From a bacterium (GTDB lineage Bacteria > Margulisbacteria > Marinamargulisbacteria > CANKTL01): a DNA stretch of 48,963 bases. Numbering within the stretch: position 1 is the first letter of the stretch; every line of letters begins with the position of its first letter. Both the position numbers and the translations under genes were made by a program. Below, piece after piece: positions 1 to 48,963 of this stretch. The notes under the pieces were generated by a model that was not told the DNA's origin, made no database searches, and was given only the letters and a program-made list of their open reading frames with translations. The stretch spans positions 1 through 48,963 of the forward strand of contig CANKTL010000001.1 of the NCBI GenBank assembly GCA_947486405.1. Reading direction: 5' to 3'.

Positions 1-245
1 AAGAGCTTAAAAAAATGACCCTAACCGAAACCGGCGTCGACGGATTGATGTCCGTAACCGTGAACGGTGAGCTTGAAATTACGGCATTATCAATTGACGA
101 AAAATTATTGGATCCCAAAAATCGCGGCAAACTTGAAGCGGCCGCAATTAAATTGGTTAATAAAGCATTACAACGAGCCAAAGGCGAAGCCACTAACCGA
201 TTGACCAAGATTACAGGCGGGCTAAACATTCCAGGTCTGACCTAG
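1..245 (+). CDS. ybaB: YbaB/EbfC-family nucleoid-associated protein, 5' end cut by window edge
   Basis: The frame stays open upstream of the listed Met back to position 3. The C-terminal tail KALQRAKGEATNRLTKITGGLNIPGL is typical of YbaB/EbfC. It lies directly upstream of recR, a conserved pairing. Confidence 0.8.
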   Translation, partial: ELKKMTLTETGVDGLMSVTVNGELEITALSIDEKLLDPKNRGKLEAAAIKLVNKALQRAKGEATNRLTKITGGLNIPGLT

Positions 246-252
246 TCGGCCG

Positions 253-861
253 GTGCACCAAAACCCTGTCCAGCCGCTGATCGATCAACTGTCCGCATTA
301 CCGGGAATCGGCCAAAAATCCGCCGAGCGATTGGCCTATTTTTTTCTGTCGTTGCCGCAAGCCGACGTGGGCCGATTTACCGAAACGCTGACCCATATTC
401 GGCGTCATATTCGGTATTGTGAGCGTTGTTTTAACTTATCGCTTAGCCAATATTGCAGCATCTGCGAAGACACATCCCGCGAAGCCAACGTGCTCTGTGT
501 GGTGGCGCAACCCAAAGACATTGGGGCAATTGAACGCATGCGCCAGTTCCAAGGGCGGTATCATGTATTAGGGGGATTGATTTCTCCCCTCGACGGCATT
601 CACCCGGAATTGCTGCGAATCAATGAGTTGCAACGGCGCTTAAGCGAAGAACCAGTTAAAGAAATTATTTTAGCCATTAATCCCACGGTTGAAGGAGACG
701 CCACTATTTTGTATTTATCCAGCGTGCTTCGGCAATATTCCGTTACTCTTTCTCAATTGGCTTACGGATTGCCGATGGGCGCTAACATCGACTATACCGA
801 TGAAATTACCCTCCGTCTGGCTTTTGACGGAAGAAACCCTATTCAAGGAGCCCCCCAATGA
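253..861 (+). CDS. recR: Recombination protein RecR
   Basis: GTG start. Helix-hairpin-helix LPGIGQKSAERLAYF, Cys4 zinc finger CERCFNLS...CSICED, and a Toprim-like segment NVLCVVAQPKDIGAIE. The 202-aa length fits RecR. Confidence 0.93.
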   Translation: MHQNPVQPLIDQLSALPGIGQKSAERLAYFFLSLPQADVGRFTETLTHIRRHIRYCERCFNLSLSQYCSICEDTSREANVLCVVAQPKDIGAIERMRQFQGRYHVLGGLISPLDGIHPELLRINELQRRLSEEPVKEIILAINPTVEGDATILYLSSVLRQYSVTLSQLAYGLPMGANIDYTDEITLRLAFDGRNPIQGAPQ

Positions 862-1139
862 CCAAAACAGAACTCATCCAACTCCTCGCAGAGCGTCATT
901 CAGTGCGTAAAAGTGCCATTAAACTATTGATTGAAGATACCTTTGATTTAATTTCCGAATCACTGGTGAAAGGCGAATCTGTACGAATTGTGGGCTTCGG
1001 TGCCTTTGAAGTGCGCCGCCGAATCGCCCGCGAAGGACGTAACCCCAGGACGGGTGAGAAAATTCGACTCAAAGCCACCCGTACACCCTCATTTCTGCCC
1101 GGAAATGCGCTGAAAAAAGCGGTGAAAGGAAAAAAATGA
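858..1139 (+). CDS. HU/IHF-family DNA-binding protein
   Basis: 93 aa with the hallmark arm GFGAFEVRRRIAREGRNPRTGEKIRLKATRTPSF. ATGA overlaps on both sides, with the recR stop and with the next gene's start. Confidence 0.9.
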   Translation: MTKTELIQLLAERHSVRKSAIKLLIEDTFDLISESLVKGESVRIVGFGAFEVRRRIAREGRNPRTGEKIRLKATRTPSFLPGNALKKAVKGKK

Positions 1140-2665
1140 ATCCTCCTATTAAAGATATTTATGATGATTTAGAACTACTTTTAGAGGTGCTTCCTGAACG
1201 GGTGCGGGACTATTTAAAGTCGCACTATCGCTTGTCTGAACTGATCGAAATTGTGTTGGATTTGGGTGCCAAGCCCGAGGTTCGCTTTTTGGAATCAGAT
1301 TGCAAAATCACTGATTTGGACGAGGTGACGCAAGACGAAATTAATGACGTGGTGATCCACATTGGCAAATTTAATGCGCAAAATCGGGCGGGTATTGGCC
1401 GAACTTTGCACCGCATTTCGGCGATTCGAAATCGGGAAGGCAAAATCATCGGATTAACCTGTAGGGTAGGGCGCGCGGTTGTGGGTACCATCGAAATTAT
1501 TCGAGATGTGGTAGAAAGCGGCAAAAATATTTTGCTAATTGGACCACCGGGAATTGGAAAAACCACCAAATTGAGAGAAATTGCGCGAGTATTATCCGAT
1601 GAATTCCGCAAACGCGTGATCATCGTCGATACCTCTAACGAAATTGCCGGGGACGGCGACATTCCGCATCCCGGTATTGGAACCGCTCGCCGCATGCAGG
1701 TGCCAACCCCAAGCGAGCAGCACGATGTCATGATCGAAGCGGTCGAAAACCATATGCCGCAGATTATCGTCATCGATGAAATCGGGACCGAGGCAGAAAC
1801 AGCCGCCGCCCGAACCATTGCTGAACGCGGTGTACAGTTAGTCGCCACGGCGCACGGCCAAACCCTTGAAAACATTATCAAAAATCCGACCCTGGCTGAC
1901 TTGGTTGGCGGTGTGCAAAGCGTGACATTGGGCGACGAAGAAGCCAAGTTTCGCGGCACCCAAAAAGCGGTACTCGAACGAAAAGGTCCCCCTACGTTTA
2001 CCATCTTGGTCGAAATCCAAGACAAAGACGATTTCGCCATCTACCCCGACATCTCCCACGCTGTTGATGACTTCCTCCGTCACGAAACCCTGCATCCTGA
2101 GTTGCGCAGCCGCACCACCGAAGGCATTCAAATCACCAAGCCGCATACCGACACCACTGAACTTGCCCCCACGCCCACGATTAAACAGGATAGCCAAGCC
2201 GGCCTCAAATCCTGCAACGTCTATGCCTTCGGTCTCAGCAGCGAACGCATTCATTCGGCCATCCACACCCTTAATATCCCGGCCAAAGTGGTGAACACGA
2301 TTTCCGAGGCCGATTTAGTGCTTTGCCTCAAAGATAAAATGGGCGCCCGATCCAAATTCGCCCAGTTAATGAAGGGCCAAACCACGCCCGTTCACGTGCT
2401 TAAAAAGAATACGTTCGAAGCCATCCTCAACTTTTTCCGCTATTACTACAAATTAACCGATTCCCCGGATGAAGAAGTCGACGAAGCCCTGCGCGAAATC
2501 GAAAAAATCTGCACCAAAGTCGCGCAAGAAAAACGCGTCATGGATGCCACCGTGCGGCCAGAGTCGATTCGAAAAATGCAAATGGAGTACGTCCGCAAAC
2601 TTATGATGAATGCCACCGACGTGGGCGAAGAGGGCAATAGAAGGGTACGCGTATATCCAAGATGA
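1136..2665 (+). CDS. SpoIIIAA/Ycf45-like P-loop ATPase with C-terminal R3H-like domain
   Basis: Walker A GPPGIGKTT and Walker B IIVIDEIGTEAE. The segment VIIVDTSNEIAGDGDIPHPGIGTARRMQV is typical of the SpoIIIAA/Ycf45 family. The C-terminal IRKMQMEYVRKL...GEEGNRRVRVYP resembles an R3H nucleic-acid-binding module. Confidence 0.75.
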   Translation: MNPPIKDIYDDLELLLEVLPERVRDYLKSHYRLSELIEIVLDLGAKPEVRFLESDCKITDLDEVTQDEINDVVIHIGKFNAQNRAGIGRTLHRISAIRNREGKIIGLTCRVGRAVVGTIEIIRDVVESGKNILLIGPPGIGKTTKLREIARVLSDEFRKRVIIVDTSNEIAGDGDIPHPGIGTARRMQVPTPSEQHDVMIEAVENHMPQIIVIDEIGTEAETAAARTIAERGVQLVATAHGQTLENIIKNPTLADLVGGVQSVTLGDEEAKFRGTQKAVLERKGPPTFTILVEIQDKDDFAIYPDISHAVDDFLRHETLHPELRSRTTEGIQITKPHTDTTELAPTPTIKQDSQAGLKSCNVYAFGLSSERIHSAIHTLNIPAKVVNTISEADLVLCLKDKMGARSKFAQLMKGQTTPVHVLKKNTFEAILNFFRYYYKLTDSPDEEVDEALREIEKICTKVAQEKRVMDATVRPESIRKMQMEYVRKLMMNATDVGEEGNRRVRVYPR

Positions 2666-2776
2666 GACAGTCTCTTCATCGCGATCTTGCCCATTTTCGC
2701 GCCGGTCATTTATACCGCTCCGCATTTGCGCCGCTCCTTGATAAATTCCCTTTGCGAGAAATGGGCAATCTCATCG

Positions 2777-3418
2777 ATGGATAGGCTGTCTGCAACTAGT
2801 CCCGGTGTATTTATCTCCTTCGAAGGCGTCGAAGGTGCCGGAAAAAGTACCCAATTAAAAAAAATTTCTGACCATTTGATTGGCCACGGCCACGATGTAC
2901 TCATGACCAAAGAACCTGGCGGCACGCAGCTGGGCCAAGTGCTTCGTCAGCAATTGCTGGATCCCAATCAAGACATTCGCGGTGAATTTACCGAGATTTT
3001 ACTGTTTACTGCCGACCGCCTTGAGCACGTCGAACAAGTCATTAAACCCGCGCTGGCTGGGGGCCAAATCGTGCTTTGCGATCGCTATGTGGACTCCACT
3101 TTTGCCTATCAAGCCGGCGGTCGCCAAGTCCGAGAAGATGTTGTGCGTATGCTCACGGGCATGGCCCCCATTTTGCCGCAACTCACCTTGTTATTTGATT
3201 GCCCTGTTGAAGAAGGTCTTGAACGCGTCAAAGGCCGCGGTAAAATGGACCGCTTTGAACATGAAGCACTTGCCTTTCACAATCGGGTCCGCGATGCCTA
3301 CCTCAAAATGGCCCAAGAAAACCCAAACCGTATTCAAATTATTTCCACGCAAAACCGCTCCGTCGAGGCTATATTTGCCGAGGTTTTGGCAAAGTTTTCT
3401 GCCGTTATGATAGGATAA
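2777..3418 (+). CDS. tmk: Thymidylate kinase
   Basis: P-loop FISFEGVEGAGKSTQ shortly after ATG 2777, DRY motif (CDRYVDS), and a lid-like GRGKMDRFE. The ORF-track start at 2687 is TTG and adds 30 non-conserved residues, so ATG 2777 is preferred. Confidence 0.9.
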   Translation: MDRLSATSPGVFISFEGVEGAGKSTQLKKISDHLIGHGHDVLMTKEPGGTQLGQVLRQQLLDPNQDIRGEFTEILLFTADRLEHVEQVIKPALAGGQIVLCDRYVDSTFAYQAGGRQVREDVVRMLTGMAPILPQLTLLFDCPVEEGLERVKGRGKMDRFEHEALAFHNRVRDAYLKMAQENPNRIQIISTQNRSVEAIFAEVLAKFSAVMIG

Positions 3419-3421
3419 ATC

Positions 3422-4270
3422 ATGATCAAAAACGGGGTCGGTTTTGGATTTTTAATAGTACTTCTGAGTCTTAGTGGTTGTTTGAATTCCCTAAAGTCAG
3501 TCAGCGACGAACTCAAATCAAGCATTAATTTAAGCCCAACTCAAAACGCGATTCAAGTAGCAGAAGTCACCGCGAATGCAGGGGTGTTTGTGGACTTGGC
3601 CGGTCTGGCCTCCAATTATTTTTTACATTCAAATGATGACTCAAATGTAGCGGTGTCGTTAGGCACCGGCGCCACCGAAAACCGTTTTGTGGCCGTGGGT
3701 GCCAGTCGCGCCTATCAAGAACGGTCCGCCGAAACCGGTATGGGGGATGAGGATGGGGAGACCGTATTGTTTGGCGATACGGTGTCAGGAAACGTATTCA
3801 GGGCGGACAGTCCCTCTGCCAACCCGATTGGCACCTTCGTATCGCATCACAAGACCCCTCAAGGCGGTAGTCTGCAATACACCGAGGCCCAAATCGGCAC
3901 GAAGTTAATTCGGTCCTACGCCGAAGCATCGTCAGCAAATGGCATCTGCCGCGTATTTATTAAATCCGAGCTCCAATCCACCACGCTGAACGGTACCCAA
4001 GAACTCTCCCTGACCTGCAATACGGCGCAAGGCTTGTTTACTGTGGTGTCTTGGAAAATGACCCTGAAGGGCGATTTCAACGCAGATGGCACCGCCGATA
4101 CCTTGGTGGGCAAATACGAATCCACGCTGGGAGCGTTGGTGATACGAAATTCAAGCGATGGCATTTTATATCAGTATTTTCTGGTCCTGACTCCCGCCAA
4201 CCTGGGGAGTAACGGCATAATTTTAGGCACAAATCTGTCTCAATTAGGCGGAACAACAACTATAGAGTGA
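3422..4270 (+). CDS. Hypothetical lipoprotein
   Basis: N-terminal signal peptide with lipobox LSLSGC. I recognise no other motif. It starts 3 nt after the tmk stop. Confidence 0.7.
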   Translation: MIKNGVGFGFLIVLLSLSGCLNSLKSVSDELKSSINLSPTQNAIQVAEVTANAGVFVDLAGLASNYFLHSNDDSNVAVSLGTGATENRFVAVGASRAYQERSAETGMGDEDGETVLFGDTVSGNVFRADSPSANPIGTFVSHHKTPQGGSLQYTEAQIGTKLIRSYAEASSANGICRVFIKSELQSTTLNGTQELSLTCNTAQGLFTVVSWKMTLKGDFNADGTADTLVGKYESTLGALVIRNSSDGILYQYFLVLTPANLGSNGIILGTNLSQLGGTTTIE

Positions 4271-4336
4271 AATTCACCCCCTACCCAATCCGATAACTAA
4301 TCATAAGAAACTTTTTAAGTCGGGGAGGGCTAAAAT

Positions 4337-4519
4337 ATGTTTAAAGGGTGGATTGGTCTTTTTGTTATTGTGTCCGTGTTAGGGTTGCCGGGTTGCACGC
4401 ACGCACTAAAAAGCGTGGTTGAAATCCCTGTTCAAATCAATTCAAATACAGAGGCGGCAGATGCGGCGATCATTGAAGCCTTCATTCTGGACGAAATGGC
4501 GACCACTTCGCAAAAGTAA
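4337..4519 (+). CDS. Small hypothetical lipoprotein (60 aa)
   Basis: Strong SD GGGGAGGG about 7 nt upstream of the ATG. Signal peptide with lipobox LGLPGC. Confidence 0.6.
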   Translation: MFKGWIGLFVIVSVLGLPGCTHALKSVVEIPVQINSNTEAADAAIIEAFILDEMATTSQK

Positions 4520-4571
4520 ACGCTAGAAAGTTTATAGTAAAAAAGTTCCGGCACTTTGAGATCTCAGCTCT

Positions 4572-4600
4572 TTCGTAATATCCCGGGTTCCGTTTATAAT
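4572..4600 (+). promoter_or_regulatory. Candidate sigma70-type promoter for dapB (perfect -10 TATAAT at 4595-4600, weak -35)
   Basis: TATAAT lies 9 nt before the dapB ATG (4610), implying a leaderless or near-leaderless mRNA. The -35 region TTCGTA is poor. Confidence 0.3.
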
Positions 4601-4609
4601 GCGGGACTT

Positions 4610-5359
4610 ATGATTACGGTTATTGTAAACGGAGCCAAAGGAAAAATGGGTCAAGCGGTGGTTACTGCTGTCTCTGATGCCGACGGCATGAGCGTGGTCG
4701 CAGAGCTCGATATGGGCGATAAGCTGACCTACACGATTCAAGATACCCAGGCCAAAGTGGTCGTGGATTTTACCCATCCGTCTGCCGTTAAAAAAAATGT
4801 CATCGAAATATTGAATGCCGGGGCGTATCCCGTTGTGGGTACCACCGGTTTATCTGACGCCGATTTGGCTGAAATTGATGCCCTGGCGAAGGCCAAAGGT
4901 CTGGCGGCTGCAGTGTGTCCCAACTTTGCAATCGGTGCCGTATTAATGATGCAGGCGGCTGCGCAAATCGGTAAACATATGCCGCAGTGCGAAATCATTG
5001 AATTTCATCACAATAACAAGGCCGATGCGCCATCGGGTACGGCGATTAAAACAGCGGAATTGATTGCGATCAGCAACCCAGAAATTAACAAGGCGCTAGT
5101 AGACCGCACCGAAACACATATCGTGCCTGAAACGCGTGGCGGCAAAAAAGCCAACATTCCCATCCACGCCGTTCGCCTGCAAGGGTTTGTGGCCAGCCAA
5201 GAAATTATATTCGGTGGTTTGGGCCAAACCCTGACTTTGCGTCACGACACCATCAACCGCGAGTCATTTATGCCAGGCGTGGTGCTGTGTGTGCGTAAGA
5301 TTCACAGCAAAACCGGCTTAATTTACGGCCTCGAAAACTTTTTAAACGAAACGGAATAA
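4610..5359 (+). CDS. dapB: 4-hydroxy-tetrahydrodipicolinate reductase
   Basis: N-terminus MITVIVNGAKGKMGQ is the Rossmann motif of DapB. Signature EFHHNNKADAPSGTA. The ORF-track TTG start at 4556 adds 18 unconserved residues. Confidence 0.92.
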   Translation: MITVIVNGAKGKMGQAVVTAVSDADGMSVVAELDMGDKLTYTIQDTQAKVVVDFTHPSAVKKNVIEILNAGAYPVVGTTGLSDADLAEIDALAKAKGLAAAVCPNFAIGAVLMMQAAAQIGKHMPQCEIIEFHHNNKADAPSGTAIKTAELIAISNPEINKALVDRTETHIVPETRGGKKANIPIHAVRLQGFVASQEIIFGGLGQTLTLRHDTINRESFMPGVVLCVRKIHSKTGLIYGLENFLNETE

Positions 5360-5362
5360 CTC

Positions 5363-6385
5363 ATGAAAAAATATCGCGTCGCTGTTGTCGGAGCTACCGG
5401 CGTAGTGGGTAAAGAAATTATCACCATTTTAGAAGACCGTAAGTTCCCAGTGAGTGAATTAGTGCCATTGGCGTCTGAGCGCTCAGCGGGCGCCGAAGTT
5501 GTGTTCCACGGCGACTCGGTAGAAGTGCTGGCATTAGGGCCAGATTCTTTTAAGGGCGTTGATATTGCTCTATTTAGTGCTGGTGGATCGGTGTCCGCCG
5601 AATATTGTCCGATTGCCGCTAAATCAGGTGCGGTGTGCATTGATAATACGTCCCATTTTCGGATGGACCCCACAGTGCCTCTCGTCGTGCCCGAAGTAAA
5701 TGCCGACGCCATTAAGCAGCACAAAGGCATTATTGCGAATCCCAATTGCTCAACTGCGCAATTGGTAGTGGCCTTAAAACCAATTTATGACGCTGCTGGC
5801 ATTGAGCGCATCGTTATTTCAACCTATCAATCCGTTTCAGGAGCCGGAACAGCGGGCTTAGACGAATTAGAATCCCAAACCCGCGCAAATTTGCGCGGCG
5901 TCGATGCCCCGCCTGAAAAATTCTCTCATCACATTGCCTTCAATTTGATTCCTCAAATCGATAGCTTTTTAGAAAATGGCTACACCAAAGAAGAAATTAA
6001 AATGGTGAATGAAATTAAAAAGATTTTGGGCGATGACAAAATTCGGGTTACGGCGACCGCAGTGCGCGTTCCTGTATTTGTATCACATAGCGAATCGGTG
6101 AATATTCAAACCAAAAAACCAATTACAGCCGAAAAAGTGCGTGAATTACTCGAAGCTGCCCCTGGTGTTCAGGTGTTAGACAATCCCGCAGAAGGCGTTT
6201 ATCCGACTCCAAGGAACGTAGCCGGCGAGGACGATGTGTTTGTTGGCCGAATCCGAAAAGACATTTCGCAAGAAAACGGAATCGAGTTCTGGTGCGTCGG
6301 CGATAACCTCCGCAAGGGTGCTGCGCTAAACGCCGTGCAGATCGCAGAAGCGTGGTGTGATCAAAACACGACTAAACCGCAATAG
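5363..6385 (+). CDS. asd: Aspartate-semialdehyde dehydrogenase
   Basis: N-terminal VAVVGATGVVG and active-site context IIANPNCSTAQL. The 340-aa length and the position next to dapB also fit. Confidence 0.93.
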   Translation: MKKYRVAVVGATGVVGKEIITILEDRKFPVSELVPLASERSAGAEVVFHGDSVEVLALGPDSFKGVDIALFSAGGSVSAEYCPIAAKSGAVCIDNTSHFRMDPTVPLVVPEVNADAIKQHKGIIANPNCSTAQLVVALKPIYDAAGIERIVISTYQSVSGAGTAGLDELESQTRANLRGVDAPPEKFSHHIAFNLIPQIDSFLENGYTKEEIKMVNEIKKILGDDKIRVTATAVRVPVFVSHSESVNIQTKKPITAEKVRELLEAAPGVQVLDNPAEGVYPTPRNVAGEDDVFVGRIRKDISQENGIEFWCVGDNLRKGAALNAVQIAEAWCDQNTTKPQ

Positions 6386-6415
6386 AATGCGGAAAAGTCT
6401 TGACTAAACCGCAAT
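6370..6415 (+). repeat. 14-bp perfect direct repeat GACTAAACCGCAAT (6370-6383 and 6402-6415)
   Basis: Read directly. Copy 1 covers the last asd codons. Copy 2 lies 32 bp downstream and contains the -35 of the next gene's promoter. Confidence 0.9.
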
Positions 6416-6427
6416 CCGTTTCATAAT
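6400..6427 (+). promoter_or_regulatory. Candidate sigma70 promoter TTGACT-16 nt-CATAAT for the DUF4143 ATPase gene
   Basis: -35 TTGACT at 6400-6405 and -10 CATAAT at 6422-6427. Only 7 nt separate the -10 from ATG 6435 and there is no SD, which suggests a leaderless transcript. Confidence 0.5.
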
Positions 6428-6434
6428 AGTCGGT

Positions 6435-7556
6435 ATGAAGCGATTTCAATCCGAGCAAATTTTGGCTGATTTAGCAGTCAAAATCGTTATTTTGGTGGGT
6501 CCACGACAAGTCGGGAAGACGTGGTTGGCCAAATCACTGATGGCGAAGTATCAAAATCCGCTTTACTTGAATTATGACCGTCTTCAAGACCGAGAGATCA
6601 TGATGGCCGAAAGCTGGCTACCTGAGACCGATTTGTTGATTTTAGACGAGCTTCACAAGAAAAAAGGCTGGAAGAATTATCTGAAAGGACTGTTTGACAC
6701 CCGGCCCCCGCATCTTCACATACTGGTAACCGGAAGTGCACGTTTAGACACGTTTGCACAATCCGGGGATGCCTTAACAGGTCGGTATTTTACGCATCAT
6801 TTAATGCCATTTTCACCGGCCGAATTGGCGAAGGTGGGAGAGAATGATCAACTTGACCGGCTGATTGAACAAGGCGGCTTTCCAGAACCATTTTTAGCCC
6901 AAACAGATCAGCATGCAAACCGATGGCGATTAGAATATGTGAACGGACTCATAAGGCAAGATATTCTTAATTTCGAGTCAATTTTGGAATTAAATGCGAT
7001 TTCACAGCTAATTGAATTGCTGAAGACGCGAATTGGGAGCCTCATTTCATACCAATCTCTTTCTGAAGACCTGGATATTTCACCCAACACAGTCAAAAAA
7101 TATTTGGCGATTTTAGAATCACTTTATATCATTTTTCGGGTGTCGCCGTATGCCAAAAATGTGGCCAGAAGCCTTAAAAAAGGATCCAAATATTACTTTT
7201 TTGACAATGGATTGATAGAAAACGATCCTGGGAAAAAATTTGAAAATTTCTTGGCCAATATCCTCATTAAACACTGCGGCTATTTACAAGATGTAATGGG
7301 CCAGTCTACCGATCTTTATTATTTGCGAACCAAGGATGGAAAAGAGATCGATTTTTGTATCTGTCAAAATAACAGCGTCATTCAAATGATTGAAGCGAAG
7401 GTGTCAGATGATACAGTGCCTAATTCACTCTTATATTTTTCAAACAAGTATGGCTATCCGGCAACTCAAGTGGTTTGGCACCTTAAAAGAGAGCGTCAGG
7501 TAGGCCCGATTTCCATCGTCTCGGCCAAACGGTTTGCAGAAACCCTGGCGCTTTAG
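6435..7556 (+). CDS. AAA-family ATPase with DUF4143-type C-terminal domain
   Basis: Walker A GPRQVGKT and Walker B LLILDELH. The C-terminal portion has the KYYFFDNGL motif typical of AAA_14/DUF4143 proteins. Confidence 0.8.
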   Translation: MKRFQSEQILADLAVKIVILVGPRQVGKTWLAKSLMAKYQNPLYLNYDRLQDREIMMAESWLPETDLLILDELHKKKGWKNYLKGLFDTRPPHLHILVTGSARLDTFAQSGDALTGRYFTHHLMPFSPAELAKVGENDQLDRLIEQGGFPEPFLAQTDQHANRWRLEYVNGLIRQDILNFESILELNAISQLIELLKTRIGSLISYQSLSEDLDISPNTVKKYLAILESLYIIFRVSPYAKNVARSLKKGSKYYFFDNGLIENDPGKKFENFLANILIKHCGYLQDVMGQSTDLYYLRTKDGKEIDFCICQNNSVIQMIEAKVSDDTVPNSLLYFSNKYGYPATQVVWHLKRERQVGPISIVSAKRFAETLAL

Positions 7557-7567
7557 ATTGAGTACAA

Positions 7568-8224
7568 ATGATGGTTTATCGGCTGCGTAGCCTTATCTTT
7601 AAAATTCGGGCCTGGATCTACCGCCACTACACCCCCAAAATTCGCCGATACTATGACAAAGCGATTGCGCGCCATGGCGATAGCATTTCGTCCTTAGGCT
7701 GGAAATCACATTATTCGCAATTCACCCGGTTTTCCGCGCTGTTTTCGCAATGGACCATTGAACCCACCGACCATGTTTTAGATGTGGGCTGCGGGTTTGG
7801 GGATTTGCTGGAGTATTTTTCAGACGAATCAATTCACGCTCAGTATACGGGCATCGATATCAGTGCTCCGATGATTGAAACCGCACGAAGCACCCACCCC
7901 AATGGCCAATTCAGGGTCGGTGATCTATTTCATGAATCTCAGCCCGTTGACTATGTTGTCGCCAGCGGGGCCTTTAGTTTGCATACGCGCGACCAATACT
8001 ATTATTTAGACGCGGCAATCGCGAAAATGCTGAAATTGGCGAAAAAAGGGGTCTCTTTTAACCTTTTATCACACCACGCGCCTACCAAAGACCGTGCAGA
8101 CGATTTGTTTTTCTACTATGACCCTAGCAAAGTGGCCAAAATCGTGGCCCGCCATCGCGCAAAATGGGTGATGCTTCATCATTATTTACCCAACGATTTT
8201 ACAGTCGTTTTATATAAGGCCTAA
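7568..8224 (+). CDS. Class I SAM-dependent methyltransferase (small-molecule/unknown substrate type)
   Basis: Motif I VLDVGCGFGDL and the fold-typical spacing to GIDIS. There is no (D/N/S)PP(Y/F) DNA-methyltransferase motif. Confidence 0.8.
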   Translation: MMVYRLRSLIFKIRAWIYRHYTPKIRRYYDKAIARHGDSISSLGWKSHYSQFTRFSALFSQWTIEPTDHVLDVGCGFGDLLEYFSDESIHAQYTGIDISAPMIETARSTHPNGQFRVGDLFHESQPVDYVVASGAFSLHTRDQYYYLDAAIAKMLKLAKKGVSFNLLSHHAPTKDRADDLFFYYDPSKVAKIVARHRAKWVMLHHYLPNDFTVVLYKA

Positions 8225-8245
8225 CGGAGGAAAATGCAGGGTCGG

Positions 8246-8254
8246 TGATATAAT
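8246..8254 (+). promoter_or_regulatory. Extended -10 promoter element TGATATAAT
   Basis: TGnTATAAT is read at 8246-8254, 41 nt upstream of GTG 8296. There is no good -35, as is usual for extended -10 promoters. Confidence 0.45.
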
Positions 8255-8295
8255 CGGTAGGTAAGACTTTGTGATGATATGCAGATCAGTCTAAG

Positions 8296-10398
8296 GTGAA
8301 ATTTAAAATAATTGCCTATAACGGCTCCAATCGAAATTCATATGTGCCCGCTATTGGGGATAAAGTTATATACGGGAATAGTAAGGGTTATTTTCGAACG
8401 GGATTTATTCAAGCGGTTGATCATGCAAATCAATTGGTCACTATAACAAAAGATCAGCCCGGTCTATTTGCATCTAAAACAAAAACAACTCTTTTTAGCA
8501 ATATTACTTTGGATAGTAGCCTGGCCTCGGTGAGGAGGGGGCCTAGAATTGGTGTAAGGGTTTCCCCACCTGTCACTGAAGAAATTCATTATTCACCCAT
8601 TCATTCGACAGCCTTTAACCCTGTGGTGAAAAGTTTATTTCGATTTCAACTTGAAAAAGATCCCGGTGTGGAAACACGGGTTTTGATGAAATGTAATCAA
8701 TTAGACGCTCAATACGTGGGGGGCATTTATACGCTTATGACCAAACCACAAAGTATCGCACTATTTCAGTCTGAATTGACATTGGCAACTCAGGACCCTA
8801 GCTTTCCTTATGCGCTTATTCGACTTTGTCAGGAAGGGTATCTAACGCAATCTCAATTTACCCATGCCTATACTTTGGGACTTGCAGTGCATCCCAAAGA
8901 TTGCCAAGAAGCAGATAAGCCCAATCCTCATCGTACTGTTACGTTGCGATTAGTAGACGCTAAAGTTATTGACGGTTGGGTCCAGGGGACAGTCAGGGGA
9001 ATATCCTATTATTTAAAGTGGGATAGGTTGGGTAGCGATAAGCAAGCTGCAAAAGAGCAAGTGCTTGTTTCCGCTCTCAAGACAACGCTTGAACGGCACC
9101 AGGAATCGGCGCTTATGTTAGACCGGGTTTATGCTGAAATTGAGACGGATATATTGTTCGAGGGAAATTATACCAAGGCCGTTGATTTTTCAGACCGTGA
9201 ACGATTCCATCGTTTTTCATCGATCACGGTTGGCGGCGCCCATTTTGGGTATCTTCCTCAAGAAACGCCGCGTGAGGATAAAAGTCCGCCAGTTCCGGTG
9301 GTGCCTTTTCGGTTTTACGAGGCACTATTTGATGCCTTGCAGTCAGAATTGGGTGTTAATGCCGATCAGCGCATCCATGTGGCCCCTGTCATTGGGCGGT
9401 TTTCCATCGATCAGCTTTCAACTGATATTGGCTTACGCCAGCGGGGCGTTGGGTTGGTAACCCCCAGCGGATGGAGCAAGATGGACCCTGTTGAAATTGA
9501 TGGGGCTATGTCTTCTCGACTCTTTGAAACGTTGCATGATCTATACCACGCGCTGAAGCTGATTTATTACCGAGACGATTTGCCAGAGTCTCGTGAGATA
9601 GTCGACTCATTGTTGACTGTAGCAGATGGATGGGGAAAATCTAATCAGGTCAAATGGAAAATGGAATTGACTGATTTTTTAGACACCGAGACTCCGCTTC
9701 CTCAAGTAAAAAGGCGCGCATACAAAGATTTGTTGATCGTATTCCTTGAGTGTTCTCCCCCAGATCAACCCATCCCAGAACGCATTCTGAAGGATTTTCC
9801 ACCTGTTCAAATGCTTGAGGCTATCGGCTGGAATTACAAAGGCGACAAACTACTCCCGATTCTTAATCAGCCTCGCGTGAGGCAATTACTGCGTGGTTTT
9901 TTACAGTTTCCTGACGGAGACTTTACGACATTTGCAGAAGTTGTGGCGGCCAGCAAGGCTGTTCAAAGTGTTCGGAAAATGATGCAAGACTTTTCTTTGC
10001 AACCCAATTTTTCAGAGTTGGATTCAATGGCCAATCGGTATCAGCTGGTATCGATGGAGCAAAATATGAGTAAGTTAAAGGAGAAATGGTACAACTCAGA
10101 GTCTGTGCTGTCGGTGGACATGAAACACGCGCGCGAGGTGCTTGATCTATTAGCGGGGACGCCTCTCAATGTGGATCTAGCTTCTTACCCAATAAACACT
10201 GGATTTAATTATTTATGTCGAATTCTCACTGGTCAAAGTTTTAGGGACTTTGAAGAAAATGGATATAAACAATTATTTTCAGACCATGATCCAGAATTAA
10301 TACCCCCATCAAATTCTGAGACATTGGCTTATTTTGATCAACGGCCAGAGCATTCTATTGCTCAGTTCTTAGCCCACAGAGAGCAGTTTGTAGTCTAA
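8296..10398 (+). CDS. Hypothetical 700-aa soluble protein, no recognisable domain
   Basis: Long uninterrupted ORF. GTG is the first start after an in-frame TGA, and no internal Met occurs for about 130 codons. No signal peptide, TM segment or catalytic motif that I recognise. Confidence 0.7.
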   Translation: MKFKIIAYNGSNRNSYVPAIGDKVIYGNSKGYFRTGFIQAVDHANQLVTITKDQPGLFASKTKTTLFSNITLDSSLASVRRGPRIGVRVSPPVTEEIHYSPIHSTAFNPVVKSLFRFQLEKDPGVETRVLMKCNQLDAQYVGGIYTLMTKPQSIALFQSELTLATQDPSFPYALIRLCQEGYLTQSQFTHAYTLGLAVHPKDCQEADKPNPHRTVTLRLVDAKVIDGWVQGTVRGISYYLKWDRLGSDKQAAKEQVLVSALKTTLERHQESALMLDRVYAEIETDILFEGNYTKAVDFSDRERFHRFSSITVGGAHFGYLPQETPREDKSPPVPVVPFRFYEALFDALQSELGVNADQRIHVAPVIGRFSIDQLSTDIGLRQRGVGLVTPSGWSKMDPVEIDGAMSSRLFETLHDLYHALKLIYYRDDLPESREIVDSLLTVADGWGKSNQVKWKMELTDFLDTETPLPQVKRRAYKDLLIVFLECSPPDQPIPERILKDFPPVQMLEAIGWNYKGDKLLPILNQPRVRQLLRGFLQFPDGDFTTFAEVVAASKAVQSVRKMMQDFSLQPNFSELDSMANRYQLVSMEQNMSKLKEKWYNSESVLSVDMKHAREVLDLLAGTPLNVDLASYPINTGFNYLCRILTGQSFRDFEENGYKQLFSDHDPELIPPSNSETLAYFDQRPEHSIAQFLAHREQFVV

Positions 10399-10473
10399 AA
10401 AAACAAGAAATTTTATCGCTTCCTGGCAATTGACTCCCTGAATTGGGGTTTAGTACACTGCCATGGTTCATTT

Positions 10474-11130
10474 ATGACTGAAAATCAACCGTTTATATTT
10501 CCAAAATGGGCAAATTTAATCCCATTACTGATTCCACCTATTCTTTTAGGCGGTATTGCCACGGCTGTTTTTGTGATGTGGTACTGGGCGTCTCCCAAGC
10601 ATATTGAGGTCGGGTATCAACCCACGCAACCCATTGCCTATTCTCATGCTCTGCATGCCGGCGAGTTGGGCATTGATTGCCGCTATTGTCATACCAATGT
10701 TGAGCGCGGGGCCAAGGCCACTTTGCCCTCAACCGACACCTGTATGAATTGTCACAAAGTAATCAAAACAGAGAGCCCTGAAATTAAGAAATTGCAAAAA
10801 AGCTGGAAAAATAATCAGCCGATTCAGTGGGTGCGGGTTAATGCTGTGCCTGATTATGTGTATTTTGATCACAGTCGCCATGTGAATTCGGGGATTGGCT
10901 GTGCCACCTGCCACGGACGTGTGGATAAAATGAAAACGGTGCATCAAAAAGAGCCACTCAGCATGGCCTGGTGTGTGGACTGCCATAAAACCCCTGAAAA
11001 ACACCTGCGGCCCGTGGATAAAGTAACCGATATGGCCTGGGTTGCTCCCGATCAGAAAAAACTGGGCGCCACGCTTAAAAAAGACCACTATATTGATCCG
11101 GGCTTAGATTGCTCGGTATGTCATCGGTGA
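10474..11130 (+). CDS. actA: Alternative Complex III subunit ActA, pentaheme cytochrome c
   Basis: N-terminal TM helix plus five CxxCH motifs (CRYCH, CMNCH, CATCH, CVDCH, CSVCH). It is the first gene of the act cluster. Confidence 0.88.
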   Translation: MTENQPFIFPKWANLIPLLIPPILLGGIATAVFVMWYWASPKHIEVGYQPTQPIAYSHALHAGELGIDCRYCHTNVERGAKATLPSTDTCMNCHKVIKTESPEIKKLQKSWKNNQPIQWVRVNAVPDYVYFDHSRHVNSGIGCATCHGRVDKMKTVHQKEPLSMAWCVDCHKTPEKHLRPVDKVTDMAWVAPDQKKLGATLKKDHYIDPGLDCSVCHR

Positions 11131-11137
11131 GGAAATT

Positions 11138-14100
11138 ATGAAAATTTGGCGATCACAAGAAGAACAGCAGAATAAAGACGAATTTAAACCGTGGGTGGAA
11201 CGGGAATTTCAACCCGAAGCCTCGGTACTAGAAACGCCGGTATCGCGTCGCTCGTTTATTAAATTGTTGGGTGGCACTGTGGCCATTGCGGGTTTAAGCG
11301 GATGCGTTTCGATTCGCAAGCCGGTTCAAAAATTGGTGCCATATGCCCAGCAACCCGAGTTTCAGGTGCCGGGCAAATCCATCTATTATGCGAGTACGTA
11401 TGTAGATGGTGCGGAGGTATCTGGGGTGTTGGTGGAAAGCACCGAAGGCCGGCCGATTAAGATTGAGGGGAATCCCTTGTATCCAGGAACTGGCGGCAAA
11501 ACGTCAGCCATTCAGCAAGCGGCCATTATTGGCTTGTATGACCCGGATCGGGCTCAGTTTCCGACAGTAGGTGGCAAAAAATCGACTTGGGACGCATTTG
11601 GTGAGTATATTCGCGGGCGTGTTTCGGCTGGGGCGAAAGTGGCTGTTTTATCCGAGCCGCAAGTTTCAGGAACGTTTTTTGAAGGTCTGGCGCAATTGCG
11701 TAAAAATGCAGGGCCGGTGGCCTATTTTCAGTACGATCCGGTGGGTAACGATGCAGAATTGCAGGGCAGTGAGTGGGCCAGCGGACGCGCGTTAAACGCG
11801 GTAATCGATTATAAAACCGCTGACGTGATCGTGTCGTTGGGTGCGGACTTCTTGGGAAGTTCGGATCTCGCGGTATCGAATACGCAGGCATTTGCATCGC
11901 GGCGTGATCCGGATAGCGGCGTGAAACTGAATCGCTTGTACGCGTTTGAAAGCCGGTATTCGCTGACGGGCTCTCGGGCGGATCACCGAGTGCGTGTTGA
12001 TGCGGACGATATGATCCCAACGGCATTGGGCTTGGTAGCCGTATTGGCCGAGGTGGTACCTGCACTTAAAGCCAAGCTGACACCGGAAATGCAAATCGCC
12101 GGGGCCAAGTTTTTGGCCGTGCCAAACGTGGCCAAACAGAAAAAATATTTTGCCGCGATTGCAGATGATATCAGTAAAAACGGGTCAAAATCGGTATTTG
12201 TGGTCGGGAAAGACCAAGCACCTGAATTGCATGCACTGGCGTTCATCTTAAATAACGCGATCGGTGCTCTCTTCGTTTCTTATTATGCGCCTGCCTTTGG
12301 CAGCGAAGCTGGATTTAATGGCCGCTCACTTCCTGCGATTACCGAATTGGTTCGCCAAATGAACAGCGGCCAAATCACCGATTTAATTATTATCGGCGGA
12401 AATCCCGTCGTGACCGCGCCAGCAGACCTTAAATTTAAACAATCGCTCAAACAATTAAATTCGGTGACGCACTTAACGCAGTTAACCAACGAAACCAGCC
12501 GTGCCAGTAAATGGGTGCTACCCCGCGCTCATTTCTTGGAAAAATGGGGTGATGCGCAACGTATTGATGGTGTGACTTCGGTGATTCAACCGCTCATCCG
12601 CCCCATTGTGGATGCCAAAAGCGATACCGAAACTTTGGCCGTTGTCGGTCGTCTCAATTGGCGCGATTTTGATGCGGTTCGGGCGTATTTCAAGCGTCCC
12701 GCCGCCACAAAAACCGATGCAACCTGGAAAAAATGGCTGCATGACGGTGTGGTTTCGACGGTTTCACCCGCTGTCACTCCTACAATTTCAATTTCACCTG
12801 AATTAATAAAACGGGCCAAGGCCATTAAGGCGGCAAAAAATAGCGCAATCACCGGTATTTTTATCGAAGATTACTCGGTCCGCGATGGTCGCCATGGCAA
12901 CAGTTCTTGGATGCAAGAAATTCCCGATACCATTACCAAATTAACTTGGGACAATGCGTTGTTGGTGTCTCCCCAATTTGCCAAGGCGAAGGGGGTAGAA
13001 AACGAGGCGTTGGTTGAAGTTAAAACCGCACAAAACACGGTAACGTTGCCGATTTGGGTTGTGCCGGGAATGGCGGATCGCACAGTCGGATTGCTACTCG
13101 GCTATGGCCAAAACTCGGGTCGGATCAGTGCCGGCGCTGGCGTGGATGTTTTTCCACTTCGAACCAGTACTCACTTTCAATCTGTGGGCATTCAGTCTAT
13201 TACCAAGACTGGCCGAAAATACACGCTGGCCACCACGCAAAATCACGGTGCAATGGAAGGCCGGGACCTGGTTCGAAAAGTAAGCGAATCGGAATTGCAC
13301 GAGGACCCCAAGGCCATGAAGGAAATGGGCGAAGAAGAACTGACCCATTCCGTCTTTAATGAATACCCCTTAACCGGCAATCACCAATGGGGGATGACCA
13401 TCGATTTAAGTCGCTGCACCGGGTGTAATGCCTGCACGGTGGCTTGCCAGTCGGAGAATAATATTCCGATTGTGGGCAAAAAAGAGGTGATTCGCGGCCG
13501 TGAAATGCATTGGATTCGGATCGACCGGTATTTCAGCGGCGACGAAAACGAGCCCGAAATTCTTGATCAACCGGTGACCTGTTTGCAATGCGAACTGGCC
13601 CCCTGTGAGCAAGTGTGTCCAGTCGTGGCCACCACGCATACTAAAGAAGGCCTGAATGATATGACCTACAACCGCTGCATCGGTACGCGATATTGCGCCA
13701 ATGCTTGTCCGGTTAAAGTGCGGCATTTTAATTTCTTTGATTATCAACAGCGTGATCCACGGGCGGAAAAGAAAAATCGTTTGCACCTTTTTGACGCTGT
13801 AAAAGAACCGGCTAAATCCTTACAAATGCAATTTAACCCTGAAGTCACCGTCCGCATGCGCGGTGTAATGGAAAAATGCACCTATTGCGTGCAACGAATC
13901 AATCGTAGCAAATTTGAAGCCAAAAATGGCGGTAAGAAGGTCAGTGATGTGACCTTGCAGACGGCCTGTCAGCAAGCGTGTCCGGCCAGTGCCATTGTGT
14001 TTGGTGATTTAAGCGATTCCAGCTCAGCGGTGTCTAAATCGCGAAAGTCCAATCGGGATTACACCATCTTGGGCCATTTAAATTTAAAAGCCAGAACCCG

Positions 14101-14167
14101 GTACTTGGGCGCAGTCTATAACCCGCATCCCAGCCTTGTGCCGGCGAAGAAGAAGGAAGTCGCATGA
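11138..14167 (+). CDS. actB: Alternative Complex III subunit ActB (molybdopterin-oxidoreductase-like domain fused to 4Fe-4S ferredoxin domain)
   Basis: Twin-arginine signal [11 protein letters not shown] after the conserved WRSQEE...EFQPEA leader. Large MopB-like N-domain. The C-terminal Cys clusters [37 protein letters not shown] and CTYCVQR are typical of PsrB/ActB2. Confidence 0.9.
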
Positions 14168-15549
14168 CACAGGTCGTTCAAGATATCGACGATACCATTA
14201 ATCGTCCGGCCCTAGTCACCGGTGACGCCACGTTTCAAGCAGTCACGGATGCGGTCGTAGCGCCCTTAGAAGCCCCAACCCCACGATGGTGGATGATCGC
14301 CTTGACCGGCACCACCTCATTGTTGCTCCTTCTATTGTCGTTAATTACCTATCTACTTTGGGCCGGCACCGGTGTTTGGGGGGTCAACAGCCCGGTCGGG
14401 TGGGGTTTTGACATTATTAACTTCGTCTATTGGGTCGGTATTGCGCACGCCGGAACCTTGATTTCGGCCATTCTATTTACCACTCGCCAAAAATGGCGCA
14501 CGTCTATCAGCCGATTTGCCGAAGCCATGACGATTTTTGCCGTATTATGCGCCCTCATTTATCCGGGTATTCACGTGGGTCGGATGTGGCTGGCCTATTA
14601 TATGTTTCCAGTACCCAACCAAATGGCGCTTTGGCCCAATTTTAAAAGCCCGTTGTTGTGGGACTTGTTCGCCGTGAGCTCATATTTCACCTTATCGTTG
14701 GTGTTTTGGTATATCGGAATGATGCCTGACTTGGCCACGCTTCGTGACCGCGCCTTAACCAAAACGCGAAAAATTGTGTTTGGCATCTTGGCCATGGGAT
14801 GGCGCGGCTCTGCCCGGCATTGGTTGCATTATGAAAAAGCGTATTTAATCTTGGCCGCGATGGGAACCCCCTTGGTGGTCTCTGTTTCCTCTGTTGTCAG
14901 TATGGACTTTGCGGCCTCTCAAATCCCCGGTTGGCACGCCACTATTTTTCCCCCGTATTTCGTAGCGGGTGCGGTGTTTTCTGGGTTTGCGATGGTCGTT
15001 GTTATGATGGCGGGGGCGCGAAAAGTCTTTAAATTAGAAAACCTGGTCACGATGCACCATTTGGAGACCATGAACAAAATAGTGCTCGGTATGGGTATGG
15101 TAATGACCTACATATATTCTATGGAATTCTTTATGGCCTGGTATTCCGCCGATCCGTATGAAATGTTTGCCTTTATTAACCGTGCCGCGGGGCCTTATGC
15201 TGCGTTTTACTGGGTAATGTTATTTGGCAACGCTGTATTGCCTCAATTGTTTTGGATGAAACGGTTCCGTCGTTCGATCGTGTGGATGGTGATTATCGGA
15301 ATTATGGCCAACGTGGGGATGTGGTGTGAGCGATTTGTGATTGTGACTACCATTCACCGTGACTTTTTGCCCTCAAGTTGGGGATTATTTATCCCGACCT
15401 GGGTCGATATCGGTACCTTTTTAGGCACGTGGGGATTATTTTTAACGTTATTCTTACTCTTCCTTCGCTTTTTGCCGATGATTAACATTACCGAAGTAAA
15501 ATCGATCATGCCACAGGCCTCTCCGCACGAAGGAGATAAGCATGTTTAA
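14164..15549 (+). CDS. actC: Alternative Complex III subunit ActC (NrfD/PsrC-like quinol-interacting membrane subunit)
   Basis: 461-aa polytopic membrane protein with a 4-nt overlap to actB. Its position and NrfD-like hydrophobic pattern fit ActC. Confidence 0.85.
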
Positions 15550-16075
15550 GCCCTTTACTGGATTGTTGGCCGAATTTAAATCGCCGGCATCTGTTTTGGC
15601 CGCGGCCAAAGCCCTGACCAAAGCCGGATACACTACTGTTGATGCCCATTCCCCGTTCCCCATTCACGGGATGGACAAGGCCCTGAAATTAAAAGATTCG
15701 CCCTTGGGTTGGGTGGTTGTCATTGTCGGAACGCTCGCATTTTTTGGCGCCTTTGCCTTTCAATATTGGGCCAATGGCGTGGCTTATCCGGTCAACGTGA
15801 GTGGTAAACCGTTATTGAGCTATCCGTCTTATATCTGCATTACCTATGGATTTATGACCATCGTGGCGTCAATCACTGCGGCAACGACGATGTTTGCTTT
15901 AAACGGATTGCCGCAACTCTATTACTCGCTCTTTAAAGTGGGGCGCTTTGCCAAATTCTCAACTGACGGATTTTTTATTTCGGTTTCTGAAACTGACAGT
16001 AAATTTGATAAAGAAAAAACGGCACAGTTATTGACCGAACTTCAAGGGGAGCACGTTGTGTATGTTGAAGATTAA
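15542..16075 (+). CDS. actD: Alternative Complex III subunit ActD (DUF3341-like)
   Basis: 177 aa. The N-terminal soluble segment [22 protein letters not shown] is followed by TM helices. It overlaps the actC stop. Confidence 0.8.
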
Positions 16076-16667
16076 GCCGCTACTTTTGATGGGACTATGC
16101 GTGGTGTTACTAACGGGATGCCGCGGTAATTTCAGCGACAAACCGGCCGTGCATTTGAATCCAAATTTAGATGTGCAACCCAAAGTGACTGCGCAAACCA
16201 TGCCCATCACCCCACCGGCCGAAACGGTGCCTTGGGGCAGCAATATTGAAAATCGGGCAGATGCCTTGGCAGAAGATTCAGCGTATTATCGGGGTCAAAC
16301 CGCGTCTGGTGCGTGGGTGAATAGCATCCCGGTAACGGTTAACGAAGCCCTGCTAAAGCGCGGCCAAGAGCGCTATGATATTTATTGTTCCTCCTGCCAC
16401 GACCGCGCGGGCACGGGCAACGGTCCTGTTGTCAAACTGGGTTTCACCCCACCCCCGGTGATGTGGGACGCCCGAGTATTGACCTACACCGATGGCGAAC
16501 TTTATAACATCGTGACTCACGGCATTCGCAACATGCCTGCCCATGACAAACAAATTCCGGTGGCGGATCGCTGGGCAATCGTGGCCTACGTTCGGGCCCT
16601 TCAAACCATGCACACGGCCACCCTCAAAGACGTCCCTGAAACCAAAAGGAGTGCCATTTCAAAGTGA
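16062..16667 (+). CDS. actE: Alternative Complex III subunit ActE, lipoprotein monoheme cytochrome c
   Basis: Lipobox LLTGC and a single CSSCH heme site with a distal Met context (IRNMPAH). ATG 16062 is preferred over the TTG at 16056; SD AAGGGGA lies 11 nt upstream. Confidence 0.85.
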   Translation: MLKIKPLLLMGLCVVLLTGCRGNFSDKPAVHLNPNLDVQPKVTAQTMPITPPAETVPWGSNIENRADALAEDSAYYRGQTASGAWVNSIPVTVNEALLKRGQERYDIYCSSCHDRAGTGNGPVVKLGFTPPPVMWDARVLTYTDGELYNIVTHGIRNMPAHDKQIPVADRWAIVAYVRALQTMHTATLKDVPETKRSAISK

Positions 16668-17851
16668 AAATCGACGCGCAATATCTCTTATCTAAAGCTT
16701 TAGGCCTCCGCCTTGTTTTCGGGTTTTTAGCCATCGCGGTTGTCGGATTTGCGATTGCTTTTTTGGGCAGTAACAATGCCGCACTTTGGCAAGGATATTG
16801 GCTGGCCTTTATTTTCTACACGGCCATTTCATTGGGCGGATTATATTTCGTTCTAATGCAACATTTAACTCGCTCGGGTTGGAGTGTGGTTGTCCGCCGA
16901 CTTTCCGAGCATTTCATGCGCAACATCTGGATCATGCTACTCTTTTTACTGCCCCTGATTTTCGGCATGCATGACCTCTTTAGCTGGAGCGATACAGCCC
17001 ACGCGGCCCACGATCCAATTTTGCAGGCCAAAGCACCGTATTTGAATGTGCCGTTTTTCTGGATTCGTTCCATTGGCTACTTCCTTATTTGGGGCGGAAT
17101 CGCGGCCTATTTCTTTGCTCTATCGCGCAAGCAAGACAGCACCGGCAACCCGGAGCTCACGGCTAACTTGCAAGCCAAAGCGGGCATTGCCTTGGTGGTG
17201 TATGGACTCACCCAAACATTCGCCTCATTTGACTGGTTAATGTCATTAAGTCCACATTGGTTTTCGACCCTATTCGGCGTTTATTTTTTTGCGGGTACTG
17301 CCGTTGTGTTTTTAGCCGCCCTAAGTGTCACGCTTTTAATTCTGCGCAGCCGAGGCATTTTGGCCAAGGTGGTTACCGTTGAGCACTATCACGATATTGG
17401 TAAATTGCTCTATGGCTATATGATGTTTTGGGGCTATCTGGCCTTTTCTCAATTGATGGTGATTTGGATCAGTAATATTCCAGAAGAAGGGGCCTGGTAT
17501 ATCGTACGTGGAAGCTATGGATCACCATGGCAATGGGTCACCATTTTGTTGGCCGTCGGTTATTTTGTTATTCCATTTTTCCTATTTATGTCGCGGCACG
17601 CCAAACGAAATTTAGTGGTGCATTTTGCAATCGCTCTCTGGTTAATGGCCATGCCGTTGGTGGATTATTTTTGGATTATTCAACCCAATTTTACCCCGAC
17701 GTCTTTGGGCTTAAGCTGGGCCCATTTGGGCATGTTTTTGGGTGTGGGGGGTGTTTACTTTGCCGCATTATGCTGGCAGATGTCGGCCCATCCCTTAGTG
17801 CCGGTTCAAGATCCCCGTTTATCCGAATCGCTTCATTTTGAGAATTTTTAA
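16664..17851 (+). CDS. actF: Alternative Complex III subunit ActF (second NrfD-like membrane subunit)
   Basis: GTG start overlapping the actE stop. A 395-aa polytopic membrane protein in the canonical ActF position. Confidence 0.8.
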   Translation: MKIDAQYLLSKALGLRLVFGFLAIAVVGFAIAFLGSNNAALWQGYWLAFIFYTAISLGGLYFVLMQHLTRSGWSVVVRRLSEHFMRNIWIMLLFLLPLIFGMHDLFSWSDTAHAAHDPILQAKAPYLNVPFFWIRSIGYFLIWGGIAAYFFALSRKQDSTGNPELTANLQAKAGIALVVYGLTQTFASFDWLMSLSPHWFSTLFGVYFFAGTAVVFLAALSVTLLILRSRGILAKVVTVEHYHDIGKLLYGYMMFWGYLAFSQLMVIWISNIPEEGAWYIVRGSYGSPWQWVTILLAVGYFVIPFFLFMSRHAKRNLVVHFAIALWLMAMPLVDYFWIIQPNFTPTSLGLSWAHLGMFLGVGGVYFAALCWQMSAHPLVPVQDPRLSESLHFENF

Positions 17852-17861
17852 GGACAGTTAA

Positions 17862-18173
17862 ATGGCACATAGTGGCGAAATTCATCACGATCTTCAACAA
17901 CCCGATCACATCCGCTTAACCGTTGCGATTTTGGCATCGGCCGTGATTATTTTTCTCTCAGTCTGGGGGTGCTACCTCTTCTATGTGGGGACCTTGTCTG
18001 ATGAAGTGCGACTCAAAGAATCCGGCCCAGCGCCGATGGCCATTCGGGAACTGCGCGTTACCGAAACGGCTGAGCTGACTCGCTTACAATGGGTAGATCA
18101 GGCCAAGGGACAGGTCAAAATCCCGATTGATATGGCCATGGACGCCGTTGTAAAAAAATATAATGCGCAATAA
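17862..18173 (+). CDS. Small single-TM protein between act and cox genes (possible ACIII/oxidase accessory subunit)
   Basis: 103 aa with one hydrophobic helix (LTVAILASAVIIFLSVWGCYLFYV). Flanked by an 11-nt gap and an 11-nt overlap inside the operon. Confidence 0.6.
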   Translation: MAHSGEIHHDLQQPDHIRLTVAILASAVIIFLSVWGCYLFYVGTLSDEVRLKESGPAPMAIRELRVTETAELTRLQWVDQAKGQVKIPIDMAMDAVVKKYNAQ

Positions 18174-18957
18174 AAGCGGTTTGATTGCCTGTGTGTGGGC
18201 CATTCTATTGGGCCTAACGCCGCTACATGCTGCTGAAACAAAGCCGCCCGTTTTTAACGAAGTAGGGGTGGTCGAACGTATTGGTGCCACCCTCGATTTA
18301 TCGGTTGAACTGGTAAACGAATCCGGTACCCGAGTTCCTCTGAAATCCTTTTTCTCAGATCCCAACGTCCCCGTCATTATCGCGCCGATGTATTACAGTT
18401 GCCCCATGCTCTGTCAGTTAATTGCCGATGGGTTGGTGGCCGGTATTTCCGAATCCAAGTTAGAACTGGGCCGAGATTTTAAAGTGCTTAGCGTGAGCAT
18501 TGACCCCGAAGATACCCCTAAATCAGCGTCGCAATTCCGAGACAAATACACGGGCAAACTAGGTGAAGCCCATATCAAAGCCGAATGGCATTTTCTTACC
18601 GGTGATTCGAAGTCGATGCATACCCTCACCGATCAGTTGGGCTTTTACTACAAGCCCGACGACCAAGGCGAAATCGCCCACCAGGCCGCGATTATGGTCG
18701 TAACCCCCCAGGGTAAAATCGTGCGCTATCTGTACGGCATCGACTATAAGCCACGGACGCTCAGCTTTGCCTTGAAAGAAGCGAAGGTTGGAAAAGGCCA
18801 GGCCACCATTGATCAACTAATTTTATATTGCTATAAGTATGATCCCACCTCTAGAAGCTATACCCTTCAAGCAAAGAACATCATGCGTTTGGGTGGAATA
18901 TTGACTGTTTTATTTATTGCATTCGTAATTTTTGGCCTCAAAGTGAAGAAGAAGTAA
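18163..18957 (+). CDS. SCO1/SenC-family copper chaperone
   Basis: Signal/anchor sequence. Thioredoxin-like CxxxC (YYSCPMLCQ) and a downstream His (EIAHQAAIMVVTPQGKI), as in SCO proteins. C-terminal TM helix. Located just upstream of the CuA-containing subunit II. Confidence 0.8.
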   Translation: MRNKSGLIACVWAILLGLTPLHAAETKPPVFNEVGVVERIGATLDLSVELVNESGTRVPLKSFFSDPNVPVIIAPMYYSCPMLCQLIADGLVAGISESKLELGRDFKVLSVSIDPEDTPKSASQFRDKYTGKLGEAHIKAEWHFLTGDSKSMHTLTDQLGFYYKPDDQGEIAHQAAIMVVTPQGKIVRYLYGIDYKPRTLSFALKEAKVGKGQATIDQLILYCYKYDPTSRSYTLQAKNIMRLGGILTVLFIAFVIFGLKVKKK

Positions 18958-19934
18958 TGGCATCAGCGACCTCAAATTTAAGTTTAGTTCATAGTGGGGG
19001 AGTCAATTTCCCGTTGGCGGTTGGCGAAGCGGCCTATCGAGTCGACGCGCTGTATTTCTTTATTTATTTTCTTTCGGCAGTCACTTTTTTTGGAATAGTA
19101 GGGGCCCTCATCTATTTCGTCATTAAATTTCGGCGCCGACCCGACCATCAAATTGCACTTAACCAAATGACGCATAGTACTGCGTTGGAAATCGCCTGGA
19201 CCGTTATCCCGCTAATTCTGGTGAGTATAATTTTTGTGTGGGGATACACGGCCTATCTGAAAAATATTGTTCCATCCTCAGATGCCAAGGAAATGCGGGC
19301 AATTGGCCGTAAGTGGTCGTGGACCTTTGAAGATCCAACCACGGGCCTACGCACCAATAATGAATTGGTAGTCCCTCTTCATCAACCGATTCGCTTGATA
19401 ATGTCATCTGAAGACGTGATTCATAGCCTTTTTATTCCCAATTTGCGTGTGAAACAAGATGTATTGCCGAACCACTATACTACCCTGGCATTTACAGCCG
19501 ATCGGGCGGGCCGGTACCAAATTTTCTGTACTGAATTTTGTGGTGATGGGCACGCTAGGATGCTCGCTAATTTGGTGGTGCTTGACGATGCGGATTACGT
19601 GAAATGGCAGGCCGACCAAAAAGCGGCGTCCTCTGCCACCCTGCCGTTAAATGAATTGGGTAAGAAGGTATCCACTGACCAAGGCTGTTTTTCCTGCCAC
19701 TCGGTAGATGGTAGCAAAAGTATCGGACCGAGTTGGAAGGGTATTTATGGCGCCAATAGGCAGCTTGTCGGGGGTAAAAGTGCCAAGGCCGACGACAATT
19801 ATTTACGCCGAGCTATTGTAGACCCTGCCGCTGAAATAACCGCCGGTTATGCCCCAATGATGCCCACCTATGCCGGTAAATTGAGTGATCAAGAGATGGC
19901 CGGTATAATCGAGTACATTCGTACTATCAAGTAA
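18957..19934 (+). CDS. coxB: Cytochrome c oxidase subunit II with fused C-terminal cytochrome c domain (caa3-type)
   Basis: Two N-terminal TM helices. CuA ligands in HSLFIPNL and CTEFCGDGHARM. C-terminal CFSCH heme c site with MMPTYAG Met ligand context. Confidence 0.92.
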   Translation: MASATSNLSLVHSGGVNFPLAVGEAAYRVDALYFFIYFLSAVTFFGIVGALIYFVIKFRRRPDHQIALNQMTHSTALEIAWTVIPLILVSIIFVWGYTAYLKNIVPSSDAKEMRAIGRKWSWTFEDPTTGLRTNNELVVPLHQPIRLIMSSEDVIHSLFIPNLRVKQDVLPNHYTTLAFTADRAGRYQIFCTEFCGDGHARMLANLVVLDDADYVKWQADQKAASSATLPLNELGKKVSTDQGCFSCHSVDGSKSIGPSWKGIYGANRQLVGGKSAKADDNYLRRAIVDPAAEITAGYAPMMPTYAGKLSDQEMAGIIEYIRTIK

Positions 19935-19943
19935 GGACCAGTT

Positions 19944-21551
19944 ATGTCGCATGTGCCCAACATTAATTTCTTTAAAGCAACAACCGGACTAAAAAGCTGG
20001 TTGTTCACGCTCGACCATAAACGCATTGGGTTAATGTACCTGGGGTTTATATGGTTTTCCTTCTTTTTGGGCGGCATTTTTGCCTTACTACTACGCTTAG
20101 AGCTTCTATTCCCTAATGGTTGGTTTTTAACCGACCGCCAATACGACCAACTATTTACTCTCCACGGCGCGGTGATGGTGTTTTTGTTTATTATCCCTTC
20201 TATTCCCGCATCACTCGGTAACTTTTTCCTTCCCATTATGATCGGCGCTAAGGATGTTGCCTTTCCCAGACTGAACCTGGCAAGTTTCTATATTTACGTG
20301 GTGGGCGCAGTGTTTGGTATCGGTTCGATGCTCATTGGCGCGGTAGACACCGGATGGACCTTTTACACCCCCTATTCCACGAGCACGGATACGGCCGTTA
20401 TAACAATGACATTGGCCGCCTTTATTCTCGGATTTTCCTCAATTTTAACCGGTGTTAATTTCTTAGCGACTGTTCATAATATGCGGGCCAAGGGCATGAC
20501 GTGGTTTAAGATGCCGCTCTTTGTTTGGTCCTTGTACGCCACGGCGGTGATTCAGATTTTGGCCACGCCGGTTTTGGGCATTACCTTGCTATTGTTGATC
20601 CTCGAAAAGACGATCAATATTGGGATATTTGATCCCAGTTTAGGCGGCGACCCCATCCTGTTTCAGCACTTTTTCTGGTTTTATTCGCACCCCGCCGTGT
20701 ACATCATGATCTTGCCAGCCATGGGTCTGATGAGCGAAATGATTTCGACCTTTAGCCGCCGCAGTATATTCGGATATCGCTTTATGGCGTATTCGAGCAT
20801 TGCCATTGCCATCATCGCTTTTTTGGTATGGGGACATCATTTATTTGTAAGTGGCCAATCGATGTACGCCAACATGATCTTTTCATTTTTAACCTATCTG
20901 GTGGCCATTCCCTCAGGCATTAAGGTCTTTAATTGGATGGCGACTATGTATAAAGGTTCGTTGGATCTTAAAACCCCATTCTTGTACGCCCTGGCCTTTA
21001 TTTTCTTGTTTACCATTGGGGGCGTTACCGGGATATTCTTGGCGGCACTTGCCGTTGATATTCACCTCACTGATACCTATTTTGTGGTGGCGCATTTCCA
21101 TTATGTAATGGTGGGCGGCACGGTAATGGCCTTTATTGGCGGCATGCATTATTGGTGGCCGAAAATGATTGGCAAAATGTATAACGAGTATTGGGCTCGT
21201 GTTGCCTGCTTCTTGATTTTCCTCGGATTTAACTTGGTGTTTTTTGTTCAATTTATTATGGGATCCAAAGGCATGCCACGCCGCTACCACACTTATTTGG
21301 ATCAGTTCCAACCGCTTCATGCTTTTTCGACCTATGGTAGTTGGGTATTGGGCCTGGGCTTTTTGGTTATGATAATTTATCTAATTCATTCCATTTTCTA
21401 CGGTGAAAAAGCCCCTGCTAACCCATGGAATGGCATCACCTTAGAATGGAAAACCGAATCGCCGCCTGTTTTGGAAAACTTTGATAAAGTGCCTGAAATT
21501 ACGCATGATCCTTATGATTTTGCGGCAGTTGATGGAAAAAAATATGAGTAG
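19944..21551 (+). CDS. coxA: Cytochrome c oxidase subunit I
   Basis: 535-aa 12-TM protein with heme-copper oxidase signatures [24 protein letters not shown] and [11 protein letters not shown]. Confidence 0.95.
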
Positions 21552-22197
21552 TAATGAGGTTCTGGTGGGGCGCAGTCACGAAGTTGCCCATCAATTCGAT
21601 ACCGCTGAACAGGAATTTAATACTGCCAAATTAGGGATGTGGGTGTTTATGGCCCAAGAAATTCTGTTTTTCGGCGGACTATTTGTAGCCTATGCCGTAT
21701 TCCGAATGATGCACCCTGATATGTTTCGAGAGGCCGCACATCATTTGTCACTCAAGTGGGGTCTTCTCAATACGCTCTTTCTACTAACCAGCAGTTTCAC
21801 AATGACGTTGGGTGAACGGGCAATTCGCCAAGACAAAATTAAGCAAGGCATTATGTTGCTTATGACTACAGTGGGCTTGGCCACTGCGTTTATGGGGGTA
21901 AAGGCCATTGAATATGCGGCCAAAATCCACCACGGCTATTTACCCGCAAAATGGTTTTTTGGCGAGGGCATGGACAACTCACTGCACCTGTTTTTTGGTA
22001 TTTATTTCGCGTTGACGGGTTTACACGGTGTTCACGTAATTATCGGTATTGGTCTTATTTTGTGGCTGGTGTACCGTACGATACGGGGTGAATTTGGCAG
22101 CCATTACTTTTTACCGATCGAAATGGTGACACTGTATTGGCACTTGGTGGATTTGGTCTGGACGTTTTTATTCCCATTGTTGTATTTAATCCGGTAA
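21544..22197 (+). CDS. coxC: Cytochrome c oxidase subunit III
   Basis: ATG 21544 overlaps the coxA stop (ATGAGTAG). Polytopic, ending in [16 protein letters not shown], which is typical of subunit III. The ORF-track start at 21481 lies inside coxA. Confidence 0.88.
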
Positions 22198-22201
22198 CCT
22201 T

Positions 22202-22582
22202 ATGAGCAAACTTCACTCTTCACACGAACTACCTCCATTAAAACCCTACATCATCACATTTGGTGCGCTGATTGCGATTACGCTATTTAACGTGACAATC
22301 TCACAATTTACCTCTGGTAGTTTGGGCTTGATCCTTACAATGGTACTGGCGAGTGTTAATGCCATATTGGTATTGGCCGTATTTATGGGCTTGTGGTGGG
22401 ACAATCGGTTTCACACGGTGGCCATTGTCACCACGTTTTTATTTCTCTCGCTCTTCTTTATTTTCACCATGTTGGACGTGGCTACCCGAGATGATCTCGA
22501 CCCGCGTGAAGGGCCGGCCTTTGATATCAAATCGCCGGTTCAAAAGGAACACTCATCCGGCCACGGCGGGGAGTCCCACTAA
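22202..22582 (+). CDS. Cytochrome c oxidase subunit IV-family small membrane protein
   Basis: 126 aa with three hydrophobic helices, in the usual position after subunit III. Confidence 0.7.
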   Translation: MSKLHSSHELPPLKPYIITFGALIAITLFNVTISQFTSGSLGLILTMVLASVNAILVLAVFMGLWWDNRFHTVAIVTTFLFLSLFFIFTMLDVATRDDLDPREGPAFDIKSPVQKEHSSGHGGESH

Positions 22583-23106
22583 TGCCGGCCACCCTCAAAG
22601 CAGGACTCTTGGGTGGCATTGTGTTATTTGCGTGGGGAATGATTTCTTGGATGATTATGCCGTACCATTCGGCCGTTCTGCATCAGTTTCCTAATGAAGC
22701 GGTGATTAGTGAAACGCTCGCATCATATGCGCCCAAGGCCGGGGTGTATGTGGTTCCCCATAATAAAGACTCGCTGAAACCCGGACATCCCTTTGCCTTT
22801 ATCAGCGTTCGTCCCGGGGGATTACCTTTAAGCATGGGCCAAATGTTCGCAGTGGCGTTAGCAGGGAATATTGCCGTGGCTTTCTTGGTGGCTTATGTGG
22901 TGTCTTTGGTAAAAAGCCGAGCTTATTCTCGGCGTTTTGGGCTGGTCTTAGTGCAGGGGATAATGGTGATAATAGCGGCCAATTTGCCGCTGTGGAATTG
23001 GTGGGGCTTTGCCGGTGATTATATTGTAGCCACCAGCATTGATGCCGCAATAGGGTGGGCGCTGATGGGTAGCGTCATCGCACGGTTTGCGGGTGATCCT
23101 TACTGA
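22582..23106 (+). CDS. Hypothetical 4-TM membrane protein embedded in the cox operon
   Basis: Start overlaps the preceding stop (TAATG) and the stop overlaps the ctaA start (TGATG). Hydrophobic helices are present but I recognise no motif. Confidence 0.65.
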   Translation: MPATLKAGLLGGIVLFAWGMISWMIMPYHSAVLHQFPNEAVISETLASYAPKAGVYVVPHNKDSLKPGHPFAFISVRPGGLPLSMGQMFAVALAGNIAVAFLVAYVVSLVKSRAYSRRFGLVLVQGIMVIIAANLPLWNWWGFAGDYIVATSIDAAIGWALMGSVIARFAGDPY

Positions 23107-24059
23107 TGCAAGCCGCGCAACCCGCCCTTCAGAAACTGAATCGCTGGCTCAAGCTGACCTTGTTGTCGGTGTTGACGCTGATTGTTATTGGGGGCATAGT
23201 CCGGGCGTCGGGGAGCGGTATGGGTTGCCCTGATTGGCCACGCTGCTTTGGGCAATGGATTCCCCCGGTAAGCGAATCCCAATTGCCACCGGACTACCAA
23301 ATTAAATACTCGGCCCATGGGAATACTGCGCAACCATTCAATGCGGCGCGAACTTGGACAGAATATTTAAATCGCTTGGCGGGCGTGACCGTTGGGTTCT
23401 TGTTTTTGGGGTTAGTTTGGCACGCGTGGCAAGTAAGAACGATCGATCGATCTCAACTCACCCTGGCAGTAGTGGGTACCGCTTTGGTGGGCTTTCAAGG
23501 CTGGCTGGGCGCACGCGTCGTCGCCAGTACGTTGGCGCCAATGGTGGTCACCACGCACATGATGGTGGCCCTGATCATTTTAGCTGTGTTGGTCGTACAG
23601 CGGGTGCGGCTGCGTAGCACCTTGTCCTTGGAAATTCGACCGGTTAATCGACCACCCATGTTCTTGGGATGGTCAATGGGCCTTGGCGTAGGTCTGAGCC
23701 TTGTGATTATGCTGGGAACGCAGGTACGAGAATCCATCGACACCATCACTGACAATCTCTCGATTCCGTTGCCACCCAATTGGACTCAAATCGTGGGGTG
23801 GGGGCTGGATATCCACAAGTGGCTGGCGGTGGCGTTATTTTTTGGGCTGATTTTCTTTTGCCGGCAACTGATCGATCATAACCCCACTAACGACCGCATC
23901 TTGCGCCAAATTAAATGGATGATGGCTTTGTTTATTACCCAATTGGCCACCGGGGCTATTTTTATTCTCTTAAATGTTCCGAGCGTGCTCCAACCGATTC
24001 ATCTCGGCCTCGCCGCGGCCCTATTTGTCCTCTACCTCGAACTCATCCTCACGCCGTAG
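23106..24059 (+). CDS. ctaA: Heme A synthase (COX15/CtaA family)
   Basis: N-terminal GSGMGCPDWPRCFG motif, eight predicted TM helices with conserved His residues (HAW, TTHMMVA, HKW, IHLG). Last gene of the oxidase operon. Confidence 0.85.
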   Translation: MQAAQPALQKLNRWLKLTLLSVLTLIVIGGIVRASGSGMGCPDWPRCFGQWIPPVSESQLPPDYQIKYSAHGNTAQPFNAARTWTEYLNRLAGVTVGFLFLGLVWHAWQVRTIDRSQLTLAVVGTALVGFQGWLGARVVASTLAPMVVTTHMMVALIILAVLVVQRVRLRSTLSLEIRPVNRPPMFLGWSMGLGVGLSLVIMLGTQVRESIDTITDNLSIPLPPNWTQIVGWGLDIHKWLAVALFFGLIFFCRQLIDHNPTNDRILRQIKWMMALFITQLATGAIFILLNVPSVLQPIHLGLAAALFVLYLELILTP

Positions 24060-24074
24060 CGAGTCAGGTGAGTG

Positions 24075-25097
24075 TTATAACAATCTAAGTGGAAAAAACG
24101 GGGTGTTTCGCCAAGCTTGAACAAAGCGCTCTGCAATCAGTGGGGAAGTGATGGTACCCGTGCCACCCAGTCCGGTGATACATCCGATGCGGGGAGACTG
24201 TCGGGAAAAGCCGTAGATGGCCCGACGATTTCGCGCGGAGGGACGGATACCTGCAGTGGCCTTTCCCACCTTAAATGGAATGGTGAGACGAGAACGGAGG
24301 TCGGCCACCAGATGAGCGACGTGTTTGGGGTCAGGTTCCGGCGTGGACCATTGCCAATACGCAGATGCGCCTAACTTGAATAATCCGGTATCACTGGGGC
24401 AGAGCCAGTGGCCCCAATTTACAATCTGAGCAGGGCTTAACCCGGGACACTCAATTTCCACGATTTCACCCTTGGCTGGTTTCAATTCAATTTCGCTGAA
24501 CCACCGCTGAGCGACGTCACGGGCGCCACTGCAAAAAATTAAGGCAGAGAACCGGTGGGCGCCCCACCGCACAGTATCGGTTTCAACAATGCAGTCATCC
24601 AGCGAAACAGTGGTCGTCGTCAGGGCCTTATTGGCCTTTAGAAAGTCGCGAATTGCATCGAGATAAACGGTCATATTCAATTGATGGGCCGGGTAGGTGA
24701 TAGCACCAAATTCAGACTGCCAACCGGCTGGCGGTAGCGACGGCGACACCAATGAGGCAAAGAGGGGATTTTGTAGCCGTTGGGCCAATTGAACGCGTTC
24801 AGACGCGTTATTCAGAAGGCGGCTCATCGGATACTCGGTTAAAAACGGGGTGCTCAGTTGGCTTTCGAGGGCGCGATAACGGGCGATGGAATAGTGCCAG
24901 TCGTGGGGATAATGCGGACTCAAGGTCAGCCGAGGCCCTGTAACGGGATTCAGAAGTCCGGCTGCAATGCGACTGGCCGAATCTGGTTGGGCATCGTCAA
25001 TTACGAGGACCGAATACCCTGCTTGGATCAGGGTCATGGCCAACCACGACCCCGCCAACCCCTGTCCCACAATCCCAAAGTCAATCACGTCGCCCAC
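24075..25097 (-). CDS. FAD-dependent oxidoreductase (DAO/MnmC-C-terminal-like)
   Basis: N-terminal dinucleotide fold FGIVGQGLAGSWLA...VLVIDD and a C-terminal GLGGTGTITSP motif, typical of the DAO family. Confidence 0.75.
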   Translation of the reverse strand: MGDVIDFGIVGQGLAGSWLAMTLIQAGYSVLVIDDAQPDSASRIAAGLLNPVTGPRLTLSPHYPHDWHYSIARYRALESQLSTPFLTEYPMSRLLNNASERVQLAQRLQNPLFASLVSPSLPPAGWQSEFGAITYPAHQLNMTVYLDAIRDFLKANKALTTTTVSLDDCIVETDTVRWGAHRFSALIFCSGARDVAQRWFSEIELKPAKGEIVEIECPGLSPAQIVNWGHWLCPSDTGLFKLGASAYWQWSTPEPDPKHVAHLVADLRSRLTIPFKVGKATAGIRPSARNRRAIYGFSRQSPRIGCITGLGGTGTITSPLIAERFVQAWRNTPFFPLRLL

Positions 25098-25770
25098 TCA
25101 CCACCAGTTGCGCCCCATTGTCGTGCAACCACCGCCGATGTCGCTGCCACTCCGGACACACTTTCTCCACCAATGCCCAGAATTTAGCCGAGTGATTCAT
25201 ATGCACCGTATGCGCCAATTCATGGCAAATGACATAGTCGCTAATGTCAGGAGCCACCATAACCAACCGCCAATTGATGCGGATTGCGCCGGTGCTCGTA
25301 CAGGCCCCCCAACTATGTTTGGCATTGCTCAATTTAAATTGCTTATATCGAAATCCGTGTTCAGCCGCGAGCTTGGCGACCCGATCTTCAAAATAAAACT
25401 GAGCGGCCTCTTTATACCATTTTGTAAAAGTCGCTTCGGCGAGTCCCGAATGCGTGGGAGAAAGGACAAACGAATCAGCTGTTAGCTGTAACGCAGGCTT
25501 AATCGGATGATTGGCTATTTTTAGCGGGTACCATGACCCATAATGCCAAAAACGGCTCCCAGGCTCAAAATTACCCGTTGGAGGCAACTGCGCTTGCAAC
25601 TCAGTCCGCTTTCGCTCAATCCACCCCGATTTACTCATCACAAACGCATGAATACGCGCCCGACTGACCCACTTCGGCGCCCGAACAGCCACACGCCCAT
25701 CGGCCAAAATCTGAATCCCAATCGAGCGTCGGGCCGATTGCTTCAATTCATAGTCAAGTTGAGCAGTCAT
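25081..25770 (-). CDS. YgjP-like (DUF45 / M48-type) zinc metallohydrolase
   Basis: HELAHTVHMNHSAKFW (an HExxH context) near the C-terminus and a 229-aa length, as in the YgjP family. Confidence 0.8.
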   Translation of the reverse strand: MTAQLDYELKQSARRSIGIQILADGRVAVRAPKWVSRARIHAFVMSKSGWIERKRTELQAQLPPTGNFEPGSRFWHYGSWYPLKIANHPIKPALQLTADSFVLSPTHSGLAEATFTKWYKEAAQFYFEDRVAKLAAEHGFRYKQFKLSNAKHSWGACTSTGAIRINWRLVMVAPDISDYVICHELAHTVHMNHSAKFWALVEKVCPEWQRHRRWLHDNGAQLVVSGRRD

Positions 25771-25798
25771 TTCACCACGTTAACAGGATTCTGGCCCT

Positions 25799-26707
25799 TT
25801 AAACAACCAGGGCGGGCAAGGTAATCGTAAAGGTAGTACCGCGACCCACCTCTGAGGTAAAAGTTAACTCTCCGTGATGATTTTTAATGATGCGCAGTGC
25901 CATCGATAATCCCATTCCCAAGTGCCCACCTTCTTTGGTTGAAAAAAACAGATCAAAAATCCGTTGTTGATGTTCCGGTGGAATACCTTTGCCAGTGTCA
26001 GTGATCGAAATGGTGTGTGTGCCGTTACCGGTGGTGGCGCTAACCGCAATTTGGCCACCCGCAGACGTCGCCGCGAGTCCATTGGAAATGATATTCAATA
26101 TCGCCCGATATAAATTCGTCGCGTCGCCCGTAACGCGCAACCCCGAATCAACCGACACCACCAGTCCCACCCCCGCGGCCACACACTGCGGCTTCACCAA
26201 CGCACAAATATCGCCGAGCAATTGCGTTAAATCGCTGTCTTTCACAACGCCCGATTCCGTATCCCCGTACTTCACCATCGTGTCTAAAATCTCACGCATA
26301 CGCAGGGCATTGCGCTGAATCGTGCCCATCATTTCTGTTATCAATTCGGGATCGGAGGCGTCTTCGGGTTCAAACCCATCCGCATGGGCAATCAACCCCG
26401 CCAATGGGTTTTTCAATTCGTGTGCGATGGCCATGGTAAATGAGGTGTGGGCTGCCAGCCGGGTAAGTCGCTCGGCCTCTTCCCGCGACTTCGCCAATTC
26501 CGCGGCTTGAACCTGGACCTGCTCGGATAATGTGGCATTGAAGCGTGCAATTTCGGTATTGGCGGCTTCCAACGAGGCTATTTTTTCATTCAATGAATCA
26601 TACAGGGAATTTTCGAGATGAGACCCGTGTTCGGTCACCATCTTATGTATAATTTTGAGGTCGTTATACTCCTCTTCGAGTGCGCGATAATCGTGTTCTA
26701 AGTTCAT
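25799..26707 (-). CDS. Cytoplasmic histidine kinase without recognisable sensor domain
   Basis: About 85 aa of N-terminal coiled coil. H-box FTMAIAHELKNPLAGL, N-box ILNIISNGLAAT, G1 ITDTGKGIP and G2 GGHLGMGLSMA. No TM or PAS/GAF motif recognised. Confidence 0.88.
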   Translation of the reverse strand: MNLEHDYRALEEEYNDLKIIHKMVTEHGSHLENSLYDSLNEKIASLEAANTEIARFNATLSEQVQVQAAELAKSREEAERLTRLAAHTSFTMAIAHELKNPLAGLIAHADGFEPEDASDPELITEMMGTIQRNALRMREILDTMVKYGDTESGVVKDSDLTQLLGDICALVKPQCVAAGVGLVVSVDSGLRVTGDATNLYRAILNIISNGLAATSAGGQIAVSATTGNGTHTISITDTGKGIPPEHQQRIFDLFFSTKEGGHLGMGLSMALRIIKNHHGELTFTSEVGRGTTFTITLPALVV

Positions 26708-27054
26708 GGCTCGTTTTTAATATGAACCTCGGTGCGGGGCCACAACAGTTTCCAGGCTGAAATTGTGTCTAAGTTCCACAGAGTATTAGACACTTCCCAC
26801 AGCACCACTTTGGTTTGTTTTTTCTTGGCCACTTTCAAAATTTCAGCCACAAACGAAGAGCCCGTGCTGTTGATATATTTGAGCCCGTTAAAATGAATGT
26901 CGTAATGATCCAAGGGCTTGGACATGACTTCGGAAATCTCGGCCAACATCGGTGCATATTCGTCAGACGTTCTTAATCGAAACTCGCCTGAGATGGCCGT
27001 TTCTTTTTCACTAATCGATACTTGGTACACTTTTCCGTTAATTTCCATGCTCAT
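26704..27054 (-). CDS. Small STAS / SiaC(DUF1987)-like regulator (tentatively slr1659-type)
   Basis: 116 aa. The pattern ISGEFRL...YAPMLAEI...HFNGLKYINSTGSSFVAEIL resembles SiaC/DUF1987 and STAS partner-switch proteins. 4-nt overlaps on both sides. Confidence 0.5.
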   Translation of the reverse strand: MSMEINGKVYQVSISEKETAISGEFRLRTSDEYAPMLAEISEVMSKPLDHYDIHFNGLKYINSTGSSFVAEILKVAKKKQTKVVLWEVSNTLWNLDTISAWKLLWPRTEVHIKNEP

Positions 27055-27635
27055 CCCGCCTTTATTTGAAGTTTCAGGGCAACACTGGTGCTGCCGTCTG
27101 AGTTAGGAACCAGGTCTATTTTAAGTTTGCTGCCATAGTCTTTAAGAATCATTAGCATCCCCAATTCTGATTTAGATGATGAGACCATACTGCTTAGAGT
27201 GATCTTTTCTTCAAACAACCGACTGAGCGACTTGGCCTGCAAATTACCAGACAGGCGCTCAAGATAAAATTGAAACGTTTCAGCCTGTTCGTGGGAACAA
27301 GTATTGGTGAGAAACAGTTCAAAATATGACGTGAAGCACTTGAACTCTAAATTAGAATACGTACCAGCCAAGCCATATTTCACCACATTTTCGAGCAATT
27401 CATTGATCACGACCGATGCCGTTGTTTCTAAAGAGACCGAGGCTGGATAGATGCCCTGAATTTTTTGAGCAAAAATATTGGCCAGCTCGCCCACTTTAAA
27501 CCAATTTTCGTCTAGATCTGAAATCGAAAGCTGATCTGAAAAGGAATCAACAAATGAATCCCCAGTTTGCCACTCGGTGGGAGGGAGATCGCAATGGTAG
27601 GGTGCTGAAATCGAACTCATTGTGTCATTAGCCAA
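27051..27635 (-). CDS. GHKL-ATPase-like regulator lacking obvious ATP-lid glycines (tentatively slr1658-type)
   Basis: N-box-like VINELLENVVKYG and a G2-like SELGMLMI, but I could find no DxGxG G1 box. The TTG start at 27635 has GGGG 10 nt upstream; the alternative is ATG at 27620. Confidence 0.5.
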   Translation of the reverse strand: MANDTMSSISAPYHCDLPPTEWQTGDSFVDSFSDQLSISDLDENWFKVGELANIFAQKIQGIYPASVSLETTASVVINELLENVVKYGLAGTYSNLEFKCFTSYFELFLTNTCSHEQAETFQFYLERLSGNLQAKSLSRLFEEKITLSSMVSSSKSELGMLMILKDYGSKLKIDLVPNSDGSTSVALKLQIKAG

Positions 27636-27691
27636 TTAGATGACGCCCCTTTCATAAGAATAAGACCGGCTCTTATTTGAATATACCAGAG

Positions 27692-27705
27692 CTGACAAGT
27701 GTCAG
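27692..27705. promoter_or_regulatory. Inverted repeat CTGACA-AG-TGTCAG in divergent intergenic region
   Basis: 6-2-6 palindrome read directly. It lies between the divergent starts at 27635 (-) and 27815 (+). Confidence 0.3.
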
Positions 27706-27814
27706 TATCGAAAATATAGGGGGATGTCTTGCGTATTTTGAAATTATTTTGGCTTAGATTCGACAATAATGTACAAATTTAATAAATAAAGCCTAGCTTT
27801 TAGGGGAGCACAAT

Positions 27815-28825
27815 ATGAATAAAAAGATTGTAGGGATGGTACAGTTGGGGGCATCAGGGCAACCTGAAAGTGCTGATGAAGTGGCACGTCGTTATTTTGC
27901 TCATATTAAAACGAGAACGGTTCAATTACCGGAGTCTTTGATTGCCGATATTTATGAATATCTGGAAAATTCCCCAGCAGAAGACCCGTTTATTCGAATC
28001 AACGAATCCGTTCGCCTCTGCTACACCCAATTTCAGGCTTGTTTACCGTACACCCTCGCCACTGACGATAAACATTATGCCTTAGTAATGGATAATGTCC
28101 GACACCTGCTGAGTCAGGATCACAATAACCCTCAGTATCGTCCGTTGTTGGCCGCTGCGGCCGGCCACGACTTGGAGCGGTGGTTTGATCACGATGGTAG
28201 CGGCGAATTTGGCACGGGGTATGGGGTGGCTAAATTGAATACGTTAGTTTCAAGGGATCATCCTCAGGCGAAAGAGTTGCAGACCGAATTAAAGCGCTTG
28301 GATGAATCGCTGCGAAAAGTTGAAATTCACCCTTGGGCATCGTTGCGGTTGATGGGTTTTTTGATGGAAAAATGCGGATTGGACGAAGGCTTTCAATTGA
28401 AAGTGAAAATATTAATTCGCTTCCATGACACGCCGCCCGAGGCTATCACACCGGAAAAAATAGAGGCCGAATTTCCAGGGCATGGGCTTGATATCTCTGA
28501 ACTAATGTCTGAAATTAAACTATTGGGCCAAGCAGATGCCATGGTGTTTTTCCAAACCCCCACGATCAAATTGTTTTTAGAAGAGCGTATCGATATAACG
28601 CCACGGCCAGAATTAGTGAGCCGATTGGCTAAGAATTTGAAAAAAATGGGGACTCAGGCTGAGACTGCGTATGAAGCTGGCCTTGCGTCAATTCAGGGCG
28701 AAGAGCCTACCTCGCGACACGACGATTCAGGGATTGATCTTATAGATCCTGAAGATACTCAGGGTAAGGCGTTTGAAATCGGTGCCATGCAAGCGTTACT
28801 GACAGAAGCGTGGAAACAAATATAA
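27815..28825 (+). CDS. Hypothetical 336-aa soluble protein
   Basis: SD AGGGGAG 6 nt upstream of the ATG. Scattered HD-like dipeptides (GHDLERWFDHDG, RFHDTPPE) but no confident family assignment. Confidence 0.7.
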   Translation: MNKKIVGMVQLGASGQPESADEVARRYFAHIKTRTVQLPESLIADIYEYLENSPAEDPFIRINESVRLCYTQFQACLPYTLATDDKHYALVMDNVRHLLSQDHNNPQYRPLLAAAAGHDLERWFDHDGSGEFGTGYGVAKLNTLVSRDHPQAKELQTELKRLDESLRKVEIHPWASLRLMGFLMEKCGLDEGFQLKVKILIRFHDTPPEAITPEKIEAEFPGHGLDISELMSEIKLLGQADAMVFFQTPTIKLFLEERIDITPRPELVSRLAKNLKKMGTQAETAYEAGLASIQGEEPTSRHDDSGIDLIDPEDTQGKAFEIGAMQALLTEAWKQI

Positions 28826-28863
28826 AAAGAAAAGGCCGGCGTATTTAAGCATACCGCCGGCCT
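28824..28863 (-). terminator. Rho-independent terminator for the minus-strand lipoprotein gene (may also stop the convergent plus-strand gene)
   Basis: Perfect 9-bp GC-rich stem AGGCCGGCG (28833-28841) / CGCCGGCCT (28855-28863) with a 13-nt loop. On the minus strand it is followed by TTTCTTTTT. Confidence 0.75.
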
Positions 28864-28890
28864 CAAGCACATCTAATTAATGCGAATTAA

Positions 28891-29631
28891 TTACTGTAAC
28901 TTAACTTCCAAAATAGCAGATTGGATTTTGCCAATTAGCTGTTTAGAGGTGCTGTTGAAATCGTCAGCTGGGAATGCAGGAAGTCCGCCATCAGCTGAGC
29001 GTTTGGCTGTGCTAAGTGCGAAAAATTCTTTTTCACCCATTTTGCCTTCTTTGTCGCCAATAGTTACTTTCGTTTTGATACCCAATTGATAGGTTTTGCT
29101 TAATCCCATTAAGCCTTCTTCTTTCACATACCCAATAGTGGTGTGAAGAACAACAACGCAGTCTGCACCTGAATCAGAGGTCAATGTTTTCGCAATTGAT
29201 CCTTGGCCCAAATCAGCGCTTGGAAGTGGGTCAAATTTTACAACCGTGATACGTGCTTTAGACAATAGGTCAGGGAATTTCGCATTCAAATTTTCTTTGA
29301 ATCGATCATAGCTTTCTTGAGTAGCGGCTTCATTTTTTTGACGCGCAGCTGCAACACCTTGGGCATTTTCAACGGCTTTGCCAGAGAACAATCCACCCAA
29401 TACGTTAGCTGCTTCGCCGGCACCAATACCGTCTCCGCCCACCGCTGAGCTACCTAATACGTTTCCGCCAGAGTCGAATTGAACCAATCCATCCTCATAT
29501 TCATACGCTACTACAGCGGCTGATTTTGCATTTTTAACTCGGTCCCAAGGATTACATCCGGCAATACCCACCGCAACAAGTGCGAGTAAACCGAAGGTCC
29601 CCATTTTCTTAAGTGCGTTACTAGTCGTCAT
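28891..29631 (-). CDS. Hypothetical lipoprotein
   Basis: Signal peptide with lipobox GIAGC, a Gly-rich segment, and no motif I recognise. Confidence 0.7.
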   Translation of the reverse strand: MTTSNALKKMGTFGLLALVAVGIAGCNPWDRVKNAKSAAVVAYEYEDGLVQFDSGGNVLGSSAVGGDGIGAGEAANVLGGLFSGKAVENAQGVAAARQKNEAATQESYDRFKENLNAKFPDLLSKARITVVKFDPLPSADLGQGSIAKTLTSDSGADCVVVLHTTIGYVKEEGLMGLSKTYQLGIKTKVTIGDKEGKMGEKEFFALSTAKRSADGGLPAFPADDFNSTSKQLIGKIQSAILEVKLQ

Positions 29632-29692
29632 TTACAATTCCTTTCTCGTAATTCTAGGAAAAATAGCATCAATTTAATAATAGGAGAAATTA

Positions 29693-29737
29693 ATGGCCGA
29701 CGCAATCGGAATATATGATAAATTAAGCTCAACATGA
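29693..29737 (+). promoter_or_regulatory. 14-codon upstream ORF (MADAIGIYDKLSST) ATGA-coupled to the methyltransferase start
   Basis: AGGAG lies 7 nt upstream of ATG 29693. Its TGA (29735-29737) overlaps ATG 29734 of the main ORF, which has no SD of its own. Confidence 0.3.
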
Positions 29738-30708
29738 ATGTGCCTGCACCGTCGGATACCGCGTTATTAAATCGGATAGCTAAACAATATCGCCACCTGG
29801 GTAAATGGGCCCGTCGTCAGGGGCTCACTTGTTTTCGCGTATATGATGGGGATTTGCCGGATTATCCGATCATTGTGGACTGGATGGATGGGGATGCCGT
29901 CGCCTGGATTCACCCCAGAAAAAAAGATGACACCCCTGAAAAAACGCTAACCTATCGCAGTGGTGTGATTGCGGCGATCTTGGGCGCGTTGGAGATCCCG
30001 CGGAATCGGCTGTGGGTAAAAGAACGCAAGGTGCAAGAAGGGCTCAGCTATCAGTACACCAAATTAGGACGCCGCAGCGTGACCCGGATCGTTGAAGAAA
30101 ACGGCCTAAAATTTGAGTTGAATTTAAGCGACTATTTGGATATCGGCCTCTTCTTAGACCACCGCAAAACCCGACAAATGGTTCAAGAGCTATCCGATGG
30201 ATTACGCGTGCTGAATTTGTTCGCCTACACCGGCAGTTTTACCTGTTATGCGATTGCAGGCGGCGCCTCCGACACGTTAACCGTTGATTTAAATCCCAAT
30301 TATTGTGAGTGGGCCCGAAGAAATATGGCCCTAAACGGCACAACAGATAACGGTCGCCACCGCGTAGTCGAGGCCGATTGCCAACACTTTTTAAGCAACA
30401 CCAGAAATGGCAGATTCGATATCGTGGTCTGTGACCCGCCCACCTTTAGCAACTCCAAACGCAAAGATGCCACCCGACTCAGTATCGTAGACGACTTCGC
30501 TGAACTAATCGACGAATGCCTGCGGGTTTTAGACACAGACGGTATTTTAATTTTCAGCACCAACGCGAGAGGCTTCAAAATGGACGCGGCAAAGCTCAAA
30601 CGCCCGGCTACCATAGTCGAAATCACCCCACAAACTCAGTCAGAAGACTTTAAAAACCGAGATGGCCATCGCTGCTGGTTAATTCGATCCCTGCCGTCGC
30701 AGGGATGA
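29734..30708 (+). CDS. Class I SAM-dependent rRNA methyltransferase (RlmK/RlmI-like, Methyltrans_SAM type)
   Basis: N-terminus LLNRIAKQYRHLGKWARRQGLTCFRVYDGDLPDY, motif I NLFAYTGSFT, and catalytic VCDPPTFSNSK, as in the C-terminal half of E. coli RlmL. Confidence 0.8.
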   Translation: MNVPAPSDTALLNRIAKQYRHLGKWARRQGLTCFRVYDGDLPDYPIIVDWMDGDAVAWIHPRKKDDTPEKTLTYRSGVIAAILGALEIPRNRLWVKERKVQEGLSYQYTKLGRRSVTRIVEENGLKFELNLSDYLDIGLFLDHRKTRQMVQELSDGLRVLNLFAYTGSFTCYAIAGGASDTLTVDLNPNYCEWARRNMALNGTTDNGRHRVVEADCQHFLSNTRNGRFDIVVCDPPTFSNSKRKDATRLSIVDDFAELIDECLRVLDTDGILIFSTNARGFKMDAAKLKRPATIVEITPQTQSEDFKNRDGHRCWLIRSLPSQG

Positions 30709-30717
30709 CAGCAATTC

Positions 30718-32529
30718 CTACAAATACCCCTGAGCCTGTAGATTAAATAATCGGTGATAGGTACCGTTAGCGAGAATTAGCTCGTCGTGAGTGCCTTGTT
30801 CGAGGATTTGGCCGTGTTCGAGCACGACGATGCGGTCGGCCATGCGCACGGTGGGGAAGCGGTGTGAGATCAGGATGCTGGTTTTGCCAGCCGTGAGTTG
30901 GCGGAATCGTTCGAAAATAACTTGCTCCGCGTCGGCATCGAGGGCGGCGGTGGGTTCGTCGAAAATTAAAACGTCGGCATCTTCTCGCATGAAGCCACGG
31001 GCCAAGGCCACTTTTTGCCATTGACCGCCAGACAATTCCACACCTTCGTGAAACCAACGGCCCAAGGGGGTGGCGATATCACTATGAAGGCCCGCGGCCA
31101 CTTCTTCGGCCCCACCTTTGACCACCGAGCGTCGGATTTGCGGCACGTCATCCACATGATCGATACTGCCAACGCCGACGTTTTCCTGAAATGTGAGTTG
31201 ATACTGATTGAAGTCTTGAAACACGACGCCAATGCGTCGGCGAAGCACGTGTAAATCCCACTCCTTTAAATCAATCCCGTCCAACAAAATACGGCCTTCG
31301 CTGGGATCGTACAGGCGGCAGAGCAATTTAATAAAGGTAGATTTGCCAGCGCCGTTATGGCCCACCAAGGCCAACGATTTCCCGGCCGGAATTTCCAATG
31401 AAATATTCCGTAATACCCATTTATCACTGCCATTATAGTGAAAGCCCACATTCTCAAAGCGAATACCAGAATGACTGGTTGGTGGTGCGGGATGAGTGGC
31501 TTTTTTTAATGCGTCTTCAGATTCCAACGTCTGGATGTTCAAAAATTCAAATAAATTCGACATGTATAAATTGCTTTCATACATACTACCGACGGCGGTT
31601 AAGCAACTTTGAAATGCCTGCTGCCCCTGGCGAAAGGCCATTAAATAGAGGGTCAATTGGCCCAACGTTGCTTTTCCCAAAGCTGCCATCCCCGCCATAA
31701 CGCCGTAACTGACATAAAAGGTAGCGGTAGCCAACAACGACAGTACATACGCCCAAATTGATCGCGAGGTAGAGAGTCGTTTATCTTCCTCGTAAAAGCG
31801 ATAGGCCAAGGATTTATAGCGCTGTAAAAAGAGATCAGACAGCCCCATTACTTTAACTTCTTTGGCGTGCTCGTCATTGGCCAACACGTATTCCAAATAA
31901 TTTAAGCGGCGATTATCCGGGCTGCGGCGATTGCGCATGCGAAAGGCGGCATTGGAAAAGCGCATTTCTGCAACGGTGGCAGGAATTGCCGCGGCGATGA
32001 GCCCGAGTACAATCCAAGCACTAAACGAGGCCAATAATCCCACGTAGCCCAAAAAGGTAAGGGCATTTTGCAAGAGCTGGAGGGTATCCGTTACCATCGC
32101 CACCGGCCGCACCGAGGCCTGTTGCCGCGCCCGAGTTAATGAATCGTAAATGTCTGAATTTTCAAAGTGACGCAGTTCCAATTGAACCGCTTTTTCCAAT
32201 ATCATGATATTCACATCGGCACCCAATTTGGCGCCCAGCAGCCCCTGGCCTAAAAAGAGGCCCCGCAGAATAGCCGCCTGAAACGCGATTATGAGGGCCT
32301 CCGCAATAACCCAGTAGACGGTCAAACGAAAATCATGGGCCATAATCGCGTCCACAATCCACTTGCCCAAAATTGCCACTAAAATTGGCAAAATGGCGGC
32401 AAATAGGGTCAAGATGCCGATGGTAATACACAGCTTTTTAGACGATCGCCAGGCCAATTTGAGGCTGGGCGGGATATGCCGAAAACTATCGATTAAGGTG
32501 TGAGATATTTTTTTAGCAAATTGCACCAT
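30718..32529 (-). CDS. ABC exporter, fused permease/ATPase (MsbA-like half transporter)
   Basis: Six N-terminal TM helices. Walker A GHNGAGKST, signature LSGGQWQKVALAR and Walker B VLIFDEPTAALD. Confidence 0.9.
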   Translation of the reverse strand: MVQFAKKISHTLIDSFRHIPPSLKLAWRSSKKLCITIGILTLFAAILPILVAILGKWIVDAIMAHDFRLTVYWVIAEALIIAFQAAILRGLFLGQGLLGAKLGADVNIMILEKAVQLELRHFENSDIYDSLTRARQQASVRPVAMVTDTLQLLQNALTFLGYVGLLASFSAWIVLGLIAAAIPATVAEMRFSNAAFRMRNRRSPDNRRLNYLEYVLANDEHAKEVKVMGLSDLFLQRYKSLAYRFYEEDKRLSTSRSIWAYVLSLLATATFYVSYGVMAGMAALGKATLGQLTLYLMAFRQGQQAFQSCLTAVGSMYESNLYMSNLFEFLNIQTLESEDALKKATHPAPPTSHSGIRFENVGFHYNGSDKWVLRNISLEIPAGKSLALVGHNGAGKSTFIKLLCRLYDPSEGRILLDGIDLKEWDLHVLRRRIGVVFQDFNQYQLTFQENVGVGSIDHVDDVPQIRRSVVKGGAEEVAAGLHSDIATPLGRWFHEGVELSGGQWQKVALARGFMREDADVLIFDEPTAALDADAEQVIFERFRQLTAGKTSILISHRFPTVRMADRIVVLEHGQILEQGTHDELILANGTYHRLFNLQAQGYL

Positions 32530-32561
32530 ATCTCTTCAGTTTTAGCAGATAAACGCCGATT

Positions 32562-33665
32562 TTAGTATTGGGGGTAGGTCGTGTGCCTTAAACAACTGAG
32601 CAGAATAAAAGGTAATGTCCGCTTATAATCGGGACAAGTGAAGATCGCTGCCATGTCGGAACTTTTGATGTGATAATCGGGCGCTTCTTGTGTCTCTTGT
32701 TTAGCGTGATCGATTTGGAATCCGATGTTGCCCGCAAGATTGGGAAAAAGTCCCTTGTCGACATGGCGGAATGCTAGATCGTGATTAGTGCTCCCCATCC
32801 ACATAAAATGACGAATATTATTAATATGCGCGGCACCCCCGTCCGATGATTCTGAAACACTGTTGACCCATCGTTTCACGGCCCCGAATTTGGCGTCATC
32901 ACGCATGAATGCATCTGAACCTCGGTAGTTGTGGGCAATAGTAAGTTGAGGGGGGGTGGAGTCGATACCTTTATCTTGGCCATGCAGGTTCTCGACTGAG
33001 TCAGTGTGGCGCAACTGAGAAATCGTCACGTGAACCGTTACGGTTTTATCCGATTGTGTAATCGGCGGAAGGGGATCACGCTCAGGATCAAGGCCCTCAA
33101 ACCCGATGATGGGATTGTAAGATAATGCGCGTGTCACAGGGGCGGCCTCAGGATACAACCGACCTTGCGCCTGGCCTCTTATCTCCCGCTGAATTGAATT
33201 AGGAAAATGGATATGCATTCGGCCATCACGAAAATGAACTTCGATATGGTCCCGGCCGCATTCGGGTAGGAGGTGCAAAATAGTACCACCGGAAAGTCGA
33301 TCTAGGTGATCTCGGGTAAAGGCCCACAATAAATGCTTGATCATCGACGAAAAATCGCTGCTGCTGACCGCGATAACTGTATGTCCTTGCAGCATCAATT
33401 GAACTATCTCCCAAACTCGCTTTTCTGGAATTTGCTTATAATCGATTGTCTCTGAGTCTACGTTATCGCCTTGGTTCAACGTTAATTGCATCGGATCAAA
33501 GCAAAAAACAGTGCCAGCCGGAGTACGAGTCTCTGCAAATTCATTCATAAATTCTCTCAGAGCCGTTGCGACATGAACCTTGTAGTCCCATTGATGGGAA
33601 CGCTCTACGTCAGTGGGCGTGGGCCAGGTCTTGTCTATGGCGTCCAGTGAAATAAATTTATACAT
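32562..33665 (-). CDS. Hypothetical 367-aa soluble protein
   Basis: Long ORF 32 nt upstream of the ABC exporter on the same strand. SD GGAGGA precedes the ATG. No motif recognised. Confidence 0.65.
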   Translation of the reverse strand: MYKFISLDAIDKTWPTPTDVERSHQWDYKVHVATALREFMNEFAETRTPAGTVFCFDPMQLTLNQGDNVDSETIDYKQIPEKRVWEIVQLMLQGHTVIAVSSSDFSSMIKHLLWAFTRDHLDRLSGGTILHLLPECGRDHIEVHFRDGRMHIHFPNSIQREIRGQAQGRLYPEAAPVTRALSYNPIIGFEGLDPERDPLPPITQSDKTVTVHVTISQLRHTDSVENLHGQDKGIDSTPPQLTIAHNYRGSDAFMRDDAKFGAVKRWVNSVSESSDGGAAHINNIRHFMWMGSTNHDLAFRHVDKGLFPNLAGNIGFQIDHAKQETQEAPDYHIKSSDMAAIFTCPDYKRTLPFILLSCLRHTTYPQY

Positions 33666-33727
33666 AGCCTCGATTCCTCCTTAAATCTCCGTAATATTAA
33701 AATTACATTAAATTAACGGTGGTGTAC

Positions 33728-33757
33728 ATGAGAATTATCGAACCCCAAACAAAATAA
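33728..33757 (+). promoter_or_regulatory. 9-codon upstream ORF (MRIIEPQTK) in the ABC-F leader
   Basis: ATG 33728 is preceded by GGTGG. A 9-bp long-range pairing follows, AGTTTAACC (33767-33775) with GGTTAAACT (33818-33826), ending 9 nt before the ABC-F ATG. Confidence 0.25.
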
Positions 33758-33835
33758 ATTCAACAGAGTTTAACCGGAGGGGCACAAAACAGGATATTTG
33801 CACGTGCCGCGCCTATTGGTTAAACTAAAACACTT

Positions 33836-35317
33836 ATGATTTCGTTTAATGATCTATCGTTGGCGTTCGGGTCACAGGTGCTGTATGAAAATGTCAGCGT
33901 CAATATTAATACCAAAGACCGAATCGGTTTAATTGGCCGCAACGGCACGGGTAAATCGACCCTGTTTTCGTTGATTAATAACGAGTTGGAGCCTGATTCC
34001 GGTAATATTGCCATTCCCAAAAATTACAGCATCGGCACCGTCAAACAGGTGCTGGAATTCACAAAAGATTTTTTATTAGAAGAAGCCTGTTTGGGATTGC
34101 GGCCCGATCAACAATACGACGAATGGCGCGTTGAAAAGCTATTAACCGGGTTGGGGTTTTCAGATGAAGATTTTTACAAAGACCCCAAAAGTTTTTCGGG
34201 TGGCTATCAAATTCGCCTCAATTTGGTGAAAGTGTTGGCCGGCGAACCGGATATGTTGCTGTTAGACGAACCTACCAACTACCTCGATTTGCCCTCAATG
34301 AGATGGCTACAAGGCTTTCTGAAAAACTGGCCGGGCGAATTTATTTTGATCACTCACGACCGGCATTTTATGGATGCGGTGACAAACCATTCGATGATTA
34401 TTCATCGGGGTAAATTGCGAAAATTAAAAGGGTCTTCCATCGATTTAATGGGTAAAATTGAAGAAGAAGAAGACATTCACGAAAAAACACGGGCGAATCA
34501 AGAGAAGAAGGAAAAGAAAACCCAGGCCTTTATTGATACGTTTCGCTATAAAGCTAATTTCGCGCGGTTGGTTCAATCTCGAATTAAAACATTAGAAAAA
34601 TCCCAAAAATTGACCAAATTGGATGATATTCAGACCTTGGATTTTGCGTTTAATTCTGCGCCATTCCAGGCGAAATCCATGATGAAAATCAAAGATGTCT
34701 TTTTTAGTTATTCTGAAGATGGACCGGAACTGGTTAAGAAATTTAGCCTGGAAATCAGCAGCACGGATCGCATTTGCATTATCGGCAAAAACGGGGTGGG
34801 AAAATCTACATTATTGCGGTTATTGTCGGGGCATTTGAAGCCCACCAGTGGCGAAATTACCTCTCATTCCGCGGTGGAAATGGGGTATTTTGGCCAAACC
34901 AATATCAGCACGTTATATGCCGATCACACGATCGAAGAAGAATTGGCGAGTAGCATGCCGGTGGCGTATCGCGAACGAGTGCGCACCGTGGCCGGTGTCA
35001 TGATGTTTTCGGGTGATTTGGCGCTTAAAAAAATCAAGGTGCTATCCGGGGGCGAAAAAAGCCGCGTATTGTTGGGCAAAATTCTCTTAAAACCCACCAA
35101 CCTATTGTTACTCGACGAACCGACTCACCATTTAGATATGGATTCCTGTGACGAGTTGGTCGAAGCCATTGAAAATTTCAAAGGGGCCTCAGTGATCGTC
35201 ACCCACGACGAATCGTTTCTGCACCTGTTGGCGCAAAAACTCATCGTGTTTTCAGACAAAGGCATCCGTATTTTTCACGGCACCTATCAGGATTTTCTGA
35301 ATAAGGGTGGGTTTTAA
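33836..35317 (+). CDS. ABC-F family ATPase (two nucleotide-binding domains, no TM)
   Basis: Walker A GRNGTGKST and GKNGVGKST, signatures FSGGYQIRLNL and LSGGEKSRVLL, and a charged inter-domain linker EEEEDIHEKTRANQEKKEKK. Confidence 0.9.
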   Translation: MISFNDLSLAFGSQVLYENVSVNINTKDRIGLIGRNGTGKSTLFSLINNELEPDSGNIAIPKNYSIGTVKQVLEFTKDFLLEEACLGLRPDQQYDEWRVEKLLTGLGFSDEDFYKDPKSFSGGYQIRLNLVKVLAGEPDMLLLDEPTNYLDLPSMRWLQGFLKNWPGEFILITHDRHFMDAVTNHSMIIHRGKLRKLKGSSIDLMGKIEEEEDIHEKTRANQEKKEKKTQAFIDTFRYKANFARLVQSRIKTLEKSQKLTKLDDIQTLDFAFNSAPFQAKSMMKIKDVFFSYSEDGPELVKKFSLEISSTDRICIIGKNGVGKSTLLRLLSGHLKPTSGEITSHSAVEMGYFGQTNISTLYADHTIEEELASSMPVAYRERVRTVAGVMMFSGDLALKKIKVLSGGEKSRVLLGKILLKPTNLLLLDEPTHHLDMDSCDELVEAIENFKGASVIVTHDESFLHLLAQKLIVFSDKGIRIFHGTYQDFLNKGGF

Positions 35318-35391
35318 GAAACTCTTTCTGCGCACAACAACGTTGGTTTTGCCAGCCCAGGCGACCTACCTGCGTGTGTGGCCGAAAAAAA

Positions 35392-35985
35392 TTAGAGTTT
35401 TACGGCCTGTAATTTAAAAATCAATGTCACCTGATCACCAATGACCTGACCCGATTCCACCATCATGTTTTGGACAAGCCCAAAATCACGACGATTCAGT
35501 GTGCCAGTAGCGGTAATGGCCGCGCGTTGTTTGCTTTGCATGTCTTTGACGCTGCCTAAGTATTTAGCAGTCAGAAGCACTTCTTTGGTGACACCGTGCA
35601 TGGTTAAATCTCCGACGACGGTAAAGTTAGTGGCGTCTTTCCAAACGACTTTTTTAGTCACATAGGTCATTTTAGGAAACTTTGTCACATCAAAGAAATC
35701 AGGGCTCCGAAGGTGCTCATCTCGTTTTTGAATGCCAGTGTCGACAGATGCAACATCTATATCACATTTGGCACTAATTTGATTCTTTTTATCCACCTCA
35801 AATGAAGCAGTAAAGTTATTAAAGCGACCATCGACCGTTGAAATGACCAAATATGGAATTTCGAACGCAACAGACGAATGATTGGGGTCTATTTCATATT
35901 TTCCCTGAGGAATACTGGGGGCTGCAATACAGACCTGAGAAACGGTAAGAGCAGCTACGAATGCAAGAAAAAATGCTTTTTTCAT
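35392..35985 (-). CDS. YceI-family periplasmic protein
   Basis: Signal peptide followed by YEIDPNHSSVAFEI...HGVTKEV, typical of YceI. Perfect SD AAGGAG. Confidence 0.85.
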   Translation of the reverse strand: MKKAFFLAFVAALTVSQVCIAAPSIPQGKYEIDPNHSSVAFEIPYLVISTVDGRFNNFTASFEVDKKNQISAKCDIDVASVDTGIQKRDEHLRSPDFFDVTKFPKMTYVTKKVVWKDATNFTVVGDLTMHGVTKEVLLTAKYLGSVKDMQSKQRAAITATGTLNRRDFGLVQNMMVESGQVIGDQVTLIFKLQAVKL

Positions 35986-36007
35986 GGGACTCCTTTTGAA
36001 TAGATTG

Positions 36008-36037
36008 TTGAAATGATTGGGCTGCGAAGGCTAATAT
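36008..36037 (+). promoter_or_regulatory. Candidate sigma70 promoter TTGAAA-18 nt-TAATAT for the MFS gene
   Basis: The hexamers were read directly. The -10 ends 16 nt before ATG 36054. Confidence 0.4.
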
Positions 36038-36053
36038 AGCTTAGAGAGAACTC

Positions 36054-37628
36054 ATGGATCAATATAAAAAGCTTAGTTTGATTGGTGTGATGCTGGCGGT
36101 ATTTTTATCGGCGCTCGACCAAACCATCGTGTCTACCGCCTTGCCTGAAATTGTGGGCGATTTACAGGGCCTTTCCCATATTAGTTGGGTGTTTTCCGCC
36201 TATATGCTTGCGTCTACTATTACCATTCCAATTTACGGAAAATTGTCAGACATCATTGGCCGTCGCACCATGTATTTAATTGGAATTGCGGTGTTTATGG
36301 CCGGGTCTATTTTGGCCGGGATATCTCAGTCGATGCTGCAATTGATTATTTTTAGAGGCATTCAGGGTATTGGTGCAGGGGCCATGATGGTCAATGCACT
36401 GGCCACTATTGGAGATATGTTTCCGCCGTCAACACGGGGTAAATACCAGGGTGTGATTGGCGCTGCTTTTGGGGCTGCCAGCGTGTTGGGCCCGCTGTTG
36501 GGTGGATGGATTACCGACGTGTCGTCATGGCGCTGGGTATTCTATATCAATATTCCAGTGGGCATTATTGCATTTGCGGTGTTGGCGATCGGGTTACCGA
36601 GTCGGGCGTCGCATCATGAAAGCCGGCCCATCGATTATTTAGGTGCCATATTGTTGACCGTAACGTTGGTGCCCTTTTTGCTGATTATGGTGTGGGGCGG
36701 CACTGAATTTGCCTGGGGATCGCTCCTGATTAAGCTGTTATTTTCCACGTTCATTTTGGGATTAATCGCCTATGTATGGGCCGAGTTCAAAGCCAAAGAG
36801 CCGATTATTTCACCGGCCTTGTTCTCCAGTCGTTCGTTTTTGATCTCAGTAATTTGCACCTTTTTGACATCAGCGGGCATGTTTGGCGCGATCATGTATT
36901 TGCCGCTTTTTGCCCAAGGCACGCTGGAAATGTCGGCGACCCGCTCGGGTGCCTTGCTAATTCCGATGATGCTGGCAATGGTGGGCTCCTCAATATTGAG
37001 CGGTATGGCCATATCGAAAACCGGAAAATACAAATGGATGGTCGTCGGGGCGATGATGGTGAGCGCGTTTGCGCTATTTCGCTGTATCGGAATGGGCATT
37101 ACCACCGATTATTGGGAAGTGGTCTTTAACCTTGTTTTACTGGGTGCTGGACTGGGTGTGACGATGCCGGTGTTTAATATTGCCGTTCAAAATGCCTTTT
37201 CCCATCAAAAAATGGGGGAAGTTTCAGCCTCGGTTCAATTATTTCGTTCATTAGGGAGTACCGTAGGAGCGGCGGGGATGGGTGGCATTTTAAACCTGGT
37301 GATGACCCGGGAATTTGCCCACTTAACCCATCATCCATTTGTGGGGATGGCCAAGCAATTGGTGCAGGGGCCAGCGGCTATCGTTAACACCCACACAATG
37401 CATAGTATTTTAACCGAATCGGGCCGCCAATCGATGTTTTCGGTGTTGGCGCTAGTGCCCAGGGCCGACCGTGGCATGATGCTTTCGGCGTTTAGCCAGT
37501 TTAAAATTTCAGCCCAAATCATATTGAGCCACGGGATGTCGGCGGTGTTTGTAACAGCCTTGGTTCTCACTGTGCTGGCGATCATTGTGGCGCTGTTTCT
37601 GCCAGAACTACCGCTTCGGCGAGAATAA
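36054..37628 (+). CDS. MFS transporter, DHA2 (EmrB/QacA, 14-TM) type
   Basis: [11 protein letters not shown] near the N-terminus, motif [11 protein letters not shown], and a 524-aa length with about 14 hydrophobic segments. Confidence 0.88.
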
Positions 37629-37630
37629 CC

Positions 37631-38209
37631 ATGTCCCACCTCGATCACTATGCCAACCAAACCGAGACATTTCTGGCTGGGATTGATCAGGCTATCCACA
37701 ACTTACAAACTCAGGTGCCCATTCACTGCAAAGAAGGGTGCGGCAAATGCTGCGAAAATCCCAACGTTGAAAGCACCGTGTTGGAGGTAATTCCCTTGGC
37801 ACGGCACCTTGTTACTACGGGCCAGGCAGACGCCATATATGAAGCCGTAACCACGGCCACACGCCCACAATGCGTGCTGTACGCCGCTGATCCAAGTGTC
37901 CCCGGTAACGGACGTTGTACCCAGTATCACCACCGCCCTATGATCTGCCGCTTATTTGGGTTTTCGGTGTCCAAGGACAAAGCAGGAAACGGACGCCTGG
38001 CATCCTGTCCATTGGTGCTAGAGGCCTCGGGCGTTTCACCTGATTCGGTGGTTTTTGACTCCACCGAGGGCTTACCGGTCTATTCGGAATCCTGGATGGC
38101 CCTCACTGGCATTCACCCCGAGTGGGCCACCCAACGCTATCCCATTAATCAGGCGATCCGGCTGGCGATAGAAAAAGTAGCACTAGCGGACCAACTTAAA
38201 ACGTCTTAG
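37631..38209 (+). CDS. YkgJ-family (UPF0153) cysteine-cluster protein
   Basis: CKEGCGKCCENP (a CxxxCxxCC cluster) plus the later CVLY...RCTQYHHRPMICR. It starts 2 nt after the MFS stop. Confidence 0.75.
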   Translation: MSHLDHYANQTETFLAGIDQAIHNLQTQVPIHCKEGCGKCCENPNVESTVLEVIPLARHLVTTGQADAIYEAVTTATRPQCVLYAADPSVPGNGRCTQYHHRPMICRLFGFSVSKDKAGNGRLASCPLVLEASGVSPDSVVFDSTEGLPVYSESWMALTGIHPEWATQRYPINQAIRLAIEKVALADQLKTS

Positions 38210-39008
38210 TGGCACCTATTTTAATTAAATAGGCGCCTTCGCCAGGCACAAATGTCGGATAGATAAACCACTCGCCCTTCAAAACGCGATTCTGATTGCG
38301 ATCCCATACATAATTGCCAATGGCCTTGCCCACAAAATAACCAGCCACCATATCGGATACCCAGTGATTGTGACTAGACAGTAAAATCATGTAAGCAGCA
38401 ACGCCTGTAACATCCCAAAGGGTTTCTTGCTCGGTATATTTACCCACCACCGTAAAAAAAGCCATGTAAGCTGTGGCATGACCCGAGAAAAATGACGTCC
38501 CTGCGCCGCTGGCACTGGTGGAACGATGCCCCCACTGATACGGATCGTCAGTATGATTGGGGCGCAGTCGGCCGGTGATCAATTTGGTCCCTTGGCTAAT
38601 CACCCACGCATCTAAAACCGCTTCGCCGGCACTGTAGGCAAAACGACGAAGCGAGTCATCATCATTCTGTTCGGCATAGCCATAGCTCGCCTTAATGAAT
38701 TCGAATAAGGCATTGTCCAAATTGCCATCGGGCGACCATTCCGAAACTGAATAGGGTTGAAACACGGGTTTGATGGACGCTTCGTAATACGCGGTGGTTG
38801 ATCGATCCACGAGCATGAGTCCGCCGATGGTCGCGACCGCCATTGGAAATTGGGGATTTCGGATCAAACTAGAAGGTCCGACCAGCATCAGCTCGTAAAC
38901 ATCGTTAACAACCCAATAAGACGCCGTTGGTGACGGGGATGCTGCTGCAACGGCAGGTAGACCCCCGAATATACCGATTACCCCGAGAATGACCCCATAT
39001 CGAATCAT
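38196..39008 (-). CDS. PAP2-family lipid phosphatase
   Basis: PAP2 motifs KLITGRLRP, FFSGHAT and SSHNHWVSDMVAG. ATG 39008 forms an ATGA overlap with the GT9 stop and begins a signal/TM segment MIRYGVILGVIG. The track start at 39053 lies inside GT9. Confidence 0.82.
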   Translation of the reverse strand: MIRYGVILGVIGIFGGLPAVAAASPSPTASYWVVNDVYELMLVGPSSLIRNPQFPMAVATIGGLMLVDRSTTAYYEASIKPVFQPYSVSEWSPDGNLDNALFEFIKASYGYAEQNDDDSLRRFAYSAGEAVLDAWVISQGTKLITGRLRPNHTDDPYQWGHRSTSASGAGTSFFSGHATAYMAFFTVVGKYTEQETLWDVTGVAAYMILLSSHNHWVSDMVAGYFVGKAIGNYVWDRNQNRVLKGEWFIYPTFVPGEGAYLIKIGATKTF

Positions 39009-40441
39009 ACGCCAGCAGCGGGGTCCCACAACTGGTGGTAGATGCGGATCCAATTTTCGGCGCTTCGTTTTTGACGCAGCGGATTTTCGTTCAGAACTTG
39101 GGGCATTACATATTGGCGAACCGTTCCCATTACACCTTTAATCATGCTTCCCACCGCTGGATTAATGCGGCCATGAATCACCGTAATATTATATTGCTCG
39201 CAGAAATGAATCAGTTCGATTACCGATCCCCAGCCCTCTCCCCGAATTAAGATGGGGAAGATATGAAGGCCGCCGGATTCCAAGTCAGCTTTTAAGGTGA
39301 CGGCCCGAAAATATTCTTCGGGTGTTTGAACGGCCCACAGCACCCGGATTGAGGCCAATAGGTGCTGCGTTTTGATGGCTTTGAAGGTCCATCGTGAGGG
39401 TGTTTTACTTCTGGCAAGAACGTCAGTTAGTGCAGTTACCACGGTGTCTGGGGTCAGCCACTTCCAACAGAGATTGGGGCTACAATTTTGCTTGGGTGAA
39501 TGCACACACAGAGTATCTTGGCGCAGGACTTTAAATACAGGTGAAAGGGGACCTACCCGCGATGGAAAGTCGGCTTTTCGCGGCAAAAACATCAGCATGG
39601 GGCGTTGCGCATAGCTCGCCATTTGAGACAAACCTGAGGCGTTGCCAAAAAAAACATCGACTTTCGAAATTAATGCAAAAGTGTCAGCGAGAGGGGAGTC
39701 AAAAAAAAGCGATACGTTGGATCCGGCCAGGTCGGCAAAATGAGTCTGATCGTCTAACCCACCAAACAGGGCGACGTGATGGCCTTTTGCGGTCAATTGC
39801 GACACCGTGCCCCGAATGACATCGTGCGGAATCGCGACACCGGAGGCGTCGGTCGAAACATCTATACCCACCACCGAATTCCCTGATTTTCGCAGTGTCG
39901 CCATTTGCTCGTCGGCTGCGTCCATCGCCAGTGGCGGGACAGGTATCTGTAAATGCGGCAATCGGGAAATACTATTGAGTCGATCTAGAATCTTGAGGCT
40001 CATTTCGGCATTATGGCGGGTGATGATATCTCGCCCGCTGCGCACCCCGTGAGTGAAAAAATGAATGGGTAAAAAGGCCGTTGTATCGCCGATCCGTACA
40101 CGAATGCCACATTTTCGAGCCAAAATAGCTAATTTTAAATTAGACCATAATTCAAGGTATAAATCGGCATTTTCAGCCCGCAATTGCACTTCCAGTTCCT
40201 CCTGATTGCGAATCAGTCCCAAATCATTGCGCAGAACGACCAAAACAGACGCCACATCCGGGTGATTGCGAAATAATTCCGCACTTTCTGGTGCGCAAAT
40301 TACGACAATTTGAACATGCTTATAATTTTGTTTGAGCGCGGCCAAAACGGGCAGACTCAATACGGCATCCGAAAGGGTGTTGGCCTGCTGCACCACAACC
40401 TTAAATCGAGAGGCTTTAAAAAATAACGGAATAAGGGCCAT
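39005..40441 (-). CDS. Glycosyltransferase family 9 (heptosyltransferase-like) with ~130-aa C-terminal extension
   Basis: N-terminal FKVVVQQANTLSDAVLSLPVLAALKQNY and PESAELFRNHPDV match GT9 architecture. At 478 aa it exceeds the usual ~330-350 aa. Confidence 0.7.
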   Translation of the reverse strand: MALIPLFFKASRFKVVVQQANTLSDAVLSLPVLAALKQNYKHVQIVVICAPESAELFRNHPDVASVLVVLRNDLGLIRNQEELEVQLRAENADLYLELWSNLKLAILARKCGIRVRIGDTTAFLPIHFFTHGVRSGRDIITRHNAEMSLKILDRLNSISRLPHLQIPVPPLAMDAADEQMATLRKSGNSVVGIDVSTDASGVAIPHDVIRGTVSQLTAKGHHVALFGGLDDQTHFADLAGSNVSLFFDSPLADTFALISKVDVFFGNASGLSQMASYAQRPMLMFLPRKADFPSRVGPLSPVFKVLRQDTLCVHSPKQNCSPNLCWKWLTPDTVVTALTDVLARSKTPSRWTFKAIKTQHLLASIRVLWAVQTPEEYFRAVTLKADLESGGLHIFPILIRGEGWGSVIELIHFCEQYNITVIHGRINPAVGSMIKGVMGTVRQYVMPQVLNENPLRQKRSAENWIRIYHQLWDPAAGV

Positions 40442-40465
40442 ATTTCGCTAGTTGTACCTTACGGG

Positions 40466-42430
40466 TTACTCGTAACGCAATGCCTCTACGGTGTTTAGCT
40501 CGGCCGCCTGTTTGGCCGGCCATAGTCCGAAAACAACGCCAATGGCGATCGAAAATCCAGCGGCGATGCCAATGGCCGATAGCGTTACCGGTGTGCGCCA
40601 TCCAGTCACCGTTCCCACCAGTATTGCAATAAGTTCGCCCAAAATCACGCCCATGAGACCGCCCAATCCGGTGACTACGACCGATTCAATTAAAAATTGA
40701 TTCAAAATGTCGCTGCGGGTGGCGCCTAACGCTTTTCTTAGCCCAATCTCCCGGGTGCGTTCGGTCACCGATACCAACATAATATTCATTATTCCGATGC
40801 CGCCCACAAACAACGATATTCCAGCAACAATTCCCAACAAAATTGCAATCGTATTAACCGTGCCTTCAATGGTTTTTTGGATCTCCGACAGGTCCCGGAT
40901 CCGAATAAAATTTTCGACCTCGTCTGAAATTAAATGGCGCTGGCGTAGAATGTGTTCGATTTCAATTTTGCCCTGTTCCATCTGAGCAGCGTCTTTAATG
41001 TCGGCCTGAATCACATCGATATTCTTTTTGCCCAAGACCCGATGCATCGCTGTTGTGATCGGAATGATGATCACATCGTCGCGATCACGCCCACCCGAGT
41101 CCCCTTTGGGCTCTAAAACGCCAATGACTTGAAAGGGGATGCGGTTGAGCCGGACAGATTGGCCCAAGGGGTTTTGATCTGGGAAGAGGGCGTCTGCTGC
41201 GGTTTTGCCGAGCACGGCAACACGGCCTCGGTTATTGAGCTCAGTTTCGGAAAAGAATCGGCCTGAGCTGGGCGTCCAGTTTTCGGCTTCTCCGTAGCGG
41301 GCACTGGCACCGGTCAATGAGGTTTGGGTATTGTTATTCAAGTGCACGGCTTGAACGCGCCCAGTCACCTGGGGGTTTGCCGATTTTACGATCGGAAGTC
41401 GGGCAATGGCAGCGGCGTCATCAATTGTGAGCTTGCTATCGGCAGCGTCGCCCAAGTTCACGCCACCCCGTTCATCCAGGCCGGGGCGAATCATCAGGCG
41501 GTTAGCTCCCAGTACAGATAAATCAGCCCGAATCGACTGCTTGGCGCCTGTACCGATGGCCAGCATCGTTATCACCGCGCACACCCCGATCATGACCCCC
41601 AGTAGCGACAGAAATGACCGTAGTTTTTTGGCGCGAATGGCTTGAAACGCTTGCCGAACGTAATTGCCAATATTCAGGAAAAACGCCTTACGCTGCGGAT
41701 AAAATGGCGGGATGGATGCCCGTGTGTTCGTCTCGGCGCGCTCGGTCATAAGTCGTTTTTGATCTTCGATAATTTTACCGTCTCGCATGCGAATAATGCG
41801 ATGCGCGTGCTCAGCCACTTCTTGCTCGTGAGTCACCATCACAATGGTCATTCCCTTGGCATTGAGTGCTTCCAGTATGGCCATAATTTCGGCTTCGCTT
41901 TGTGTATCTAAATTGCCGGTGGGTTCGTCGGCAAACAATATCGCCGGTCCGTTGATGAGGGCCCGGGCGATCCCCACGCGTTGGCGCTCACCCCCGGATA
42001 ATTCGTTTGGCACGTGAGAAGCTCTGTGACGAAGCCCCATCAACTCGAGCTGGTGGAGAGCCGGTGCCAGTTCGGGCTTGCCGCTCGGCGAATACATCAT
42101 CGGCAGCTTCACGTTGTCTACCGCCGATACACCCGGTAAAAGGTGATATTGCTGGAAGACAAACCCGGCGACCTGGTTGCGAATTTGGGCCAGTTCCAGC
42201 TCACCCAACTGGGTAATGTCTTGTCCGTTAAATAAATAGCGCCCCAGTTCTGGAATGTCTAAAAATCCCAGGATATGCATCAGCGTAGACTTTCCCGAAC
42301 CTGAGGGGCCCATAATGGCCAAAAATTCGCCTGGGAAAATATCCAGATCGACCCCGGCTAAGGCCTGAAATTCAACCGAGCCGGTTTTATATATTTTTTC
42401 GATACCCTTAAGCGATATGAGGGGCGTCAT
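40466..42430 (-). CDS. macB: MacB-type ABC transporter (N-terminal ATPase fused to FtsX-like permease with large periplasmic domain)
   Basis: Walker A GPSGSGKSTL, signature LSGGERQRVGIARAL, Walker B ILFADEPTGNLD. Then TM1, a ~220-aa periplasmic domain and three C-terminal TM helices. 654 aa. Confidence 0.9.
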   Translation of the reverse strand: MTPLISLKGIEKIYKTGSVEFQALAGVDLDIFPGEFLAIMGPSGSGKSTLMHILGFLDIPELGRYLFNGQDITQLGELELAQIRNQVAGFVFQQYHLLPGVSAVDNVKLPMMYSPSGKPELAPALHQLELMGLRHRASHVPNELSGGERQRVGIARALINGPAILFADEPTGNLDTQSEAEIMAILEALNAKGMTIVMVTHEQEVAEHAHRIIRMRDGKIIEDQKRLMTERAETNTRASIPPFYPQRKAFFLNIGNYVRQAFQAIRAKKLRSFLSLLGVMIGVCAVITMLAIGTGAKQSIRADLSVLGANRLMIRPGLDERGGVNLGDAADSKLTIDDAAAIARLPIVKSANPQVTGRVQAVHLNNNTQTSLTGASARYGEAENWTPSSGRFFSETELNNRGRVAVLGKTAADALFPDQNPLGQSVRLNRIPFQVIGVLEPKGDSGGRDRDDVIIIPITTAMHRVLGKKNIDVIQADIKDAAQMEQGKIEIEHILRQRHLISDEVENFIRIRDLSEIQKTIEGTVNTIAILLGIVAGISLFVGGIGIMNIMLVSVTERTREIGLRKALGATRSDILNQFLIESVVVTGLGGLMGVILGELIAILVGTVTGWRTPVTLSAIGIAAGFSIAIGVVFGLWPAKQAAELNTVEALRYE

Positions 42431-43407
42431 GGGCGACGATTACCGCCCCCTTGAGGCCGAAAATTCATCAATCCCTGCTTTCGCCGTGGGCCGTTTTCGG
42501 CCTTTTGAATAGACACCAAAAACTCATCCCCAGGGCGAACCCGTTCTGATATCACTTCGGTGTATCCGTTGCTGGATAGCCCTGTCTTGATTCGAATCCC
42601 ACGATTGCGCTTGGCCGATTTGTCGCCCGATTTTGGCAGTAAAGTGGCCTGATCCTGGCGGTATTGAATTGCCCGGTCCGGCACCACAACGACGCCTTCA
42701 CGCTCATCTTTAATAATTTTAACCGTCGCCGTCATCCCCGATCGAAAATAATCCGGTACTTGCGATACCTGAATTTCAACATCATACACAGACACGTTGT
42801 TAACGATCGTTGATTCATAGGAAATATGAGTGACACTTCCGCTGGCGGTTTGATCGGCGTAGGCATCCAAACTAACCAATACGGGCATGCCCAGCTTAAT
42901 TTTGGAAATATCGGTTTCATCCACCTGCGCTTTTACAATCAACGCATCTGCAATGACAAACACCACCGAGCTCGCGTTTACCGTTTGACCCGGTTCCACA
43001 TTGCGCACAATGACCTGACCGCTGAGCGGCGAATACAACTGGGTTGGTTTGTACACTGATTCCCAATAGCTGACTTTGCCCCGGCCCTCGCTACGGGCCA
43101 CATCCAATAATGCGGCCCGGTCGGTGGAGCTCATAATTGCAAGCACGCTCCCGTTTTGCACATAATCGCCTTCATTGACCGCTATCTTTTCAATTCGGCC
43201 CCCAATCGGCGGAATAATTTCGACCCGATTTCGGGGCACAACAGTGCCCGGTGCTTCAACCGAATCCAATAGCGTTTTGCGCTCGGCAGTGACCGTTTCA
43301 AATTGAGGTGTTTGATTTTGGGATTGGGCGCGCCAAAACAGGCCTCCACCAACACCCAGTGCCACAATGGCAATCCCAGCAACGATCATCCATTTAGTTG
43401 GTATCAA
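42427..43407 (-). CDS. macA: Periplasmic adaptor (MacA/HlyD-family membrane fusion protein)
   Basis: N-terminal anchor and a lipoyl/beta-barrel pattern (GRIEKIAVNEGDYVQNGSVLAIM ... GQVIVRNVEPGQTV). ATGA overlap with macB. Confidence 0.85.
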   Translation of the reverse strand: MIPTKWMIVAGIAIVALGVGGGLFWRAQSQNQTPQFETVTAERKTLLDSVEAPGTVVPRNRVEIIPPIGGRIEKIAVNEGDYVQNGSVLAIMSSTDRAALLDVARSEGRGKVSYWESVYKPTQLYSPLSGQVIVRNVEPGQTVNASSVVFVIADALIVKAQVDETDISKIKLGMPVLVSLDAYADQTASGSVTHISYESTIVNNVSVYDVEIQVSQVPDYFRSGMTATVKIIKDEREGVVVVPDRAIQYRQDQATLLPKSGDKSAKRNRGIRIKTGLSSNGYTEVISERVRPGDEFLVSIQKAENGPRRKQGLMNFRPQGGGNRRP

Positions 43408-44701
43408 GCGACTCTCCTTTTACATGGCGCCATTCAGATTCGGCCACCCATACGTCTAGCTGTGCCCGCAATACTGATTTTTGAGATTGGACCAGGTTAT
43501 TCTCAATTAGAATCCATTCGTTAAATGATAAACGACCCGATTTGTATTGCAGCCCGGCAATATTGGCCCGCGACACGTTTGCATTCCAAAATTGGGTTTG
43601 AACCACCAGATTTTCAACCGCTGAGCGCCAATTTTCTCGGGCGACTTCCAACGACAAGAGGGCCGTGGTGCGGGCCTGTTCAAGCGCCAGCTCGGCAGAA
43701 GCGACCCGTAATTCAGCCGATTTCTGTGCGATGCCGATCGCCCCACCATCCCAAATTGAATAGTTAATGCCGACTTGGGCAGACAAATTGTCGGATTGGG
43801 CTGAAGTAGGGGAGAATGTCAGCGATTTTGAGGCTGATCCTCCAGCAGACACAGCGGGCAGTAGCTGCAACTGTGCGGCAGTCAAATTGCCTTTGGCGAC
43901 GGCCAATTGGGCAGTGGCTTCGCGAACGGCCGGTAATCGATCAACCAAAATGTAGTGATTTTCACTGGGAACTACCACGGGTACCGAGTCTGCCATAGTG
44001 GCATCATCCGAAAATCCCGATAAATCACCCGAGACCGACTGCGCCAATGTGAGCCGATTGAGTGCCACCGTGCGCTCCGACTGGGTAAATGCGGTTTGGG
44101 CGTCGATCCAATTGGCTTTGGACGTCATTAAAGCGCCTTCGTGCTCGAGCCCGCTGGCGTACCGATACTTGAGCAATTCATACTGGTCAGCACGACGATC
44201 AACAATGGTTTTATTCAGGCGCAGCAAGGCTTGCGAATACCACAATTGGTAAAATTGATTTCGCACATGGGCGTAGTCATTTGCTGCGGCTTGAATTGCA
44301 ACGGCTTCGGACGCGGCAAACCGGGATTCGGCGTTGGCAATACCCACCCCTAATTTTCCCCCATCCCAAAGCACCTGCGAAATCGACAAGGACGCGCCAG
44401 CGCCAGTGGCGGCCGAATCGCTGTTGCTTTTGCTGACGGTGCCGGATACGCCTGCCGATAATTGCGGCGTTAGTCCCGTGTGAGCCTCCTGAACGCCAGC
44501 ACGAGATAATTGAACATTCAGCGTGCTGATGGCCAAGACCCTGCTGTGATCTTGCAGTAAGTTCTCAACCACCTGCCAGGTGAGTGCCGGTTTGCCGGAC
44601 TGCGTCACTGGGGCGGTCGGTACGGCGTTAGCGGCCCATCCACCTGTGCTGTGGGTCAATAAAATTCCGCTAACAATGAGAGGTATCCATTTCATGGGCA
44701 A
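43394..44701 (-). CDS. TolC-family outer membrane efflux protein
   Basis: Signal peptide and two internally repeated coiled-coil/beta halves. 435 aa, with a 14-nt overlap to macA. Confidence 0.85.
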   Translation of the reverse strand: MPMKWIPLIVSGILLTHSTGGWAANAVPTAPVTQSGKPALTWQVVENLLQDHSRVLAISTLNVQLSRAGVQEAHTGLTPQLSAGVSGTVSKSNSDSAATGAGASLSISQVLWDGGKLGVGIANAESRFAASEAVAIQAAANDYAHVRNQFYQLWYSQALLRLNKTIVDRRADQYELLKYRYASGLEHEGALMTSKANWIDAQTAFTQSERTVALNRLTLAQSVSGDLSGFSDDATMADSVPVVVPSENHYILVDRLPAVREATAQLAVAKGNLTAAQLQLLPAVSAGGSASKSLTFSPTSAQSDNLSAQVGINYSIWDGGAIGIAQKSAELRVASAELALEQARTTALLSLEVARENWRSAVENLVVQTQFWNANVSRANIAGLQYKSGRLSFNEWILIENNLVQSQKSVLRAQLDVWVAESEWRHVKGESLDTN

Positions 44702-44779
44702 TAAGTCCTTTTAATGCCATAGAGTAACGGAAACCGCTAAAAGTTTTAAGGAACCTCAATAAAAATTCAGGTTAGCAAA

Positions 44780-45769
44780 TTAATAAAATTCAATTGAAAC
44801 GTAGTGCTGGTTGGTTTGCTGAAAATAATCTGAGGGTTCTAATGCGTAATTGATGGACAAGGAATCCAAAATTAAACTCAAGCCCAGCGATAAGCGGGGA
44901 CGAATTGTATTCACGACCAAATCTTCCCGCCATCCCGTTGAAACCATCAGCGTTTTGGAGCCGATAGGCGCGGTTGCACCAATTGCCTTGGGATAGAAAT
45001 TTCCTCGTTTTCGAACCTGGGCCATGACAGAAATTTGATATTCCGATATCGGATCAGATCGGTATGATCCGATAAACTCTCGCGGCACGCTCTCTTTGCT
45101 GCCATCGGAATAGGTGATGGCGGATCCCATGATGTTTCGGGCCACAACTGAAAACTGGCCATACTCGGTATTAAACAGAACGCCGGGGTCGAAATCCAGT
45201 GAAGTGCCAGACATTGTAGGCGAAAGTGAAGAAGAAAGGGATTTCATAGTAACGCCCAATTGAGTGTCCTTATTGAGGGTCCATCGGCCGCCCAACATAG
45301 TGGTGGTTGAACCCACGCTAAAGGTGCCCGCCGACGCAGCCTCTCCCAACCCATTTAGTTCAGTAATATCGATGTTGGCGATCGACGTTTTAATAATTCC
45401 CGCTGAAATTGCATATTGCGGATCAAAGGAAACTGCCCCAGCCAGATCCCAATAGGTAGCCTCAGTGGCCGTAAACTGGCACCACATCGTTGATGCCGAA
45501 TACCCTTGTTTGTCGCCCATCAGCGTGGCTGAGTTTTCAAAAATGGAGGAAGCTCCCTTAGAAAAACCTTCAATCGACCCGTGGCCGATCATCGTGGCCG
45601 ATGTGCCGATTTCGCCGCCGGCCGCTGGTAGGGAATAGGCCAGTACACGCTCAGGACAGCCTAAAAAGACAAGGGCCAAGAAGGGCGGAATTAAGAAATA
45701 GCGGGAGGCCTGAATCCAAATCTTTTCTTTAAGGTCATTCAGTTGTTTTGCGAATTGCGCTGTCGTCAT
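44780..45769 (-). CDS. Putative outer-membrane beta-barrel, PorV/PorQ-like
   Basis: Hydrophobic signal-like segment FLIPPFLALVFLG. Early motif GASSIFENSATLMG resembles the NPA-type motif near the N-terminus of PorV/PorQ proteins. Alternating beta pattern and a C-terminal aromatic YVSIEFY. ATGA overlap with the upstream giant gene. Confidence 0.45.
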   Translation of the reverse strand: MTTAQFAKQLNDLKEKIWIQASRYFLIPPFLALVFLGCPERVLAYSLPAAGGEIGTSATMIGHGSIEGFSKGASSIFENSATLMGDKQGYSASTMWCQFTATEATYWDLAGAVSFDPQYAISAGIIKTSIANIDITELNGLGEAASAGTFSVGSTTTMLGGRWTLNKDTQLGVTMKSLSSSLSPTMSGTSLDFDPGVLFNTEYGQFSVVARNIMGSAITYSDGSKESVPREFIGSYRSDPISEYQISVMAQVRKRGNFYPKAIGATAPIGSKTLMVSTGWREDLVVNTIRPRLSLGLSLILDSLSINYALEPSDYFQQTNQHYVSIEFY

Positions 45770-48700
45770 GGCAGTACCACCATTTTCCCTTTCCCGATTA
45801 CGTCGCCGTTGGCGATGAGTAAATAAGCGAATACACCTGTAATAGAAGAATCGCCTAAGTCTGCGGTGCGAAGCCCTACTTTATTGTAGCCGATGTGGGC
45901 GCCTTCGCTGCCCGCTGGCATGCTGTTGCGGAACACTTCTTTGCCCGTCCAGGTATAGACCCGAAGTTCCATATCGACGTTTTGGCTCAGATAGTATCCA
46001 ATAAATGTACCGTCACTGCGTTTGAATGGGTTAGGGAAGTTGAGAGGGCGATCGGCGATTAGACCCGCAAAGTTGGCGGAAACTTTTAGTACCCCGGTGG
46101 TATAAAGTTCGCTGGTATCCCATTTGAGACGGCCATCGAGTTCAGGCAAATCCATTGTGGCAAATTGACCACTGATACGATTTGCTCGGAATAAATTGAT
46201 CACGTCGCCGGGACGGGGTTTGTAGTTGGCGGGGAGTGTAACCTTCAAGCCCCCTTGGACCGTTAAATTCCCAGACACTGTTAAAAACGGTTCGTCTGCC
46301 GAAGAAAACGTGACCACTGTTTTACCGGTGGACTGGGTTTTAAAGAATTTGGCCGCCATTGCAGCGGTACGTTCTTTCAGCGGTACCACGGGTGTCACGG
46401 CGTTGATATGAAGGGTACCGTTGGCCATAATTTGGCAATTGTCAGCTACTGTGGTTGAGCCTGGGTTAATTTGCAGGGTACCGCCTCTGCTCACAAGGCT
46501 GAAGTTGATGCGGTCGGCTGCGATGGTGCCCCCCGTCCAATCCAAGGTTAGGTTGCCTTCGCCTTTCATCATTTCGCCCGCTATTAGGGTACCTCGAGTC
46601 ATTTTCAGGGTTGCATTTCCTGATTTTCCAGCCGCAAATAGAATAGATCGGGCCGAAACTTGGGCTCCTTCGTTGGTCAGCTTCCCGGTACCCAATGCGC
46701 CCACCACCAACGACTCACGAATATCCACTTGGGCACCCGTAGAATTGGCAATAAATTCACCGTTACTGCCGGAATCCTCACCCAACATGACACCTTTTAC
46801 GGTCAATTTCCCGGTATCCGTGACTGTCAGTGTTTGCTCGCTCGTTTTTCCAACGTTCCATTCAGTTGCCATGTCAGTGACCAGAGTGCGAATAACCGTG
46901 TTCTCAACCAGTTCGCCATGGGAATACACCATCCCAACAAAAACCGGGATAGAGCAGGTTGCAACGACAGAGTAATTTCCGGATACATCGCGGGCAAAGA
47001 TGCCGAAATGATACGTGCCATTTTGCATACCGTTCAACCGAAGGGTAGTGCCACGATAGTTTTCAGTGACCAATATGCCATCGCTGCGATCATCGATTGC
47101 CCGGCTGGCTTGGCGAACCATCACAGAATGGAAATCTTCATCACTGGGCGACGTCCAACTTAGGTCTATACTTCGACGGGTGCCGGTAGCAATAAATAGG
47201 GTAGGACGTGCTGGGGGAGTAGTATCCCGCCGAATTTGAGGTGCTGGTTGTTGAGGCGCATCAGGCTGCTGCGGTGCCTCTGGTGCTTTTGGTTTTTCAG
47301 GTTCGGCTTTAGGTTCTTCTGGTACAGGCGGTGTGGGGGCTACTGGGCGAACAACTGTGGCCGAAATGGTAGCTGGCTCGCTTAAGTTGCCCACTCGGTC
47401 TTTAGCATACACGGCATAAAAATAAGTGCCGGGTGCCAAGTTGGTGTTGGTTACAGTAGTTTCCTCAGTATCTTGCGAAATAACTGTGCCATCCGCTACC
47501 GAGGTCGGGAAGTGCTCATTGTGCCGAACGACTGTGCTCGTGGCAAAATCGGCAGCGTCGGGTGGGGTCCACGTAAGGGTGATATTGGTTAAAGTTGTGG
47601 TGGCGTTCAAATTAGATACACGCCCGGGTCCCGTGGTATCTACCCTAGCCGACACGGTGGTGGCTGCCGAAAAATTACCAATGGCGTCCCGTGTGAATAT
47701 CGAATAGAAATAAGTACGATCCTCTAAATTGGGATCTGCTTGAATGACGCCATTCAACTCTCGCACCACGAGAGCTTCGTCTTCGATCGAAGTAGGGAAG
47801 TGATCGATACTTTTTCTAATCATCACGGATTGGAAGTCCCCACCCGGATTGGTCCAGGTTAAGCTTACATTTTTGCCGGTGGCAATCGCTCTGAATTCAG
47901 ATGCCCGAGCCGGTGGCGTAGTATCTACAGTGACTGATGTAGTCGCCGCAGTTGAGAAGTTGCCATCAGCATCGCGGGTGAAGATTGAGTAAAAATATGT
48001 TTCATCAGGTAAATCGTTGTCATTGTGCACTTCAGCAACGAGGCCTTCTGCTACCAATTCTGGGGCGTCGGTCGCAAGTGGGAATCTTTCTGTGCTTTTG
48101 CGAATCATCGCCGAATGGAAATCTACCCCGGGCTTAAGCCAGGTCAGACGGACATTTTTGCCGGTTGCCGTCGCCCTAAACTCAGTGGCTCGTGCTGGGG
48201 CAGTGGTATCGATGGTGACCGAAGCCGTTGCTTCATCTGCGAAATTGCCTGTCGCATCTCTGGTGAAAATGGAATAGAAATAAGTACCATCTTCTAAATT
48301 GTCGTCAGGATGATTGGCGGCGTTCAGCCCTAGTACCAACAGATCTTCATCTTCAATTGAAGTGGGGAAGTGATCGTTACTTTTTCGGATCATGACGGAC
48401 TGAAAATCGTCAATGGGATTGTTCCAGCTCAAAGTCACGTTGCGGACAGCGGCTGTGGCCCTAGGATTAGTTGCCTTAGCCGGTGCCACGGTATCAATAA
48501 GGACTGACGTTGTGGATGCCAAGGAGAAGTTCCCAATGGCATCCCGGGCAAACACTGAATAGAAATAAGTGCCATCAGCTAAGTTGGTATCATTCCGAGG
48601 CCCAGCGTTTAATCCCTGAACCAGCAATGCTTCATCATCAATAGCAGTGGGGAAATGATCAGTACTTTTGCGAATCATGACCGATTGGAAATCACCGCCA

Positions 48701-48963
48701 GGGTTAGTCCAATTCAAAACCACATTTCTGCCGGTGGCCGTTGCGGTTAAGCCCGTTACCTGAGCTGGAGCAGTGGTGTCCACCACCACCGAAACAGTAG
48801 TTGGAGCCGAGAAGTTGCCAATGGCATCCCGGGCAAACACTGAATAGAAGTAGGTGCCATCGGCTAAGTTATTATCATCACGAGTCCGAGCGTTTAATCC
48901 CTGAACCAGCAAAGCTTCATCATCAATAGCAGTAGGGAAATGATCAGTACTTTTGCGAATCAT
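45766..48963 (-). CDS. Giant surface protein (3' 1065 codons; 5' end outside window): tandem FN3-like array, Pro-rich linker, beta-helix-like region, T9SS/FlgD-Ig-like C-terminal domain
   Basis: Seven FN3-like units, the first five in strict 95-96 aa register, with consensus MIRKSxDHFP...DGTYFYSIFxRDxxGNFS...VDTTxPA...NVxLTWxNPxxDF (46933-48963). One Pro/Glu/Lys/Gln linker (47236-47349). A Gly/Thr-rich region with GxLT/GTL-type repeats (46042-46932). The last 91 aa, NFPNPF...ELRVYTWTGKEV...GVFAYLLIA...MVVLP (45769-46041), match the Por_Secre_tail/FlgD_ig pattern. Confidence 0.85.
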   Translation of the reverse strand: MIRKSTDHFPTAIDDEALLVQGLNARTRDDNNLADGTYFYSVFARDAIGNFSAPTTVSVVVDTTAPAQVTGLTATATGRNVVLNWTNPGGDFQSVMIRKSTDHFPTAIDDEALLVQGLNAGPRNDTNLADGTYFYSVFARDAIGNFSLASTTSVLIDTVAPAKATNPRATAAVRNVTLSWNNPIDDFQSVMIRKSNDHFPTSIEDEDLLVLGLNAANHPDDNLEDGTYFYSIFTRDATGNFADEATASVTIDTTAPARATEFRATATGKNVRLTWLKPGVDFHSAMIRKSTERFPLATDAPELVAEGLVAEVHNDNDLPDETYFYSIFTRDADGNFSTAATTSVTVDTTPPARASEFRAIATGKNVSLTWTNPGGDFQSVMIRKSIDHFPTSIEDEALVVRELNGVIQADPNLEDRTYFYSIFTRDAIGNFSAATTVSARVDTTGPGRVSNLNATTTLTNITLTWTPPDAADFATSTVVRHNEHFPTSVADGTVISQDTEETTVTNTNLAPGTYFYAVYAKDRVGNLSEPATISATVVRPVAPTPPVPEEPKAEPEKPKAPEAPQQPDAPQQPAPQIRRDTTPPARPTLFIATGTRRSIDLSWTSPSDEDFHSVMVRQASRAIDDRSDGILVTENYRGTTLRLNGMQNGTYHFGIFARDVSGNYSVVATCSIPVFVGMVYSHGELVENTVIRTLVTDMATEWNVGKTSEQTLTVTDTGKLTVKGVMLGEDSGSNGEFIANSTGAQVDIRESLVVGALGTGKLTNEGAQVSARSILFAAGKSGNATLKMTRGTLIAGEMMKGEGNLTLDWTGGTIAADRINFSLVSRGGTLQINPGSTTVADNCQIMANGTLHINAVTPVVPLKERTAAMAAKFFKTQSTGKTVVTFSSADEPFLTVSGNLTVQGGLKVTLPANYKPRPGDVINLFRANRISGQFATMDLPELDGRLKWDTSELYTTGVLKVSANFAGLIADRPLNFPNPFKRSDGTFIGYYLSQNVDMELRVYTWTGKEVFRNSMPAGSEGAHIGYNKVGLRTADLGDSSITGVFAYLLIANGDVIGKGKMVVLP
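47536..48963 (-). repeat. In-frame tandem DNA repeat, five units of 285-288 bp (boundaries 48678, 48393, 48108, 47823)
   Basis: Each unit begins with the codons for MIRKS; CAT was read at 48961, 48676, 48391, 48106 and 47821. The two outermost units share a ~150-bp block that is near-identical by eye. The array runs off the window edge. Confidence 0.9.

What the first reader, a model, noticed from the sequence alone, without database searches (positions are those of the whole stretch)
25799..27635. Three-gene signalling cassette: GHKL-like pseudo-kinase + STAS/SiaC-like protein + sensor-less histidine kinase, with no response regulator
Seen:
- Three translationally coupled minus-strand genes with 4-nt overlaps at 27051-27054 and 26704-26707.
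- Gene 1 has an N-box-like INELLENVVKYG and a G2-like SELGMLMI, but no G1 DxGxG that I can find.
- Gene 2 (116 aa) has the ISGEF...YINSTGSSFVAEIL pattern of STAS/DUF1987 (SiaC) partner-switch proteins.
- Gene 3 is a complete HisKA+HATPase kinase whose only N-terminal feature is a coiled coil.
- No receiver-domain gene is present in the cassette.

Established: partner-switching modules (RsbW/RsbV, SiaB/SiaC) normally control sigma factors or diguanylate cyclases. From memory, these two small proteins resemble the functionally uncharacterised slr1658/slr1659 families.

Inference: a partner-switch pair may replace the missing sensor domain and gate a two-component kinase. That wiring has not been characterised experimentally, to my knowledge.
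Basis: partly seen in the sequence, partly recalled or inferred. Interest (0 to 1): 0.6.

Follow-up and report, generated by a model that had tools for sequence, protein, structure and literature searches.

The report
Partner-switch pair wired to histidine kinase
Two small proteins of the kind that usually switch a sigma factor or a c-di-GMP cyclase on and off are here joined in one operon to a sensor-less histidine kinase, and the kinase's first 40 residues carry a short helical motif shared by all the alternative output enzymes of such cassettes, so the pair most likely serves as the kinase's missing sensor.

Summary
The three minus-strand genes are real and tightly coupled.

- **Gene 1 (194 aa):** a distant slr1658-superfamily protein with an anti-sigma-kinase (GHKL) fold.
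- **Gene 2 (116 aa):** a distant slr1659-superfamily protein with a SiaC/STAS fold. It keeps the Ser of the phospho-switch motif (N62-S63-T64-G65).
- **Gene 3 (302 aa):** a complete HisKA histidine kinase.

New here: residues 9-37 of the kinase are not just coiled coil. They carry a motif (E-x-x-D-L-K-h-h...E-H-G-x-x-h-E-N-x-L) that sits at the N-terminus of diguanylate cyclases, nucleotide cyclases, PP2C phosphatases and histidine kinases encoded beside slr1658/slr1659 pairs in many phyla.

- The order pair then motif-kinase recurs in at least five other lineages.
- A PP2C phosphatase is the usual third partner. In the closest relative it lies next to the triad. In this genome its orthologue is on another contig.
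- "Pseudo-kinase" is probably wrong. Gene 1 has the fully conserved signature (N-box Asn/Lys, an Asn where the G1 Asp should be, and SxLG), and that signature co-varies with a phosphorylatable Ser in the partner.

Best reading: a SiaABC-like partner switch whose output is a two-component kinase. Binding and phosphorylation are inferred, not shown. This is a new variant of a known kind.

The parts
27051..27635 (-). Gene 1: slr1658-superfamily GHKL protein, class I; putative Ser kinase or switch protein acting on gene 2
   Evidence: NCBIfam NF047703 E 7e-18, 64.7 bits (cut-off 100); SiaB_fam_kinase E 4e-4. Pfam DUF6272 E 2.5e-3. AF2 model pLDDT 87; best PDB folds are SpoIIAB, UsfX and RsbW. Signature N78-E79-E82-N83-K86...N111...S156-x-L-G159.
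26704..27054 (-). Gene 2: slr1659-superfamily SiaC/STAS-like phospho-switch protein; putative phospho-acceptor Ser63 (codon 26868-26866)
   Evidence: NF047705 E 7.7e-14, 51.9 bits (cut-off 100). Pfam SiaC E 1e-3, STAS E 7e-3. Profile hits TM1442 anti-sigma antagonist at E 1.5e-4, with NSsG aligned to DSaG. AF2 pLDDT 92; TM 0.73 to SiaC against about 0.55 to SpoIIAA. N-S-[SAT]-G in 89 of 89 short family members.
25799..26707 (-). Gene 3: cytoplasmic HisKA-type histidine kinase with no sensor domain; phospho-His96 (codon 26422-26420)
   Evidence: HisKA residues 88-151 and HATPase_c residues 194-299 above Pfam thresholds. H-box AHELKNPL, N box, DTGKG, FSTK and GMGLS read from the sequence.
26597..26683 (-). 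N-terminal stalk motif of the kinase (residues 9-37, ALEEEYNDLKIIHKMVTEHGSHLENSLYD); proposed docking site for the partner-switch proteins
   Evidence: Shared with kinases beside slr1658/9 pairs in class relatives. In this genome's ORFs the motif HMM hits only gene 3 (E 9e-27). Found on GGDEF, cyclase, PP2C and HK neighbours of cassettes. 313 cluster representatives among 1.84 billion proteins.
27636..27814 (.). 179-nt divergent intergenic region upstream of gene 1; contains the palindrome CTGACA-CT-TGTCAG (27692-27705) and weak sigma-70-like hexamers
   Evidence: Sequence. The promoter scan gives no more matches than shuffled sequence, so this is not evidence of function.

Best explanation
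The cassette is a SiaABC-type partner-switching module whose output enzyme is a histidine kinase rather than a diguanylate cyclase or a sigma factor.

Proposed mechanism:
1. Gene 2 (SiaC/STAS fold) is the switch. When unphosphorylated it binds the N-terminal stalk motif (residues 9-37) of the dimeric kinase.
2. Through the coiled coil that runs into the DHp helix, this binding changes the kinase's balance between autokinase and phosphatase activity.
3. Gene 1, an atypical GHKL Ser kinase, binds gene 2 and phosphorylates it on Ser63, which withdraws gene 2 from the kinase.
4. A membrane-anchored PP2C phosphatase reverses this in response to the real stimulus. It is adjacent in the closest relative and encoded at contig C42:1353-2735 in this genome.
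5. The kinase then signals to a response regulator encoded elsewhere.

Shown: folds, family relationships, conserved residues, gene order, recurrence of the triad, and sharing of the motif among alternative outputs.

Inferred: every binding and phosphorylation step, the sign of regulation, and the identity of the regulator.
For: Family and fold:
- Assignments for genes 1 and 2.
- Gene 2's Y60-I-N62-S63-T64 matches SiaC's Y65-L-N67-T68-S69. There T68 is the phospho-site, and N67/T68/S69 contact the SiaD stalk (PMC8457831, PMC7647112).

The phosphatase partner:
- PP2C lies near the pair in 9 of 20 class-relative loci and in almost all of 79 loci across phyla.
- It is adjacent in the 62%-identical relative L033.
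- Its orthologue in this genome matches at E 3e-134.

The motif:
- It is found on the N-terminus of neighbours with GGDEF, class III cyclase, PP2C or HK domains.
- Among 102 motif proteins of at least 200 aa, 44 have GGDEF, 27 HATPase_c and 13 a cyclase domain.
- It is specific: only gene 3 in this genome.
- Genome-level co-occurrence with slr1658 in class relatives is 11/1/9/20, Fisher p = 5e-4.

Recurrence of the triad:
- Co-directional with the pair: L033/L034, L078, L118, L119, L126, L127; also L120, where the kinase precedes the pair.
- In three sensor-less motif-kinases the motif lies 35, 35 and 42 residues before the phospho-His, which is 0 mod 7.

Gene 1 as an active kinase:
- The class I signature co-varies with a phosphorylatable Ser in the partner.
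Against: - No binding or phosphorylation data exist for any member of this family.
- The motif profile does not detect the SiaD stalk or anything else in the PDB, so the parallel with SiaC-SiaD is by analogy only.
- In 4 of 11 class relatives that have both, the motif-kinase is on a different contig from the pair, and in one more it lies 8 kb away.
- Two PAS-containing motif-kinases had no pair within the flanks seen.
- In L125, slr1658 is followed directly by a motif-GGDEF with no slr1659 between them. This would fit the GHKL protein being the binder.
- The motif is commonest on small PP2Cs (23 of 33 loci), where it might recruit rather than regulate.
- Gene 1 lacks the GHKL G1 Asp, which is otherwise needed for adenine binding.
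- In gene 3 the distance from motif to His is 80 (3 mod 7), so no fixed register applies to all.
- The PP2C is not linked in this genome, and no cognate regulator was identified.
Confidence: 0.55

Rival explanations
1. Same partner switch gating the kinase, but wired like RsbT-RsbU. Gene 1, the GHKL protein, docks on the kinase's N-terminal motif and activates or inhibits it. Gene 2 sequesters gene 1 until it is phosphorylated.
For: In the RsbRST systems, the GHKL switch kinase RsbT binds an N-terminal module (RsbU_N) that is shared by different downstream outputs (PMC9237108, PMC12143880 abstract). Gene 1's closest folds are the anti-sigma kinases that bind their targets directly. In L125 an slr1658 gene directly precedes a motif-GGDEF with no slr1659 between. 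Three motif proteins carry a fused DUF6272.
Against: Gene 2 is closer in fold to SiaC (TM 0.73) than to RsbS or SpoIIAA, and keeps the N-S/T-S/T surface that SiaC uses to grip the SiaD stalk (PMC8457831). In SiaABCD, two-hybrid assays found SiaB did not bind SiaD (PMC7278518). Repeated motifs (2-6 copies) on GGDEF outputs resemble SiaD's two SiaC-binding motifs.
Confidence: 0.25
2. The kinase is an independent cytoplasmic kinase that merely shares an operon. The pair controls some other target, and the N-terminal motif is a lineage-specific variant of a dimerising signalling helix with no partner-binding role.
For: The S-helix is a known roughly 40-residue coiled-coil element found N-terminal to the same set of output domains: HK, cyclase, PP2C and GGDEF (PMC1592074). 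The first half of the motif gives weak generic coiled-coil matches in the PDB. Some motif-kinases are not linked to a pair.
Against: The motif lacks the S-helix ERT signature. It is N-terminal rather than between two domains. Only one of the roughly seven kinase ORFs or fragments in this genome has it. It co-occurs with slr1658 at genome level (p = 5e-4). It lies beside the pair in 6 of 8 kinase contexts examined. Translational coupling by a 4-nt overlap is repeated in L119.
Confidence: 0.12
3. Gene 1 is a true pseudo-kinase. The module works by stoichiometric sequestration alone, without phosphorylation of gene 2.
For: None of 155 slr1658-superfamily members has the G1 Asp or DxGxG.
Against: N83, K86, N111 and S-G-L-G are near-invariant in class I across phyla. 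They are lost together in class II, whose partners have also lost the Ser (N-N-x-A). A PP2C phosphatase is almost always present, which makes sense only if something is phosphorylated. SiaB, a weak relative, is an experimentally active 'unusual' kinase (PMC7278518).
Confidence: 0.08

Closest known systems
SiaABCD of Pseudomonas aeruginosa (PP2C SiaA, kinase SiaB, DUF1987 protein SiaC, diguanylate cyclase SiaD)
   Same: A PP2C, a small atypical kinase and a SiaC-fold phospho-switch protein with N-T/S-S at the switch site. The output enzyme is regulated through repeated motifs on an N-terminal helical stalk. Cyanobacterial slr1658/9 cassettes carry a SiaD-like GGDEF (NF038266 E 4e-45).
   Different: The output here is a HisKA histidine kinase. 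Genes 1 and 2 fall far below the SiaB and SiaC model cut-offs. The stalk motif is not detectably similar to SiaD's. The phospho-acceptor is Ser, not Thr. The PP2C is unlinked in this genome.
Slr1658/Slr1659 operon of Synechocystis sp. PCC 6803
   Same: Same superfamilies by NCBIfam. The Synechocystis mutant has a strong regulatory phenotype (pgr5 up about 1000-fold) with no known signalling chain or response regulator (PMC7555055, PMC6525291).
   Different: The window proteins are distant (64.7 and 51.9 bits against a cut-off of 100; slr1658_cyano 44.8 against 200). I could not inspect the Synechocystis operon's own output gene.
RsbRST(X) stressosome modules with variable outputs carrying RsbU_N (including Vibrio kinase D1)
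   Same: A STAS plus GHKL switch module encoded upstream of alternative outputs (PP2C, GGDEF, two-component proteins) that share an N-terminal docking module. Gating of a kinase has been proposed for these (PMC9237108).
   Different: Different protein families. There is no RsbR/RsbS scaffold here. The docking module is a four-helix RsbU_N domain rather than a roughly 30-residue helical motif. In Vibrio no RsbT-D1 interaction could be shown.
Signalling helix (S-helix; Anantharaman, Balaji and Aravind 2006)
   Same: A roughly 40-residue parallel coiled-coil element preceding HK, cyclase, PP2C and GGDEF domains (PMC1592074).
   Different: The S-helix sits between a sensor and an output domain and has an ERT signature. 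The motif here is at the extreme N-terminus, often repeated, and has the signature D-L...E-H-G...E-x-x-L.
SpoIIAB/SpoIIAA and RsbW/RsbV anti-sigma partner switches
   Same: Best fold matches for gene 1. Gene 2 has the STAS fold, with Ser at the DSSG-equivalent position.
   Different: No sigma factor nearby. Gene 1 lacks the G1 box and has an extra N-terminal beta-region of about 45 residues. The target is a kinase.

Membership tests
slr1658 superfamily (NCBIfam NF047703; Pfam DUF6272) | HMM score above the curated cut-off | tested here: not met
   64.7 bits against a cut-off of 100, E 7e-18. DUF6272 17.9 bits against 26.6. A significant but distant match.
slr1658 superfamily (NCBIfam NF047703; Pfam DUF6272) | Family signature W...N-E-x-x-E-N-x-x-K...N...S-x-L-G, and adjacency to an slr1659-type gene | tested here: met
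   W45, N78, E79, E82, N83, K86, N111, S156 and G159 are present. Class I pattern in 102 of 155 members. Gene 2 is adjacent.
slr1659 superfamily (NCBIfam NF047705) | HMM score above the curated cut-off | tested here: not met
   51.9 bits against 100, E 7.7e-14.
slr1659 superfamily (NCBIfam NF047705) | Invariant G23, R26, N62-S63-x-G65 and W93 | tested here: met
   All present. N-S-[SAT]-G in 89 of 89 short members.
SiaC / DUF1987 (Pfam PF09345) | Pfam gathering score | tested here: not met
   19.2 bits against 24.5.
SiaC / DUF1987 (Pfam PF09345) | SiaC fold: extra N-terminal strands plus three helices, with the switch residue at the start of helix 2 | tested here: met
   AF2 model pLDDT 92. 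TM 0.69-0.73 and rmsd 2.7-3.1 to 6k4f, 6kkp and 7e6g.
SiaB family kinase (NCBIfam NF038262) | HMM score above cut-off | tested here: not met
   19.9 bits against 85, covering the C-terminal half only. No SiaB chain among the top 50 fold matches.
GHKL ATPase/kinase (Bergerat fold) | N box with Mg-binding Asn | tested here: met
   E79-L-L-E82-N83-V-V-K86. Fold matches SpoIIAB, RsbW and UsfX.
GHKL ATPase/kinase (Bergerat fold) | G1 box DxGxG with adenine-binding Asp | tested here: not met
   Asn111 followed directly by a helix. No Asp at this column in any of 155 members.
GHKL ATPase/kinase (Bergerat fold) | ATP binding and phosphotransfer | not testable with these tools
   Only indirect evidence: co-variation of the class I signature with the partner's Ser.
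HisKA-type two-component histidine kinase | HisKA and HATPase_c above threshold; H, N, G1, F and G2 boxes | tested here: met
   38.9 bits (cut-off 26.9) and 92.1 bits (cut-off 26.4). AHELKNPL, NIISNG, DTGKG, FFSTK and GMGLS.
HisKA-type two-component histidine kinase | Cognate response regulator | tested here: inconclusive
   None in the window or within 8 kb. Several orphan receiver proteins lie elsewhere in this 67%-complete genome.
Partner-switching system | PP2C phosphatase, switch kinase and STAS-type antagonist | tested here: met
   Kinase-like and STAS-like genes are in the cassette. The PP2C is adjacent in relative L033, and its orthologue is at C42:1353-2735 in this genome (E 3e-134).
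Partner-switching system | Phosphorylation-dependent exchange of binding partners | not testable with these tools
   No multimer modelling or biochemistry was available.

The most novel reading that the evidence does not exclude
A roughly 30-residue N-terminal stalk motif (E-x-x-D-L-x-h-h...E-H-G-x-x-h-E-x-x-L) is a portable docking module. Through it, one SiaBC-like pair (slr1658/slr1659) can plug into four kinds of output enzyme. When the output is a histidine kinase, this amounts to an undescribed input route into two-component signalling: a phospho-Ser switch protein takes the place of a sensor domain.
Probability: 0.55. Interest if true: 0.75.

Novelty: new variant of a known kind. Interest (0 to 1): 0.64.

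Why it matters
- Many histidine kinases have no recognisable sensor domain, and how they receive signals is a standing question. This cassette gives a concrete, testable answer for one class: a Ser-phosphorylated SiaC-like adaptor, set by a membrane PP2C and a small GHKL kinase, binds a defined N-terminal motif.
- The same motif marks GGDEF, cyclase and PP2C outputs. It can therefore be used to predict the targets of slr1658/slr1659 modules across Cyanobacteria, Alphaproteobacteria, Myxococcota and others.
- It also offers a route into the unexplained Synechocystis slr1658 phenotype (pgr5 derepressed about 1000-fold, with no known signalling chain).

Tried and rejected
- **PDB sequence search with the slr1658 profile:** no hits, even at E 10.
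- **Motif profile against the PDB:** only weak generic coiled-coil matches and no SiaD, so homology of the motif to the SiaD stalk is not claimed.
- **Word-based search with kinase residues 1-60:** found only the kinase itself and the L033 orthologue. The exhaustive profile search was needed.
- **The divergent 336-aa ORF (27815-28825) as a replacement phosphatase:**
  - It has no Pfam, NCBIfam or PDB match.
  - It has only two relatives.
  - In the related organism its homologue sits in a GerE-p336-p246-methyltransferase-ABC block without the cassette.
  - It is therefore a neighbour by rearrangement.
- **GerE protein of that block as the missing regulator:** it is a membrane-anchored LuxR-type protein with no receiver domain and no homologue in this genome.
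- **REC-PP2C (RsbY/HsbR-like) link from the kinase to the switch:** none found in this genome. The 374-aa receiver protein on C2 carries a KaiC/RecA-like ATPase domain, judged by reading its sequence.
- **Ordinary anti-sigma reading:** no sigma factor within 8 kb.
- **Fixed heptad register between motif and phospho-His:** holds for three kinases (35, 35, 42) but not for gene 3 (80).
- **Promoter and terminator scan:** no more matches than in shuffled sequence.
- **Multimer structure prediction:** not available.
Full report
**1. Observation**

The window holds three consecutive minus-strand ORFs at exactly the stated coordinates.
- Gene 1: 27635-27051, 194 aa, TTG start.
- Gene 2: 27054-26704, 116 aa.
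- Gene 3: 26707-25799, 302 aa.

The gene 2/gene 3 junction is an ATGA overlap. The gene 1/gene 2 overlap exists only if the first ATG is used. Public gene calls on identical contigs start gene 2 two codons later (114 aa) and gene 1 at ATG 27620 (189 aa). Either way the genes are translationally coupled.

Gene 3 passes Pfam thresholds for HisKA (residues 88-151) and HATPase_c (residues 194-299). No receiver domain lies on this contig. Precomputed Pfam hits show neither a receiver nor a sigma factor within 8 kb on either side.

The genome is a 0.98-Mb, 67%-complete assembly. Its class-level relatives include a contig labelled Candidatus Marinamargulisbacteria (L109 = G023:C223).

**2. The two small proteins**

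Gene 1:
- It matches NCBIfam slr1658_superfam at E 7e-18 and 64.7 bits, below the curated cut-off of 100. SiaB_fam_kinase is a weak second hit.
- An AlphaFold2 model built on 27 relatives has pLDDT 87.
- Its best structural matches are the anti-sigma Ser kinases SpoIIAB, UsfX and RsbW.

Gene 2:
- It matches slr1659_superfam at E 7.7e-14 and 51.9 bits, against the same cut-off of 100.
- A profile of its relatives finds the anti-sigma antagonist TM1442 at E 1.5e-4. The family's invariant N-S-S-G aligns with the D-S-x-G phospho-site.
- Its model has pLDDT 92 and superposes best on SiaC (TM 0.69-0.73, rmsd about 3 Å). The fit to SpoIIAA or RsbV is poorer (TM about 0.55).
- Its Y60-I-N62-S63-T64 corresponds to SiaC's Y65-L-N67-T68-S69. 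In SiaC, T68 is phosphorylated by SiaB, and N67/T68/S69 grip the SiaD stalk (PMC7647112, PMC8457831).

**3. Is gene 1 a pseudo-kinase?**

Gene 1 indeed has no DxGxG. None of 155 non-identical superfamily members has an Asp at that column. However, the family splits cleanly into two classes.
- **Class I (102 members, gene 1 included):** keeps N78-E79-E82-N83-K86, N111 and S-G/x-L-G almost without exception, from Alphaproteobacteria to Cyanobacteria.
- **Class II (52 members):** has lost N83, N111 and the S-x-L-G together. It is always the upstream paralogue, next to a STAS-methyltransferase fusion.

The partners co-vary with these classes. All 89 short slr1659 proteins have N-S-[SAT]-G. In 19 of the 21 long fusion proteins the Ser has become Asn (N-N-x-A).

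Loss of the putative catalytic residues therefore goes with loss of the acceptor Ser. This is what one expects if class I proteins are active Ser kinases with an unusual nucleotide pocket. SiaB, for comparison, is described as an "unusual" but active kinase (PMC7278518). This is inference, and it makes "pseudo-kinase" the less likely reading.

**4. The conserved third partner is a PP2C phosphatase**

- In 79 loci from named genomes, almost every slr1658/slr1659 pair lies beside a SpoIIE-type PP2C. The commonest cassette is slr1658(II) / STAS-methyltransferase / roughly 800-aa Cache-HAMP-PP2C / slr1658(I) / slr1659.
- Nine of 20 class-relative loci have a PP2C nearby.
- The only close relative of gene 1 in 5.8 billion proteins is 62% identical and lies on contig L033. 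L033 carries the same triad (193, 114 and 302 aa) with the same downstream YgjP, DAO and cytochrome-oxidase genes. A 457-aa membrane PP2C is divergently adjacent.
- This genome has that PP2C's orthologue on another contig, C42:1353-2735 (E 3e-134, full length).
- In the window, the PP2C's place is taken by an orphan 336-aa ORF. It came there by rearrangement. Its homologue in the relative's sample sits in the same p336 / p246 / methyltransferase / ABC block, but without the cassette.

**5. The kinase's N-terminus carries a cassette-specific motif**

Five class relatives have a long PAS-kinase beside their slr1658/9 pair. Aligning gene 3 with these showed a shared segment: gene 3 residues 9-37 (ALEEEYNDLKIIHKMVTEHGSHLENSLYD) against, for example, SIEQELNDLKVILGTTIEHSTEIENDLSN.

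An HMM of this segment was specific.
- It hit only gene 3 among this genome's 2,330 ORFs.
- In the 79 loci it hit only cassette neighbours, in 33 loci.

Those neighbours have different catalytic domains:
- small PP2Cs: 23
- class III nucleotide cyclases: 4
- GGDEF cyclases: 3
- histidine kinases: 3

Two of the GGDEF proteins, both cyanobacterial, carry three motif copies and match the SiaD model at E 4e-45 and 9e-43.

A 44-column profile of 21 instances has D16, H27 and L35 invariant, and L17 and E32 nearly so. Searched exhaustively against 1.84 billion representatives, it found 313 proteins at E ≤ 1e-3. The motif is almost always near the N-terminus, in one to six copies.

Of the 102 best hits of at least 200 aa:
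- 44 have GGDEF.
- 27 have HATPase_c, and 25 of them also HisKA.
- 13 have a cyclase domain.
- 3 have a fused DUF6272.

At genome level in the class, motif and slr1658 co-occur: 11 genomes with both, 1 with the motif only, 9 with slr1658 only, 20 with neither. Fisher p = 5e-4.

**6. The triad recurs**

I looked up the contexts of seven motif-kinases.
- **L118:** PP2C-containing giant protein, then slr1658, slr1659 and a 333-aa sensor-less motif-kinase.
- **L119:** slr1658, slr1659, then motif-kinase-REC with a 4-nt overlap.
- **L120:** motif-kinase-REC-Hpt, then slr1658, slr1659 and PP2C.
- **L126:** slr1658, slr1659, then motif-PAS-kinase-REC.
- **L127:** PP2C, slr1658, slr1659, motif-kinase-REC, then REC-Ser/Thr kinase.

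L078 has PP2C, slr1659, slr1658 and then the kinase.

Two PAS-kinases showed no pair within the flanks available.

In three sensor-less kinases, the motif's Asp lies 35, 35 and 42 residues before the phospho-His. The motif therefore sits on the helix that becomes DHp helix 1, in a constant heptad phase. In gene 3 a longer coiled coil intervenes, and the distance is 80.

**7. Mechanism**

The motif occupies the place where these enzymes normally carry a sensor domain. It is shared by alternative outputs of one kind of cassette. The same logic is known in two systems.
- SiaC binds repeated motifs on SiaD's stalk and activates it. Phosphorylation of T68 blocks binding (PMC8457831).
- RsbT binds the RsbU_N module that is shared by the outputs of RsbRST systems (PMC9237108).

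I therefore favour the following model.
1. Unphosphorylated gene 2 binds the kinase's stalk motif and sets its activity.
2. Gene 1 phosphorylates S63 and sequesters gene 2.
3. The membrane PP2C resets the switch in response to the stimulus.

The main rival keeps the same wiring but makes gene 1 the protein that docks on the kinase. I give about 0.8 to "the pair gates the kinase" in either form, and 0.55 to the SiaC-like version.

The motif profile finds nothing in the PDB, SiaD included. The parallel is therefore analogy, not demonstrated homology.

The motif differs from the S-helix in three ways. It lacks the ERT signature, it is not placed between two domains, and it is not generic among kinases (PMC1592074).

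**8. What is known, and novelty**

- NCBIfam and Pfam (DUF6272) catalogue the two families.
- The library search for DUF6272, DUF1987 and the two superfamily names returned only the SiaC-SiaD structure paper, which holds DUF1987.
- The Synechocystis slr1658 work reports a phenotype, and states that no signalling chain or response regulator is known (PMC6525291, PMC7555055).
- The SiaC authors proposed that DUF1987 proteins modulate adjacent proteins in general (PMC8457831).
- Partner switches that regulate enzymes are established: SiaD, HsbD, BgrR, and a cyanobacterial EPS enzyme (bioRxiv 10.64898/2026.04.08.717354).
- In the searchable literature I found no description of a SiaBC-like pair with a histidine-kinase output, nor of the shared N-terminal motif.

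This is a new variant of a known kind, not a new category.

**9. Limits**

- The genome is incomplete, so the cognate response regulator could not be sought properly.
- The Synechocystis operon itself was not inspected.

Noticed in passing
window 27815-28825 (+) and 28891-29631 (-): Two orphan proteins (336 and 246 aa) with no Pfam, NCBIfam or PDB match. Both travel together as a block with the RlmK-like methyltransferase and ABC genes. In a related organism the same block is preceded by a membrane-anchored GerE/LuxR protein instead of the signalling cassette.
   Followed up: partly
own genome contig C42:4909-7186: A second, classical partner-switch unit: a 653-aa protein that reads as a PP2C fused to an RsbW-like kinase behind a membrane/HAMP-like N-terminus (read from the sequence, not scanned against families), followed by a 110-aa SpoIIAA-like STAS protein. 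It lies about 2 kb downstream of the 460-aa membrane PP2C that is the orthologue of the cassette-linked phosphatase.
   Followed up: partly
L043, L052, L084-L088 and about 40 other alphaproteobacterial loci (for example L086:1710-6721): A conserved five-gene cassette: degenerate slr1658 (class II), a STAS domain fused to a SAM methyltransferase with the switch Ser replaced by Asn, an roughly 800-aa Cache-HAMP-PP2C, class I slr1658 and slr1659. A divergent roughly 310-aa motif-PP2C accompanies it. The role of the methyltransferase fusion is unexplained.
   Followed up: partly
L118:1-4711: A 1,767-aa protein combining Ser/Thr protein kinase, AAA_16, GAF and SpoIIE/PP2C domains, directly upstream of an slr1658 / slr1659 / motif-kinase triad.
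   Followed up: no
L127:4438-6120: A receiver domain fused to a eukaryotic-type Ser/Thr kinase lies directly downstream of a motif-kinase-REC triad. It is a possible downstream partner in that lineage.
   Followed up: no
L125:463-3138: An slr1658 gene directly followed by a GGDEF protein with five or six motif copies, with no slr1659 between them. The contig is short. If real, this favours direct binding by the GHKL protein.
   Followed up: no
own genome contig C2:578-1702: A 374-aa protein with an N-terminal receiver domain and a KaiC/RecA-like P-loop ATPase C-terminal half (read from the sequence).
   Followed up: no
window 27692-27705: The perfect palindrome CTGACA-CT-TGTCAG in the divergent intergenic region between gene 1 and the 336-aa ORF.
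   Followed up: no
class relatives, for example L019:6080-7578, L024:6732-8197, L012:65-1541: Many relatives have slr1658 / slr1659 / slr1658 triplets in which both kinase-like paralogues keep the class I signature. The window's kinase occupies the position of the second paralogue.
   Followed up: partly

Follow-up and report, generated by a model that had tools for sequence, protein, structure and literature searches.

Within the window (the whole stretch of 48,963 nt that was analysed), the ORF list places seven minus-strand genes over 10.8 kb, and we consider it probable that they form three separate units whose adjacency does not reflect a shared function, namely a coupled cargo/barrel cassette, an independent OEP-MFP-MacB pump and a GT9/PAP2 pair. 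The first unit would consist of a Sec-exported surface protein carrying a T9SS type A-like C-terminal sorting domain (CTD) and, as its second gene, a dedicated PorV/PorQ-like barrel that is translationally coupled to the cargo via an ATGA overlap; the second would be a tripartite efflux pump of a common kind (OEP-MFP-MacB), complete in itself; and the third would join a GT9-like glycosyltransferase to a PAP2 phosphatase, probably acting on an envelope glycolipid. These units are found together in this lineage alone, which argues for adjacency rather than for a common function.

Read in the direction of transcription, the locus begins with the gene of the large surface protein (the cargo; 45766-48963 on the minus strand as present in the window) and continues, always on the minus strand, with the barrel gene (44780..45769), an AT-rich spacer of 78 nt (44702..44779), the genes of the TolC-family outer-membrane efflux protein (OEP; 43394..44701), the MacA-like periplasmic adaptor (MFP; 42427..43407) and the MacB-type fused ABC transporter (40466..42430), the GT9-like glycosyltransferase gene (39005..40441) and the PAP2-family phosphatase gene (38196..39008, alternative start 39053; 270 aa as called on the source contig). 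The first-pass annotation had counted eight consecutive minus-strand genes; seven of them lie in the window, but the eighth, which encodes 532 aa without a family match, is located on a part of the source contig that lies outside the window. Direct reading of the sequence bears out the ATGA overlaps that it had described at 45766-45769, 42427-42430 and 39005-39008, and its account of the remaining junctions is likewise accurate: OEP and MFP overlap by 14 nt (with TTG as the MFP start codon), and gaps of 78 nt (44702-44779) and 24 nt (40442-40465) separate the barrel from OEP and MacB from GT9, the former being 84 nt long with the ATG at 44695 as the OEP start. We regard the 78-nt spacer as a likely boundary between two units. 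A simple scan detected no promoter-like or terminator-like sites in the 78-nt or the 24-nt gap, a result that counts neither for nor against such a boundary and under which all seven genes could still be co-transcribed.

The cargo and its C-terminal sorting domain

The cargo had been described as a giant protein, and it is indeed a large repeat protein; the copy in the window, however, is cut by the window end, and the whole gene is found on the source contig (L001, 52,641 nt) at 2137-6876, where it is called as 1,579 aa; a different assembly gives 1,484 aa. On this contig, a signal peptide is followed by an NHL propeller, about ten FN3-like modules, a putative beta-helix and the CTD. About seven of the FN3-like modules, each of ~95 aa, fall within the window (46897..48963, minus strand, running off the window end; Pfam Big_13, fn3 and DUF4998 matches), and they carry the recurring motif 'VDTTAP...NWTNP...DGTYFYSIFARD..GNFS'. 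A tandem repeat of 285 bp spans the window end itself. The FN3 array is joined to the CTD by a region (46051..46896, minus strand; T5SS/PEP-CTERM-associated repeat TIGR04393, 21.1 bits, cutoff 23) that, judged from its sequence, is probably a beta-helix and that is kept in a relative with 64% identity (L003), with which the C-terminal ~380 aa of the cargo as a whole are well conserved.

An in-frame TAG (L001 1984-1986) follows a clear signal peptide and precedes the first NHL repeat, such that the signal-peptide ORF upstream, although in frame with the cargo, is cut off. TAG terminates 6 of the 41 ORFs in the window and is thus an ordinary stop here rather than a reassigned codon, and since it interrupts the cargo ORF after the signal peptide, this population may carry an inactive cassette. 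In this genome, the cargo could accordingly be read as a pseudogene, with a nonsense codon parting the signal peptide from the remainder. A second assembly, which is set apart by two SNPs and one repeat unit, has the same TAG, which favours decay. On the other side, the two assemblies may stem from samples that are related, the codon could be read through or be a consensus error, the 1,579 codons that remain form an open frame throughout, the barrel gene is intact and coupled in translation to the cargo, and the C-terminal part is conserved as noted above. We therefore treat decay as a possibility, albeit a doubtful one. Signal peptide and CTD are both present in an intact counterpart of the cargo (L062).

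The CTD (45766..46050, minus strand; 94 aa and the stop codon) follows the sequence frame 'RPLNFPNPF...GKGKMVVLP' and is T9SS type A-like and FlgD-Ig-like. Its earlier assignment to the Por_Secre_tail/FlgD-Ig type stands at the level of the family, in which 23 of 24 related tails match TIGR04183 (E<=0.01; best E 1.4e-11), but not for the tail from the window on its own, whose 102 aa reach 16.5 bits (E 0.006) against a cutoff of 23. The whole cargo fragment scores 25.8 bits with this model, partly from outside the tail, and no single stretch passes; a Pfam profile scan gave no match in the 102-aa tail. The C-terminus of PorU is matched by 15 of the 24 related tails, and that of PorZ is also matched. 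When the CTD profile was compared with the PDB, the best match was the PorU CTD (6za2, E 0.008), followed by the T9SS CTD 8glj_D (E 0.047), and FlgD was matched as well. The domain occupies the extreme C-terminus in all 36 distinct related proteins (36/36), with the match ending 0-3 residues before the stop, and several CTD proteins are encoded per MAG or SAG (L014, L015, L017, L019). No CHU_C (type B) match was found in the cargo tail, the weak CHU_C matches being confined to the FN3 repeats. Taken at family level, sequence comparison thus gives solid grounds for classing the cargo tail as a T9SS type A-like sorting domain.

The barrel and the recurrence of the pair

The product of the second gene had been called a PorV/PorQ-type barrel, and both profile and predicted fold agree with this call. 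The barrel matches the PorV family model NF033709 with an E of 1.9e-10 (40.8 bits, below the cutoff of 90), as do 71 of 82 members of its family (best E among these relatives, 1.4e-19); its scores with the PorV and PorQ equivalog models lie far under their cutoffs. An AF2 model (pLDDT 90.9) has 14 long strands in a PorV/FadL-type fold, and a Foldseek search of the PDB with this model ranks PorV chains first (8gl6_F, E 1.2e-9 and query-normalised TM 0.65; 6h3i_F), with FadL/TodX after them by both rmsd and TM. Identity to PorV is about 10%, and the barrel profile retrieves no PDB sequences at E<=1. C-terminal SLH domains are present on some barrels of the family. Membership in the PorP/SprF family together with a type B CTD was considered and rejected: the barrel reaches 17.3 bits with PF11751 (cutoff 22.3) and 18.9 bits with TIGR03519 (cutoff 90.55), and the tail is of type A rather than TIGR04131/CHU_C.

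The cargo and barrel, which the first-pass annotation had joined as a cargo plus shuttle-barrel pair, are a real gene pair that is conserved far outside this genome (16 pairs, drawn from genomes and metagenomes). Searching with the CTD, we found a same-strand barrel directly downstream in 14 of 32 distinct CTD genes (those with >=900 nt of downstream sequence), and two further CTD genes have partial barrels downstream, at contig ends; searching with the barrel, we found a verified CTD protein immediately upstream in six of nine contexts. Paired barrels include ones whose identity to the barrel in the window is only about 30%. The nearest relatives of CTD and barrel are recorded as Margulisiibacteriota or Marinamargulisbacteria, one of them being a single-cell genome. 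About half of the related CTD genes are without an adjoining barrel and one barrel stands alone, so that pairing is frequent and not obligatory. The pair turns up among housekeeping genes of various kinds, no third gene is conserved with it, and neither an efflux-pump nor a T9SS family is among the 25 most frequent families of the 118 neighbouring ORFs.

Pump, glycosyltransferase and phosphatase

The three pump genes amount to a complete MacAB-TolC-type set in one operon, comprising a MacB architecture, an adaptor and a TolC-family OEP (PF02321, E 3e-39; TIGR01844, 83.6 bits). The adaptor passes the TIGR01730 cutoff (98.5 bits, cutoff 94.9) and has HlyD_D23 and HlyD_3 matches, and MacB combines ABC_tran (PF00005), MacB_PCD (PF12704) and FtsX (PF02687) domains. 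Equivalence with E. coli MacB was considered and rejected, the architecture being equal and the score with NF007826 (519 bits, E 1.5e-155) falling below the equivalog cutoff of 966. The pump thus shares with E. coli MacAB-TolC the same three components and the MacB domain order of NBD, MacB_PCD and FtsX, and differs from it in this score and in having the outer-membrane component inside the operon. Homologues of MacB number >5,000 at E<=1e-50, at about 50-55% identity and in many phyla, and the nearest (55% identity) belong to stand-alone OEP-MFP-MacB operons with overlapping genes and an OEP homologue at their head (L060, L061), at which there is no barrel, CTD, GT9 or PAP2.

The glycosyltransferase scores marginally above the cutoff of PF01075 (23.7 bits, cutoff 22) and fails that of the heptosyltransferase model TIGR02195 (35 bits, cutoff 134.6); its C-terminal extension of ~140 aa has no family match, and a single relative (62% identity) was found among 5.8 billion proteins. 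The phosphatase passes the PF01569 cutoff (38.7 bits, cutoff 27.2), has no NCBIfam match and converges on a plus-strand CxxCxxCC gene.

With these neighbours, the first-pass annotation had raised the possibility of one self-contained module for export and LPS anchoring, in which the pump would export the cargo or help to release it, the barrel would shuttle it, and GT9 and PAP2 would make a modified LPS anchor. Its appeal lies in the tight same-strand packing, with three ATGA overlaps and gaps of just 78 and 24 nt that hold no terminator-like site, and in the attachment of type A CTD cargo to anionic LPS in Bacteroidota (PMC9143113). The preserved gene order in a relative with 62-64% identity also speaks for it; however, this association marks one lineage among the 16 cargo-barrel pairs, and the relative is collinear beyond the proposed module, because the unrelated CxxCxxCC gene of opposite orientation is retained there as well (GT9-PAP2-CxxCxxCC order in L058), such that the shared order reflects general collinearity. 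OEP-MFP-MacB adjoins a cargo-barrel pair only in the window and in this relative; no OEP, MFP, GT9 or PAP2 was found near the 14 other pairs, the closest pump homologues are autonomous operons, and GT9/PAP2 homologues lie beside no other pair. A folded FN3 array of ~1,600 aa would be an implausible substrate for MacB/TolC, and we saw nothing that ties the pump to the neighbouring cargo. We consequently judge the single module to be very improbable. Co-occurrence across related genomes thus holds for the CTD protein and the barrel, but not for the added pump, GT9 and PAP2; synteny is essentially limited to this genome for the pump and LPS enzymes, and it extends well beyond it for cargo and barrel. 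Plain adjacency of two operons, which the same annotation had offered as its fallback, is favoured by the synteny and by the stand-alone pump operons.

The separation into three units is thereby the reading that we prefer. One observation that counts against it is that the full cargo-barrel-pump-GT9-PAP2 order is kept in the sole available relative (62-64% identity).

Possible roles of the cassette

Within the first of the three units, the analogy with PorV, PorQ and SprF suggests that the barrel most likely binds, at the outer membrane, the CTD of the cargo encoded beside it, and that it would then hold or deliver this cargo at the cell surface; we infer the binding from homology and gene linkage. 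PorU and PorZ keep their CTDs, which remain attached to PorV and PorQ. The PorV and PorU-PorV/PorZ-PorQ complexes (6h3i, 8gl6; PMC10994853, PMC10947112) resemble the pair in that PorV is the best structural match of the barrel, the barrel family matches the PorV/PorQ model, and the CTD profile has the PorU CTD as its nearest match and finds the PorZ C-terminus as well; they differ in that the barrel in the window scores 40.8 against a cutoff of 90 and has only ~10% identity to PorV, that its gene is dedicated to one adjoining cargo gene, and that SprA, PorU and PorZ homologues were not found in the 49-kb window.

A second likeness is to the SprB-SprF type of the Flavobacterium johnsoniae T9SS (PMC12618676, PMC9143113), in which a large, repetitive CTD surface protein is likewise encoded beside its own 14-strand FadL-family barrel, pairing is frequent and not universal, with orphan cargo and orphan barrels in both, and to whose PorP/SprF models (PF11751 17.3 bits, TIGR03519 18.9 bits) the barrel in the window has weak matches. 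In contrast to that type, the tail here is type A-like (TIGR04183) instead of type B (TIGR04131/CHU_C), the barrel has more in common with PorV/PorQ than with PorP/SprF, and the host appears to belong to Margulisbacteria rather than to Bacteroidota. Type A CTDs of Bacteroidota have all been reported to use a single general PorV (PMC12618676).

These likenesses raise the alternative that the pair belongs to a genuine, so far unreported T9SS of Margulisbacteria, with an SprA-like translocon, a PorKLMN-like motor/ring and a PorU-like sortase encoded elsewhere and the barrel acting as a specialised shuttle, as SprF does for SprB. We give this alternative serious weight, somewhat short of an even chance. 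These genomes contain the two hallmark families, TIGR04183-like CTD and PorV/PorQ-like barrel, in multiple copies, the PorV structure that the barrel fold most resembles was taken from the SprA translocon complex, and T9SS has known gene pairs of a cargo with its cognate shuttle (PMC12618676). However, published descriptions confine T9SS to the FCB superphylum or Bacteroidota (PMC11205867, PMC12398890), none of the papers searched links Margulisbacteria to T9SS, no T9SS core genes lie within the 49-kb window, and the core families are missing from the 25 most frequent neighbour families (118 ORFs).

An autonomous arrangement, resembling a two-partner system without the T9SS core, would have the barrel alone, perhaps with BAM, recognise the CTD and mediate surface exposure or anchoring; we think this unlikely, if conceivable. 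Pointing towards it are the tight two-gene cassette, which occurs in varied housekeeping contexts where a third gene is never conserved, a lineage outside the known T9SS range, SLH domains on some barrels that suggest an immobile anchor rather than a moving shuttle, and the resemblance of the CTDs to the retained CTDs of PorU and PorZ. By analogy with PorV/FadL, however, the lumen of a 14-strand barrel would be too narrow for folded cargo, and the many related CTD proteins without an adjoining barrel argue for shared machinery elsewhere. Two-partner secretion (type Vb, TpsA/TpsB), in which a large, repetitive exoprotein and a dedicated barrel also form an adjacent pair, offers a functional analogy alone: the recognition domain here is C-terminal and putatively Ig-like rather than an N-terminal TPS domain, and the barrel has 14 strands, lacks POTRA domains and shares no kinship of sequence or fold. 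A broader conjecture, to which we assign a similarly low probability, is that Margulisbacteria lack the SprA/PorKLMN core and use cassettes of CTD protein and PorV-like barrel, some SLH-tethered to the cell wall, to expose or anchor large adhesins, in which case such cassettes could resemble a precursor of the T9SS shuttle/attachment step.

Margulisbacteria are a sibling phylum of Cyanobacteria (the Cyanobacteria/Melainabacteria group) and stand far from the FCB superphylum. The window most likely comes from this phylum, a placement drawn from the closest relatives of two of its proteins and from gene content: it carries an ACIII and type A oxidase cluster, and a cluster of this kind has been reported for Marinamargulisbacteria (PMC6349859). 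Pump-driven export of an adhesin with LPS anchoring, if true, would have been a new secretion route; since the comparative data show gene adjacency, the claim of a pump-driven module should be dropped. What stands under the three-unit reading is the narrower but real result of a recurrent, translationally coupled pair of a type IX-style tail and a PorV-like barrel in a phylum without a reported T9SS. If the T9SS core is present in these genomes, the range of T9SS would extend well outside the FCB group; if it is absent, the pair would be a candidate minimal sorting or anchoring device and a handle on the origin of CTD-PorV recognition.

Units of the minus-strand block

The ORFs of the minus-strand block lie where the first-pass annotation had placed them, and its overall observation holds with small corrections: the same-strand run was rightly described, with seven rather than eight of the consecutive genes inside the window. 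The ATGA junctions at 45766-45769, 42427-42430 and 39005-39008 can be read directly in the sequence, the TolC-like (OEP) and MacA-like adaptor (MFP) genes overlap by 14 nt with TTG as the MFP start codon, and the only real gaps are those of 78 nt (44702-44779) and 24 nt (40442-40465). A simple promoter and terminator scan returned no site in either gap, with counts no higher than in shuffled sequence, and is uninformative as to unit boundaries. The window is a shortened copy of the 52,641-nt ENA contig ERZ27280196 k141_2947348 (herein L001, retrieved in part), on which an eighth same-strand gene, encoding 532 aa, precedes the gene of the large surface protein (the cargo) beyond the window end (L001 161-1759). 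This gene has no Pfam or NCBIfam match; it is present in both assemblies of the locus (L001 and L002) and absent from the other cargo-barrel loci.

MacB carries ABC_tran, MacB_PCD and FtsX domains (519 bits on NF007826), the adaptor scores above the TIGR01730 cutoff, OEP matches PF02321 (E 3e-39) and PAP2 lies above the Pfam threshold. The GT9-like protein (39005-40441, minus strand) barely passes Pfam (23.7 bits vs 22), falls below threshold in every heptosyltransferase equivalog model and has a C-terminal extension of ~140 aa with no family match.

The first-pass annotation had proposed that cargo, PorV-like barrel, MacAB-TolC-type pump, GT9 and PAP2 form one module that exports a giant adhesin and anchors it to modified LPS, with plain adjacency of two operons as the fallback. 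We examined synteny from three independent starting points, namely the barrel, the C-terminal sorting domain (CTD) of the cargo, and the pump. From the barrel, a verified CTD protein lies directly upstream in six of nine contexts, including those of barrels only about 30% identical to that of the window; two of the other three have small upstream ORFs known from gene tables, and the last is a solitary barrel (L009). The surroundings of the pair vary: in a Margulisiibacteriota MAG (L006) it lies between AspRS and HisRS, and in L062 a 2,207-aa FN3 protein with signal peptide and CTD is followed by the barrel, a dTDP-sugar isomerase and MutS. Among the barrel contexts, OEP-MFP-MacB comes next only in the window and in its 64% relative (L003).

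From the CTD, a degenerate-pattern scan (CTD alignment A5) of GTDB species genomes and JGI metagenomes yielded 36 distinct close CTD proteins, 32 of which are followed by 900 nt or more of sequence. A barrel follows directly on the same strand in 14 of these 32, and two more are followed by partial barrels at contig ends. Homologues of OEP, MFP, GT9 and PAP2 were not detected at the other CTD-barrel pairs. Among 118 neighbouring ORFs from 23 loci, no family occurs in more than four loci, the recurrent ones are housekeeping families (UvrB, HisRS, dephospho-CoA kinase), and no efflux or T9SS family is among the 25 most frequent neighbour families listed. Elsewhere, CTD genes stand two or three in tandem with no adjoining barrel (L019 102-10411; L048 6677-19130; L043 9021-10291), one such array being in a Margulisiibacteriota single-cell genome, which points to a receptor or machinery that they share and that is encoded at another site. 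An AAA_14/DUF4143 ATPase gene is found about 10-40 kb from the cassette in three unrelated contexts (window 6435-7556; L006 4794-5978; L008 9657-10877); so widespread a family probably turns up there by chance.

Starting from the pump, the two closest MacB homologues on long contigs (L060 and L061; 55% identity) belong to OEP-MFP-MacB operons arranged internally like that of the window, with unrelated genes before and a patatin gene after, and barrel, CTD, GT9 and PAP2 are absent around them. For GT9, a word-indexed search of 5.8 billion proteins returned a single relative (62% identity), which comes from the sample that also yielded L003; there the order from MacB through GT9 and PAP2 is exactly that of the window. 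Beyond PAP2 the match extends to the convergent CxxCxxCC gene as well, so this genome is merely collinear with the window, and the shared order is no argument for function.

The integrated pump-adhesin-LPS module is accordingly not supported: pump, GT9 and PAP2 adjoin the pair in one lineage only, and the pump stands alone elsewhere. By synteny, adjacency of separate operons is the better reading, while the cargo and shuttle-barrel pair had been recognised correctly and is conserved across homologues of about 30% identity. Judged from gene content and order, the block resolves into three putative units, a conserved cargo/PorV-like-barrel cassette, an ordinary and self-sufficient OEP-MFP-MacB pump and a GT9-like/PAP2 pair, which adjoin one another in a single lineage only.

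The barrel and the cargo tail

The barrel (44780-45769) reaches 40.8 bits against the PorV/PorQ model NF033709 (cutoff 90; E 1.9e-10), with weaker PorQ and PorP/SprF matches. Whereas a word-indexed protein search found one relative (64% identity), HMMER, run exhaustively over 1.84 billion representatives, found 304, almost all 25-32% identical; genome contigs searched with the single barrel protein gave no match. Of 82 family members, 71 match NF033709. AlphaFold predicts a confident 14-strand barrel from the 82-sequence alignment (pLDDT 90.9), and this model was used in place of that from a 2-sequence alignment (AF2 pLDDT only 29.7). Its best PDB fold matches are 8gl6_F and 6h3i_F, the PorV chains of Flavobacterium johnsoniae SprA-PorV complexes, followed by FadL and TodX. 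A FadL-type channel for hydrophobic substrates is a less likely reading, because the NCBIfam matches are only to T9SS PorV/PorQ/PorP families and because PorV superposes better (rmsd 5.5 vs about 10 Å). As the barrel profile matched no PDB sequence at E<=1, the link to PorV comes from fold comparison together with NCBIfam. The proposed PorV/PorQ-type identity holds for fold and family, with the barrel's own score below the cutoff.

In some metagenomic relatives the barrel 3' of the CTD gene is elongated to 640-720 aa (L018 10258-12300, L050 333-2285, L052 10195-12357, L055 374-2299), with a C-terminal region that matches domains of SLH type, as judged by similarity to the SLH portion of a NEAT/LRR protein and to the N-terminus of a cyanobacterial somB porin. 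To our knowledge, no PorV-like barrel with a cell-wall tether has been described.

The cargo ends in a tail of 94 aa ('RPLNFPNPF...GKGKMVVLP') at its extreme C-terminus. The suggestion that this is a Por_Secre_tail domain is borne out by its CTD family, in which 23 of 24 tails match TIGR04183 (best E 1.4e-11); the tail by itself reaches only 16.5 bits on that model (cutoff 23) and has no Pfam match. The C-terminus of PorU is matched by 15 of the 24 tails and that of PorZ by four. Among sequences with a solved structure, the PorU CTD (6za2, E 0.008) comes closest, along with a T9SS CTD (8glj_D). On these profile matches, we assign the tail as a T9SS type A-like domain. The CTDs of PorU and PorZ are retained, seated on PorV and PorQ; the likeness of the tails to these C-termini fits an anchoring role, short of proof.

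Architecture and integrity of the cargo gene

On the source contig the cargo has NHL repeats in its N-terminal part. Upstream of the tail it comprises a region with a sub-threshold match to the T5SS/PEP-CTERM repeat, which probably folds as a beta-helix, together with a linker rich in proline and some ten FN3-like modules. A 285-bp tandem repeat with copies 93% identical encodes FN3-like modules (window 48524-48963; L001 3604-4297); the window ends inside it, which probably explains the break at 48963. The cargo is called at 1,579 aa on L001 and at 1,484 aa in GCA_965002935.1 (L002), a difference of exactly one 95-aa repeat unit that reflects either copy-number variation or assembly collapse.

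Just past the window end, a clear signal-peptide ORF (L001 1843-2137) shares the reading frame of the called cargo gene; it reads MKKFFVLLMVVWGLVLGTSSTALA and then TIQF..., followed by the first NHL repeat. A single TAG (L001 1984-1986) splits the signal peptide from the remainder of the gene. Reassignment of TAG would account for such an in-frame stop and was rejected, as TAG ends six of the 41 window ORFs, including asd and coxA. The same TAG occurs in the second assembly, which differs at two nearby SNPs. Because the codon is present in both assemblies and is an ordinary stop in the window, the cargo gene may recently have become a pseudogene, or the sequence may represent a variant within the population.

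Host lineage and proposed working of the cassette

The nearest CTD and barrel relatives are recorded as Candidatus Margulisiibacteriota or Marinamargulisbacteria, one of them being the single-cell genome AM-311-D05. A cluster at 10474-24059 encodes an alternative complex III (multihaem cytochrome, ActB-like Mo/FeS subunit, NrfD, ActD and cytochrome c) and then a type A cytochrome oxidase (SCO1, CoxB, CoxA, CoxC and CtaA), matching the respiratory chain reported for Marinamargulisbacteria (PMC6349859). NCBI places the Margulisbacteria phylum within Bacillati, in the Cyanobacteriota/Melainabacteria group. A small protein (27051-27635, minus strand) matches the slr1658 superfamily regulator, which takes its name from a gene of cyanobacteria, in keeping with a host related to that phylum. 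By these relatives and the gene content of the window, the host is probably one of the Margulisbacteria. Five further window ORFs of 246-700 aa have no Pfam or NCBIfam match (8296-10398, 16664-17851, 27815-28825, 28891-29631 and 32562-33665).

According to published descriptions, the T9SS is restricted to the FCB superphylum or Bacteroidota (PMC11205867, PMC12398890), and no report of Margulisbacteria together with a T9SS was found in the literature searched. Given a phylum outside this range and the lack of any T9SS core gene in the 49-kb window, Margulisbacteria may possess an unreported T9SS, or the CTD-barrel pair may be a device independent of any T9SS core. Poribacteria (L021-L034) encode proteins of 1,900-3,000 aa that match this CTD less strongly; in the MAG L029 (2189-11389) a PorV-family barrel (86.9 bits, NF033709) begins 4 nt after the CTD-gene stop, and a Margulis-derived profile found no barrel at the remaining Poribacteria loci.

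We hypothesize that the cassette most likely operates by Sec export of the cargo, after which the cognate barrel would recognise the CTD and either retain the FN3 array on the cell surface or deliver it there. In the window the cargo and barrel genes are translationally coupled by their ATGA overlap, and the intact cargo counterpart in L062 bears a Sec signal peptide. The closest described arrangement is that of F. johnsoniae, in which type B CTD substrates are genetically paired with cognate PorP/SprF shuttles (PMC12618676); the cassette differs in that its CTD is type A-like. It is a variation on the T9SS cargo/shuttle pairing, outside the taxonomic range known for that pairing, in a probable Margulisbacteria host.
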